Shown in pieces: positions 1-64,000 of a stretch of 64,000 nt of DNA; the stretch's first letter is position 1; every line of letters begins with the position of its first letter. The notes beneath the pieces were generated by a model. That model was given only the letters and a program-made list of their open reading frames with translations, was not told the origin of the DNA and ran no database searches. The DNA is from Eremomyces bilateralis CBS 781.70 (lineage: Eukaryota): NCBI GenBank assembly GCA_010015585.1, contig ML975154.1; one strand, given 5' to 3'. Both the position numbers and the translations under genes were made by a program.

Positions 1-1615
1 GGGTGCCGCGGACGAAGTCGTCGTAGTCGAGGGGGAGGACGGGAGAGGCGGAGGAGAGGAACTCCGGGTGGAAGACGACCTTGACGCGGTCGGCGGGGTG
101 GTTGAAGAGTTGGCAGCGGCGGAGCTGGTTGAGGATGGGGTCTTCGGAGTCGTTGGCCATGTTGTGAGTTACGATCGGGGGGAGGGTGTGGCGCTTCATG
201 GCGAAGAGACGGCGGCGGAGAAGGATCTTGTCGGCGGGGGAGACCAGCTCTTTGTCTTCGGGGAGGTCCATGCCTTCGTGCCAGAGGAGGGACCGCTCGA
301 AGAGCTTCTTACCGATGTTGTCGGTGACGACGTTGATGGTGTCGTGGAGCGATTTGATGACCGCTTGGCCTTTCAGGGCTTCGACGGTGAGGGAGTGGGT
401 TTGCGCCGGCATGATGATGAACGCGACCACAGTGACGGGGGATCCGGCGGCCTTCATGCGGTGGTTAAGTCGGGCGAGCGACTCAATGAACATATCGACG
501 CCTTTATTCCGATATTCGTAGCGGCCGGCAGTAAAGAAATACAGCGTATTGTCCGGGTCGAAGTCGTTGTGGCCGTAGAAATGCCCGCGCACGAAGTCAG
601 TGATCTTCATCTTGTTCTGCTGGTGCAGGTTTTGGAATTCGTGGGTCGCGGAGAACTTCTTGACGTTGAGCCCGTTGGGTAGGACGCCGTCGGGCTTCCG
701 CTTCAGCAGGTGCTCGCTCTCGAACGCGGTGATGTGCGAGACGGTGGTGAAGACATCGGCGGCGTGGGTGGCAGCGCGTTCGATGCAGTAGCGGTGGTAG
801 ATGCCGCGTTTCCCGGCTTCGGCATCGACGTCGAAGTATTGGAGGTTGTTGTAGAAGTCGACAGAGCCGGCGCAGAGGTATCGGCCGAGGAGGGTGGCGT
901 GGGTGGTGAAGATGGTGGTGACGTCGATGCGGCGTTTCTTGCAGAGGGGGAGGGCGACACCGGCCAACCATTCGTGGAATTGAACAACAACAGCTCGTTG
1001 TTTTTCGTGGAAGACATACTGGAGGAGGAGTTTAGCGGGATTGCAAGAGTGGAGGGTGCGTCATACCTCGCCCAAGAACCATGCGATCAGATAGCCAAAC
1101 ACGATGGCCTCGTTGGTCTCGTCGTCTCCTGGTGGTGAAGGAATACCGGCGACACTCCATAGATCACCCTTCCACTCATCCAGATAGCCATAAGCTGACT
1201 TCGTATCGAAGAGCAACACTCGTGGAGCACCATCGATCAGCCATCGTCCGTACAGGGTAGCGATTCCCCGCTCGTTCATGGACTTGATTGTCTCTAAGAG
1301 AGCGGGGTCTTTGGGGGTGAGCTCTTCCACTTCGGTCGCGGCCTGATCGAACGTCAGTTTGGTCATATAGCTAGGGGTTTGCCAGACATACGGATCCTCG
1401 ATTGAGAGGGCCAAGTAGTGTGTATGCGGCGCCATATTCGGCGGTGGTGACTTGAGCTTTGGATTTGAGGACGGAGTAAATACCGCCAACTATTTTTTCG
1501 GCATCAGCACTATTTGGGATGGTCTCATTCATAGAATCGTACCTCTATGAGCTACTTCGGTCGCAACCTCGAAGAGCAGGTGGTTATGCACGTCTCGTTT
1601 CGGGGCGTCGGACAT
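1..1615 (-). CDS. GSY1: Glycogen synthase, 5' part (runs off the left edge; at least 3 introns)
   Basis: ATG at 1615. Spliced translation [36 protein letters not shown]...FHEWLAG...[23 protein letters not shown]...[18 protein letters not shown]...HPEFLSS matches GT3 glycogen synthase motifs. GT-AG introns near 1490-1542, ~1344-1390 and ~1020-1066. Confidence 0.97.
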
Positions 1616-2900
1616 GGTGACGTCTTCAAGTCACGCTCAAGGAGCGAGGATAATTGGGGAGATGAGAATGCAATTGAGAAAGAAATTAGTCGAGGTTATT
1701 TGAAGAGAATTCCAGGAGGTAATTGTCAATTATGGAGAAAGCACAGGATGGAAAAATTGTAATGTGAGAGGCGGGTAAAACGTCCAAGCAGCGGAGGAGG
1801 TGGTGGTGATGGAGGTGGTGGAGCACGAGGAGGAGAAGGATGCAATTAACCCTCGAAGCTTCCCCACTCCGGATATTTTCACGTAAATGGTGAAGATGTA
1901 CAATTGATAATTCTGTGCCAAAGGACGAGGGCGTCGGCGGATTATTTGAAGCCCAAAGGTGGTGAAATCTCAGTTCCTCACCAAAGACTGTTGGATGAAG
2001 AATGGTGGTGATTGTTGAGGAGGAGCTAAGATCTCCATCGAATATCGATCAGTCCAGGCCGTGCTGCGCTACGTTATGAATTATGAGTTTATGATGTAAT
2101 TGCCATTCAACCACTCGACGCTAATAATTAAGCTAATGTCCATTAAGTATCGTCAGGTAACCCTGACTTCTATCTCGACTGCAGATTTTCTCTCTATGGA
2201 GTAACAATAGTATTCATTTCATTCCTGGAGCCTATTAGAATGGACAATGGCTCATCATCTGAACGATGGATTTTCCCAATTCCTCATCTATTATTCAGTC
2301 TGTACTCACTACTTACTACTCAGTACTCACTCTTCGGTGATCAGTGGAACAATTGATTGTTCCTCGGAGTGCAACTGACCCCCAGGGTCCCTGGTCAATA
2401 TCGATCTCAGCCATCAATTGTTGAGCGTTGACTGTTGACCCTCTTCTGAGTTCTGACTCCTCATCTACTCAACTCCTCAGGTGAAGATGAGTCTATCGTA
2501 AATGAATGCCCTCATCAAGTCTCCATCTCAGCTTCCTTAATCATTCCCTCGTGGTTATCGGAGGTGAGTCATTAGGAGCTGTCAGATCAGATTATGACGC
2601 TGTTATAAGTGTCCTTCCCGTGGGTTCCCAAGGATACGTGCATGATCATATAAACACATCCTATTGATGATCAAACTTCTACAACCTACAACTCACGAGT
2701 CACATAATGACCGAGAACGGAAGTGAGAACTAGCACAACTCTACCTGTCGACATTCTGAGCACATATCAGCTGTTATTTCTTATCGGCTTTTTCGGCCAT
2801 CGCAGCTTCTCTTCGCCAAGCCATCAGTTTTGATTCATCTCATCTCCGCCCATTCAAATTCACAAGTCACAACTCTTGCTTCTTTACCTCCAAAGTCGCA

Positions 2901-4160
2901 ATGGGAGGCAACGCCTTCACCCAGCCCGGTCCCAACGACCAACCTGCTCTCGTCACTCCTCGATTAACTCCACAGCAATACGATCTCCTGAAAACCTATG
3001 TCTCCGACAAACTCGCCGCCCTTTTCGAATGCCTCGCCGTTCCTAAAGAAATGCCCGGAAAAGAGTCCTTTGGAGACCTGGATTACCTCGCAGTAGCACC
3101 AACGGTCAACTGCCCGGAAGATTGGGTGGCGGAGGTTCAGTCCCGACTATCCGCCCCGCAAGTTCGTGGCCAAGATCCGACGGCGAGCTTCGCCGTGCCC
3201 TGGGATATCGCAGGTATAAAAGATGTGATCGAACAACCACGCGCGACCAATGGCGAACCACAAGCGACTAATGACGTAAATCACGAAGACGTATCCACCC
3301 CCACCCACCACGCCCAAATCGACCTCTCCCTCATCCCCCCTTCCACCTACCCCTGGCAACTCTTCCTCCACTCTCACGGCGACCTCTCCCGAATCCTCGC
3401 CCACCTCCTCCGTCCTCTCGCCCTCCATCTCAACCACCACGGCCTCCACCTCCGCCTCGCTGAAATCGCCGCCTCCGTCCCCGACAAGAAAAAATCTCTC
3501 CTCTTCCTCTCCACCGCCCCGGACGCCCTGTTCCGCTTTCTTGAGATTGATTACGCGGCAGTTGGGGGGGCGGGGTCGTGCACGGAGATGTTCGATCAAG
3601 TGGTGGCATCGCCGTTTTTCGGGGCGGGGGTGGTCGAGTGGGCGGCGACTCCGCGGGAAGATGGCACAAGAAGCGATCGGCAGCGGCATGCGAAGCGCCC
3701 GATGTATCGACAGTTCATGGAGGAATATATCCCCGCGAACCTCTCGAAGTTCAGTAGCAAGGCGGGGTATTCTCGCGAGGAGGTGCGCGAACGCGCGGTG
3801 CGGTGGTTCGGGAAGGAAGCGGAGTTAGCGACGATGCTGGGGGAGTGGGCAGTGGAGGAGGCGGAGAAGGCGTGGTGGGCGGACGTGGTGGGGGTGTTTC
3901 CGGGGGAGATGAGCGTAGAGAAGCGGCGAAGGGTGGTGAGGGGGCTGAAGCGGTGGGTGGAGGTGGGAGGGGGGGAGGCGGTGGTGAGGAGGGAGGCGAG
4001 GGCGTTGGAGGGGAGGTGGGTGGATGGGATGGGGGTGGGGAGGGAGGGGTGGGGGGGGAGGAGGGAAGGGGTATTGGAGTGGGTGAAGGGGAATTGGGAG
4101 ATGGTGAATGCGTTAGAGAAGGGAAGGGTGAAGGGGGGAGGGAAGAAGTGGGTGGAGTAG
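2901..4160 (+). CDS. Uncharacterised protein, 419 aa, with Pol beta/X-family nucleotidyltransferase-like motifs
   Basis: Intronless ORF with GKESFGDLDYLAV (G-D-x-D), QIDLSLIP (third Asp), HLNHHGL and LFRFLEIDY, in the same order as Pol X palm/thumb motifs. Confidence 0.75.
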   Translation: MGGNAFTQPGPNDQPALVTPRLTPQQYDLLKTYVSDKLAALFECLAVPKEMPGKESFGDLDYLAVAPTVNCPEDWVAEVQSRLSAPQVRGQDPTASFAVPWDIAGIKDVIEQPRATNGEPQATNDVNHEDVSTPTHHAQIDLSLIPPSTYPWQLFLHSHGDLSRILAHLLRPLALHLNHHGLHLRLAEIAASVPDKKKSLLFLSTAPDALFRFLEIDYAAVGGAGSCTEMFDQVVASPFFGAGVVEWAATPREDGTRSDRQRHAKRPMYRQFMEEYIPANLSKFSSKAGYSREEVRERAVRWFGKEAELATMLGEWAVEEAEKAWWADVVGVFPGEMSVEKRRRVVRGLKRWVEVGGGEAVVRREARALEGRWVDGMGVGREGWGGRREGVLEWVKGNWEMVNALEKGRVKGGGKKWVE

Positions 4161-5018
4161 CGAGTTTGGCTACTGTCGCATTAACAAGTTGCAGTGATCA
4201 GCGTTAGTGCAGCGATTTCATGATACTCCTGGATTGATTTTCCCATCTCCTCAGCATAGCGCGTATCCTATAACTATAGCATCCTCAACAAAAAGAACCA
4301 TCACCCTTCCACCCACCAATCCCGCCCATCCGCCCCAAACACTTACCTCAAACCTAACTAAAAAAGCAGTTCACATAGGGTAATAAAACCATAATGATCC
4401 AACCCATCGTTGCGAAGGGGTAACAGAATCCCGTGATTGGTCACCATTTCTCTCCCAATGGCTTCGGCACCACCAGCGTCCCCGAATCAAAGATCTCATC
4501 TCTTCACCATCCAAAAATCACGCGGAAGGGTACCAATCGGACGCATCGTTTTGGATGAACTTCGAGTTTATGGATCGGGTAAGTAGGTTGGGTGGGATTT
4601 AAATCCGACACAAGGCCGCCGTCTCTCGGGCAAGTTCACGAGCCAAGAAGTTACCCTTTGACACTTTGATGCGCCCATAGGATGTTGGACGGCGAAAATA
4701 TTCCTTATCGATAGACGGCAGGGTTACTTATTGCCTTCTGCTTACAGGGTTTCTTACTGCTGAATTACGTCTACACCGCAGGGTTACCATCGGCTCTTCG
4801 CTGTGCAAATTCGGTGCATCATTCAAGTCATCATCACCAATCTCTGATTTCGCTCCATTTACTCACTCCCAGGGTCTTTCTGGTCCAATTACTCATTTTT
4901 CATTCAAATATATCCATCTAGAACACCCTTCGACTTCCTTTCCATTTCTTCGCATATACGCATTTACGTGCGTGCGATTTGACGTTCGGTCGGCCATACA
5001 CTTCAATAGACCTACCCG

Positions 5019-7565
5019 ATGGCGGCGTCGTTGGGCGTAATGGAGGAGGCGCCGGAGAGTCGTGTACTGATAATCATTACGGGCGGGACGATCTGTATGA
5101 AGCCGTCGGCGGACGGGCTGGTTCCGGTGAGTTTAAGATATTTTGTTCGAAGTCAGAAAGAGGTGTTGCTCTGGTTTTGGTGTGGAGAACGGTGGTCCGC
5201 GGGAAACGGAGGGCATGATATCTGGTTGTGTCTGAGGAGGGCACTGCACAGAAAGAGTTGGGACGGTTAGCGATTGATCGGTTCCATTATGTATGGATCA
5301 ATCGTCCCGAAAAAGATGGTGCTTCGATCAGGAGAATGAGGACGTTCTATACTCTGGGGATCAGTGATGGCCACTGACGATGGACGTGCTTATCCAGTCT
5401 CCTGGATTTCAGGTTTTCTGAATGCATGGAGAACATTAGAGGTGCTCTGATGCGGTCCATTCGGCGGAATACTCTGGATTCAGAAAACGGACCCGGGTAC
5501 CCCGAATCTATGTAGTGACCAATATCACTCCCCTTGGGTGCTTAGGAGTAGAGCAGAAAGAGCGCCATGGGGAAATGCTTCTTCTGCTTGTTAAAGTTTA
5601 TTTTCCGTTTCGAGTAAAGACTAACCACTAATAGGCAACTGGCTTCCTGAAAACCGGTCTCGCTCCCCAACCCTCATTTAACGACGGGTCTTACCCCGAA
5701 CCTTTGGAGATCGCAGTCGACGATGCAGGAACTCGAAAAGCAGTACAAAGTCTACGGACACCCATCAGCACATATCATCGACGAGTGCGTTACAGCGTCT
5801 ACGAATTTCCCACCCTCCTCGACAGTAGCTCGATCGACGCAACAGGATGGGACCTGATCGCGCGATCCATCCAACGAAATTACCAGCTCTTTGACGGCTT
5901 CGTCATCCTCCACGGCACCGACAGTCTAGCATACACCTGCTCCGCACTATCATTCATGCTCAACAACCTTGGGAAGCCCGTCATCCTCACCGGCTCCCAA
6001 GCCCCCATGCTCTCCCTCCAAACTGACGCGACCGACAACCTCCTTAACTCCCTCATCATCGCCGGACACTTCATGATCCCTGAGGTCTGTCTCTTCTTCA
6101 ACTTTGCTCTCTACCGTGGCAACCGCACCACTAAAACGTCCTCCGACTCCTTCGCCGCCTTCGCCTCCCCCAACCACCCCCCCCTGGCCACCGTCTCCGC
6201 CACCCGCACCCACGTCAACTGGGACCTCATCGTAAAACCCACTGCCCCCCTCCCCTTCCACATCTCCACCTCACTCTCCACCGCCCACGTCGCCTGCCTC
6301 CGCGTCTTCCCCGGAATCCTCCCCGAAATGCTCGACGCCGTCCTCCGCCTCCCTTCCCTCCAGGGCCTCATCCTCGAAACCTTCGGCGCGGGGAACACCC
6401 CGGGTGGACCCGACGGCACCCTCACCCGTGTGCTCGCCGCCGCCGTCCAGCGCGGCATTGTTATTGTTAACGTCACCCAATGCCTCTCCGGCTCCGTGTC
6501 CGCGCTCTACGCCTCCGGTACGGCGCTCGGGCGCGCAGGCATCGTGTTCGGACAAGACCTCACGACCGAAGCAGCATTAACCAAGCTATCGTACCTACTA
6601 GCACAGGAGGACGCGACGCCGGAGAGCGTAGCGCGAGAGATGGCGCGGGACCTATGTGGCGAGCTGACGGAGCGGGGGGAGGTAGCGTTTGCGCATCCGG
6701 GGCGGGAGAAGCGGCGGGTGAGCGGGGCGCTGACACCGGAGGTGGAGAGCTTGACGGCGCTGGGGTATCGGATCCAGGAGGGGGATCTAGACGGGGTGAA
6801 AGGGGTGATGAGGGAGGAGCGGGGGTGGTTGTTGGGGGAGGGGGATTATGCGGGGAATACGCCGATGGTGAGTACCGGTGTTGGTTCCTTGACCCGTGCG
6901 ATGGGGGCGGTGAAGTTGGAGGGGTTGCCGGATGTGGTGGAGGATGTGGAGGCGGAGGAGGTGGTGCCGGTGCGGTTGGTGGGTGGGATTGGACACATGC
7001 GTCGGTCGACGAGCCACAGTAGTGTCTCCAGCGGAGGTGGTCGGCGATTCTCGAACGTTTCTCGCTGAATCCCTTCATTTCATTTCTTCGGGCCCTCAAC
7101 CACGACGTTTTTGGAATATTCTATTTCGATGCTCCCGCATCCACCATACCTGTACTATACTAACCAACCCCTCTTTTCCAACAGCATATCGCCTCCCTCT
7201 CCCCACACCCCCAGATCCTCTCCTACCTCCTCGCCTCTGGCGGCTCCGTCCACCTCCGCAACCGCGCCGGTTTCACGCCGCTGTTCCTCGCCGCGCAAGC
7301 GGGGCTTCAGGAGAACGTGGCGTTGCTAAGGGAGGCAGGCGCGCATTTGCATGGGAGCGAGATCGGAAAGGCGAAAGCGTGCTTGAAGGAGTTGGGGAAG
7401 GGTCCAGAGGGAGAAAAGGAGTGGGAGAGGGAGGAGAGGGAGAGGAGGAGGGGGGTTTGGGAGGTGGTGGGCGCGGAGGGCGCGGAGGGGTATTTAGATC
7501 GGAGGGGGGGAAATGAACAGTTCACGAAACATGGAGATGGGTGTTTAGGGGTTAGCGGAGAATGA
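5019..7565 (+). CDS. Type I L-asparaginase / 60-kDa lysophospholipase with C-terminal ankyrin repeats
   Basis: Exons 5019-5126, 5635-6867, 7185-7565. Motifs IITGGTICM, DSS, HGTDSLAY, TGSQ, RGNR; ankyrin-like GNTPMHIA and GFTPLFLAA. Confidence 0.93.
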
Positions 7566-7821
7566 ATACACAAAGAAGTTAGATCCCGACCTTCATGTCG
7601 TTGGTATATGCAGTATTACATATTCATCGTTCTGCATACTGCGGGCAGATATGATTCGACGGAGTCAATACCTAGTGTCTTTTGTTCAACCATGAAACCA
7701 GAAATTGTGCGACATAGAGTGTCACTTGTACTTAAGTTCGGTAGGTTCTGAATGACTTGAGAGTGAAAGTAGGTATTTAGACTTGATCCGAAATGGCGGC
7801 CGTTAAAAGTTCTAGTTGTTT

Positions 7822-10800
7822 TCACCAACCTCCAACTTGCTCATCACCTACGAAATGAGAACCTCCTGCGCAACGATATCCGCCGCTCTGCTTGATCCAG
7901 TGATAGCCCATGGGGCAGAGGCCCATCGTCTCCAATTTCCTCAACATCTCCTTCTCCTTTTCTCTGCGCTGTTCCTCCTTCCGCAACCGCTTCAGGATTT
8001 TCTCTCGCGCCTCAGCTGTAGCTGTGCGCTTGGCCTTTTGCAGCTTCTGATACTCCTCCTCCCGTTCCTTCTCTGCTTGCTTGTCCTTCTGCAGCTGCTC
8101 CCATACCTCATCGCTGACACCCGCATCTCGCTGAACTTCACGATCATGGCGTACCAGCTCCTTTATTTTCTCGGCTGGGGCATGTGATTCCGGAGGCAGG
8201 AGTTTCGGGTCCGTATCCTCAGCCTGATTGGTTGTTGAGACTGCCGAAGCGTTTGGCTGCACATTTGAAAACGATGCAGATTCGGTCAGGAGATCGCTGG
8301 CTAACGGGGATGGATCGGCAAACTGGCTGCGGCCTTCACGCTCCTTGATCATCGAGTTGAGCTCCGCCTCTACAGACACTTCCGATACAACCAGCTGGAT
8401 CTTGGCGGCTGACTTCTGCGACCGCAGAGTTGTGTTGAAGACGTTCTTTGCCACGGTTTGCACGTCTCTCGCACTTGCCCAGTTAGCTTGCTTGGTGAGG
8501 TCTGAGAAACAGTGCTCCATCTTCTCCCGGAACTCGTCCGACGGCATCTCGAGCGAAGAAATGTCTAGGACGACGGCGGCGCTCTTCTTCAGCAGGATTG
8601 CCTTCTGCTTCTTGAAAAACTGCACCAGTAGCGCGACGCATTCGGGCGGCGTCAGGTTCCGGAAATCGACTACCTCGGAGAAGCGAGAGGTGAGACCGGG
8701 ATTCGTCGACATGAGCCGATTGATGTCATTTTCGTAACCGGCGAGGATAATGACTACCTTCTTCGCATACTGGGGTTTGGTCGTTGAATCGGTCAGCTCG
8801 TCTACCGCTTCTTGGGCGAAGGCCCCGCCCGCGAGGCGGTACGCTTCGTCGACGAACAGAACCCTACCCAGTGATTTGTCCAGAAGCTGCTTGACCTTGG
8901 GGCCGGTTTGGCCAACATATTGTCCGATGAGGTCCGTCGCTGAGCACTCGACCACGTCGGCGCTGGCAAGGAATCCCATGTCGTAGAACACTTTGCCCAT
9001 TTTCTTGGCTGTGGTCGTCTTTCCGGTTCCAGGCGGCCCGCGAAAGAGGAAGTTGAAGGGTATACCCTCTTTCATGTTTAGGCCCAGAGACCTTGTGACG
9101 CGGACCGTTTCCTGGTAGCCTTCCAGTCTGCGGACAATGTCCTCGCACCCGACTGTGCCTTCGAAGAGCTTCTTGGTGTTGGTTTCTGACCGTTCCGCGC
9201 GGTCAAAGTCCTTGTCAAAGTCAAGAGCCTCGAGGGTGCTCGCGGACTTTGTTTCGCCGCGGGAGAAGCGGGACTGATGCCGCCCCTTTGAAGCGTCGAG
9301 AAGGATGTCAATCTCGCCCGCGTTGCCGAAATTGGGCCGGTTACGCGCTCGATCGAGCATCTCCATTGCCACGTTTTTCGCTTGGTCGGTTGCATCGAAG
9401 CCCTGAGCTTTGAGCTTCAGGTCGAGAATCTTCCGAAGCTCAGCGTCGTTAAAATCATCAAAGATGAATGCCGATGCTAGTGGGAAACGCCTACTAAGCC
9501 CAGGATTGGCATTCTGGAACATCTTCTCCATTTGGTCTTTATAACCCAGAAGCAGAACGCATCTGTCGTCCCCTGGGACGCTTTGCACTTCGGCGACAAG
9601 AGTGTCGACGACGGTGGTCTTAAATGGATCAGATGTGGAACCGTGATCGCCCCCCGAGTGTAGGCCATAGGCTTCGTCAATGACCAACACTTTTCCCAGC
9701 GATGCAGCAAGGATTCCTTTTGTCTGTTTCTCAGATCCTCCGAGGATGGCGCCCACGAAATCGGACGGATTCTTTACGACGACTGTAATGTGTTAGCCTA
9801 GGAAACAAGATGCGCTTTCGTGACCCAAAGCAGAACCGCAGAGTGAGAGAGCAAAACCGACGTGGGCAACTTGCCTTCTCCTCTAGAGAGCAGTCCTAAG
9901 TCAACAAGAATCCCACCGTAAAGCTTTGCTACTGTGGTTTTGCCAGTTCCTGGGCTCCCCAGGAGCACTTTGTTGAGCGAATATTCGATCGGAGGCTGCT
10001 CCTCGAGCTCACGGACGTAGTTTTGCTGGATGGAGTCGACAAGAGCCGCTACTGCAGTTTTGACCGAGTCCAGCCCGATCATGGCTTTTAGCTTCTGCCA
10101 CGGCTTGGACTTTTCGAGCGCACTCGACGGTTCCGGGCCGATCAGGTCCTCCTTAGTCAGGAGAAAGTCATCGGGATGATTGCCTACGCGTTGTTCTCGA
10201 AAGAGGCGACCTGACTGTCGACGAGTGACTTGAGCCAGAGCGTTCTGGACGGCTCGCGCATTGCCAAATCCCGCCTTACCCCTTCCGCGGCCGATTCTCC
10301 GGGAGACGATGCGGCAGTATAGTCCCTCTATTCCGTCTTCGCATTTCATCCTGCCAGAGTATTTCTTATGGAGGCTCAGCTCAAAAATATCGAGGAGCTC
10401 CTCGTCAGTGTAGTCGGTGAACTTCATTTCAATGGGAAAGCGACTGGGCAGGCCGGGATTGTGGGCGAAGACGCTTTCCATCTCTTTGTTATAGCCTGCA
10501 AGAACGAAAACCACCTTTCCCACAAGGTTTTCCACTTCCGGAAGAAGGTAGTCCAGCACCGCACCCCCACCGCCACTGTTACCGGAGGTCAGCTGATACG
10601 CTTCGTCGACGAACAGCACTCCTCCGCCGTCATTTTGCAACTCGTCGATAAGCTTCTTGCACTCAGATACCCCCCCGTGGGCAAGAGCTGAGCCTGTAGT
10701 CTCTTTAAAACACTGGCCCGGGATGACGCCAATCGAGCACAGGAATTGCGAGTAGAGACGCGCAACAGTTGTTTTCCCTATCGGAATATCAGCAACGCCG

Positions 10801-13800
10801 TTTGAAGGGCTAGGAACGTACCTGTCCCTGGATTTCCCAGCATCACGCAGTTGAAGCGTTCGGACGCCAGAGATGCATTCTGCCTCAGCATCGTGTCGAC
10901 CTTAGTTTTGATGGCGAGGAACTCCTGCTTGACAACGTTCAGCCCAACCATGCCCATAAGGTCATCAAGAGCCTGGCTTGTAGCGCCCGACTGCTCCTTG
11001 AGCCACTTCCAGTCTTCCTCAGCAGAGTCAAGGGGATCTAATCGGCTTCTGTGCGTTTTAAGCTCCAGTCCTGCTGGATCACTCGCTTGCATGCCGCAGT
11101 TCTCCTTCGATATCCGCAACTTTGCTTTCTGTAGCCTCGCCGCCGTGGCTCGAAGCTCTGTGGCATCTCTCCGCTTCTGCGCCATATCCTTTTTCTCGTC
11201 CTCTTCCTCCTTCATGTACTGTATCTGTCGACGCTGATGGTCAATTTCGTCTTCGATCTGCACCAGCTCCTGAATATATGCCTCTTGGCGAGCAAGCCGC
11301 TTGCTCTCCAGCTCAAGATCTCGTTTTCGTTGCCGCTCTTTCTCCTGGTCTTCGCGACGACACTCGCGGCACCTTTCGTCCTTTTGGCTGCACCTGGTCC
11401 TCAGCTTGTGGTTCCTTTCGCAGGTTCGTTCTATGACGGCTGTACACTTTCTTTGGGAGTGGTCAGCGATCCTGTGGCATCTGAGCGGGCATTCGTGCAC
11501 CCCACATGACAGCTTTGCTCCACTATACCATATTAGCTATACACTGTGAGGCGAATTCAGAGAGAGGATGGACTCGCCAAGGTTCAAAGCAGCCGCCGTC
11601 GGGGCAGTGCTGCTCGAAATCGAGAGGCATCTGCAGGATGGCCTCCCTCTCCGGGTGCCGGACGCAGTGCACCGGAAGCCCATCGTACAGGTGCCCACCC
11701 TCTTTCAGCAAATTGAAAAATGGAATCCACGCGTCTTTGCCTCTTCTAGCGCTCATGAACGTGTTCATATTCCCAATCATAATGATACAGCAGCGAGCTC
11801 GAGACAGCAGCACGTTGAGTCTTTCGGGCGCCGACATGAAGCCAATATCTCCGCTAGAGTTGCTTCTAGTTAGGCTCGCGACAATGATGTCACTCTCCTC
11901 ACCCTGGTAGTTGTCTAGAATGAATTAGAAGCGAAGAAGCGAATTGTAACAATGCTTACCGATGGTGGATAGCCGAAGGGGCTGCTTGTCGACCTTTGAT
12001 GCCGCTTGCGTCATCAGACCCGCCCGGATCAGATCGTGGGCGTCAAGATCGTTGAGTATGGGGTTGTTTTCTTCGACGAGCTTATCTCTCAAAAGCCGCA
12101 GCTGGCCGAGATACGGCGTCAAGAGAGCTATCCTGTCCGTCGTGTAGCCCTGCTGGCCCAAGTACGCGACGACCTTGAGCACCATGTCGGCCTCGAAGAC
12201 GTTTTGCTTGCTCGAGACCACAGACGGGTCTCTGCGATCGACCAGCTCGTCGACTCCGACTTCCAGATTTTCGTGGTGCACGAAGATTACTCGGTTGCGA
12301 ATCCCGTCGATGGATGGGCGATCAGCGGTCTTTGGGTCATCTAGTAAGTCGGGATACGTGAGTGCGCGAGGGAATGCCGAAATAGTCGGATGCATGCGGT
12401 GCTGCTTGCGTAGTGTGGTGTGCGGGTGACCCTGCAGTATCAGTCTCTCGAACAGCGACCTGTTCAGGTCGTAACCAAGGCCCTTTTCCACGGACAGCTC
12501 GTAATTGTTGATCTTTGGGCGGAGCTGCTTGTGGTCTCCAATCAGCACTAACTGCTTCACTGTCGGAGCGAGCGCTGTGAGGATGTGACACTCAAGAATC
12601 TCGCCGGCTTCCTCGACCAACACCATATCCGGCTTTGCAGCGCGGATAAGCTTGTTGTACATGGCGGCAGCAGTGGTAGTGCACGCGATGACCCTTTTCG
12701 AGTTGAGAACCTGGACCTTGTGCTCGTTGAAGAGCTCGCTCAATCTTTCTTGGTTGCGGTCGAGCCTCTGAACGATGATCTGGACGGACTCGGCGCGCTC
12801 TGAAATCATCGCCTTAGTCCATTTTGATTGCAGGTTCTGCCGTTCGGCGGGAGCAATGGTCCAAATCGTTGTGTCGGTCACTCGTTCTCCTAGAATTCCA
12901 GCGTCTAGACCTTTGATCCAGCGGCTATACAGGTAGTCCGGTCCGATTTCTCTTCCCCTCCTTCCCACCCTCTTCCACTGGGTACTTTCCGCTGGAAGCG
13001 TAAAGGTTTCGTGGAAGCGTTCAAAGTCTTCGGAAAACTCCAGGTACTCCATGACGCCGGAAAAAGAAATTTGAAATTGCTGGTAATTATCCCAGGCCTG
13101 TGCGAGCGCTCCCTGTATGAGGCGCCGTTCGGTCTTCAACTCATTGATGACAGCCCACGAACTTTGAGACGGCCTATGCCGCCCCTTTTGGTTTGTCAAG
13201 AGAAGAGGAGCCGTTCTAGTAGTATGCTTCGAACCGAGTCGAACCATGGCCTCGTCGGGGATCCCAACGTCCTGAAGCTCCTCAAGGAACTGGTCAAGGG
13301 CATGGTTAGTATAGCTGATGACCATGAATTTCTGATCCGTGTATTTGAAGAGGTACTTCATGATTTGCGACCCTATGAAGGATTTTCCGGTGCCGGGCGG
13401 ACCTTGAATAATCGACACTGGCGTCGACAAAGCGTTGAGAAAGGAACTGCACTGTGAGTGATCCATAGTTGTTGTGCTACCGATTCTGATAATCTTGTCG
13501 TCGGAAAATTCGACAGCACGCAGCTTAGAGACAAGGGCCTGTAACTTAGGGCTGAATTCGAACTCGAAGTCTTTAGACGTAGGGTCGAGGAGCCGTTCCT
13601 CAAGAGGAAGATTGCTGATGTCCTTGATTCCCTCCAGTACTGGTTGGTAAGCGAAGACGGGGGTACCAACAACAACGAACTGAAGATCTTCAAATGATTT
13701 GAGGGCCACCAGCGATTTTTCCAGCGCTCGGCTATCCGTGAACTGCAGCTGGACGACCGGAGGAGAGCGTACGAGCGAAGCGATGTTCCGGTCCACGAAT

Positions 13801-14864
13801 GCGAAGCCGTAAATGACCGGTCCCCGACACAGCGCACCGAACGCCTGGTGCTTGAGAAAGTTCTTGTTGCCGTCCAAAAATCGTTCCCGAGCGGAGGGCT
13901 CCATCTTCTTTAGCGACTCGAGGCCGCTGAAACATTTCAGAGACAACGAGCACCTTTTTGCTCTGGCTTCGTCTCCAGGGTCAAGGTTCACCGGAACCAG
14001 CTTCCCGAGTCGATGGGCGCTCAGTTTTCCTTTCCCCTTTCCGGTTGCGCTCTGTAAATCCTCTCGGAGCTCGGCCAGCATGTCTTCTCGAAGGAGACGG
14101 AACTGATTGTCAAGATGCACCCCGGCTCGCTCTGCGGGCTCGGAATCAAAAGCCTCGTTTACGAGGCGATAAAACGGCTTCGTCGTCGAAAGAAATTCGT
14201 CACTGGTCGGGAAGATATCGATGCGTCGAAAGTCGGCAAAGTCGTTATCGTGGCGTCCTCCTGGGGACTCCGCCGAGGCGGCCAAGGCTGCTGGAACGGA
14301 CCGCAATTGCACGGCCTTTTGGATCTTGTATCCGAACTCGCGGGTCTCCTGTGACGCCGTCTCCAGTAAGCGTCCGTTCTTGATGACTGCCTGGACATCA
14401 TTGAGCAGGTCGATTTCGAGCTTCGCGGGAAACAAGACAACCTCGTGGACCAGCCACGCAAACGGTCGAAGGCTATCCTCCGAGAGCTGGTGGTTCAGGA
14501 ACAGGCCAACTAGCGCGTTCCAGACGGTCGGTGGATGAACGACGGCGATCAGAACCTGTAGGAGAAACTGTCCATCCGCCAAAAGCTTCACTTCCGGATC
14601 GGAGAAGTAGTTCAGGAGGGGAAGCGTGTGAGTCGTTATAAATTTGAGGTTTATGTCGGCTCGCACGGAGTTTCCGATAGCTTCCATTCCTGAAGGGCTC
14701 GATACTAATAGCTCGACGCAGACTCTTGGAGGATTTTTACACGGAACGGCTTCGAGAAACAGCCTTGCGTTTGCAGGCGTGTTTATGGTCCGCCGACCGT
14801 GGATCACGTCGTGGAAGAGGCTTAGCAGCTTTCGAACGCGAGTAGGTTCTTCGAGAGTAGCCAT
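7822..14864 (-). CDS. ZNFX1/Upf1-like SF1 helicase + NFX1-like Cys/His region + coiled coil + three CbbX/SpoVK-type AAA+ ATPase domains (~2268 aa)
   Basis: Exons 14864-11960, 11914-11578, 11522-10822, 10777-9875, 9782-7822 (6807 nt, in frame). ZNFX1-type GGRHDNDFADFRRIDIFPTSDE and FRLLREDM. Helicase QGPPGTGKS, YTNHALDQ, EEAGE, LIGDHKQLRP, SLFERL, QHRMHP, DNYQGEE, RLNVLLSRAR. AAA Walker A GNPGTGKT, GSPGTGKT, GPPGTGKT, each with a DEAY Walker B and NPGLxxRF. Confidence 0.92.
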
Positions 14865-15225
14865 TCTTCGTAAGCAATTCGTCGTCGATTGGAAGACGAT
14901 TCGTCGTCGAAATCCGAAGCAGGATCTGAGCGATATTTGTACTCTGCCTTTCTGGATTGATAGCAGAAGGTAGAGCCGTAGAGGTGAAGGGGGCGCGGCA
15001 AAGGTGACCCAGGCCAGTGGATATGGAACTGCAGTGTAACACAAGATGTACTGCCATTCGCACAGAACCTGGAAAGACGCAGCAGCCGTTGACCGGTCAG
15101 AATAATGCCAACAACGCGGCAGCAAACGAACGCAAAGGATGTAAGGTATAACTCTTGACTGTTAGCCTGATGAAGCCCAGAGGAGGATCCAAACTTTCTT
15201 TCAATGTTCCATAGCCACGATCATC

Positions 15226-16573
15226 ATGCTAGGCCAGTACAGAAGAGGACCAGGCGGGAGGAACTGGCGTACATCGGCGCCGAAAAAGGTGGAAACTCCA
15301 TCTCCGCCTTATGGGACGCTGTTGAAGTCCATAGAAGTGAAAGATCTGGATGGGGAGTCGACATCTTTCAGTCAAACGGCTACCATCACAGATAGCCGTC
15401 TCGTTGCCTCTTACAACTGGGTCGACGGGAATACAGTAGAACCAACCATTCTCGTGCCAGGTAGGAACAGAGTTTATCACTGTGGAACAGACTTACAAGG
15501 CTACAGGGAAGCCACCGCGGTGGACACCACTCACGGAGGCCATGAATCTCGCTCAGGACTCCGGGGAGTATTTTCGAGACAAGAACGCTGCTCGGTACCC
15601 CAAGCACCCGATGGAGCCGGCAGTTCTGGCCCTCCTCGCGACCGACCCGGCAGTTCGAACTAAGCTCGACGTTATCGGGTGCGGAAGCACGATCGGGAAC
15701 CTGCTGCGATTCGTTCGTGGGAAAGACAAGCCGTTTCGTATGCTCGTCGAGTTGGTTCAGGACACCGTCTTCTTCATCCGGAGGGAAAACTCCCCAACCG
15801 AGCTCCTTCATGACGTCTACGGATACGGTCACACGTTTCCGGAAGTGTATACGAGCTGGGAGCCCGACGTCAAGGGATCTGCATCGCACCAGAGGCTGGT
15901 TCGGTACTCGTTCGGAGGGCTTCAGCTTATCGTGAGGTTTGAGGGAGATGGATACCTTGCAAAGTCCCCATCGTCGTCCGAGGCATCCCAAGACGCCAGC
16001 GTGGACGACCTCATCTCGGGTCTTCCGGTGGCCGCAAACATCTCAGAGAAGGTATCATCGGGAACCAAGTTGAAGGTCCAGCGCGCGGGCGAAGTGGTAG
16101 ACCAGGACTTCATCTTCGACCTCAAGACTCGAAGTGTTAATAAAAAGAACGACCAAGACACATTGGGAGAAGAGCTTCCTCGGATGTGGGTTTCGCAGAT
16201 TCCCAACTTCATCCTCGCCTATCACACTCGTGGAGTCTTTCATGACATCGAAGTCAGCGATGTGCATCAGGACGTCGAGGAATGGGAGAAGACTCATAAC
16301 CAGCAACTGTCCAAGCTGGCGGCTTTGATCCACCGAATCATCGTCGAAGTTCGCGGACGACCAGACGGAAAACTGGAGCTATGCAATGACGGCTCCGGCG
16401 AGTTGGAATTTCGAGAACAGCGATCAGAAGCCGGCGACGCGTTGTCGGTCGAAACCAAAGCTCTGTGGGTGAAGGACGTTGATTCTGACGAACCTGATAT
16501 CGTTTGGGCGGCAGATGATGACTACACTGCGTGTACAGAGTCCTGCGGGTACTGCGGCCAATGCACCTATTGA
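15226..16573 (+). CDS. Uncharacterised protein (~433 aa), putative Rai1/DXO-like PD-(D/E)xK nuclease
   Basis: Exons 15226-15460 and 15507-16573 (GTAGGA...CTACAG intron). Ordered motifs GSTIGNLLRF, YGYGHTFPE, RFEGDGY, FDLKTRS, WVSQIPNFILAYH parallel the DXO/Rai1 motifs. C-terminal CxxxCxxCxxC. The gene call is solid; the function is inferred. Confidence 0.7.
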
Positions 16574-17710
16574 ACGGCTATAAGTAATAATATTTTTCGC
16601 CTTGTACGCCGATTACCGTAGCTTCCAATAAGAACACGAAGTAGAATCATGGACAATGGCATCTCGGTATTATCTCGTGCTTACTCTTTACTCCTTGAGG
16701 GGAGTTGCAACTCCGGCCCAGAGATCGTATATAACCTGGCTAGGAGAGGAAGCATGCCGCAAACACCGGCCACAGCTCTTAGATGCCAGGACCTAGGAAG
16801 ATATCATGATAGTATAGTATAGTCAGCGCGGCAGCGTATCTCATAATAGAGGTATTTGAATGAACGTGTTCGTTCTGGGGGTTCCCAAACAGCAACATAA
16901 GATGGAGACATTCCTGTGGATCAGCTTCAACTTTTGCGTACTCTCCACGACTGACTTATGGGCAAGGAACGAAGGACTCCCATCGAAACAGTACCAAAAA
17001 ATTACCGAAAACATCGCCGGATCCAGAACGATGGTTAGGGGGTGGATAATCAAGTAAAAGACTCAGAAGTAAGAAGTGTGAAAGTGAAATCCGCATGTAG
17101 CACCTCATTAGTAGCCGGCACTAACAAGGCGACTAAGCAGCCCGGATAGCGACCCCGACAATCGAGACTCGGGGCCCTCGGGGCCCTCCCGTGCAGCCAG
17201 TAGGATTGGCGTTGATACGCATCCAGAACTAAACTCGAACTAAACCATCGAACTCCAAACATGGAAAATTAGAACCCCATCAGCTAGTTAGTTTCCCCTA
17301 AAAATTAGCCACACCCCACAATCGAACAAATCCACCGCCGATACACGTGTAACGCGCAGCGGTAGCCCACTCTGCCCCTCCGAAGTCGAAGCCGGCGTGT
17401 CGAGCGGAGGTGGAGTGACGTCTCCCGGTCACGGCGACGCTTGGGGGGAGCTGGGAGTGGGGACCTGATTAGGCGATTTCGGGCGAATGGGGGAGGATAT
17501 ATAAAGATCATGCGATGTCCGGAACTTGGTTGCGCGTAGCGAATTTGGTGAATTAACTTAATTATTGATGTCTAAGAATCGAAATTTAATATACGAAGCA
17601 CTATCCACAGTGAGTACGGGTCGTTTTGAAGTTTATGGAGGGAATTGGCGGTATATCCGACTAACTGGTTACAGCTCCCAGTATCTTCAACAACCTAAGT
17701 ACCTATCACC

Positions 17711-18650
17711 ATGTCAAAACTCCTTGAAGGCAAGGTAAGCCACCATTCCATCCCATCCCATCCCATCCCATCCATCCCCCTTACGAACCCCAACCCCCCT
17801 CCCCTTTCCCTCCTCCTCCCATCACCGATCACCTAACCCTCCCTAGGTCGCCATCATCACCGGCTCCGGCGGCGGCCTCGGCGCCACCATCGCCACCACC
17901 TTCCTCACTCACGGCGCCTCCGTCGTTCTCTCTGACATCTCCACCACGCGCCTCTCCGACAAGCTCGCGTCCCTCTCCGCCCTCGGGCCCGTCCACGCGG
18001 TCACCACAGACATCACCTCCGAAGCTTCCGTGGCAGCGCTCTTCTCGGCCGCGAAAGAGAAGTTCGGACGGGTGGATATCCTCGTGAATAACGCGGGGGT
18101 GATGGATAAGTTCGACCCGGTGGCGGAGCTGGAGAAGGAGTTGTGGGATCGGGTGATCGGGGCGAATTTGACGGGGACGTTCCTGTGTAGTCGTGCGGCG
18201 GTGCGGGAGATGTTAGGAGATGTCGACGCAGAGGAGGCGGTGGTGGAGGAGACGAGGGGGGAGGGGATGCCGGCGCCGGCGCCGCCGACACGGGGGGTGA
18301 TTTTGAATATCGGGTCGGTGGCGGGAGTGCGGGGCGGGAGCGGGGGAGCGGCGTATACGGCGAGTAAGCATGGAGTGATTGGGTTGACGAAGAATACGGC
18401 GGCGGCGTACGCGAGGAGGGGGATTCGGTGTAATGCGATTTTGCCCGGGGGGATGGCAACGAATATCAGCGATTCACTGGCGAAGGGGATTAATACGGAG
18501 GGGTTTGGACTGGTGCAGAAGACAATGGCGGTGGGGGCACCGTTGTGTGAGTTAGGGGATGTGGCAGAGTTATGTGCATGGTTGTGTGGTGGGAGTCGGG
18601 TGGTAAATGGAGCGGTGGTGGCAGCGGATGGGGGGTGGACGGCAGCGTAG
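17711..18650 (+). CDS. Short-chain dehydrogenase/reductase
   Basis: Exons 17711-17734 and 17847-18650. TGSGGGLG, DILVNNAG, NIGSVAG, YTASK and PGG motifs. Confidence 0.95.
17743..17778 (+). repeat. (CCATC)n microsatellite in the SDR intron
   Basis: ccattccatcccatcccatcccatcccatccatccc. Confidence 0.8.
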
Positions 18651-18853
18651 GGTGGAGATAGGGATGAAGATGAAGGGTTGGAGGAGGGGGTAGATGGATT
18701 TGTTGTCATGTATAGAAACTTGTTCTATTAGGGCGCTGGTACACCGGTTATGAAAGACTTGAGCGGCAGAATCGTTCGGAAGGAAAGGGGTATTTAGGAG
18801 CGCGGGTACATATTCAATCAGACCAAATGCCTTATGATGCCAGGGACCTTTCT

Positions 18854-20765
18854 TCAAGAAGATTCATTCGTAGCGTCAAAGACCGGTGCGAACTCAAAGC
18901 TCTGCCTCTTCGATCCGCTAGTCGCTCTACAGATGAATTAGTACTGATGGTTGGACGAATAACAGATGAGACAACATACTTTCGGATGACCCTCTCCATC
19001 GCATCCAATCCTCGTGCCAACACATCCATCTTCGGCCCATACGACAGCCGAACATAGTGGTGACACGTACTATCAAAGAGATCTCGTCGCTTCGCCGGAT
19101 TCAGATCGAAGAAAATGCCCGGGACAACGATGACCTTCGCCTCGAGGCACGCTTCGAAGAAGTTGAGGCCGTCGTTGATGGCTTCCGGCAGCTCGGACAA
19201 GTTCAACCAGATGTAGAACGTACTGGAGACGGTCAGTACTTCCCAACGGAAAAAAGGAGGGTCGGGTACCTGTTCGGGACGTAGGCGAGATCGAATCCCA
19301 TGTTGCGCAACCGCATCACCACGTAGTCCCGCTTATCCCGGAAATGCTTCTGCAACGCCACCATCTCGCACCGCACCCGATCCGGCTCCAACATCGCAAC
19401 CGCTGCCTCCTGAAACGGAACATTCGTCCCGCCGTCCAGATACGACCCACACGATCCGATTGCCTTAATGAACTCCTTCGGCCCCAGAATCCACGCCACC
19501 CGCCACCCCGGCAGCCGAAACCGCTTCGTCAGACCATCGATAATCAACACATCGTCGGCATTCACATCCACGATGTTGTCGGCCGCCGAGATGACAGTGC
19601 CGTCGCAACCAGAGGTGTAGTTATACCCGCCGTAGAACTCATCCATGATCAATGTCGCCCGCCCGCGGCAGATCCCCTGGATCTCCTGCAGCTCGTCGGA
19701 CGGCATGACCATGCCGGTGGGATTGCGCGGATTGGACGTGAGGATGACAGAGGTGCCGCGGGCGATCTCGTGGGCGATGGTCTCGGCACTGATGTGATAG
19801 CGGTCGTCCTCGGCCAGCGGGATGGGGAGGGCGGAGAAGTTGCGGAAGAGGGAGAGCATCTCGTTGTAGGCGGTATAGTCCGGGATGAAGAAGCCTAGGT
19901 AGGCGTTGCCGAGGACGGCGGCGATGCGGATGAGGCCGGCGCGTCCGCCGGGGACGATGGCGACGTTCTCCCAGGTGTATTGGCTGGGTTTGCCTTGGCG
20001 ATGGTGGGCATTGTAGAGATGAGCGACGGCGTCGCGGAGGGGTCTGATGCCGGCGGTGGGGCCATATTCGCGGCCGCTGACGCTGATGGGGATGGATTCG
20101 GGACGCTTGAAGCAGCCTTCGATATCGTCTTCCACTTCGGGAGCGCCTTGACCGAGATTTGCCCAGGCATGCGGTTCGTCGAGGTAGCCGTGGTCGTAGG
20201 CTCTTTCGCTCGTCCAGACCACGCCGGTCGAGGCACGAGACGGATCGAGGCCGGCATGGTGTTTGGGGGATTCGTGATGTTCTCTGAAAAGACGATGGAC
20301 GATTGAGGATTGTTCTAGTGAATGGTAAGTTGTCTGACTGGGGTTTAGATTGTAGATGTTAATATCCGGAAGGCTTTAGAATCGAGTAGTTCAATTGATG
20401 TTACAGGGGGTGTAGCGGGCAAGAATGGATTACAACGTGGATATAGATTGCAGTTCATGGGTTCCCGTACACCGAATGTAGGTATTACTGCTCATGGGTA
20501 GCTATCTCGCAGAAGGCCAAGGCGAGCGATGGGGAGCCGGGCTGGCATGGCTGGGCCTTGGCAATGCTTCGCTTTCGATCCTCGAGGGTTTTGATATGTA
20601 TTGTAGCAAGATGTTCGCGTGGATGGACTAAAAGAAAAAGAACTGCGATAGGAAGAAGCTGACGGTCAAAGTCGTATTCACACGCTTACCATTGTTAGAG
20701 TTTGTCCTTGCTAGTGACATGCGCCGCAAGGTAGAGGACATGGACTCTGTAGCGGTATGAGACAT
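18854..20765 (-). CDS. PLP-dependent class I/II aminotransferase (5' exon structure uncertain)
   Basis: NLGQGAPE, YGPTAGIRPLR, SNPRNPTG, IMDEFY, DGLTKRFRLPGWR (PLP Lys). Introns near 19223-19269 and 18927-18979. Likely ATG at 20765 (MSHTATESMSSTLRRMS). Confidence 0.88.
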
Positions 20766-21060
20766 GTTGAACGGCGAAATCAATGTCTGGATATATGATA
20801 CTGAGAGTGTAAGAAAGAAGGAAAAGTTTAGGGAATAATCTGATTGCTAGATGACGACGTTGGACATCTGAAAGAAAAATGACACAGGATTATAAGGACG
20901 ACGGTGGATGCTGCCAACCGGGTAGGGCCGCCAAAGCGTTTATAACGTTACTGTCGGGAGACCGAAATGCTAACTGATCATCATTTACCTAATCGTCTGG
21001 GTACTGGCTCTTAGCAGTAAATATATTGCTTTTCTTTGTTCTTGATTGTACCAAATGGAC

Positions 21061-21099
21061 GGTAGCGAGGGAAGGTAGCGAGGGAAGGTAGCGAGGGAA
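21061..21099 (+). repeat. 13-bp tandem repeat x3 (GGTAGCGAGGGAA)
   Basis: Three exact copies upstream of the aminotransferase. Confidence 0.9.
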
Positions 21100-22147
21100 A
21101 GTATGCACCGAGGAGAGGAAATGGGAGGGGAGCACCCCACAGTTGCATGACATGCCGCTACCAGTCTGAGGTGGGAAAACCAGCTTCTGGATTCGTCAGG
21201 ATGGTGATACTCCCCCCGTGATCGGGTATTTGCAGCGATGAAAGATGCTAATTCGGTGCAGCGGAAGCGGAGAGAATGGGCATGCAGCCTGACTGGAAGG
21301 ATTTATCGATTCTGGGATAAGTACCCGAAGCATGTGCTGGTTCCGTCCAACGCGTCAATCGAGGTCGAATGTAGGATATTAGGAGGATCGGAGGGATTTG
21401 ATTTGGTAAAAAATGGAACACAATGCCCTGGAATCGATATATGAAGTGGAGACGAGACTGGTCGTCCCATGTATCGTGAAGGTATTTTAAGGGTTGAAAG
21501 AAGCGGAGTTGAAGTCGAAGGGACGATGACTGACGCTGAGGGAGCGGTGTGGCCTGAATGCCTCAGGTTGCATTTTGTTGCGTTGGCCGATGTCCGATAC
21601 GAGCGACAACAATGTTATGGTACTCCCGTATGGTATCATTTCATCCTCCATCCTCCATCCTCCATCTTCAATCAACAAGATCGTTTCAAGATACCTAATC
21701 CTGTTTATCAAGAACCCCGATTCGGTGGTGGAGAACCCTGGAAAGCCCGTCCAGACTCCAGAAACCCGGAAACTCGGTATCAAATGCCACTGGAAACTGT
21801 GGGATATTGTTAGCTGGACCCCTAAGACGCCCCCCCTGAAAGCCCCGATTCCCCCAATTCCCTCGATTTTCTCCCCCCGACCGGCGGATAGCCGCCCCTT
21901 AAAGCTATTAAACCCCCCTCAACCCTCGTCCGCGTTCCATTCTTCGTTTTCTTTCCCTTTTTCTCGCCCAAAAACCCGTAATTCCCTTACCCACATCTTC
22001 ACCGAAGAACTCTAAGTGATCACCATATCCGTGACCGCGACCCAGCTATCCCTAACCTCTCGACGTCTATACTACACTTAACAGATAATATCCATTTCGT
22101 TTTTCGAGTCGTCATCTCGAGGGGCAATTCACTCGGGTCTGTCAACC

Positions 22148-24393
22148 ATGGACATGGCTCCAGTCCGCCCGCCTCCCGCCATCACCACCGCCAACAATTC
22201 CCTCCCTCGCGGACGCGCGCCCAAAGACCCCAATGCGCAGACCTTCACGTTCCAATGCAACGCCCTCGCCGACCTAGAGAACACCCTGCGAGCATACCTC
22301 TCCCATCCGCCGGGCCAGCCGGAGCACAGCACCTGCGAATTGACTGTGTACGGCACCGCGTCGTTCGACGTGCATCTCTCGCGGAACGCCCACTTCCAGC
22401 CGGGCCCGGTTGCCGACAACTTCGACGCGAGCATCACCATGCAGGATGCCCTCGACGCGAATCAGCACCCCACCGAGGCCATGAACAAGCAGAGGGCCAT
22501 TGCGAAGGCCTGCGTGGAGGCGGTGCAGCGTGTGGATGGGTTTCGGTATAGCTTCCATAACAAATGGAAGAGCGGGGAGGACAACGCGCATCGCTTTTCG
22601 TATTACTGTAATGATTCATTTCTCAATAAGGATCGCGTCGCGAATGGTAAGGCCGGTACGCAAGGTACGTGTTGTGACATGATCCGTATTGGAACATGGT
22701 TTTACTAATCCAAGCTGCAGGAAAAAGAGCGACCAAGCCGGTCTATGACTGTAAAGGAGTGTTGGCGGTCAAGTTCTCGTCCGCCCAACAAAGTCTTACG
22801 GTGGTATATCGACATATTCCATTACACGAAACCTATGAAGAACGCGCTCCGATCCCCCGGAAAGATTCGAAGAGGCGGACGGTATGGGAACAGAAGAACC
22901 CCGAGAAGTATGTGTGTTCTCACAATATTTCGAACCCTACTTACTAATTTATAGTAGGGTACGCGGCGGCACACTTCCTCGACAATCCACCGGAGGAGCA
23001 GTCGAAGTCAATGGTGAGAACCACTCGGAAGTCCGCGCGGCGAAGAAGCGAAAACGAAACACCATCGCCGCGTCCAAGCCATCTAGTACCGCCGAAGCCG
23101 ATCTTCGACAAGAGAGCCTCTACTCCCTCCTCGAACTGATCCGCACCGACAAGGACGAAGTCCCCGGTACGCCGTCTCAAGAGAAGGAGCAGATTCCCCC
23201 CCCTACCTCCGACAACCCGAACGGCAACCCTAACCCCAACCCGACGAACAACTTCGATCCCGTTCTCCAGGCGCAAGCCTCCAATCGGATCGTCTTCGTC
23301 GACGGGGACAAGTCGAAACGACCAAAGATCAGCTGCGGCGTCTGTCGAGGGAAGAAGAGTCGCTGCGACGGCGCCCGCCCCACCTGCGGTCCCTGTGCAA
23401 AGCGATCCCTCGCCTGCCATTACTCCGACCCTCCATCCGACCACCCCCCCCAACCCGTCCACAACGGCCACCCTCCCGTCCACACCCCGCACACCCCCTC
23501 CTTCGCCCAAGGTCAAGCCCACACCCACGCGCAAGTGCAAGCCCAAGTGCAAGCTCAAGTGCAAGCTCAACAAGCCCAACTCACCACCACGACGCAAGAA
23601 AACCAAGACCTTAAATCCGCCCTCCAAGACCTCCGCAACGAGATGAAATCCCTCCAAGAACAGCTCTCCACCTCCCAAGACAAAATCAAGCAACTCGAAA
23701 CCGACAAGTCCAACTCCCAGGCCGAATCCGCCGCCGCCCAAGCCGCTGCGCAACAAGCCGCGCAGGCCCAAGCCCAGGCCCAGGCTCAGGCCCAAGCCCA
23801 AGCCCAAGCCCAGGCCCAAGCCGCCCAGCGCGAACGCACCCGCACCCCCCAACAACCCCAACAATTCCCACAATCCGTCCCCCGCACCCAACAACATCAA
23901 CCCCAACGCCAACCCCCGCCGCAGTTTTCCCAGCAATTCTCCGCCCAGGCCGTCGACGCTAGCCACTCCGGCCACGGGAACCACGGGGTTAATAACGTCG
24001 CGCCGGTGGCGGGGCATGGGGTGGGTGCGGTGGGGGCCCATGGGGTGAGTGGGGTGGGGAGCGGGCACGGGGTGAATGGGGCCCATCGGCAGCCATTTGG
24101 GTCGGCGGCGGGGGTGGGAACGCAAGCGCCGGGGGGACAGGCGTATGGGGGGGCGTATAACGCGGGTGTTGGGCAGAGTAAGTTCCTCCCCGCTCTCTTT
24201 CCATTCCCCCTGATTTCTTTGATAACCTGATTACTGACGTGTGATGTGGGCAGACGCCGCGCAGGTGCGGGGCGATATATACGGGCAGCAGATGCGGTGG
24301 CAGAGCTCGTATGGGTATCCGGCGCCGACGCCGCAGAACGGAGATCCGAATATGTGGAATTCGTCAAGGATGAATCATTCGATGATGCGGTGA
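22148..24393 (+). CDS. Zn2Cys6 transcription factor with N-terminal WRKY/FAR1-like C2H2 domain, coiled coil and QA repeats
   Basis: Exons 22148-22664, 22721-22907, 22958-24177, 24254-24393. Zn cluster CGVCRGKKSRCDGARPTCGPCAKRSLAC, NLS KKRKR, (QA)n tracts. Confidence 0.85.
23740..23830 (+). repeat. Coding hexanucleotide repeat (Gln-Ala)n
   Basis: caggcccaagcccaggcccaggctcaggcccaagcc... encodes QAQAQAQAQAQAQAQAQAA. Confidence 0.85.
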
Positions 24394-25041
24394 GTCTAGG
24401 AGGACGAGGGAGAAGGGGAATCTCACGACTTCATGATATGAGCTCGACGACGGCGGATCGATATCCGGAAGACTGGGTGCTATTGGGCGGAATCCGGTGG
24501 GCTTGTTTGGTTCGTGTATTTGTTTTTCGTATTGGTATGATATCCCCTTTCGTTCGCTACATGGAGGATTGGGTCGGATACAGATGCTTTGACCGGGCGA
24601 TTATTATTCCTGCTCGGCGTCTCGAGCGGTACTTTCTCTCTGGACGGGGTTTTGTTTTCAGGGGCAAGAGCGGGATTTTTTCATGAATGAGTGGCCATAC
24701 CATACCGCACGACGGATAAACGATTTACGGCTGACTGTGTTCATCTGGTGCTGCTGTTTTTTACCGCTTCTCGAGTAACATCGAGTCGAAACTGGGATGG
24801 GTCGAAAGGGACGTATATATGTTGGCGAAGCACTTTTGTAATTCACGGAAGATTGGGGATTGCGAGATTCATTGTTTTGAGAATCAGAATTTGATCTGAT
24901 CGGTGGCTTTGAGGGCCGGATATGACTTGTACCTGTTGCGCCATTGTTTAGCCATGTTCGGGTATGCCACTGAAATCCCAGAACCCAAACCAGTAACGCC
25001 ATCGTATGCAACTCCATTTCCAACTTCGATCGGCCATCCCC

Positions 25042-25734
25042 TCACTTTCGCTTATGCGAATAATCCCTCAGAATCCCTATCATATGCGTATTCGTCTGCC
25101 GCCCCCCCCTCGCCGCCTTCCTCTTCCTCTCCCGCGGCGCCACCACCTGCACCACCTTCTTCGCCGTCGTCGGCTTCAACCCTGCCGCTTCCAACTTCTC
25201 CCGCACCTCCTCCCCGTTCGCCGGCAACTTCACCGCGTCCCACATCCCCCGAAACGCCTCGTCCACCGGATGCCGCAGGCTCGCGTCGTCCAACCACACC
25301 TTCTTCGGCGCGTTGTCTTTCTTGTTGCGCACGACTAGCACCGCACCCTGGGCTGCCAGCGACTCGATCGCCGCCGGCGCGCCCGGCCACCCGTCTTTCA
25401 GATCTTTGACCAAGATGCCAACGGCGGTGGACTGTTTCTGGAGGAGGGCGAGCAGCTGCTCCTGGGAGCGGACGCCGTATTTGGAGCGGAACTCAAAGGA
25501 ACCCTTGCCGGCGAGGCCGTCGCGGGAGTAGAGGACGCGGGGGTCCTCAAGGAGGGCGCGGCGGAGGGCACCGCGGAGTTGGCGGAGGTCGTCAGAGTGG
25601 TCGAGGGAGAGGTAGGCGACGATGGAGTCGAAGGTGAGGGGGCGGTCTTTTTCTTTGAGGTAGTCGATGGCGTAGGCGACGTTCATGAAGAGGCGGGAGC
25701 CGAGGGTGGCGGCGGAGGAGGTGAGTTGGGCCAT
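25042..25734 (-). CDS. TFA2: Transcription initiation factor TFIIE beta subunit
   Basis: YAIDYLKEKDRPLTFDSI...FEFRSKYGVRSQEQLL...GILVKDLKDGWP...RNKKDNAPKKVW...VDEAFRGMW...TNTHMIGILRDYS matches Tfa2. ATG at 25734. Confidence 0.93.
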   Translation of the reverse strand: MAQLTSSAATLGSRLFMNVAYAIDYLKEKDRPLTFDSIVAYLSLDHSDDLRQLRGALRRALLEDPRVLYSRDGLAGKGSFEFRSKYGVRSQEQLLALLQKQSTAVGILVKDLKDGWPGAPAAIESLAAQGAVLVVRNKKDNAPKKVWLDDASLRHPVDEAFRGMWDAVKLPANGEEVREKLEAAGLKPTTAKKVVQVVAPRERKRKAARGGRQTNTHMIGILRDYSHKRK

Positions 25735-25963
25735 GGCGATGGGAGGAAGGGTTGATAGAGGGGTGAGTCCGCCGGGGAGATGGATTCTTAGGAGTGAGAA
25801 GGCATGGATTGGATTCAGCCGGCTCAAGGGAGGGCCAATATTGAAATTTGAGAGATGAGAATTTATGGGAGATGTATTGGGAACAGAGAAGTCCCAAGTC
25901 CTCGAACAAAGAGTCAAGAATCAAGTGATGGAGGACGAAGGGAGTTGAAGTTAATTGAAGTGA

Positions 25964-25975
25964 GATCACGTGATC
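25964..25975. promoter_or_regulatory. Palindromic E-box GATCACGTGATC (Cbf1/bHLH-type) in the TFA2/MLP1 divergent promoter
   Basis: Perfect 12-bp palindrome containing TCACGTGA, roughly midway between the divergent ATGs at 25734 and 26193. Confidence 0.55.
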
Positions 25976-26192
25976 CTCTTTGAGCTTCTTCCTCTCCTAA
26001 GCTCAAGTGACCGCATTCGTTGATTTCGTTCATTCATCAACTGCACCACTCACCACCGCAACACTTAGAAGTTTACTTCATTTCTCCCTTCTCCACATTC
26101 ATTTCGCCCTTTCTTATAATCAAATCCTCCATTCAACCCCTCCCGAACATGGTATAACAATCAGGCACTTGCTTTTCACTTCCACAGCAGTC

Positions 26193-29100
26193 ATGGCGGC
26201 GGCTGTGGTGGACATCCCCTACATCGCCGCGTCTTTCCAAGTCCCGGAGCCAACCCTTCAATCCCTTTTGGAGAACCCGACGGCCGACCTAGTGGCATCA
26301 TTGCTCAACCAGATTCAGAGCAGAGCGCGTGAATATGATGCTCTCAAGTCCGAGAAGCTGAGGTCGGAGGTGGAGTTGGAGAATGCCATTCGGAGCGGCG
26401 AGACGCGCGCAAAGTCGCTGAAGGCTTCGGTGGATAAGACATTGAAAGATGTGGAGGAACTCAGGAACCAGTTGAATGAGGAGCGTACGTGTTTGGGATT
26501 TTCGTGGTGTTTAAGGCTTGCTCGAAACTAAATATGGGGATAGAAAACAAACGCGCCGCAATCGAGTCGGAGTACGAAAAGTTCAAGGTCTCGAACTCGT
26601 CATCGGATTCGAAGATCCAGATCCTCGAGTCCCAAATCGAGTCGCTGAAAGCATCCAAAACCGAGACCGCCTCTGTCCTCGAGTCGAAATCGACGGCATA
26701 TGACAAGCTCGCCGAAGAACTCACGGGGCAGCAACAAAAGGTTGTCGCGCTGAGACGAGAGGTATCCGCGCTGGAAGAGAAGATCCAATCCGCCGAAAAC
26801 GCCGCGATCAGCACCAAGTTCCGCGAACAGTCCCTGCAGCAGGAAGTGGGCCTCCTCAAGAAGAACAACGAATACTACGACAGCGAACTCAAGACCCGCG
26901 CGGCCGAACACAGCAAATTCCGAAAAGAGAAGGGCGCACGCATTGCAGAGCTTCAACGGGAGCGAGATGAAACCTCGCAACAACTCGATTCGTTGAGGCA
27001 CATCGAGAAGACGCTCCGAAATCAGCTGGATGAGATCACGCGGAAGGCGGAAGATGCTTTCTCGAAGATCCAGCAGCTGCAAGAGGCCGAGACCAAGGCG
27101 GAGGAATCGTTCCGGGTGGAGTTGGAGACCGTGAAACGCATGGCCGAGCTACATCGTCAACGCGCGGAGACGGACCGGAAACAGCTACAGCACGTCCAAG
27201 CAAGTTTTGAGAAAACCAAGGAAGATGCGGCCGATGAGATTGGACAACTGCAGTCGGAGTTGGACACCGAGCGAACCGAGAAAGAGGGGGCAGAGGAAAA
27301 GATCGCAGAGCTGGAGGAGCAGATCGAACATCTCCAATCCGAAGTTCGCCCACCGCCGTCCGCAAGATCTATTCCTGGTACGCCTCGTCGTTCGATGAAT
27401 GGCTTGTTTGAAATGGGGACCCCGCGCGGAGGTTCTCCTGGAAGCGCTCGCGGCAAGGGTGGTCTGACACTCACCCAAGTTTACAACGACTACTCCAAAG
27501 TTAAGGCAGAGCTTGACGGCGAACGCCGACAGAGTCAAAAACTGCGTACCGATATGGACGAGATGATCAACGCGTTGGAGAATAAGCAGCCAGAGATGGA
27601 CGAGGTGCGGATCGAGAATGATCGCAACAAGGCTGAGCTCGCGTCGATGAGTACCTTGCTCGACGAAACGAGGAAGGACCGGGAGAAATTCAAGAAGGAG
27701 GCACGGAAATGGCAGGGTCAAGTCGAAGGTCTTAACAAGGAGAGCGATCTATTACGACAGCAACTACGCGATTTGAGCTCCCAAGTCAAAATTCTTCTGG
27801 TCGAGGTTCAAGCGCGCGACCAAGGCCTCGAGAATCTCAGCGCCGCCGAGCAGCTTCAATTCGAACGTATCGCTCGCGGAGTCGTCGACGAAAAGGCTCT
27901 CGAAGGCATGACGGACACGGGTCGCTTCATCAGCCAACGCCTGGTCTTGTTCCGGAACACTGCGGAGCTGCAAGAACAGAACGAGAAGCTTTTGAACCTG
28001 ACCCGGAAGCTTGGTGAGGAAATGGAAGGCGAGGAGGCGAAGGCGAAGAGGAATCAAGAAGAGAAGGATCGCCATGAGTTAGAGCAGTTGCGCGAGAGGG
28101 TGGAACGACATCAGGACGAGATGAAGGGAATGGTCATTCGTTCGGAAAGCTACATCCGTGAACGAGACATGTTCAGGCGGATGCTTGCTCATCGTGGGCA
28201 ACTACCTGCTGGATCGGACATGGCATCCCTATTCGGACAATCGGTCAACGATGGCATGGCCCCGTCAACCCCCCCCCCAGGTGGTATGGATGGTTCGCAG
28301 GCTCAGACGCCGCAGTCTCGAGACATTTCCGACTACACCAAGCTCCTCAAAGAACTCCAGAGCCACTTCGACAGCTACCGACAAGAAGCGCATACCGACC
28401 ACCAGTCGATGCGAGAACAGATCGACCGGCTGGGCAAGGAGAAGAGCGAATTGCACGCAGAGAATGCTCGGATCGGCAGTCAATTGACATTGGCCCACGA
28501 ACGGTACGAACTCCTTCAGAGCAACCTGAACATGATGAGAAACGAGAACTCGGAGATCCAGAAGCGTGCCCAGTCGGCGTCGGAGCTCGCAGCGAAACAA
28601 GAGCTACGGACTCAGCAGACTGCGGAGGAACTCATCGAATCCAAGTCGTTCACGGAGAGCATGCGGAACGAGCTGTCGAATTTGAAGGCGGAGCGGCAAC
28701 TCTGGAAGTCGATCGAGACGCGGTTGAGCGATGATAACCGTTCGTTGATGGACGAACGAAGCCGCCTAAACAAGATGCTCAGCGATCTGCAGAGCCTCCA
28801 GAACGAACGGGAATTGACCGACTCGGAGACGCGGAGACGATTACAGTCGCGGACCGAGGAGTTGGAGTCGGAGCTGTCAAGCAACAAGCGAAAACTTGAC
28901 GAGGAGATGGAGGAGTCGAAGAAGACGAACTTACGGCGCGAATACGAGCAAGAGCAGAGCCAGAAGCGGATCGAGGATCTCATCCGAAGCAATGGGTCGG
29001 TTCGCGAGGAGCTGGTTGCCGCGAAAACACAACGGGATCAGCTACAGGCTCGCGTCGATGAGATGAGGGTGGAACTCAAGAACGCCGAGGAGCGCGCTGC

Positions 29101-32100
29101 TGCACTCCAGCCCCGACCAACACCGCGTCCCGATCCTTCACAAGCGGACCCAGTCGACGACGATACCGCGACGTTGACAAGAGAGCAAGAATTGGGCGTC
29201 GAAGTGGCCAACCTAAAACGCGACATCTCACTCACCCAGTCGGAGCTCGAGCACGCCAAGGAAAATGTTGAGCAATACAAGGCCATCAGCCAGTCCGCCG
29301 AAGAGGAGATGCAGAATCTCAACGAGACGCACGATGAGTACCGTGAGGAAACTGACCGTCTCATCGCCGACAAAGACGCGAAGATTCAGGAGCTGGAGAC
29401 GCGTGTCAAGGAGATCTCGAATGAGCTCGCATCCACGAATTCCGAGCTTATCGAGCTCCGCGCGACGCAGGAGGAGGGCAGTAAACTCCTAAACGAGCAG
29501 AAGTCCCAACTGGAGGAGGAGGTCGCTCGATTGAAAGACGAGACGGACCGCGCTGTTACGACCGCGAAACTCTACCAAGAAGACGTCAAGGCGCAAGCCG
29601 AGATCGCTCAGCGCGCACAACAGAGTTATGAGGACGAATTGCTCAAGCATGCGGAGGCGGCGAAAGGGCTGCAGAAGGTACGGACGGAGTACAATGAGCT
29701 CAAGACAGAACTTGTCGGGGCTCGTTCAGAGGTTCAAGCGATGAAGGTTACCGCAGAGCAGAACCAGGAAAGCTGGACGGAGACGAAGGCGAGGTTTGAG
29801 CGCGAGGTGCTCGAGCTGAATACGCGACGGGACGACCTTGGCAATCAGAATCGGATCTTGCATCAACAGCTGGAGAACGTATCCGGGCAGATCGCCGCTC
29901 TCAAACAGTCGCGTGGCGAGGTCGCCGACGGCGAAGAGGCCTCCGCCCCGGAATTCGTCGCGGACAATCTGCAGGAAGTCATCAAGTACTTGCGACGCGA
30001 GAAGGAGATCGTCGACGTGCAATATGAACTCGCCCTCCAAGACCAGAAACGAATCAAACAGCAACTCGACCACGCACAGACCCAGCTCGAAGACACGCGG
30101 GAGAAGTTGGCTAAGGAACGCCAGAGCCAGACCGACCGCGAACAGGCCGCAATGAGCCACACCGAGCTCATGAAGACGATTAACGAGCTCAACCTCTTCC
30201 GCGAGAGCAACGCGTCCCTCCGCTCCGAAGCCCGCCAAGCCCAGGCCCAGGTGACCGAGAAGATGACCGAAATCGAGACCCTACGGGGCCGCCTCGAGCC
30301 GCTGGAGACGCGGCTACGCGAGGTGGAGAACGAGCTGGAAACGAAGAAGGGCGAACTGCAGCTCGCGGAGGAAGATCGGAACCGGTGGCAGACGCGCGCA
30401 CAGCAGATCCTGCAGAAATACGACCGCGTGGACCCGGCGGAGTTGGAGGGGTTGAAGACTCAGATTTCGGAGCTCACAACCGAGCGGGATGCGCTGAAGA
30501 CGGAGACGGAGGCGATGAAGCAGCAGGTGGATGCGATTCCGGCGCAGATCCAGGAGGCGCGGGAGGCGGAGCAGACGGCGGCGAACGAGCGGCGGAGCAA
30601 GTTGATTGAGCAGTCGAAGAACCGGGATCGGGACCGGAATGCGACGATCGCGCAGCTGAATACGCAGCTGGGGTCGCTAAGGGAGGAGCTGGAGGAGGTG
30701 AAGAAGGCGCGGGATGACGCGCTTGCTCATGCGTCGGGGGATGTTGCTATGCAAGATGCGGAGGCTGGGGAGGTTACCGAGCACCCTGCAGGATTGGCTA
30801 CTGAAGAGCGGTCACACCTCGAAGCACAGGTTAAGGAGGCGCAGACGAGCGCGTCGGAGCATGAGCAGAAGGCCACGACGCTATCTGCGGAACTCAATAC
30901 GCTTCAGGGCCGTGTGACAGAGCTTGAAGGGGAGATTGTGAGTATTCCCAACTCAATATTATCGCAGAAGCTAACCGCTGTCCAGCAAACTCTCAACGGC
31001 CAAGTGCAGGCCCATCTTTCTGAGATCGAGGACATTAAAGCAGCCGGGACCACGCAACCTACCGAATCAAGCGAGGAAGTACAGAGACTTCAGTCGGAAC
31101 TCACGACAGCTCGTATTGAGTTAGAAACTCTGAAAGCGAGTGTCAGCAGTGGAGAGAATGGCGAATCCAGCACCGCACCGGACTCCCAGATCGAAGAGCG
31201 AGTGTCGTCTCACCTCAAGTCTCTTGACGAACAGCATGCCACCAAGACACAGGCCTTGGAGGAGCAATTCAAGAAGCGCACCGACAACATGAAGACACAG
31301 TTGAGCGAGAAACTGAAGCAAGCGCGTGAGAAGATTCGGATGGATTATGAGGAAAAAGAAAAGCTGCTCAAGGCGGAGTTAGAGCAGGAAATTGCTCGGT
31401 TAAGACAGGAGATCGAGCGCCTGGAGCAGGAGAACCAGAAGCTCAAGCAGGATATCGAGGGTCTCAACAGCGTACCTACAACGACTGCTCAAGATATCGC
31501 AGTCCCCTCAGAGGCGCCTACGCAACCATCTGCCATGGACACATCGATATTGTCGCCTGGTCCCATCAGATCCGACCCGAACCAACTCCCGGAAGGCCCC
31601 CGCCTCCCACAATCCGAAAAGGAAATCAAAGACTTCATCGCCAGCAACCCGGTGGTCAAGAGCATCCTCCAACGCAACATCGTCGCGAGAGTCAACCAAG
31701 AAAAGGAGAAGCTCGGCAAGGAGAGCGAGGACCAGCTCACCAAAGTCAAGACGGAGTATGAGCAGAAAATGCAGACTACAAAGGACCAGGCCGTGCTCAT
31801 GGAGGGCAAACGCTACATGGTCAAGCTAAACATGACCGAGAACCGGCTGCGCATCGCGACGTTCAAGGTCGAGTTGGTAGAGATCGCGGCCAAGGAGACG
31901 CCTCAGAAGGCGGTCGTGGAGGTGTGGGAGATTGTGAAGGCCGCGAGGCCGCCCGCTGCCACGCAACCTGGTGCTGCAGCCATTCAACTTCCGGCAAAGC
32001 CCGCACAGCCATCCCAACCTACTTTAACCACTTTACCAACCCCTCCAACGCTGCCACAAGCACCGTCCGCGCCAGTCACCCCTGCCCAACCTTCCGAACC

Positions 32101-32641
32101 ACCGAAGGATTCGGTCAACGGCCATACAGCATCATCCACCGATACCCCCGCTGCCGTCGAGCCGACACAGCCGGCGCCTCCAACCACGACCCAAGAACCA
32201 CAACCGATCCAACAACCGCAACCGGCCCAACAACCACAACCGGCCCAACAACCACAACCGACCCAACAACCAGCCCAAGCTCGGCAAAGCTTCGGCACCG
32301 GCCCCCAAGCCCTCCGCGGCCTCGCCTCCCAACTTCCCCGCGCAGGTGGCGCCGCCACTCGCGGGATTCCTCGCCCGGTGGGACGCGGCGGGATACCTAT
32401 GCCGGGGCAAGGCGGAGGACAACAAGCAGGGCAGGGCCGCGGAGGTGGACGGGGAAGAGGCGGACGTGCGTCGATGGGGCAGGGACAAGGAGGGCAAGGA
32501 CAGGGACAACAGGGAGGGAGTCCGAGGGGAGGGATGAATGCGGCAGCGAAGCAGTTTGTGCCGGGGATGAAGCGGCCGAGGGAGAGTGAGGGGGAGGGGG
32601 GAGGGATGAAGAGGCCTAGGGGAGGGGCAGGTGGGCAGTAA
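26193..32641 (+). CDS. MLP1: Nuclear basket nucleoporin Tpr/Mlp1 (long coiled coil)
   Basis: Exons 26193-26484, 26544-30937, 30986-32641. >2000-aa coiled coil with ISQRLVLFRNTAELQEQNEKLL, YEDELLKHAEAA, EVIKYLRREKEIVD, ELNLFRESNASLR, W..R.QQIL.KY; RGG/NLS tail. Confidence 0.93.
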
Positions 32642-32996
32642 GGGTTCAGTTCGGAGGTCGACGACATGCACGGTTCGGATTTTCATTTGTTGCGTGGAAT
32701 TACGGTGCTGGCTGGATGCTGGTGCAGCGATCGCAAAAAGGACTGGGTGGGGATTGTATGGTAGTAATATGCATTCTAGGGAGTCGGGGATGGTTGTCCT
32801 TGATAGTGGCTTGGTTTCAAGTGCGGTACAGGGACATAATTCATGAGATTCGACTCTCGAAGAACTTCAGGTTCGAGGTATTGCGAACATAGTAGCACGC
32901 TGATGATTCTGATGCGGCCATCACACACCTGCCATACGCTAAGACTCCATTCTCATCCTACCGTCTCCAACAAAGGGTATCAATCACGCCTCACAC

Positions 32997-33994
32997 CTAC
33001 TCCGGCCTAACCCTCCCCCTTCTCTCCCGCATCTCCCGTATCCGCCTCACATCCTCTTCAAACCCAACCTTCAACTCCCGATCCCTCTCCTTCCTCTTCT
33101 CCCGTGCCTGGAATCGGTAGAAGTCCGGCCCGATCTTCTTCTCCTTCTCGGCCGCGCGGTCCGCCGCCGCCTGCGCCGCCGCGCTGCTCGCTGGCCGGTG
33201 GTGGTGGGCGTGGCGTGTGACGGTGACGAAGCCGTCGGCGTCGGGGACGTTGTGGGTGCGAGCAGCGAGGCGGGTGCGGAGGGATTCGAGGCGCGTGAAG
33301 GTGGTGAGGTAGGTGTTGATGGAGGATTGGAGGTGGTGTTTGGTGGGGTGGGTGAGGTGGTGGTGGGAGAGGTAGCCTGTAGGTATCGATGTTAATATCT
33401 TGTAATGCGATCGGATGATGTGTACGTACGCTCAATCCCGCATGCCTGACTACTGTTCCACGTCAACTCCGGCGCATCCTTCCCCCCTTTCCAAATCGCC
33501 TTCGCAAGCCGACCGCTCGCTTTCAACGCCACGTCTTTGCTGCTTTTGTCCGCGAAGACGACCAGCGCACACGTCCCCCCGGGAAGCAGCTCATCTTCCC
33601 ACACCTCCGGCAACTGCGCCGTCTCCATCTTCGCCTCCAACTCTGCCTCCTCCACTTCCTCTCTCTTCCGCTTCACCCCCGCGTGCACGGGTGCCTCCGA
33701 CACCTCATGGCGCTGCTTCCATGCCTTGTCTTCGAACTCGACCCGCTGCACGGCGCCGCGGCCGCCGGCGATGCGTTTGAAGAGGTCGCGGATGGAGGAT
33801 TCGGAGGCATCAATTGGCACGTTAGAGACAAAGAGGGTGCGGGGGGTGTCGCGGTCCTCGATGCGCGGGTCGTGGGAGCGGAGGTAGAGGTGGTGGTGGA
33901 CTTTGTGGGGGTAGGCGGGCGTTGGGGGGAAGGTGATGGGGAGGATGGTGTAGCCGGCTCGCTCGTAGAGGGCGCCTCGATTATCGGAAGCCAT
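32997..33994 (-). CDS. RRP7: Ribosomal RNA-processing protein 7
   Basis: Exons 33994-33430 and 33376-32997. HHLYLRSH, RTLFVSNVPID, PDADGFVTV, DFYRFQAREKRK. Confidence 0.93.
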
Positions 33995-34293
33995 TTTGTG
34001 TGTTTTTCGGAACCCAAGCTCTTATATTTCCGTATTGTTTAGCATCCCGTGCATTGCATGCTCGTAATATTCGTAATATGTCGTGGACTGTCAATATGCG
34101 ATGGACGAAATTCACGAAATTTTGGCAGAACTACATTCGTGGTCCCTTTGGTCAGACGGAGCTTCTCCACCAGAAAGTTCACCAACGTCCATCCGCGACA
34201 CAAGAACTTATCTTATATCGTCGCGCTACGAAGAAGCCTAGAGAAATTGTTCTATGGCGAGCATGGTGGTGATGCAGACATGTATCCCGTAAT

Positions 34294-35134
34294 ATGGCGG
34301 CCCGTCAAGTTACTCGATTGGGCGGCCAAGCCCTGCGAAACGCCGTCCACCTGCACTTCTACCCCCGTCTACGGAAGCTGGACGAGAGTCGAGAAGTCGT
34401 GCGCATGTTGGAAACATATGGCCCGCTTCTCACGTTCAAGAATCTGAAGGTATGTGTCCTGAATTTGGATTTGAAGATATTGTTGCTAACACTGCTAGTA
34501 TGACTTCAATAACCCCCATCCCGGCTCCGCCCTCGCCATCTTCCACGACGCCGCTTCGGCCGCGCGCCTACTCAAAGATTCCCCCTTACGCTTCTCCCTG
34601 ATCCCCGCCGACGTCGCGCGATCATATTCATCCGTCGACGGCGAACTTAACATGGACTCCATCAGCAAAATCGACCCGTCTCGGCGCCTCGACGACTCCA
34701 AGCAGCGCTCCAACATGCCGTTCTACGATCTCGGACGGGACAAAAGCCCTAAACTCTTCGGTTTGCAGACATCGGTGGCGGAAATCACTCAAACGCAGGC
34801 TGCCGGTGTGGATGGGGAAGGGGACCCGACCTCTGTGCGCGTCGATACGCTAAACAACCCGTTTGAATACCGGCTGATCGCCGACGTTCCGACGATCAAG
34901 TATGATGGGTTGCTCCAGCGGTCGCCGTTCCATGGGCCGTTTCATCCGAATGTCGGGACGATCGAGTTCCTGGATTTGGTGGAAAATGTGCCGAATTATG
35001 GATTGGCGGAACTGTCGTTGAAACGGACGGAGACGACGCCAGGGATGCTGAAGAAACGGCAGGCGGCGGTGGAGTCGAGAGTGAGGCTTCGGAAACTCGT
35101 TGAGATGAGGGACGCAGGGATGGAGGTTGACTGA
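34294..35134 (+). CDS. Hypothetical protein (263 aa; RRM-like N-terminus possible)
   Basis: Exons 34294-34449 and 34499-35134 joined by a GTATGT...CTAAC...TAG intron, in frame. Divergent from RRP7 (~300 bp). Confidence 0.7.
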
Positions 35135-35398
35135 TTCGACGACAGTGAACTGAGCTCTGAACAATGGCATATAAGAGTATCTGCCGAGAATAATGGGGCC
35201 TATGGCAGTCGTCATTGGGGCTCCTGGCGCATGATAGGTGCATGCGAGCATCCAGATGTATCAAAACTTGGATTGGGATGATACCCAAGGAGAGTCATCG
35301 ACGGCAATCGGCGCACGATTTTATTTCGACTGTACCATAAACATCAAATTTCATTCAAAGAACCCCATCAGGAGTCGTCTCTATTCTGATCCACCAAA

Positions 35399-36617
35399 TC
35401 ACGGATGATACATCCAATCCGCCGGATTAAACCTCACCTCAAAATCCACCCCCCCATACACCCCCACCGCCGGAAATAGATCATAATTCCCCTCCAACCC
35501 CGCCACCCCCCCCTCCGCCCTCTCATCCATCTCTTCATGCAAATCCCACCCCCCCACCTCCCTTCCCTCCCGCGTAAAAAAGACCCTCACATCATCCAAC
35601 GCCTGCACCAGCCCCTCCCCCTCCCCATACCCCGGCGGCCGCCCCGGCCTCCCAAACCGCATCCCTATCCCCACCGTCTCCCCCGTGCGGAACATCGTCG
35701 TAAAATCCGTCCCCCCAAACGTATCGTTCACGAACCGCCGCCCGTCGTCCCCGTGCACCGCCAGGCTGCCCCGCTGCCACCCTGGCTGCCGCCACGTCGG
35801 ATACGGTGCCGCGACGTAGCCAATCGACACGCTGGCATCGGCCTCCTCGCCCGCGCTCCCCCCACCCCGCCCCATCGCGAGGAGCTTCAGCTCGAAGTAG
35901 ATGGTCTTCGGGATTCCCGTGCGCGCGGGCGAGTCGTTCATCGCGGAGAAGATCGGCAGGGTGGTCAGCAAGCTCGCGTCGGCACCGTCGCCCCAGGTGC
36001 GGGCCTTCCAGGTGCCGGGATGGCGGTCGGGAAGGGGGAGGAGATCGCCGGTGTAGTTATCAGGTTTGAGAAAGGTGAGGTGGCCTGCGCGGAGGGCGGC
36101 GAGGGAGGTGGGGTGGACGGGTTGCGGGGGCCAGAGGGGATTGCGGAGGCACCATTCATAGGCGCGGTCGCCATCGGCGAGGGAGGCGTTGCTGGCGGGG
36201 GAAGCATCGTAGGTGATGGTGGGGGGTGGGGGGAGGAGGGAGGTGTCGGGGATGACGGTCCAGTCGTGGTAGGGGGGAGGGTCGTCGGTTTTGGAGGGGG
36301 GGTTGCTATTGGAGGTGGGGGCAGGTGGAGGTTGGTATTGAGAGGAGGGTTGATGGAGGTGGGATGGGGGTGGACCGGGTGGTGGAGGGTATTCCTCGGT
36401 GGCCTGGTAGTATCCTGGGGGAGGTCCTGGAGGGGGTTGATATTGCTGGTTCTGGTTGTAACCCGGGGGCGGGCCAGACGGAGGGTTGTACCTGTTGTTG
36501 ATTGTTAGAATCTTTGTTCAAATATAATCTACTAATCGGCGATACTGGTTCGATCTAGCTCAATCACCGTCCACGAAGAACGGCACTAGGTTGGAGACCA
36601 GGGATTTCTACTTACAT
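35399..36617 (-). CDS. SPRY-domain protein with proline-rich N-terminus (Ssh4-like)
   Basis: AT(36617-36616)|intron 36615-36492|G gives MYNPPSGPPPGY..., 364 aa. SPRY motifs YFELKL, SIGYVAAPYPTWRQPGWQRGSLAVHGDDGRRF, GETVGIG, FFTREG, LFPAVG. Confidence 0.88.
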
Positions 36618-37408
36618 TGTCCTTGAATTGATGTCGAAGCTTCTGGACTTTATCCACAGGAGTATGGTTTGTCACGAGTCTTCTTTCGGTTCAACTAGAC
36701 AGGGAGGAAATGTAGAAGTAGGTTACAGCTTATACTATGTATACCGGGAATTTATAGAGGCGTTGCGAATCGTCGGTTCCGGTTGAGGCGCAGCGGTGGT
36801 TCGTACCGAAGTTAAATGATATCACGAATCTATGAATGACAGGACAAGGCTGTGTTCTGCTAACTTCCTAGTCATCCAGTAATATTCCAATTTTCTCGCA
36901 GACTCCGGTGTATAATTGTCAGCTAGAATTGGGTATCGGGGAAGGCAGATTTACAGGACAATCTCATGCGTTGGTTGATCCCATGAACCCGGATCGTGAT
37001 GGACGACGGGGGCCACAGTACCGGTATTGCTCGGTGATGTTGATCGGACCTATTGCTTGCAATGCACATGCTTGGATTTATCAAATGAACCCTCAATGGG
37101 TACATGAGGTGTCTATTCATTCTATATGCTCCATTTCTTTGGACTACATCACAGGTTCACTGACCGCATACGCACATTTGCCGTCTTCTGGTTCCTAAGC
37201 CGTGTCATCATTCATTTCCCAGCGCCCGGTATTCTATCCATCGTCTCTCTAGCAACAGCTTCCTTTATTGCCATGAGCAGTCCAGGCATGTGTGCTCCTC
37301 ACGAGCCAATCTGGCCCATCGAAGTATTCAAGTGACGGATCATCAAGAAGAACGGCGTCTTTCCGATTCCACCTCGCTCTCAATCTGCCAAACCGATAAT
37401 TCAGCCTC

Positions 37409-38711
37409 TCAATGCACCATCTGTGAAGCATAGAACTCCTGCCTTAAATTAGCACCGAAAATCCCCACTCTCACCCGCCAAACTCACCGGATACTGATTC
37501 TGAATCATCGTCGTAATCCGCTCCACCTCCTCCGCCTGCCCTCTTAGATTCCCATCCCACGTCCGCATCTCCCTCCCCACCAGCAAATCTCCCCGCACTA
37601 CCCCCCGCTCCCCCGTGCTCTCCCCCTCGAAGTAAATCAGCCCGTCCACCTGGTCGATGTACCCCGCCAACCGCCCCTCCTCGATCATCTGCGCGGCGTA
37701 ACGCTCGGCTTTCTCCTTGTCGATCCCCAGGAGCCCGCCGAGCTCCTCCACGCGGATGTTGTTGTACAGGCGCGATGCGGCGACCATGTTGTGCTCGAGG
37801 ACTGCTTTTTGGAGGACGGTGAACCCGTCGGACGTCTTGGCGAGTTGGTGCTCGCTGAGCTTCTTCTCGAACGCCGCGATGTCGGTGGGGGAGAGGAGCC
37901 GGTCGAGGAAGATTCGTTCTAGGATGCTGTATTCCTCGACGTGCGTCGCTCGCTCGTCCTTGTAGAGTCGCGCGAGCATCTTCGCTCGCTGCGGGCCGGC
38001 GGGAGCGAGAACCGCGCAGGTGATGGACGCCGACAGCGCTTGAAGCCGTTCGTCTTCGTCGACTTCCCGCTGCAGGCTGAGGATGTGGTAGGCGGAGCTC
38101 GCTTCCAAGAACGATCGCTGCGAGTCCAGGATGCGCGCCCGCGAGAGCTCGTATTGCAACTTCGTGGTCGCATCGGTGACGTCGAAGATGATGTTCTTGA
38201 CACGGTTGAGATACCCCGTTGCGCTTATTGGGTCCTCCTCTTCTAGATAGCAGCGCACAATGCGCACCCAGATCTTGGCCCGCTCGTCGGCGGTGAAGCT
38301 CCGCTGCGAGGAATCGAGGCTGATCGACTGCAGGACGCGGGCGGAGTTGCGGAAGTCCTCCTCGTCTTCGTGGGCATCGGCAAGGATCTCGCGGATGGCG
38401 CGGTCTTGCTCTTCAAATGAGACGACTTTGTGGTGGAGGGTGGCGAGGAGGGATTGGCAGACTTCGATGCGCAGGGAGAGGGAGGGGATGGCGCGGAGAC
38501 GGTCGACAAGGAGGTGGAGGAGGGGGCGGGCGGAGACGATGCCGAGAGCGTCGCTGGTGACGACGCTCGCGAAGGTTTGGAGGCCTGCGAGGACGTCGCG
38601 GTCGTTGGAAGATTGGAGGATCAAGTCAAGGAGGGAAGGCGTCTTTTGGAGTCGTTCGCTCTGGGGGGCGTGTTCGAGTTGTTGACATATTTGTTCGACC
38701 TGGGAGGCCAT
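37409..38711 (-). CDS. CSN4: COP9 signalosome subunit 4 (PCI domain)
   Basis: Exons 38711-37488 and 37438-37409. VSFEEQ, ARILDSQRSFLEA, CAVLAPAGPQR, LYKDER, EHNMVAASRLYNNI, IDQVDGLIYF. Confidence 0.96.
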
Positions 38712-38964
38712 GGTGAAGGTGAGGGACTTCACTAGTGGGATTAGGGCATATATTTGGGGTGAGTTTAGTCGAGGCAACCAGCTATGTAGAGGAATTGTAG
38801 GATTATGAGAATTTGACTGTACAATGTGAGAGGAGAGTGCATATACAGTAAGTTTGATGTGCTTGAATTGATCTTGAACTGGCCCAACTGGATACCTTGA
38901 GCTTCAGTGATCCCCACAGTGACAGGGGTTGACTATTGCGGTCTTGACGTCTTGGGTTTATGCT

Positions 38965-39048
38965 GCCTTAACGCCTTAGGGTCTTGATGTGAGAGCGCAA
39001 CAGCACGTGCAAATGCGCCAAGGCATCAAGACGCTAAGGCGCTAAGGC
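38965..39048. repeat. 84-bp imperfect inverted repeat centred on GCACGTGC in the CSN4/TFG2 bidirectional promoter
   Basis: Arms 38965-38989 and 39024-39048 match at 23/25. Inner GCGCA/TGCGC and the central GCACGTGC share the same dyad axis (39006/39007). Confidence 0.85.
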
Positions 39049-39383
39049 GCTAAGGCGTGGATTACGTCGATTAGAGCGATCCAGACATCACCTTCATATC
39101 GCTTTCAATCTTCATTTCCGTTGATACTCCCCACTCTCCTCCCAGTCATTCCACTCACTTTTCACCTTCATAGTCCCTTCAGCATTTGCAATTGGCTCGT
39201 CCCACCTTGCCTTCCTTCTACTTCTTCTACTTCTTCCACTCCTCCTCCCTCGCCTTCACACTTGCAGCTCCACCCTCCAGGCATCTTTCCCCAATCTTCG
39301 CAACTCTTTCTTCTCACCATATAATATATCTACTTTAATCCTTCTACAGCTACCCTTCTTTTCTCTGTCATCAACCTTCCACC

Positions 39384-40540
39384 ATGGCCACCCATTCTCC
39401 CGCCGCGTATCTAGCAAATGAGAAGCCGTTGGACGGGTACGTCAAGACCGAGGATATGGATTCCCAACCTGTCGGCGGGGACCCCACCGGCGGCTACATG
39501 GACGACGATGATGAAGGCGACGAACTCAACATGACGAACGTCCACGAGGATGCCCTGCTAATGCGCGTCGACCACGATCTCTGGGTCGCCATCCAAGACA
39601 TGACCGAAGACGAGCCGATCCAGATGGGCTATGTCCGAGAATGGGAGAACGGCAAGGTAATTCAGCCCCTTGCAAAACCCAATGGACGCGTTTGGAAACT
39701 GACGAAATTGGCGGTCAGACCAAGATGTTCCTTAAGGAGATGCCCCCGAACCATTACCTCGTGCCCCGCGAATACGACCTCAACGTCACCGACGCCAACG
39801 TCAAGAATCTCTTCGTCTTCGCCGAGAAGGAGATGCCCGCTTTTAAACCTAACATGCTCGGACGATTCAAGGACCAGAAGAAGTCCATCGGCAGCCAAGA
39901 AGACAGCGAGAAGGGCGCTCAACGAATGCGCCGAGGAAAGCGCATCATCCCCAGTACGCTCCCTGATCCCTTATGAAAAACTCTACTCACCTCCCTAGAA
40001 CGCACCACCCTCTACGCCGGCATCCGCAAAGAACTCTCCGTCCTCCCCGTCCAAAACGACACCTTCCATGCCCTCGAAAAAGCCAAATTCTCCGAACTCC
40101 TCAAGAAAGAATTCCGCTTCACCACCAAGACCTCCACCAACGATACCAAGATGCTCGGTCTCGACAACATGGAAAACCTCCTCAAATACGGCGCCCGCCC
40201 TGCCAAGACCCAGGACAACAAGGCCATCCGCATGGACCGCAGCCTGCTGCTCGAACGCCTGGGCTACTTGTTCGGGCAGTATCGATACTGGACGCTGCGC
40301 ACGCTGAAGAACGAGCTGCAGCAGCCCGAGGCGTATTTGAAGGAGGTGCTGCAGGGGATCGCGGTGTTGGTGAAGAGTGGGCCGTTCGCGAACCATTGGA
40401 CGTTGCGGCCGGAGATGGTGGAGACGATTAAGTGGGCGGAGAGGGGGGCCGCGGCGGAGGGGGCCGCGCCAGGGGTGGGGACGGAGAGTAGCGCCGGGGA
40501 GGAGGAGGATGAGGAGGCGGAGATGGAGGATGTGCTTTAG
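39384..40540 (+). CDS. TFG2: Transcription initiation factor TFIIF beta subunit (RAP30)
   Basis: Exons 39384-39656, 39719-39953, 39999-40540. VPREYDL, IPKRTTL, KAIRMDRSLLLERL..LF.QY.YW....LK....QPEAYLKEVL..IA.L...GP....W.LRPE. Confidence 0.94.
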
Positions 40541-43500
40541 GGGGAAGAATGGACAGTGGGGTGTTCGGTGTTGGTGTTTGGCGTTCGGTGTTCCGAGATA
40601 ATTGAGACTTGGGACGAGAAGTATGCTTGCGCTCATGAGAGCCGGTTCGGCAGTGCGACGAGGACTCGGAGGTATTGGCGGCGCTACTTCGTAGTACAGT
40701 AATGAGGCGATGTGATACCCAACCGACCACCGGTATAGACTACAGTAGCTAAGATAGGAGAACAATGGAAACCTCAATAATCATCGTCCCCATCGGATTG
40801 GACTGGACTGGACTGGGTGTGACATCATCCCATTCCCTCTCTCATTCTCGTTATTTCCCTCCTCCCCACCTGACATCTATTCCCATTTCATTCCCCCAAC
40901 ATGGTGTTTCGCTATCCGGATATCCTCACCGGTAGGTTGGCTGTGGTCTCCCATCGTCACGCGCGCAAGATTCATACCCAAGGCATAAGATCTCGAGTGA
41001 AGCGAAGCCTCAAGTCAGTGACATTGCTGATATTTATCCCCTGGGCACCGCAGATGCCGTACATAGATGTCATACATAATGTAACTTGGAGGGGTACTAC
41101 TGTGGCGTGCAGGAAGGGTAGGGCGGGTGCTATACTCGCATCCCTTCCGCAAGCGGCTTGGAATATCTATAGGTTCTCGGATCATCATATGACTCCTATC
41201 CTTTCTCTACACATAAGACATGGTCAATTCCCCTGTCAATCTTTCCTCCCTCCATGTATCACGAGCTGAACGGGTCTGATGGGCATCAATTTCAGCTTCA
41301 GCTCGAAAGTAAGGCGACGATCATACATATCATAGCAGGGGATGCGCATAGAACTCCACTGCACTGCACTGCACGCGCTCTACAGTCATCTCAAACCGCC
41401 GTATACCTTACGTACATGGAAAGCATAAGGCTTCGATTACATACCGACCAAAACCCAAAACCGAAATGTCTCACTCCTTCGCCTCGCTCCACCATGGATT
41501 TGAGATTTCAGATCTGCCCCGCAACTCGCCTGTCAGTCTGCGAACTCCATGCGTGCATGTCTGCCGTCAGATCAGGATCCAGGGGAGGGAGTAAGCGAGT
41601 TGGGCATCAACGCTCGGAGTCTCTGCGCTGAAGAATAAATGAGGCGGTATGGAAGTAAGTCCATCTAGCCCAAGAAGAGAGATCGATTAAGGTAAGGTAC
41701 CTACGCTTCTGGAGCCCAAGGATATGGAATACGGAGTCGCACGGCGGAGGATCGTTGGTTAGAGGAGTTAGTTGGTAGGTGGGAAAAGGTTGTGGACGGG
41801 TTAGTGAAGTCCGGGGTTGGGGACCAATCGATCGGACTAGGGGGTGGATCGGGAGGTTAGGCCCTTGCTACCTAGGTGAGGTCGTTTGCCTTGCTTTGCA
41901 ATGGCGAAGAATCGATAGTGGTTTCGGATTCGAGAGTTGGGAATGGAGTTGGGATGGACGATGCTAGGGCTGGAGATCGAGGGGCTGCGATCTGGTATGG
42001 CTACTGCGCTTCAGGGTGGGGAGGGAGGTATCCAGGGGGTCGATCGATGTCATCGATGACCATAGGGAATATATCCAAAGTCCAAAGTCCAAACTCGCCA
42101 CGGAGATGTACCAAGGAGCCTCATCACATCCGCCATTCCAGAATCCAGTCGCTGCCCGTACATATCCACCTAAGAGGTACGAACTGCTCCGCATACATCA
42201 ATTCAGATTACACTTCGTTTGCTCCCGTTCATTACCCCCAATCATCGCCCACCAACCGGACTCCGGCCCTATCCGAATTGCTCTCCGGCCTACCACCTCC
42301 ACCTGCTTGCTCTCTCGTTCGCGATCCGGGCCCGCTGGACGCGGTGTCCCGTCGCGCGGCCGTGGTGTCGGGACAGGAAGTAGAATCCGGATGATGTAGA
42401 TAGAGGGTGGGAACATGGTGTAGGAGGGAGCGGAGGCGACGGGCGGTGGGTTTGTTTAGTTGCTCAGTTGGAAAGGGAGGAGGATAGGAATAGAACAGAC
42501 GGAGTTTCTGCTGGAGAGAACAAAGGATGAAGCGAGGACGGTACATACAGGGTTCCGTACGGAGGAGGCTATTGCTTGATCGACGATGAGAGGAGCGTGT
42601 CACGATAACCCGCGGGGTTCCAGGTTGCGATCGACCAATCGCTCGGTTGCGCCAACGCATCCGCGAATCCTGGGAAAGATTTAGTTGTACGGAGCCGATA
42701 TCCCACCAATCCGGCGTAGAGAAATGCAGATTACACGCAGGTATTTGGGGGGGTGGGGAGCACGGCATTCCTGGCGTCATGTCCGGTTACGGAGTGGAAT
42801 CTACGATGCTAGACTAGATTGTGGGACGCTGGAATCTGGATTCCGTGGGCGCTGCTAGTATGAGATATTCCGGTATCGTGGGATGGGAGCAGGAAGTTGA
42901 AAAGGGGGTTCGCACTGGGGGAGAAATATCAAATACTGATGCGTGAAACGGAATGATGCAAGGGAGAAACGTGCGTATCGATAAGGAATCGCGGGGTCAT
43001 GTTGTGGTTCAGAAACTCGTCCGCCCACCATCACGGTCATCTGTCCAACGTCATGCGAGCGCTTGTTTGAGACCAGCGACAGCGAACATCCTGCGATACG
43101 GTACCGTAAGAGTTATGGTGCGAGCACGAGCATCCATCGCTCCGCGGATTATTGCTGAAAAGCACTGCCTAACCATGACAATATCAGAACTAAGCCGGAT
43201 CAGGCACATCGCAAGGCAACCCAGCTCGACGTCCCCTCCGCAAAGTGCGAATTGACAGCCAGCACCCAGCATGCAACGAGCATGTCAACCCCATCCCATC
43301 ACCTCGCAGGACAGACGGGCCGGACCTCTACTTGGGCATTCGTCCTTGTTGCGACTTGCAGTGCGGGACGCTGGGACATCTGCACGGCGAGTTAGGGGAA
43401 TCACATTCATGGGGATTGGGGTTGGGCGGGCGGGCGGCGGACAAAGGCATCAACGGAACGATGCTTCGGATGCTGATCGGGCATTCAGTTTAGATGGCTG

Positions 43501-45555
43501 GAAATAGAAATAGAATGGGATCGGAGTGTGGGTTGTGAGAGATCATAATGAGGAAATCGGAGGAGGACATGGCGGTGCGGGGTTGGGATAGGAGAATACT
43601 GGGGGATAGGCGCAGAGGTGACCAGTGAGGGGTGGTACGCGTATTACGGCCGAACCTCCAAACACAACAAAGTATCTGTACGAGGCTATGCCAGTTCGCT
43701 GGATGCTAGTCGGATCACTGATACTGTCATGAGAGGCTGAGATTGTTATTGGAATACTGTGGGGAATTTGAATTTGAATGCCGCCCCGGAGGAATTGGTC
43801 AATCTTGACCATCTTGATTCCAGGACCCTGAATGAATTCAGGATTGACAACAATAAGGACGAGGAAAAGAAAGCGGTCAAGCGGGGTTCGGGACGGCGCG
43901 AGATTCCGCCCAGTTCTTAGTTAAGATCGCCTGAGGGCTGAGATAGTGACGGAAGTAGTGGGACATAGCTGCCCGTCCCGGTCTCGCTTGCTCTATCATC
44001 AATCACTAATCAGCCCTCTATCGACGACTATCATTGGAATTATGAAGGACGCTGCAAGAGACTGTTGAATATCAGAAATGGCTGTCTACGGCAACAGTTG
44101 TCGTTAGGTTATACGATTCAACATTTCGAGGCACTCGCAGCATTTCAACGCCTCCCACCAGTGAAAGGGCGAGCAACCTGCGAACGCTGACCAAACCAGC
44201 AGCATTGGCTGACATGATCCCAATCAAACAAGCCATGGGGGAAATCTCAATTCTCCAGTTCTTTCGTGCCCAAGGCTACCGCATTAATCTCATCTGTCCC
44301 TCCTGATAGATCTCTTCCAGCGTCTCCAGTCCCAACTTGAGACAACCCCACAGAAAGGACTCGTAACCGCTATCACGATGACTCCCTCTGCCTCCGAAGC
44401 GCGAGAACCTGAGGCTGGTCTCATCAGTTGCATGACCGTTTCCTCTCGAACTGAAAGCCACTGCAATCCCGAAATTCGCGAGGAACAGCAGGGCGAAACG
44501 GACGGGCGGTCCGCCAATGGACGATGGGGCCTCGATGCATTCGTACCCAATGTGATGGGGCGGCCAGTCAGCAACAACACCAGTGGTGAGGCCGTGATGG
44601 TGATGGTCGAATCAAACGGATCGATGATACGTTGATACTACTTTCAGAGACAAATACGCCAATCCGCAGTCGCTAGAAAGAGGATTTACTGGTCCTTGGC
44701 TAGGTAATGGGTATATTTGCTAAGCACCGGATGACCTTGTCTCGTCCACTCAACGCTATTCCCGTCCTCCCCCTCCCGTCCTATCACCACTTCATCCACT
44801 CCCCCATATCCAATATCCCCCCCATCCTGATCTTCATCCCTAACCCGCGCATCCCCCCATCGCCATTTACTGTCTACTGATTTCACCCATGCCCGCCTCG
44901 TACCAGTGAGATCGGGTGTCGGGCTGGTCTCAAATCTTGCCTCTCCCCATCTAGTCTTTCGCCTTGTCCACCCACATGCCCATCCCCCCGGTTCCCCTCG
45001 CCAATTCCAGCGCAAGCCCTTGTTCCATGTCCATGTCCCTCTACAGTCTAATTCCGAGTCTTGTCACCCCATTGTATCCCACCTTTGCGTTTCCCCTCCT
45101 TGTATGTCGAGACTGTTGCGTAAGGAACTAAGGGAGAGCTCATAATCATCTGAGAGCATCCTTAAACCAAGCCTTTTCCCGGCTTCTCACCTCCCGCATC
45201 TTTCCTGTTTCCCACATACATACCGCCCCGTCCTGCTCACCCGGAACCGCCGTTTGTCTCTCCCATATTAACCTACTATCCTTTTATCCTCCCGATCATT
45301 CCCTTCCATCGTACGACGGTCATTCTCCTCGTTGATACGATTCCTACGACCTGGGACTCCCGTTGCCGCCCGTCTGGTTGTTATCCGCCACATTTTCCCC
45401 AACCCCGCCAACCCTCAAACCTGCTTCTGTACACCGCCCATTGCCGGCCCATCAGAACCCATCCACCGCGAGAAACGAACATCTGACGAGCGAGCGAGCA
45501 GCACGCACAATCCATTCTTCCCATTGCCGCCCAATTTTCGGGATTGCATTAAATC

Positions 45556-47751
45556 ATGGCCTTTCCGCACGCCAATTCCCACCAGTCCTTCTACCGTCCT
45601 CCCTCCCAACTCTCCATCCACCGCAAACCCTCCACCGCGAGTCTCAACAGCAACTTCTTCGACGATCTCGACGATTCGTTACCGGAATCCACCATGCTCT
45701 CGCCCTCGGGCACGCCGGCATCCCTCATGTCTCCTCAAATGTCCACGGTATGGGACGACTTCACAACGTCGGGTCCGTTCTCCCACTCTCAAGAACGAAG
45801 CGACTCCGTCTCGACGAATCCGTTCGGGCAGACCAACAATCCCTTCCTTCGCCTCGAACCCGCTCAAGCCGCCATGTATGGCCAGCAGTCAGTATGGACG
45901 CCTTTCGACCGATCCGATTCGTCCAGCACGCCCACGCCGGTCCAGAAGTACGAGCCCTTTGGATCGGAGTTTGACTCGGGTGCCCAGCATCATCGTCCCC
46001 ACGTCTTCCCCGTGCATCCCCCCTCCAATGATTTCGGTGCCGTTCCAATGCAGCAGCAACCATCGCAGCAACCCCTTCCCAATGTCCGTCCCAGCTCCAT
46101 ATTCCCCTCCGCCACCCCTCTCGCGCAGTCACCCACCACCGAGAAGCAATGGATGGCGTTACCCCCGTCGTCGAGCGTGCAGCCCGGCCCCGTCGAGGAA
46201 CGCCCGGCCCCCAAGCGCATGCGACCCAACTCCCCGCAGCGGACACTGTCGTACGCCACGTTCCCCCGCCCCGACGGCATCCGGAAGAAGAACGCCCGGC
46301 TAGACATCCCCGTGGAGCGGAACCTGACGAACATCGATCGCTTGATCCACGAGTCGTCCAACGACGAAGAGAAGAAAGAGTTGAAAGCGCAGAAGCGCCT
46401 TTTGAGGAATAGACAGGCCGCGTACGAACCCCCTTCCTGTTCGATTTTTGGTTTTTGGTCCCAGCACCCGTTCCCCGTCAATTTGGTCCACCCTTCCCAA
46501 CCGCATTGCATTTCCGCGTGTACCCCGCTAACAGTTTTCTGATCTAGACTTGACTCCCGTCAGCGCAAAAAGAAACACACCGAGGAACTAGAGCTGGAGA
46601 AGAAGAGCTGGGACGATCGCCTCCAGGTCCTCGAAGCCGAAGTCAACGCCCTCCGCATCCAATCTGGCGACCTCCACGCCGAAAAGGATCAATGGATGCG
46701 CGAGCGCTGCGTTATGGTCCAGCAGATCGAGACCGCCCAGTGGGAGAAAGAGGAGCTGGTTCGCAGCCACACCCTCGAGACGGGCGACCTGCGCAAGAAA
46801 GTCAACTTCCTCCGCGAACAGCTCGACGCGACCGCCGCCGGCGGGATAGGCGCGGGTATGGGCGACGCCCCGCAGCCGATGGCGACGGGCCATCATGTCG
46901 GCGCGTTTAACGAGTTCACCAACGAGATGGACAACCTGACCATGGCGAGTGAATGGGACAACTACATCTACGACTTCTGCGTCGACCCAGACACCCCCGC
47001 CACGCCGACTCCCGCCACCGTCGCTGTCGCCGCGTCCACGCCGACCCCCTCCTCTAAATCCACTCCCACCAACTCAACCACCACCCTCGTCGTCTCCCGC
47101 CCCAAACTCCCCACCCCCCCCATCGCCTCCGACGACAAACCCGTCAACCACGGCGTCCTCCTCATGCTCCTCCTCTGGGGCGCCTTCGTCGCCCACCACT
47201 CCACCTCCTCCTCCCCCCCTTCCCTTCCCCGCCTCCCCGACCACGTCCGCGCTGCCTCCGCCACCGTCCTCGACTCCATCCTCAACGACGACCTCCCTCA
47301 CCCCGCCGCCCTCACCGTCAACCCCGCCTCCACCTGGCCCAAACCCGCGTCCGGCCTCACCGACCACATCATGGGCAACACCGGCTTGGGCGGCATCGGC
47401 GGCGGCGACAATCCCCCCATGGAGCGCCTGCACGCGTCGCTCACGCAACCCACCAAAGCGCAGGAAGCCGAGCAGTTGTTCTCGCTTACGCCGACGCAGT
47501 ACAGCGCATTGACGGATCCGTCCTGCGGGCGCGCGTCTTCCATCTCCTCTTCTGAGGATACTACCGCGGGGAAATCCGGGGGAGCGAATCGGAGGAATCT
47601 GGCGGAGGCGCTGGCGGCGATGCGGGAGCGGAGGGGGGAGTCGGCGGCGGAGGTGTATACGCGGAGTTTGCTGTGGGGGCAGATTCCGGGGGAGGTGGTG
47701 AGGGAGTTTAAGCGGATGGTGGGGGAGGGGGGAGGAGGGATGGAGGAGTGA
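45556..47751 (+). CDS. bZIP transcription factor with a putative transmembrane segment
   Basis: Exons 45556-46421 and 46548-47751. Basic region KRLLRNRQAALDSRQRKKKHTEELE followed by a zipper; hydrophobic GVLLMLLLWGAFVA. Confidence 0.92.
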
Positions 47752-49232
47752 GTTGAGGTGATATTGCGGTGATTTAAAGAGTCGCAATAGACACTCGGGA
47801 AGTTGGAGTAGCGATGAACGAGCGGGTCGCGGGAGCGACGCGGAGGGTTGGCGTGGAGCGAGGTTCCCGGAGGGAAGGTGATGACAGATATTGATGACTG
47901 ACGAGGTCAATTTGTGACAAAGAATGGGGACGATATGATAGTTTACGATCTAACACGAGACGAAGCCATGGGATGGATGATGGATGCTGGACACTGTCCG
48001 CACCACCGATGACACGACGTTTTGGCAATTTGTTTTGGGTACAGCGAGCGGCTTTCAGCGGGTTTACAGCGATGGATTTTTCATGTTTGCATTTCCCTCG
48101 CATCTCTCCATATCTTCATGGGGTGTGCCGTCTGCTTTCTTCATTTGTTCAGTTTTCAATTTTTACGCGCATATGACGACGAGGTTATGAAATCGGAACG
48201 AGTCATTGATCTATCTATCTACTGCGGATCTGACCATGGTTCGGTAATGAATGGGACACGCCGAATGTTGTACGAGATTGGATGGTTCATGGCTCGGGGG
48301 GTGGTTGGATGGATGGATGGGCATTGGGACGGACGGTGGCTTTGGCTGTCATCTCAGTGGACTACCTAGGTATACCAGACGGTATCTTTTCATTTGTCTG
48401 GGTTTCTTTTGTGAGGGAGAAAACTGGTTGTTGATAGTTGATTTTGATAGTTGGTAGTGGAATGGCATGTGTTCCGCTCTACTCTTCTAGACGCCCGTCA
48501 TCGATTCTCATGGAACGCTTTCCTTGCACTAAACCGTCTCAAGTGCACGATATTCAGTCTATGTCGGTTGGTCCTAGAAAGGGTGATGATCACTACCACC
48601 CGGACCGTAAGGGAACCCCTTCGGGAGAAGCATCGCTGACCGGATGACCATTCTTGGATTCCGATCACGCTCGAACACTCGTCTCATTATTTCCTCCGAT
48701 GATCAAACTGATATCGTACCATGGCATCCTATTGAGCCCGCCTGTCGTGCTATCCACGCGTCTAATGCAAGGTGCGGCCGCTAGGGATTGAGATCAGGAG
48801 GCCGGGTGGATGTAAGGAACGTGACCATCACACGGGCTCCTGTACAGGGAATCACATTCACCACACCGTTCAGCGGCCGCTTCTGGAAGGAGGGAGGGAG
48901 GAGTTGGGCTGGGCTGGCTGCTTCCTGCGGGTCGGGTAGGCGACGGGTTGATCAGTTGGAAGCGAAAACACGGAGATATCACTCGGAATGCTCGCTTGGA
49001 TGATCAGTGTACCTCCCCCAACGAGGAATGGACGTCGATAGAAATGATCCGGTCAGCCTTGCCCTCTTTCGCCCAACGCAACAAATGTCTCCGAGATCGG
49101 GGTGCAGTATTACGGACATTGAAAATCATTCCCTAGCATCGGCTTCGTGCGTGGAAATCCCACTCAACTAAATCCCACCCATCTATCATAGGTATCCAAT
49201 GAAAATCCCCTCAAAATATCATCTTCAATCCA

Positions 49233-51719
49233 TCAAACCGACGACGAGCCTGCCGCTTTCTTCAGCCCACCGTATTTATCCTTCCAGATCCTGTAAACAC
49301 GCGGAAAAGTCAGTCAACGATATCCAGCACCATCCGCATTTGATACGATTAACGTGAGGGACGCAAGAAAAGGTTTTGAGGGAAGATGGGATGGTCAGCA
49401 GATCCGGGCGCCCCTCCCCGGCCGCGAGGACGTCGCAAGAAGGCGGAGTTTGACCGCGGCACCGGACAAAGTAAGCGGATGCGGAGTCCTGATGGTATTG
49501 GAGGAGAGAGTGAGCAAGGCTTGCGTCCTTTGGATGGACCCTCGCTCGAAGATCGATGGGTTGTCTCCTAGCGTAGCATCGCATGCAGGTTTGAAGACTT
49601 CCGTTCTTGGATGAGGCGAACAGCTGGCTGGACCACGGGAGAGCAGAGCTGTTCACGAACCAGACCATGCAAGGGGATGAATTCCCCAACGGCACGTATC
49701 GATTCTCGAATTGTTCCCGTGCTGGTAGGAGAGGGTGCGGGAGGTGTGGTTGGTGGTAGGGGGCCAGACACCGTGGAGCTTCGAACGTCAAGCTAAGCTC
49801 ATCGTGAATGGTGCCACGTGTACGACGTCGACAGCGAGGACTACATCGCGACCAGCCGTCCACCACCACTCAGCCAGCGCCGAAACGCAAATATGCAGGC
49901 GAGATGTCGGTTCGCATGGATTATGTGATTATTCAACGGGTGGGATGGTTGCTGTGCGCATCGCAGGAAATGGGACCGTCTCGTCTATTCGTTGGGGGCT
50001 TGGCGCCCGACATTGAAACCGGCCGTTGCGTGGGAACGACAGCAGCAAGCACAAAAGCAGGAACAATGCGAGAACGCGTTCGACGCTGTAGAGTGTAGCG
50101 TAGATTTGTTTATTGTTTTGGATTCCTTTTTGAGCCATCTTCGTCGTGATTTGTTTCCCGTGCTCTTTTCAGCTGCGCGATCGTCCGGCCATTCTCCTGG
50201 GGATCCGACGTGATGGAGTCCGGTCCTAAGACAGGAACGAGTGTTCCGAAAATATGGCCGTGGATAGGGACGGGAAGGTAAGGTGACTGATGCAACGAAA
50301 AGGGATACGTACCAACTGTTGCCCACTGTTTTGTGTCCGCTCTGCTCCGCGCGCCGGAGGTACTGCGCCGCTTTGAACTGAGAATCGTGTCAGCCATATG
50401 GAATGCGCATTCTTCTGATACCCAAGATATGAGGCGAGCAGATTGTATCCACTCCATGAATAAACCGAGATTGTCTTTGATCCAAATCAAGTTTGCAAGT
50501 AGATCGTAAACAAGGTACCAGAGTATACCGGTAACTAGCAATCGGCACGCCATGAAACTCACCTTATCCTTCTTCGTCCCAAACCCCTCCAAATAGCACC
50601 ACGCCACCTCATTCATCGCATCCGTATCCCCCAGATTCGCCGCCGTCTCATAATACTGCCTCGCGGCCGCCGGATCCTTCTTGATCCCCCAGCCGTGCCG
50701 GAAGCAGTTTGCCAGCTCGAAGATCGCAAGCACCAGCTCCCCTTTCGCGGCGCCGCCCTTCTTCATGCCAGCCGCCAGCGCGAGGCTTTCGATCTCCGCG
50801 CTATTGGATGCGGCGAAGGAGAGGAAGGTGACGGCGAGGTCGGGTTGGGGGGCGCAGCCCCAGCCGTGTCTGGGGATGGGGAGGGGGTATCAGCCATACG
50901 TCTCTGGAGATGGGAAGGGTGGCGGGATATACCTGAGTGCTAGGCCATAGAGAACTTGACTGAGGGCGTTGTTGGCACCGTTGGGGTCCGCGAGGCGTCC
51001 GAACATTGCCGTTGCGCGTTGGAGATCTAGATCGATTAGCGACGAACTTGCGTGCGTCCATGAATTTGTAACATACCGCCTGCTTCGTGGAGTCGAATCG
51101 CCTCTTGTATGTTCACCTACAGTATGCGACGGCCATAATCAGCGACCACCACCACCATATCGCGGGCGAGCTGTCCATGTACACTCACATCTCCCCCAGC
51201 ATCAGCGACACTTATCCCACCACTCTCCGCCTGATAATTCGCACTCGCTCTCCTTGGCCGCATAATCGGGTTCCCCTGCGCCAGCATTGTCGCTCTTTTC
51301 TCCCACTTCGCCTCCGCCTCATCCCCCAGCTCATCCTCTCCGATGTCGGGTAAATCCGCCGGTACATTGACCGAGCTCGAGCTGGCCGATCGGGATCGCG
51401 ACCCTAGGTGCAGTCGCGCGGACAGTCGCCGCTCGCTTTTGGGTCGTTCGGTGCCTTCCGCGCCGTGGGTGGACGTAGTCGATGCGTTGGAGGAGCTGCG
51501 GAACCGACTAAGGCGCTTGCCGTCCATGGAAGGGCGTCGCGATTTCTGGGAGGAGGGGAAGGCCTCCTCGACTTGCGGAGGGGCAATAATCTCTTGCGTA
51601 TGGGTCGTGGTGCGAAGGAACGTGAATTCGGGGACGGGATTCTCATACGATTCCCGCGTTGGCGCCTCCTCGTGCTCCCCGAGCTTGTCTTTCTTCTTGA
51701 GAAGGTCGCGGATGGTCAT
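49233..51719 (-). CDS. Sel1-repeat protein (Nif1/Dsf2-like)
   Basis: Six exons. LYGLALRHGWG, FELANCFRHGWGIKKD, AANLGDTDAMNEVAWCYLEGFGTKKDKFKAAQYLR, then GNSW|IWKDKY from a terminal exon at 49290-49233. Confidence 0.88.
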
Positions 51720-52355
51720 TTTGCGCTCATCTCAACTTAAGATAGACCTTTCCTACATGACAAGAAATCCAAAAGTTTTTGAAGGGAGTGATGTACCTGA
51801 ATATGCTACTTAAATTAGAATGGCCGGGTTTCCACTTGCGTCACCCAGGCGCAAGCGGGGCGCAGTTATTCTGTGCTGCGACATGGAGTATCGAGTGCCT
51901 GCCTGTCGTTAGGGAGTCGGGACATATTGAAGCTCAAGCTATCCCTACAGGTATGCCAGGAACTCTGAAGTGGATCAGGGGAAATTAAGTCCCCAAAGTT
52001 GGCCATGAAAAGCAAAGTTTCTGTAAGTTACAACACCCGTATTAATGGATGGGAACATCTTCAAATGGCTTTTGAAAGAAAGCGAAATTGACGTCAAACG
52101 AGGCGAGGCAGTACCTTCACCTCTCAGGAGTCTACAGATCATTTACTAGGACCATGGACTTCATGTTCAACTGTTTTTCCATTGATATTATTCTATCAGA
52201 TAATTGATCTTCGTGTATGCACAGGAGTCCATCCATAGCATGTGGACGTCGGAATATGTGTCCTGTCAAGAACACTCCTGGGTATCATGCAATGCTTCCC
52301 GCTCCAGCGCCATGAACGACTGCAACAAAGTACAGGGCAACTTACGACCCGGGCA

Positions 52356-53900
52356 TCAGACGGGAATATAATCCTGCTGCTGCCTCATCTCTTGACCGGT
52401 GCCATCGCCAACATCAAACATTGTCAGATCTTCGGTGACACCGTCAGAATCCACGTCGTCATCACTGTCCGAAGACCGTGGTGTGTCCGTAGATGCGTTG
52501 GAGCTGGACGCCGCTGCCGCTGCCTTCCTGATCTGACCGGCTCGATCAGGATGTGGAAGACGACAGCGAGGGTTGGAGCAGGTTCCTGTGTTAGCATAAT
52601 CTGGACACTCATGGACATGGCGTTCAGGGCACTCGGCACCCTTTTCGCAGTACCCTATTGTAGCGAATGGACGACAGACCGGAGCCCCAGGAGCGGGTTT
52701 CACATGACTGTAGGGACAATTTTGGTTGGAGCAATTACCCCTTAGGAAATGCACACAGAGTGGCACGCGGTGAGCGGTGGGTTCGTGAGAGAGGTCGCAA
52801 GCGTCCCCCTCCGGGCATTCGCCTTTGTGAAGGAAAGTTTTACAGATTGCAACCTTCGACGCATCGTGGATATCGTGGCATCGAGATCCGTGGGCGCAGA
52901 TACCTATGAAATGGGTTAGACTGAACAACATTGGGCCTTCGGCAAACACGATGAATCTGAATCATCACGTGCTGAAAGCTTGCGCTTTGAAAGGGAATCA
53001 AGCTACCAGTCGATGTGAATCTGGGACAGAGCTTGCCAGATTTCACGGGGTTGTGCGTGCTAGAGTCACGGTTAGTTACTGCCTGGTTGCTCATTCCGGA
53101 CACGTACGGCTGGTTCATCAATCCGGCTCGGATGAGGTTGCCGTTTTTGCTTCGTAAATACGTGACTCCGGCAACATTGGCCGTCTTTGGCGTTGGAACA
53201 TGCGGATAAGCTCCTGTTGATGTCAGCCCGTCGTGGCTGACAATGGCGTTGTTAAGAATACCGGGCACTCGGATGAGCTTATTCCCACCGTCAAAAAACG
53301 TGAAGCCAAGGCCGTCAACAAGAACCTGTTTCCCGTCCCCAAGGCCTCCAGGGACGCCAGGTGTGCCGTTGAAATAACTCTGGAGACTGGCCTTATCTTT
53401 CCGGTCACGCAAATCTCGCCGACGCTTCATCGTCTCATCAATTTCCTTGGACCGTTGCTGCGTTCGTTGATCGTAAACCGAAGCATTTATTAGCTGCATA
53501 TGCCTGTCACGCTTCGAGACCCAGGCTTGCGAGCCATTAGAGTTATCCGAGAGCGATCCATGGCTCTCTCCTGCTGCGGCTGTTTCTAGACCACCCGGTT
53601 GAGCGGAGGTCAGAACTAGTGACCGGTTGCGGTATGCGGGTGCTCGGGTTTTGTTGATACGGGCTCGTGGAAATGATGGGCTGGATGGGCTAGCATATGG
53701 ATGGTGATAACCAGGTGCGGCTATGTCATTGATCAGTACGGCTCAGAACAGTAAAAACACTAATGGAAACTTACTGTGCTGCTTGTGACGGTTGATCTGG
53801 CCTGTAGAACTGAGTTAGGACGATGTGAGAATCCACGGCAGCCGAACTTACCAGCTAGAGCAGCGATCTTCGCCTTCAGTTCGCTATTCTCATCAGACAT
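52356..53900 (-). CDS. CCCH zinc-finger protein (ZC3H3/Red5-like), multi-exon
   Basis: ATG at 53900 (MSDENSELKAKIAALAG). YLRSKNGNL motif and tandem CCCH fingers CKTFLHKGECPEGDACDLSH, CVHFLRGNCSNQNCPYSH, CRPFATIGYCEKGAECPERH, CPDYANTGTCSNPRCRLPH. Confidence 0.88.
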
Positions 53901-54386
53901 TCTGGTGCTGTTAGGCGTTAGTATGCATGTGAGCTAACGGATAGCAGATAACAAGATCCGGTGGTACGGCGACTCGTGGAAGACGATTGTATGGAAAAGA
54001 GGAAGAGAGGAAGTTAAAGTTGGGAGGAACCAAAGGTGAACAAAGGCAATCGATGATAACTGAAGGCGGATGAGTGAAGTTGGGAAGGAACGTCAGTTGG
54101 ATTCACGTGATTGATGTTTGTTAGGCATCAAGGCCGAAATCTCTTTTGGCTACTTAGTCACGTGTTGCGGCTGATGATAGAGTCACGTGGCCCATCCACT
54201 CTGATCAACATATCTTCCATAATTAACTACAATTAGTTAAGTTAGCCCAGGTTAGATAGTTTCTCTTTTCTTCGTCAAACTTTAGAAAAATAATTAAAAG
54301 GCGGTGAAGACTATTAGAACAGCTAACTTATCCGTACATTATTCCCTCAAGATCCCTTTAGCACCGTCTTCAATATAAGTTTACAA

Positions 54387-55389
54387 ATGGACTCTACAGC
54401 ATCTTCGTATGGACAAAAAATCGTTCAAGATGTAACTATTCCTGACCGCTCTCAGCCCCCCATATTTCGAGGGGAATACCTTGACCATTCAAATTGATGG
54501 ACAGCCATCGAACAATCTGGACGTAACCGTCCTCAAAGCTTTTGAGCCTTTCACCCTTTCATGCGCTTTACTTGTTCAGCTCGACTGGTCGATGTTGAAG
54601 TTGAAAGGCCAATATGTACTCAAACTCTTCGATCGACGCTTTGCTACAGAAGTTCGGCGGTATAATAAAGCCTGCCCTTGGGATCCTAAGATCGAGGACG
54701 AATATCGCAATTTCGTCTACGACGATGACATATCAGCGCTTTTTACATTCTGTGCGGAACAAGAGACCGATTACAAGTGGACTCCAAGCGCGCAAAAGGA
54801 CTGGAATGGAGCTCACCTTGAAGCTTATCTACAGTACTGCTGCCGAAACTACTATATGACGGAAACACAAGTATACGACCGACTCCCCGATTTGCAAGGC
54901 GAGGATATTCCCCGTCTTATAGCGCGTGTGCTAATAAGACGCCCCTCGAGCGCCGGTCTAATCGATAAATATCTCGACTGTCCGGGCATCCTGTTAGAAT
55001 ATATCCAAGGCTACCACTTAACTGACCTTGAAGAAAACACGCCGAAAGCCGCCTGGCAACAAATATGCGATGAGGCCATCCGCATTGTCAACCGGATCGG
55101 CGAGCGAGATATCCGCAACGAAGATGTCAAGACCAGGAATTTCATCATCCGAACAGATCCACGTACGGCCCTGCTTAAAATAATCATGCTAGATTTTGGT
55201 GCCTGCGTTCTACGGAAACCAGACCAAGACGACCAAGAGTGGCGAGCACAGAAAGCGGCGCAAGACGAAGAGGGCGCGATTGGCCTGGTCATGGAAAAGA
55301 AGCTAAAAGGAGGCTTTCAATATACACGATCTGAGGGATCTGAGAGGTTGATGAGAGAATTTCAGAGCTGGACACCAAAGCCGAGTTGA
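54387..55389 (+). CDS. Atypical protein-kinase-like fold protein (~317 aa)
   Basis: Exons 54387-54406 and 54456-55389 (GTATGG..CTGAC..CAG intron). VLKLFDRRF, TETQVYDRL, ILLEYIQG, NEDVKTRNFII, LDFG. Confidence 0.8.
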
Positions 55390-55925
55390 CTCTAAAGAAC
55401 TTGTTGTAAGCCTTTTGCATGCCGTCCAGCACGGTGGTAGGTATATAATTCGGACATAACTCCATCATAGACAAGGTTAATATTCAATCTTATCCGGAGG
55501 GGAAAAAATTGATGGCCCTGATGTATATCCCTAGGGCGTCCAAAACTCTTACCCGTTACTCTCTTTTCGCCTTCCATTACCTCTGGAGTAGAAATACCGT
55601 CTTACACCCCTTTAATAAGATTAATCGATAGTTTTATTCCCTTTCCGCGAGGCTGGAGGAGCACGTCAAAGGTAAAGGACCCTCAACTTCTTCCACCCCA
55701 GATGCTAGAACTCATAACGGGGACTTCAGTGGTGTAGGTCTGTCATCCAACCTCTATTGTATTTACACTGGGAATGGTCGCATTAATGTCACCCACTCGA
55801 TAGCTGAGAATTATTAAATGGCTCAGTTCAATCAGAAGCAACTATCGGGGAATTTAATTACTTCTACTCCTTCGGTGTTAGTTTCCAGACTCCCCATGAA
55901 ACTCTCCAAGACAGCCCAACCATCA

Positions 55926-57466
55926 TCAGCTCGCTTTGTCCGTCTTTTCCGCGAAGCCATGCTCGATCAACTCGCTGTCCGGCACGTCACCAGGAGTCGC
56001 ACTCTCCGCCAACCCCTCGCGTTGAGCATCGAGCATCGTGAAAGGCGCGGGGTTCGCCTTTGGATCCCCCTCGCCGCTCTTGAACTGGTATCCCCGGATC
56101 CTGTGACAATCAGTCAACATCCTTTGAAATCCCGTTGAAGATACGTACCTGGGACCTAGTCCTGTTTGCTCCGGCAAATCTGGTACATAATATCTCTCAA
56201 ATGCCAATCGATCTTCCTCGAATGTCCCATCTGCGATGCTCTTCCTCACTCTGGCAAAGAAGTTGTCCATCACATGATGGTTATGCATCTGCAATAGGAC
56301 CCAGGCCAGCATTTCTCTGGCGTTTAGGAGGTGCTGCAAGAATGCTCGATGGTGGGATGTGCAACAATGACAAGAGCAACCCTCCATCACGGCCGAAACA
56401 TCCGCTTCATAGACCTTATCCCAAAGGTTGAGTCCCAATTCTACCGGACTTGACCGAGTGTCCACAGAAGTAGTTGCAGGGGGTGGGAACTGGAAGGTTA
56501 ACGCTATCCCCGCGTCGGAGGCAAGGTTGATGAATGGAACGATGAAGACGTCATATCCTGAAGCGATTTGTTGTAGTAGCTGGTTTGGACTTGTCAAAGG
56601 CGACATGGATAGTCGCGGGAGCAGAGTCAACGGCTCTGGCAAATTACCAATCGCTTCGGCGTCATATATCGCCAATCCCGATATCTCATCCTTCAGTTCT
56701 TCGGAGAGTTTGTCGATATACGCCCATTGACGCCCGATCGGGACCGGCGGGATAGGCGCAAACAGCGTCGGGCGGCTCTCCTGAACCTCCGGACGGTTCA
56801 ACTGCTCGATCATCTTCGTGACCCAGGAGAAAGTACGGTCTGACACTTTCTCCATCCGTCGTCTGCTCGGGTTATGGTCATACACGACGTCGGCGAGGCA
56901 TATAGCGATATCCGGACACAGCTTCAGCGTGGCTGTAATATAGTCCTGTACGGGTAGGCTTCGGAAGCCGACAGAGGCGCATATTGATATGCTAGTATCG
57001 GTGTTGTGTGCGGATCCAACTACGGGCGTGTATCGACGAGCGCCGAGGACGGCAATGTTATCCTCAGGAAGGCATATAAACCGCTTGAGCGCAGACTCGT
57101 TGGGAGCGGCATCTTGGTTGTATATTGGAGGAACGTCACGCGGTATCTTCTCTATAACTTCGGCGCTCCAAAGAGCTCTCTGTCAGACACATTTCCGGTT
57201 CCTCAGAAGGGTTCCCTAGACCTACAGTCTTCTAGCGAAAGGTAGACTCCAGATACGTTTGTATGTCTGCGGAAGTTATCTGGAGACAGATGAGGGATAA
57301 CCCCTCTCGATGCATTCCCCAAGTAATTCGGCGTCTCCAAAACTTTTCTTCCAGCAAGGCTTAAACGACCGAGTCGTGGGCCGGAAGACTCAATTGCCTT
57401 CTGGATTGTGAAAATGCGCATCTCATCAGGCAGAGTTTCAAGCTGTTCAGGAGTCAATTCGGCCAT
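55926..57466 (-). CDS. QTRT2: Queuine tRNA-ribosyltransferase accessory subunit (non-catalytic TGT-like)
   Basis: RLGRL...ETP...SRGVIPHLSPD at the N-terminus. Zn site CSCHCCTSHHRAFLQHLLNAREMLAWVLLQMHNHH. Introns near 57157-57224 and 56101-56149. Confidence 0.88.
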
Positions 57467-57684
57467 GACAGCGGTTCATAACGATGGTCATTCAGCGTGT
57501 TCATAATAAGTACGCGGAATTCGGAGCGAACATGAATATCAAAGATCTCGAATATTTGGTCAAACCTCAGGCTGTAAGGCAAAAGGTCCACTTTTTGCTC
57601 AGCCCCTTTTCAAGTCCAAACCTCTGAAGCATGGAATCTCACCCAATAATACAGCTTTTCCTTAATCAATTCTCTCTGTGATCA

Positions 57685-58518
57685 ATGGATAAGCCGACAA
57701 TCTTGATCGTGCCAGGAGGCTTCACACTGCCTGAACTGTACAGTGACGTGATCACCCATGTCGCGAATGAAGGATACTCGGTTCAAGCTCTTCACCTTCC
57801 CAGCGTAGGCTACAAAGCCAACGTTGCAGGCACCATGCAAGACGACGCCGCTTTCATCGCTTCAGAAATCTCAAAGCACGCAAACGAAGGCAAAGACGTC
57901 GTACTCATCGCCCACTCTTACGGCGGTCTACCTGCTACAGAAAGCACAAAAGGACTCAGCAAAGTTGATAGACAGCGACAGGGCAATTCAGGCGGTCTGG
58001 TGAGACTGGCTTATATTTCGTGCATCATTCTACCAGTCGGAGAATCTGATGCCAGCGTTATTATGCCGGACAATATGCTTCCCCGAGCCGCTCCATTCGA
58101 GATTAGGTTTGATGTCTGTCTCGCTTCATGCAATTTGTGTGTCTGGGGCTAACGTGAAATATAGGATGATGGATGGTTGCATCAGACGGACATCTCGGCT
58201 ACTGCTTCCAGTGTCTTCAACGACTTGCCGAAGGAAGACGGCGAAAAGTGGGCAAAGATGAGTACTCGTCATTCGGGTTCTACGTTTCCTGCTAGTCTGA
58301 GTCATGCTGGGTTCAAAGATGTGCCGGTTTCGTATTTGCTGTGTACCAAGGACCTTGCGCAGGAGCCCGAGCTCCAGAGAGCGAGCATCGTGATGATGGA
58401 AAGGCAGATCGGTGGCAAGGTTGATGTTACAGAAATCGAATCTGGACATGCGCCAAATGCATCTCGGCCTAAGGAAGTCGCAGATTGGATCATCTCCATC
58501 ACCGAGCGGTCAGCATGA
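57685..58518 (+). CDS. Alpha/beta-hydrolase fold protein
   Basis: Exons 57685-58113 and 58165-58518. IVPGGF, nucleophile AHSYGG, CTKD acid, SGHAP His. Confidence 0.9.
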
Positions 58519-58699
58519 ATGTCGATTGCATTTTGGCATGACTTCCAAGATTTCTGGTTGCGTGAAGCAGTGTCGCTTTGAACCACTCCGATCTCCACGG
58601 CATTTTCAGGCTATCCCATCTCGACGATCCCTCAATAGTCTCGAACTCACGTATCAAACTGTTCAACTTGTCCCGTACCTCAGCAGGAAAGTGTGTCTG

Positions 58700-59647
58700 A
58701 CGCGTCGTGGCCTCCGGCAACCCAGCGAGCATAAAGAATTTCCTGGGCATGGAAATATCGCGACGAGTTCGAATGGCTCTGCTGAGCACGATGACTCTTT
58801 TGCAATTGGCGAGAAGTCGTTGCGTATCCGCAGGAGAGACGTTTCAATCTGAGATCTCACCATCAGCATGAATCTCCAAATTCTCTAGCAGTGACCCCAA
58901 GACTCTGCCATTGATGATTGGAATTTTCAGCGTGTGCAAGATGTTTGAATTGCCCGAAGCCAAAGTACCTGTGATTTGTCCCTTCACGAAGGGCGTCGCG
59001 TAACCCCGGAGGGATGTTAGTTGTTCCTCGCACTTGCCCGCGGAATATAAGTATATTTACATTGCGAACGGCTTGAGAATATACCTAACTTTCTCCAACT
59101 AGCAAACTTCAATCTTAACAAGAATTTCTTCCTCTCAGAGTCCTTGCACACTGAACCAGCACGTCGTTTTGTCCTTTACCACTAAACTATTGGGGGTAAT
59201 GAGGCCACAAGAGTTTAGTAAGAATAACGGCTTTGGTTTGCATAGATCTCCTTGATTGATGTAGGGCCAAATGGATGCGTCTCTGGAGCGGGTACTACCT
59301 TTCCGTTGCTGGTCCGTTTCTTTTCCGAATCTGTCGAAATTAGGTCGGCGGGTCTTCGACATTCCGGGCCGCGATCGGAGAAGGAGTTGTCGCCGGTGTT
59401 CCATTGCCTTTTTCGACCAATGGTTCTGAATCGTCCCTTCGTGTCGTTCGATGATCGGGTTCAACCGATGGAAATCCTTCCAGATATTCGCCGCCTGTCG
59501 ACAGGCTTGATTCCTAGCATATTCAGGTGGGAGTTCTGAGACGCCATAGCGACCATGGAATGATTTTAAGGCATCTCCAATATCACTCCAGTGAAAACCT
59601 GACAGCTCATGTATGTTGCATGGATTCCGCTGTACAGACGATAACAT
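58700..59647 (-). pseudogene. Probable decayed copy of an uncharacterised fungal gene family
   Basis: ORF 59135-59647 has IIERHEGTIQNHWSKK...RPNFDRF...QRKGSTRSRDASIWPYINQGDL.KPKPLFLLN, which I recall as the N-terminus of much longer fungal hypothetical proteins. The frame stops shortly after and only fragments follow. Confidence 0.5.
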
Positions 59648-60938
59648 TTTTGACTGATCGGTTGCAAATGAAAAGGGTCAAACTGTGAACCGATGAACAG
59701 AAAGAGGAGAGGTACACAGAGCGCTGGGTGACCAAAGAAAGGATTAACCGTGAGCGACTTATATGTGAGGAAGGAATTATGTTTTGTTCTGTGCCGCCTG
59801 CCGTGAAGTTGAGTTATACATGGATGATTATACAATCTATTGTATATTCATTTGCGAAATTGAAAAGGGCAGTATTTATTGCATTTAATGGTACCAGAGA
59901 CGATTAATAATAGATAGATAGCGTGGTACGAATAGTTACTTGTCCCGGCCTCTTGACTCTAAAATCAACAAAGACGATGATGTTAAAAAGAATCCGATAT
60001 GATTGGACACGCAAATATTCCAGAATAGATGATTAAGCCCTGATTGCCTCATTGATGCCGCGTTAATAATACAGAAATCACCAGATTGCTATAGAAGGCT
60101 TCATTAATAAATGAGAGTCGAGGAGGTTGAATTTTCTGGCTACAGTGAAAGCCGACTTTTATAGTTCTAGAGCCAACCCGGTGGGGGATATCCACAGCAA
60201 ACGGAACGATCAGTCTCAGCCGTCAATACCTTGGGTACAATAATAATGCCTACCTAATAACGAGGCAGCCACAGGAGAGGTATTATTGTCTGTCCATGAC
60301 ACTGAGTGTTACGGCACGGTAGCTGGATGCACCCAATATACGCGTAGCCAAAGATATTCTAGATTGAGATGAACAGTACAAGGTAACTATGACAGAGGAA
60401 TCTTGATGAGGTTCCGTCTCTACGCTAGACTTGATTAGGTTGAGGCTCTCAGCCTATGCCAATCATAGGCCATGCCCATAACACTGAGTATCTCTTGCTT
60501 CCTACTCTGTCAGTTACCAATGGTTTAGCATGACAGACGTTTCCCTTTGTGTACGTGCAATAAGCTCACAACCAGCATATTGTAGAATGTTGAATCTGAT
60601 AGTCTTCATTACTCTTCTCCTCATCAGCATATCTCTACCTCTCTATTGAGCGAGTGATTCCCTCCAGTCATCATATTCCATAGCTCATCCATGCCCTCCT
60701 CACTATCTCTATGCCCTCAAAAAAAACTGCCACGTAAAACGCCCAGTGGATCATGGCCTGCGCCGACCATGCCATCCATGCATGCATACTCAGATTACCG
60801 AATATCCGTCGATAAAACAATCCCATCCGAACTCCTCGCTATGAATGCGATATCCATTCCTCTCGAGCGCACCGCCTGCGGCTGCTCCGTCTCCTTGCTG
60901 TCTCGTAGGTTGAACTGCGTCGTCCGTCGTCATCATCA

Positions 60939-62093
60939 TCAGACGCCCATCGTGCGCCCTTGAACTTGATTCCCGCCGAAAACCCTCACCCAGATCCCCC
61001 CGCCGACGCGCTGCTTCTTCGCCGGCTTCTCATCCATGGCGTTGACGTCCTCTTTCCGTCCGCGCATCGCCATCTTCCCCGCAGGCACTTCGCCGTACAA
61101 TCGCCCCGACGGCGCCGGCAACGCGCCGGGCCACCGCGCCTTCCCGTCGATGCGGATGACGGGCGCCTCGAGGTGGACGAGCGACTCGGAGTCGAACTCG
61201 ACGGGGGCGGCGTCGTACATGGGGTGCGGGAGGTCGTCGGGGTCCGCGTAGGGGTCGAGGAGGGAGAGTGGGGTGCTGGAGCGGGAGGAGCGGGAGTCGG
61301 CATCGCTGGTGGAGGTGGTGGAGCGGGAAGGGGGAGAGAGGGAGGGGGTACGGCTGGAGGAGCGGGAAGAGGGGCCCGTGGGGAGGTAGGCGTAGCTGGA
61401 GGAGGTGGAGTTGATGAAGGAGCTGTAGGGGGAGGAGTGGGCGCGGCGGTGGGCGTTGACGCGGGCGGCGTGGGCGGCCTTTTCGGCAGCGATGGCGCGG
61501 GAGGCGTCTTGTTGGGCGCGGATGGGCGCGAGGAAGGGGTCGAGGTGGGTGTAGAGGTCTTCTTGTGTGATGCGGAGATCCCAGTCGAGGAGGAAGAGGA
61601 GCTGCTTCTCCATCAGGTTCACCTCAGTGATGGCGAAGCCCCAGGACTCGTAGCCTTTGACGGCGGTGTAGCGGGCCCAGTGCTTGTTTTTGGGGGAGGA
61701 GTCGTTGAGGTACTTGGCTGAGAGGATGAGTGCCGCGAGAAGGATGCGGTGCACGGTACATCGCATGCCCTTGGCAACCGGGGGTAGCCGTGATTGTAGG
61801 CGTGAGAGGTAGACGAGGGTGGACATGAGAGTGGGGATTTGGACATGAGAGCGGGTGACAAGGGATGTGATAAATTCCGTGAGTGAAGGGAGAGGAGGTT
61901 GCTGTGAGGATGGGTGTGGTGGACTTGGTGATGGTGTTGGTGGGAGGTTCTTGTTAAGAGAGGAGTCGCAGCGGATGACCTGACTGGCCTTGAAGGCGAG
62001 GTGGTTGATCATCTCTTTTGAGACGGGAAGTTGGATGAAGTAGTCCAGGGCGGCCTTATTCTGGACCGGTGTCGGGGGTGGTGAGAGCTCCAT
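60939..62093 (-). CDS. PCL1: Pho85-type cyclin (Pcl1/2 family)
   Basis: Intronless, 384 aa. [73 protein letters not shown]-rich tail. Confidence 0.92.
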
Positions 62094-64000
62094 GATGTCG
62101 AGATCGTTTGAGATGTCGAGTCCTAATTAGGAAGGGGATGTGCCAGGGTGGTAGAGGATATATTCAAGGAGAAGAATGAAAGATCGGGAGATTGAAGTAG
62201 ATTGCCGGGTGGCAAGAACACAAATGATGTATCGGCAGGCTCAATAAACGCGATCCTCGACAAGGTGCGTATTGACTTGAATAGTCAGGCTACAACAATA
62301 GTGTTGCAGTGATGACCGGTCGGTGATATAACCCTTATCACGGATCGAATGAAGCCCAGGCCTTATGCGGATGCTGAAACAGGCTTAGTCAATAACGTGA
62401 AGCAAGGAAGGATGACGATGAGCCACACAAGGCAGAGTGAGACAGTGAGATGGATAATCTCAGGTCCGGTCACCCTTGGCTGTGTGCAAGAGGATTCGAG
62501 GATTAATTCCAAGGACTATTGTCGTTTAGATAGACAAGTCCTGAATAAATCTTCAATAAGAGAGTGGAATTGGAAGAGGTGGATGTGCGGTTGCGAGGGG
62601 GATGCAACCCAGGAATGGAAGTGGAGGACCGGGAGATTAAATCCGGAAATGGCACGAATGTTCTGCCTTCTTTCTTGCCGGTGATGCACGAAGGCAAAAA
62701 ACGAAGGAGAAAAACGCGTGTTTAGAAACCTGTTAGAGTCGAGGTTGGCGAGAAGGCTGACGTGGGTGCAGTGGCTGCTCGTTGTCCTTTTTGGAGTCGA
62801 GCTGTACGTATCGCAACCGACCGCAGTAGGAGGGGTTGGCCGGTGCAGGACGTTAAGTGGGAGGCCGGATGCGGGAACGATTGCTAGTCCGGGGTGGTTT
62901 GTGTGGTGAGGAGGGAGTGGTGAATGTTGAGTGGTGAGATGGTGAAGTGCCAAGTGGTCAAAGTGGTTGAGGTGGGTTGGTGGGCTCTCTGCGGAAAAAG
63001 GAGGCTTGGAAAGAAGGCTGGGAATGCTGGGAACACTGGGAGTGCTAGCCCGATGACGGCAGGTAACGAAACACGAGGAGGATAGGAGGCAGACACAAGT
63101 CCGAAACCAGAAATTAATTAAAGCTCTGCAAAACAAAAAGAAGTCGGTTAGTTGGTCGTGGTTGGTGAGAGGTGGAATGGTGGAACATGCACTGACTTTT
63201 GGGTCTGTTACGTCCTGCTGCTCAGATCCGGCCGAGAAGAGGAGGTGATGGGACTTGGTCGAGACACTGGGTGATTATATGAGAAAATTGTCTGGCTGGG
63301 TGGGATGGATGGCAAGAATGGAGGTGCGCCCCTATGCGGAAGGCCTCCTTGGCTGTGGGCAAAAGGGATACGTACATTATTGCTGTGGGGAAAAAAGGAA
63401 TTTTTGCCTCTTCTAGACTTGCGTGTCCAGATGGCGATGCGATGCAGCGATGGTGAGGATTGGGGGGTGGTGGGTGCAGGTGACGGGCGAGGCCAGCTGG
63501 GGGTCGCCGATTAGCCGGTCGCTGGTGCGGAAGAGGCGGTGCGGGCTGTGCCTTGGATGCCGACCAGGTCTAACCCTTGCGTCGACGATCGTGAAGGATG
63601 AACGGACTTATTCGTAAAGTCTAGCTTCCGTTCGGGTCTGGTGATTTGGTGAATGATAGATGGGTCCGTCGTTTGCTTTTCGGGAGCGTCTTGCGTTCAC
63701 GAGGCTTGGATGATCCAGAGGATGAGGGGAGAGTGAAAGGAGCTGGGGAAAAAGATCGGCTGTCACGCTGATATTATTGAAGTCGCTAGCGACGTAGAAA
63801 AATTAAATCCCTTCGACCAGGAAGGAAGGGAGGATGGAACGGAGAAGGCTGGAGGAGGCGGGAATTAATTGAATCGGATGCTTGTGATAAAACAATAGTC
63901 ATATATTCCTTTCTTCCCAAGACAGGAGAATGTCTGATACTAATACCATCGCCAACCTGCGTCCCCTGGATCAAACAAATCCCTCTCCATCCGCCAAATA

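What the first reader, a model, noticed from the sequence alone, without database searches (positions are those of the whole stretch)
7822..16573. Candidate fungal RNA-defence module: ZNFX1-like helicase-3xAAA+ giant paired head-to-head with a Rai1/DXO-like nuclease
Seen: two divergent genes with only ~360 bp between their start codons (14864 and 15226). One encodes a ~2268-aa SF1 helicase / Cys-His finger / coiled-coil / triple AAA+ protein, the other a 433-aa protein with DXO-like motif order. Established: ZNFX1-clade helicases (mammalian ZNFX1, C. elegans ZNFX-1, S. pombe Hrr1, Neurospora SAD-3) act in dsRNA sensing or RNA silencing; tandem-AAA+ giants such as RNF213 are immune sensors; Rai1/DXO enzymes remove caps or 5' groups and degrade RNA. 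Inference: this is a co-transcribed sensor/motor plus nuclease effector pair, organised like a two-gene defence system, possibly acting against mycoviral or aberrantly capped RNA. I know of no characterised system with this pairing.
Basis: partly seen in the sequence, partly recalled or inferred. Interest (0 to 1): 0.85.

Follow-up and report, generated by a model that had tools for sequence, protein, structure and literature searches.

The report
Conserved fungal helicase–nuclease gene pair
Two back-to-back fungal genes, a giant ZNFX1-like RNA helicase with three AAA+ motors and a DXO/Rai1-shaped RNA-end nuclease, stay paired across many distantly related moulds, which suggests an undescribed RNA surveillance or antiviral module.

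Summary
A 2268-aa gene on the minus strand (ATG 14864) and a 433-aa gene on the plus strand (ATG 15226) diverge from a 361-nt spacer in Eremomyces bilateralis. An RNA contig confirms all four introns of the giant.

The giant has an ARM-like N-terminus, a ZNFX1-type SF1 helicase, a Cys/His segment, a coiled coil and three CbbX-type AAA+ units with intact Walker motifs.

The partner is misnamed "geranylgeranyl pyrophosphate synthetase" in databases and hits no Pfam family. Its model nevertheless has a full-length Rai1/DXO fold (Z 26.4). It keeps conserved R / GxGHxFxE / ExD / (D/E)xK / Q motifs in the Rai1/DXO order.

The pairing is conserved. In 38 of 41 informative metagenomic clusters the giant lies divergently upstream of the partner, while flanking genes are not conserved. 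Ten named genomes carry consecutive locus tags. The giant's gene tree does not follow the species tree.

So the fold, the linkage and the non-housekeeping pattern are supported. "Co-transcribed" is not, and RNA hints at an antisense transcript through the nuclease gene. Antiviral function, co-induction and physical binding remain untested. I found no published description of the pairing.

The parts
7822..14864 (-). Giant gene, 5 exons (14864-11960, 11914-11578, 11522-10822, 10777-9875, 9782-7822 including the stop), 2268 aa. Introns are 45, 55, 44 and 92 nt; two have GC donors (GCGAGT, GCAAGT).
   Evidence: model. (an RNA contig skips exactly these four introns). (99% identical to the deposited model, which wrongly removes 12 aa).
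13467..14864 (-). N-terminal region, aa 1-466. Helical ARM-like repeats (about aa 1-190) are followed by a helix/beta module carrying the invariant GGRHDND...P.DE...H.DNQFRLLRE motifs.
   Evidence: AF2, pLDDT 86.6. (best Foldseek hit is the ZNFX1 helicase core 9q9z, E 7.6e-6, then Aquarius/SETX and designed ARM repeats). (invariant columns).
11700..13466 (-). SF1 (Upf1-like, ZNFX1-type) helicase core, about aa 467-1040, crossing intron 1. Walker A is GPPGTGKS; motif II is VEEAGE.
   Evidence: AAA_11 1.1e-25, AAA_12 1.5e-19 and 1.9e-14. (ZNFX1 9q9z_A, 3.1e-67). (invariant G488-K494, E751, E752, Q780 in P0121 numbering).
11390..11700 (-). Cys/His-rich segment, about aa 1040-1125 (approximate), crossing intron 2. 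It is a candidate NFX1-type zinc-finger arm, much shorter than in human ZNFX1.
   Evidence: near-invariant C/H columns 1040-1123. (the phmmer stretch against ZNFX1 runs to query residue 1121). (no Pfam zinc-finger hit at E<=10).
10895..11390 (-). Charged helical (coiled-coil-like) linker, about aa 1125-1290 (approximate).
   Evidence: Sequence. No Pfam hit.
8330..10895 (-). Three tandem CbbX/SpoVK/EccA-type AAA+ units, about aa 1290-2100. Their P-loops are GNPGTGKT, GSPGTGKT and GPPGTGKT, each followed by a hhhhDEAY Walker B.
   Evidence: PF00004 plus AAA_lid_6. (CbbX 3syk 2.9e-31, EccA1 9lur 2.7e-28). (Walker A/B columns invariant or >=90% in 35 homologues).
7825..8330 (-). C-terminal tail: low-complexity sequence, a charged helix, and the conserved Cys/His motif CPxGYxW..GGYRCxGGxH (7849-7920).
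   Evidence: C2226 and G2229 invariant; W2232, C2241, H2246 >=90%, P0121 numbering. No PDB, Pfam or Atlas match.
14865..15225 (.). 361-nt spacer between the two start codons, a presumed shared divergent promoter region.
   Evidence: In related loci the distance between the first aligned residues is 476-1441 nt; the 35 distances entered by hand have median 624.
15226..16573 (+). Partner gene, exons 15226-15460 and 15507-16573 (46-nt intron), 433 aa. It has a Rai1/DXO-fold protein with R170, G184-x-G-H-x-F-x-E191, E224-x-D226, D283-x-K285 and Q309, and a C-terminal Cys motif C-x4-C-x2-C-x2-C (16535-16567).
   Evidence: (100% identical to P0001). (pLDDT 89.5). (Rai1/DXO, Z up to 26.4). (motif conservation in 60 homologues).
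16567..16684 (-). Minus-strand GT-AG intron (donor GTAAGC) overlapping the partner's stop codon. It is evidence of a minus-strand transcript entering the partner gene antisense.
   Evidence: joint 16564->16683, ends CT..AC on +, cut +2; spliced depth 17.5 against unspliced 17.6. (sequence).

Best explanation
This is a conserved, functionally coupled two-gene module of filamentous ascomycetes that acts on RNA.

The giant is a ZNFX1-type 5'-3' SF1 RNA helicase (ARM-like N-terminus, Upf1-like core, short Cys/His arm). Its C-terminal half is three CbbX/SpoVK-type AAA+ ATPase units, all with intact nucleotide sites. Inference: two chains would supply six AAA+ units, enough for a ring that could oligomerise on, or remodel, RNA-protein targets.

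The partner is a divergent but probably catalytically active member of the Rai1/DXO fold. Enzymes of this fold strip abnormal 5' ends (incomplete or NAD caps, triphosphates) and can degrade RNA 5'-3'.

Proposed mechanism, all inferred. The helicase/AAA+ protein binds and unwinds aberrant or non-self RNA such as mycoviral, transposon-derived or aberrantly capped RNA. The DXO-like enzyme then opens the 5' end so that the RNA is destroyed or fed into silencing. This would parallel ZNFX1 in animals and EOL-1/DXO downstream of DRH-1 in C. elegans.

Shown here: the gene models, the domain and fold identities, motif conservation, conserved divergent linkage, and a non-species-like gene tree for the giant. 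Not shown: the RNA substrate, the antiviral role, co-induction and physical contact.
For: Gene models.

Giant: Pfam AAA_11/AAA_12 plus PF00004/AAA_lid_6. The best solved relative is ZNFX1 (3.1e-67), well ahead of UPF1 (3.2e-32); the AAA+ units are closest to CbbX and EccA1. The N-terminal model matches the ZNFX1 core best. Walker A/B columns of the helicase and of all three AAA+ units are invariant or >=90% in 35 homologues.

Partner: the AF2 model has pLDDT 89.5. All 36 Foldseek PDB rows listed (ranks 1-50) are Rai1/DXO/Dxo1/eIF3d entries. VIA-align gives Z 26.4 (rmsd 3.4 A, 309 residues) to S. cerevisiae Rai1, Z 24-26 to plant DXO1 and mouse DXO, Z 17 to eIF3d, and then drops to Z 5. Motif conservation in 60 homologues: R170 60/60, E/D191 54/60, E224 52/60, D226 60/60, D/E283 59/60, K285 58/60, Q309 56/60. 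The ESM Atlas puts nematode RAI1-bearing clusters structurally nearest after the partner's own family (TM 0.73/0.78).

Linkage: of 53 loci with more than 1500 nt upstream, 49 have the giant divergently upstream. After collapsing at 95% identity this is 38 of 41 informative clusters. Locus tags are consecutive in 10 named genomes. No downstream ORF cluster recurs in more than 2 of the 36 representative loci examined, 27 of which have at least 3 kb downstream.

Non-vertical pattern: Eremomyces, a Dothideomycete, nests among Sordariomycetes; Venturia groups with Leotiomycetes; Hypocreales are split; Sordaria has two copies. The odd Tolypocladium+Sordariales and Monosporascus+Anthostomella groupings recur in the partner tree.

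Analogy: EOL-1/DXO is induced by Orsay virus through DRH-1 and is needed for enhanced RNAi (PMC7735679, passages). ZNFX1 is an antiviral RNA helicase (PMC13710534, abstract and introduction).
Against: No functional or expression-response datum supports defence.

Neither exon of the window's partner gives a Pfam hit at E<=0.01. None of the 60 aligned family members hits RAI1 (PF08652) even at E<=10. The family profile finds no Rai1/DXO chain by sequence in the PDB. Equivalence of the motifs to DXO's catalytic residues therefore rests on their order, their conservation and their place on the predicted secondary structure, not on a residue-level superposition.

Three informative clusters (L002, L022/23/24, L039) have a partner homologue with no giant upstream. 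In Diaporthe batatas the two locus tags are 56 apart.

Linkage was tested only from the partner's side, and only in the 80 best of 137 confirmed loci. The family is much larger (1811 representatives at E<=1e-3), so unlinked paralogues may be common.

The only RNA data set shows the partner's intron unspliced in the dominant contig. The partner's functional mRNA may therefore be rare under that condition.

The trees are FastTree or quick trees of hand-picked rows. The position of Eremomyces in the partner tree is unresolved.

The neighbours in the window are ordinary housekeeping genes.
Confidence: 0.55

Rival explanations
1. Housekeeping RNA quality control. The pair is a constitutive RNA-processing or decay factor (for example in nuclear or ribosomal RNA maturation, as with Rat1-Rai1 or Dxo1) with no role in defence.
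For: Canonical Rai1/DXO proteins are quality-control enzymes, and the fold match is to them. The locus lies among ordinary housekeeping genes. The giant is expressed and correctly spliced in an ordinary RNA sample. The pair is widespread in Pezizomycotina.
Against: The giant's gene tree does not follow the species tree, and paralogues exist. The partner family is very large and diverse (1811 representatives), unlike the 'typically one member' stated for DXO/Rai1 in the abstract start of PMC11571810 (search listing only). The nearest structural neighbours outside the family are the expanded nematode RAI1 clusters, not the fungal Rai1 orthologues.
Confidence: 0.2
2. The partner is a non-catalytic 5'-end (cap) reader, like eIF3d. 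It would use the DXO fold only to bind RNA 5' ends and to recruit or gate the helicase/AAA+ machine.
For: eIF3d shares the fold (Z about 17; Atlas row). No sequence profile links the partner to catalytic Rai1.
Against: The PD-(D/E)xK-type residues are strongly conserved: D226 60/60, K285 58/60, D/E283 59/60, E224 52/60, R170 60/60. Structural similarity is clearly higher to the enzymes (Z 24-26) than to eIF3d (Z 17).
Confidence: 0.12
3. Linkage without joint function. The two genes merely share a bidirectional promoter that is hard to break apart, and they act in unrelated processes.
For: Divergent gene pairs with short spacers are common in compact fungal genomes. No interaction test could be run.
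Against: The arrangement survives in 38 of 41 informative clusters at 37-50% partner identity, while no flanking gene is conserved. Both trees share unusual groupings. Both proteins belong to RNA-handling families.
Confidence: 0.08

Closest known systems
Human ZNFX1 (and, from recall, C. elegans ZNFX-1, S. pombe Hrr1, N. crassa SAD-3)
   Same: Both have an ARM-like N-terminus, a Upf1-like SF1 helicase core with ZNFX1-type motifs, and a Cys/His segment directly after the core. ZNFX1 is the best solved relative by sequence and by fold of the N-terminal region.
   Different: Human ZNFX1 has a 12-finger arm and a C-terminal split-site E3 module (RZ and Z-ring) and no AAA+ units (PMC13710534 introduction). 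The fungal giant has a short Cys/His segment, a coiled coil and three CbbX-type AAA+ units. Its different C-terminal Cys/His motif matched no family. No DXO-like neighbour is described for ZNFX1.
Rai1 / DXO / Dxo1 5'-end RNA quality-control nucleases (Pfam PF08652)
   Same: The fold matches over the full length (Z 24-26 over about 300 residues). The motifs R, GxxxE, ExD, (D/E)xK and Q occur in the same order and are conserved.
   Different: Sequence identity is 8-16%, and there is no hit to PF08652 or to any Rai1/DXO chain by sequence. The partner has an extra N-terminal strand-helix unit and an acidic tail ending in a Cys motif. It is paired with a helicase/AAA+ giant instead of Rat1/Xrn2. 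The family is very large in Pezizomycotina.
C. elegans EOL-1 and the expanded nematode DXO paralogues
   Same: Both are expanded, divergent DXO-fold families. Nematode RAI1-bearing clusters are the structurally nearest non-family neighbours (TM 0.73/0.78). EOL-1 is virus-induced through the RIG-I-like helicase DRH-1, and six paralogues sit next to the RdRP gene rrf-2 (PMC7735679 passages). That is a helicase-plus-DXO antiviral logic with genomic clustering.
   Different: In nematodes the helicase (DRH-1, SF2) is not the neighbour and acts through transcription. The similarity rests on the Atlas alone, which gives no alignment or E-value. No nematode sequence was compared here.
CbbX (red-type Rubisco activase) / EccA1 / SpoVK AAA+ ATPases
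   Same: These are the best solved relatives of each AAA+ unit. PF00004 plus AAA_lid_6 are present.
   Different: Those proteins are single- or double-unit proteins that act on protein substrates. Here three units are fused in tandem behind an RNA helicase.
RNF213 (giant AAA+ E3 immune sensor)
   Same: Both are giant, multi-AAA+ proteins, and RNF213 shares an evolutionary link with ZNFX1 through the RZ finger (recalled).
   Different: The AAA+ units here are CbbX-like, and there are three, not six dynein-like ones. No RING or RZ family was detected. The resemblance is conceptual only.

Membership tests
Rai1/DXO fold family (partner) | Full-length Rai1/DXO three-dimensional fold | tested here: met
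   AF2 model pLDDT 89.5. All 36 Foldseek rows listed (ranks 1-50) are Rai1/DXO/Dxo1/eIF3d. VIA-align gives Z 26.4, rmsd 3.4 A, 309 aligned residues to 9dso_B; the next unrelated fold scores Z 5.
Rai1/DXO fold family (partner) | Match to the Pfam RAI1 model PF08652, or to Rai1/DXO chains by sequence | tested here: not met
   No Pfam hit at E<=0.01 for either exon. None of the 60 family members hits PF08652 at E<=10. phmmer and hmmsearch against the PDB find no Rai1/DXO chain at E<=10. The Atlas names a newer family, PF29557, which the local library does not hold.
Rai1/DXO fold family (partner) | Conserved PD-(D/E)xK-type catalytic signature (ExD ... (D/E)xK) with the upstream Arg, the GxxxE motif and the downstream Gln, in DXO order (motif definitions recalled) | tested here: inconclusive
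   Present and conserved: R170 60/60, E/D191 54/60, E224 52/60, D226 60/60, D/E283 59/60, K285 58/60, Q309 56/60. They lie on strand 217-224, strand 281-288 and the region around helix 297-308 of the model. No residue-level superposition on DXO could be made.
Rai1/DXO fold family (partner) | Decapping, pyrophosphohydrolase, deNADding or 5'-3' exonuclease activity | not testable with these tools
   Needs biochemistry.
ZNFX1-clade SF1 helicases (giant) | Upf1-like SF1 core that is closer to ZNFX1 than to UPF1, Aquarius or SEN1 | tested here: met
   AAA_11/AAA_12. ZNFX1 9q9z_A scores 229.8 bits against UPF1 113.7, Aquarius 82 and SEN1 58.
ZNFX1-clade SF1 helicases (giant) | N-terminal ARM domain preceding the core | tested here: met
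   Model pLDDT 86.6 with helical repeats over aa 1-190. Foldseek's best hit is ZNFX1 9q9z at E 7.6e-6; designed armadillo repeats follow at E 0.03-0.1.
ZNFX1-clade SF1 helicases (giant) | NFX1-type zinc-finger arm after the core | tested here: inconclusive
   Near-invariant Cys/His columns at 1040-1123, and the phmmer stretch to ZNFX1 extends to residue 1121. No Pfam zinc-finger model hits at E<=10, and the segment is far shorter than the 12 fingers of human ZNFX1.
ZNFX1-clade SF1 helicases (giant) | C-terminal E3 module (RZ and Z-ring) | tested here: inconclusive
   A conserved C-terminal Cys/His motif exists but matches nothing in the PDB, Pfam or the Atlas. No ZNFX1 C-terminal sequence was available for comparison.
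CbbX/SpoVK/EccA-type AAA+ (giant, C-terminal half) | PF00004 core plus AAA_lid_6 with Walker A/B intact, in three copies | tested here: met
   (PF00004 and AAA_lid_6 in exons 4 and 5, with the third P-loop split across intron 3). (CbbX 2.9e-31, EccA1 2.7e-28). (GxxGxGKT and DE columns invariant or >=90% for all three units).
RNF213-like AAA+ E3 sensors | Six dynein/midasin-like AAA units plus RING and RZ finger (definition recalled) | tested here: not met
   Only three AAA+ units are present, and they are closest to CbbX/EccA. No RING or RZ family is detected.
Two-gene defence-type module | Conserved physical linkage of the two families across genomes, independent of general synteny | tested here: met
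   38 of 41 informative clusters. 10 genomes with consecutive tags. Flanks are not conserved. Tested only from the partner's side.
Two-gene defence-type module | Patchy or non-vertical distribution | tested here: inconclusive
   The gene tree of 31 hand-picked giants conflicts with class- and order-level taxonomy. Two odd groupings recur in the partner tree. No genome-by-genome presence/absence survey was possible, because no fungal genomes are held.
Two-gene defence-type module | Induction by, or protection against, virus or foreign RNA | not testable with these tools
   Only one RNA data set, with no stated condition, was available. The virus-induced N. crassa genes listed in PMC7648066 could not be matched to this pair.

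The most novel reading that the evidence does not exclude
This is a eukaryotic, operon-like innate immune cassette that moves and turns over among filamentous fungi as a unit. A ZNFX1-derived RNA sensor has acquired a ring-forming triple AAA+ motor, and it licenses a dedicated DXO-type nuclease to strip and destroy the 5' ends of viral or transposon RNA, or in an abortive mode of host RNA too. The nuclease gene is held in check by an antisense transcript that reads from beyond its 3' end into the sensor gene. On this reading the nematode EOL-1 expansion and this fungal family are two arms of one ancient antiviral DXO lineage, distinct from housekeeping Rai1/DXO.
Probability: 0.17. Interest if true: 0.9.

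Novelty: new variant of a known kind. Interest (0 to 1): 0.74.

Why it matters
Fungal antiviral immunity beyond RNAi is poorly mapped, and conserved multi-gene defence cassettes are a bacterial hallmark that is rarely documented in eukaryotes.

Here a large family annotated as "geranylgeranyl pyrophosphate synthetase" (1811 cluster representatives) is reassigned to the Rai1/DXO fold and shown to be tied to a ZNFX1-like helicase/AAA+ giant across classes of Pezizomycotina. This corrects a widespread misannotation.

It also gives ZNFX1 biology a candidate nuclease arm that genetics can reach. Orthologues of the giant exist in Neurospora crassa, Podospora anserina and Cryphonectria parasitica, and whether the partner lies beside them there was not checked.

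Finally, it suggests that virus-linked DXO paralogues (EOL-1 in nematodes) may have a fungal counterpart.

Tried and rejected
- **Complex prediction.** Complex prediction (giant aa 1-466 with the partner) was never accepted. The queue was full, and the tool was declared unavailable. No binding test exists.
- **Own genome.** It is not held, so paralogues and a canonical Rai1 in E. bilateralis could not be sought. The genome search could not reach the metagenome records, and PF29557 is not in the local Pfam.
- **Earlier findings of this scan.** Nothing was returned by place, by sequence (twice) or by words.
- **RNA runs.** Only one run holds the stretch. Its kind was a guess, and no run on record as RNA was listed. 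The contigs give no strand, no expression level and no growth condition.
- **Fusion search.** Looking for longer proteins containing the partner found only 5 singletons with unrelated extra domains, probably merged gene models. There is no recurrent fusion.
- **C-terminal Cys/His motif of the giant.** No PDB, Pfam or Atlas match. The idea that it is an RZ finger rests on my recall of that motif and is left open.
- **Shared promoter motif.** A conserved block (core GCTCAGCCTTG) occurs in 8-9 related loci but not in the window's spacer, so it is not a general feature.
- **Literature searches that found nothing relevant.** ZNFX1+fungi+AAA+helicase. NFX1-type zinc finger protein + mycovirus. Rai1/DXO/fungi/ZNFX1 (none of the 14 listed papers holds ZNFX1). 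Accession and locus identifiers of the N. crassa, P. anserina and M. poae giants. NCU04472/NCU07036/NCU00947 (only PMC7648066). ZNFX + EOL-1. ZNFX1 + DXO (one unrelated Aplysia paper). GGPP synthetase + mycovirus gave nothing usable.
- **Supplements.** Those of PMC7648066, which list virus-induced genes, were not opened and may bear on whether the N. crassa orthologues are induced.
- **Co-phylogeny.** A formal test was not done. Only two shared odd groupings were noted.

Full report
**1. The observation**

Stop-to-stop frames and splice-site reading give two gene models. The minus-strand gene has five exons (14864-11960, 11914-11578, 11522-10822, 10777-9875, 9782-7822) and encodes 2268 aa. The plus-strand gene has two exons (15226-15460, 15507-16573) and encodes 433 aa. 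The two start codons are 361 nt apart.

The partner translation is identical to a deposited protein of Eremomyces bilateralis CBS 781.70, a Dothideomycete of uncertain placement. The giant is 99% identical to a deposited 2256-aa model.

One public run holds the stretch. When it is laid on the window, a contig of 8622 nt skips exactly the four predicted introns of the giant. Two of them have GC donors (their ends read CT..GC on the plus strand). The giant is therefore expressed and the model is right.

The deposited model differs only in removing 12 residues (my 791-802) as a 36-nt intron. The RNA contig does not skip these residues and homologues keep them.

**2. The giant**

- Pfam finds AAA_11 and AAA_12 (SF1 helicase) in exons 1-2, and PF00004 plus AAA_lid_6 in exons 4-5. 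A third P-loop is split across intron 3.
- Against solved structures the best relative is human ZNFX1 (9q9z_A, E 3.1e-67, 229.8 bits). UPF1 follows far behind (3.2e-32), then Aquarius, SETX and SEN1. The AAA+ units match CbbX (2.9e-31) and EccA1 (2.7e-28).
- I folded the first 466 residues with 28 homologues (pLDDT 86.6). The model has helical repeats followed by a helix/beta module. Its best Foldseek match is again the ZNFX1 core structure (E 7.6e-6), followed by Aquarius, SETX and designed armadillo repeats.
- In 35 aligned homologues the helicase Walker A, motif II and motif III are invariant or at least 90% conserved. So are the GxxGxGKT and DE motifs of all three AAA+ units. All four ATPase sites therefore look functional.
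- After the core comes a short Cys/His-rich segment (about aa 1040-1125). It lies within the phmmer stretch aligned to ZNFX1 but hits no Pfam zinc-finger model.
- The protein ends with a conserved motif, CPxGYxW..GGYRCxGGxH, that matches nothing in the PDB, Pfam or the Atlas.
- Human ZNFX1 is described as ARM + UPF1-like core + 12 zinc fingers + a C-terminal split-site E3 module (RZ and Z-ring). It ubiquitinates RNA (PMC13710534; I read the abstract, the introduction and passages).
- The fungal protein shares the N-terminal two-thirds of that plan. It has three CbbX-type AAA+ units where ZNFX1 has most of its finger arm.

**3. The partner**

Databases call it "geranylgeranyl pyrophosphate synthetase". 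Neither exon hits a Pfam family at E<=0.01. None of 60 family members hits RAI1 (PF08652), even at E<=10. Sequence searches of the PDB find no Rai1/DXO chain.

The family is large: 1811 representatives of 50% clusters at E<=1e-3, and 432 at E<=1e-30.

An AlphaFold2 model built on 60 sequences is confident (pLDDT 89.5, pTM 0.87).
- All 36 Foldseek PDB rows listed (ranks 1-50) are Rai1, DXO, Dxo1 or eIF3d (best E 1.6e-13).
- VIA-align gives Z 26.4 (rmsd 3.4 A over 309 residues) to S. cerevisiae Rai1, and Z 24-26 to other fungal Rai1, Arabidopsis DXO1 and mouse DXO.
- It gives Z 19.8 to Dxo1 and Z 17 to eIF3d.
- The score then falls to Z 5 for lambda exonuclease.
- The ESM Atlas independently lists, after the protein's own family, nematode clusters carrying RAI1 (TM 0.73/0.78 over 355 residues), then eIF3d, NARG2_C and EDRF1_N.

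The family keeps these residues, in order:

| Residue or motif | Conservation in 60 homologues |
|---|---|
| R170 | 60/60 |
| G184-x-G186-H187-x-F189-x-E/D191 | E/D191 54/60 |
| E224-x-D226 | 52/60 and 60/60 |
| D/E283-x-K285 | 59/60 and 58/60 |
| Q309 | 56/60 |

This is the order of the four Rai1/DXO motifs plus the downstream Gln as I recall them. The residues sit on the expected strands and helix of the model. I could not make a residue-level superposition, so catalytic equivalence is an inference.

The refutation condition "the partner does not fold as a PD-(D/E)xK nuclease" is not met.

**4. Linkage**

Named hits of the two searches carry consecutive locus tags in ten genomes:
- Monosporascus sp. 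MC13-8B
- M. ibericus
- Magnaporthiopsis poae
- Anthostomella pinea
- Diaporthe amygdali
- D. australafricana
- Apiospora marii
- Mycothermus thermophilus
- Remersonia thermophila
- Gnomoniopsis sp.

In Diaporthe batatas the tags are 56 apart.

For a test on DNA I fetched loci around partner relatives from metagenome contigs. Of 137 confirmed loci the best 80 were kept. I then searched them with both window proteins.
- Of 53 loci with more than 1500 nt upstream of the partner, 49 carry a giant homologue on the opposite strand directly upstream, with its N-terminus nearest. The first aligned residues are 476-1441 nt apart.
- Of the 27 loci with less upstream sequence, 6 still show the giant's N-terminus.
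- After collapsing loci whose partners are at least 95% identical there are 63 clusters. Of these, 41 are informative and 38 are linked.
- The exceptions are L002, L022/23/24 and L039.

As a control for general synteny I clustered ORFs of at least 120 aa downstream of the partner in 36 representative loci, 27 of which have at least 3 kb downstream. No cluster recurs in more than two loci. Only the pair is conserved.

Limits: the test runs from the partner to the giant only. It also covers only the closest 80 loci of a much larger family.

**5. Evolutionary pattern**

I built a FastTree tree of 31 hand-picked giants, rooted on the N-terminal half of a basidiomycete model. That model proved to be two tandem giants merged into one. 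The tree does not follow taxonomy:
- Eremomyces nests among Sordariomycetes (support 97).
- Venturia, also a Dothideomycete, groups with Leotiomycetes (100).
- Leotiomycetes fall in both main clades.
- Hypocreales are split.
- Sordaria has two copies.

A quick IQ-TREE of 22 partners reproduces two odd groupings: Tolypocladium+Sordariales (98) and Monosporascus+Anthostomella (96). It leaves Eremomyces unresolved.

This speaks against single-copy vertical inheritance and for co-inheritance of the pair. It does not separate transfer from ancient paralogy with loss. No genome-by-genome survey was possible.

**6. RNA observations that complicate "co-transcribed"**

The two genes are divergent, so one mRNA cannot encode both.

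The RNA contig that splices the giant correctly runs on unbroken through the 361-nt spacer and the whole partner gene. It does not skip the partner's 46-nt intron.

A further joint removes 16567-16684. Its ends are GT..AG on the minus strand, with a GTAAGC donor. It overlaps the partner's stop codon. The spliced and unspliced forms have similar depth (17.5 and 17.6), and cover continues beyond 16683 (depth 56.7).

The simplest reading is a minus-strand transcript that starts downstream of the partner, runs antisense through it and continues into the giant. Contigs carry no strand, and the growth condition is unknown, so this is a lead and not a result.

**7. Mechanism**

I commit to a coupled RNA-handling module. 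A ZNFX1-type helicase engages the RNA. Its triple AAA+ half probably dimerises into a six-unit ring and drives assembly or remodelling. The DXO-fold enzyme opens or degrades the 5' end.

The defence reading rests on analogy:
- ZNFX1 is an antiviral RNA helicase.
- EOL-1/DXO in C. elegans is induced by Orsay virus through the helicase DRH-1 and is needed for enhanced RNAi. Six DXO paralogues lie next to an RdRP gene (PMC7735679, passages).
- The roles of Hrr1, SAD-3 and ZNFX-1 in small-RNA pathways are recalled, not taken from a call.

I put 0.55 on a coupled RNA surveillance/defence module. Within that, roughly 0.35-0.4 is for a specifically antiviral or anti-transposon role. The rivals are housekeeping quality control (0.2), a non-catalytic 5'-end reader (0.12) and linkage without joint function (0.08).

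**8. Novelty**

Both parts belong to known kinds. Three things appear undescribed:
- the fusion of a ZNFX1-type helicase with three CbbX-type AAA+ units;
- the assignment of the "GGPP synthetase" family to the Rai1/DXO fold;
- their conserved divergent pairing.

Full-text searches found no paper that treats the pairing. The one paper that names both ZNFX1 and DXO is an unrelated Aplysia study.

Virus-induced N. crassa genes named in PMC7648066 (NCU04472 "RNA helicase", NCU07036, NCU00947; passage) could not be matched to this pair. I did not open that paper's supplements.

**9. Not done**

There was no genome-wide survey, no residue-level active-site superposition, no stranded RNA data and no functional test.

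Noticed in passing
window 15226-16800 (joint 16567-16684; partner intron 15461-15506): The RNA contig that splices the giant correctly runs unbroken through the spacer and the partner gene with the partner's intron unspliced. A minus-strand GT-AG intron overlaps the partner's stop codon. This suggests an antisense transcript, or a long leader of the giant, through the nuclease gene.
   Followed up: partly
window 11523-11577 and 9783-9874: Two of the giant's four introns use GC donors (GCGAGT, GCAAGT). Both are confirmed by the RNA contig.
   Followed up: yes
window about 12456-12491 (giant aa 791-802): The deposited gene model removes 12 conserved residues (SVEKGLGYDLNR) as a 36-nt intron. The RNA contig does not skip them and homologues keep them.
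   Followed up: yes
L021:9702-9822, L041:9704-9824, L056:9118-9238, L043:9791-9911, L036:4510-4630, L040:6483-6603, L065:9678-9798, L069:991-1111: A conserved non-coding block (core GCTCAGCCTTG, flanked by CAAAC..CGCCAC and AGGCAGCAT...ACTTGAAG) lies in the divergent spacer of a subset of related loci. It may be a shared regulatory element. It is absent from the window's own spacer.
   Followed up: partly
window 16535-16567 (partner) and 7849-7920 (giant): Both proteins end in small conserved Cys-rich motifs: partner C-x4-C-x2-C-x2-C after an acidic tail, giant CPxGYxW..GGYRCxGGxH. Neither has a family match. Whether they bind metal or each other is unknown.
   Followed up: partly
P0122 (Candolleomyces aberdarensis, 4701 aa): A basidiomycete 'protein' contains two helicase cores and six AAA+ units. 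It is two tandem giants merged into one model, so the giant also occurs, and is duplicated, in Agaricomycetes.
   Followed up: partly
cluster of P0161 (Pyricularia oryzae): Many isolates carry fragment models of the giant (157-1731 aa, for example neighbouring tags ..000352 and ..000354) beside full-length ones. This could be pseudogenisation polymorphism or an annotation artefact.
   Followed up: no
P0386 (Colletotrichum karsti, 834 aa): A long model containing the partner domain is named '3'-5' exonuclease' by its source, yet has no Pfam hit. PMC7648066 lists a virus-induced '3'-5' exonuclease' (NCU07036) and an 'RNA helicase' (NCU04472) in N. crassa. No relation to this pair was established.
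   Followed up: no
window 5635-7065, 17711-18650, 19236-20375, 26480-32638, 37452-38903, 55929-57182: The neighbours are ordinary genes: asparaginase, short-chain dehydrogenase, aminotransferase, an Mlp1/TPR-type nuclear basket protein (a 2053-aa open frame), a PCI-domain proteasome/CSN subunit and tRNA-guanine transglycosylase.
   Followed up: no
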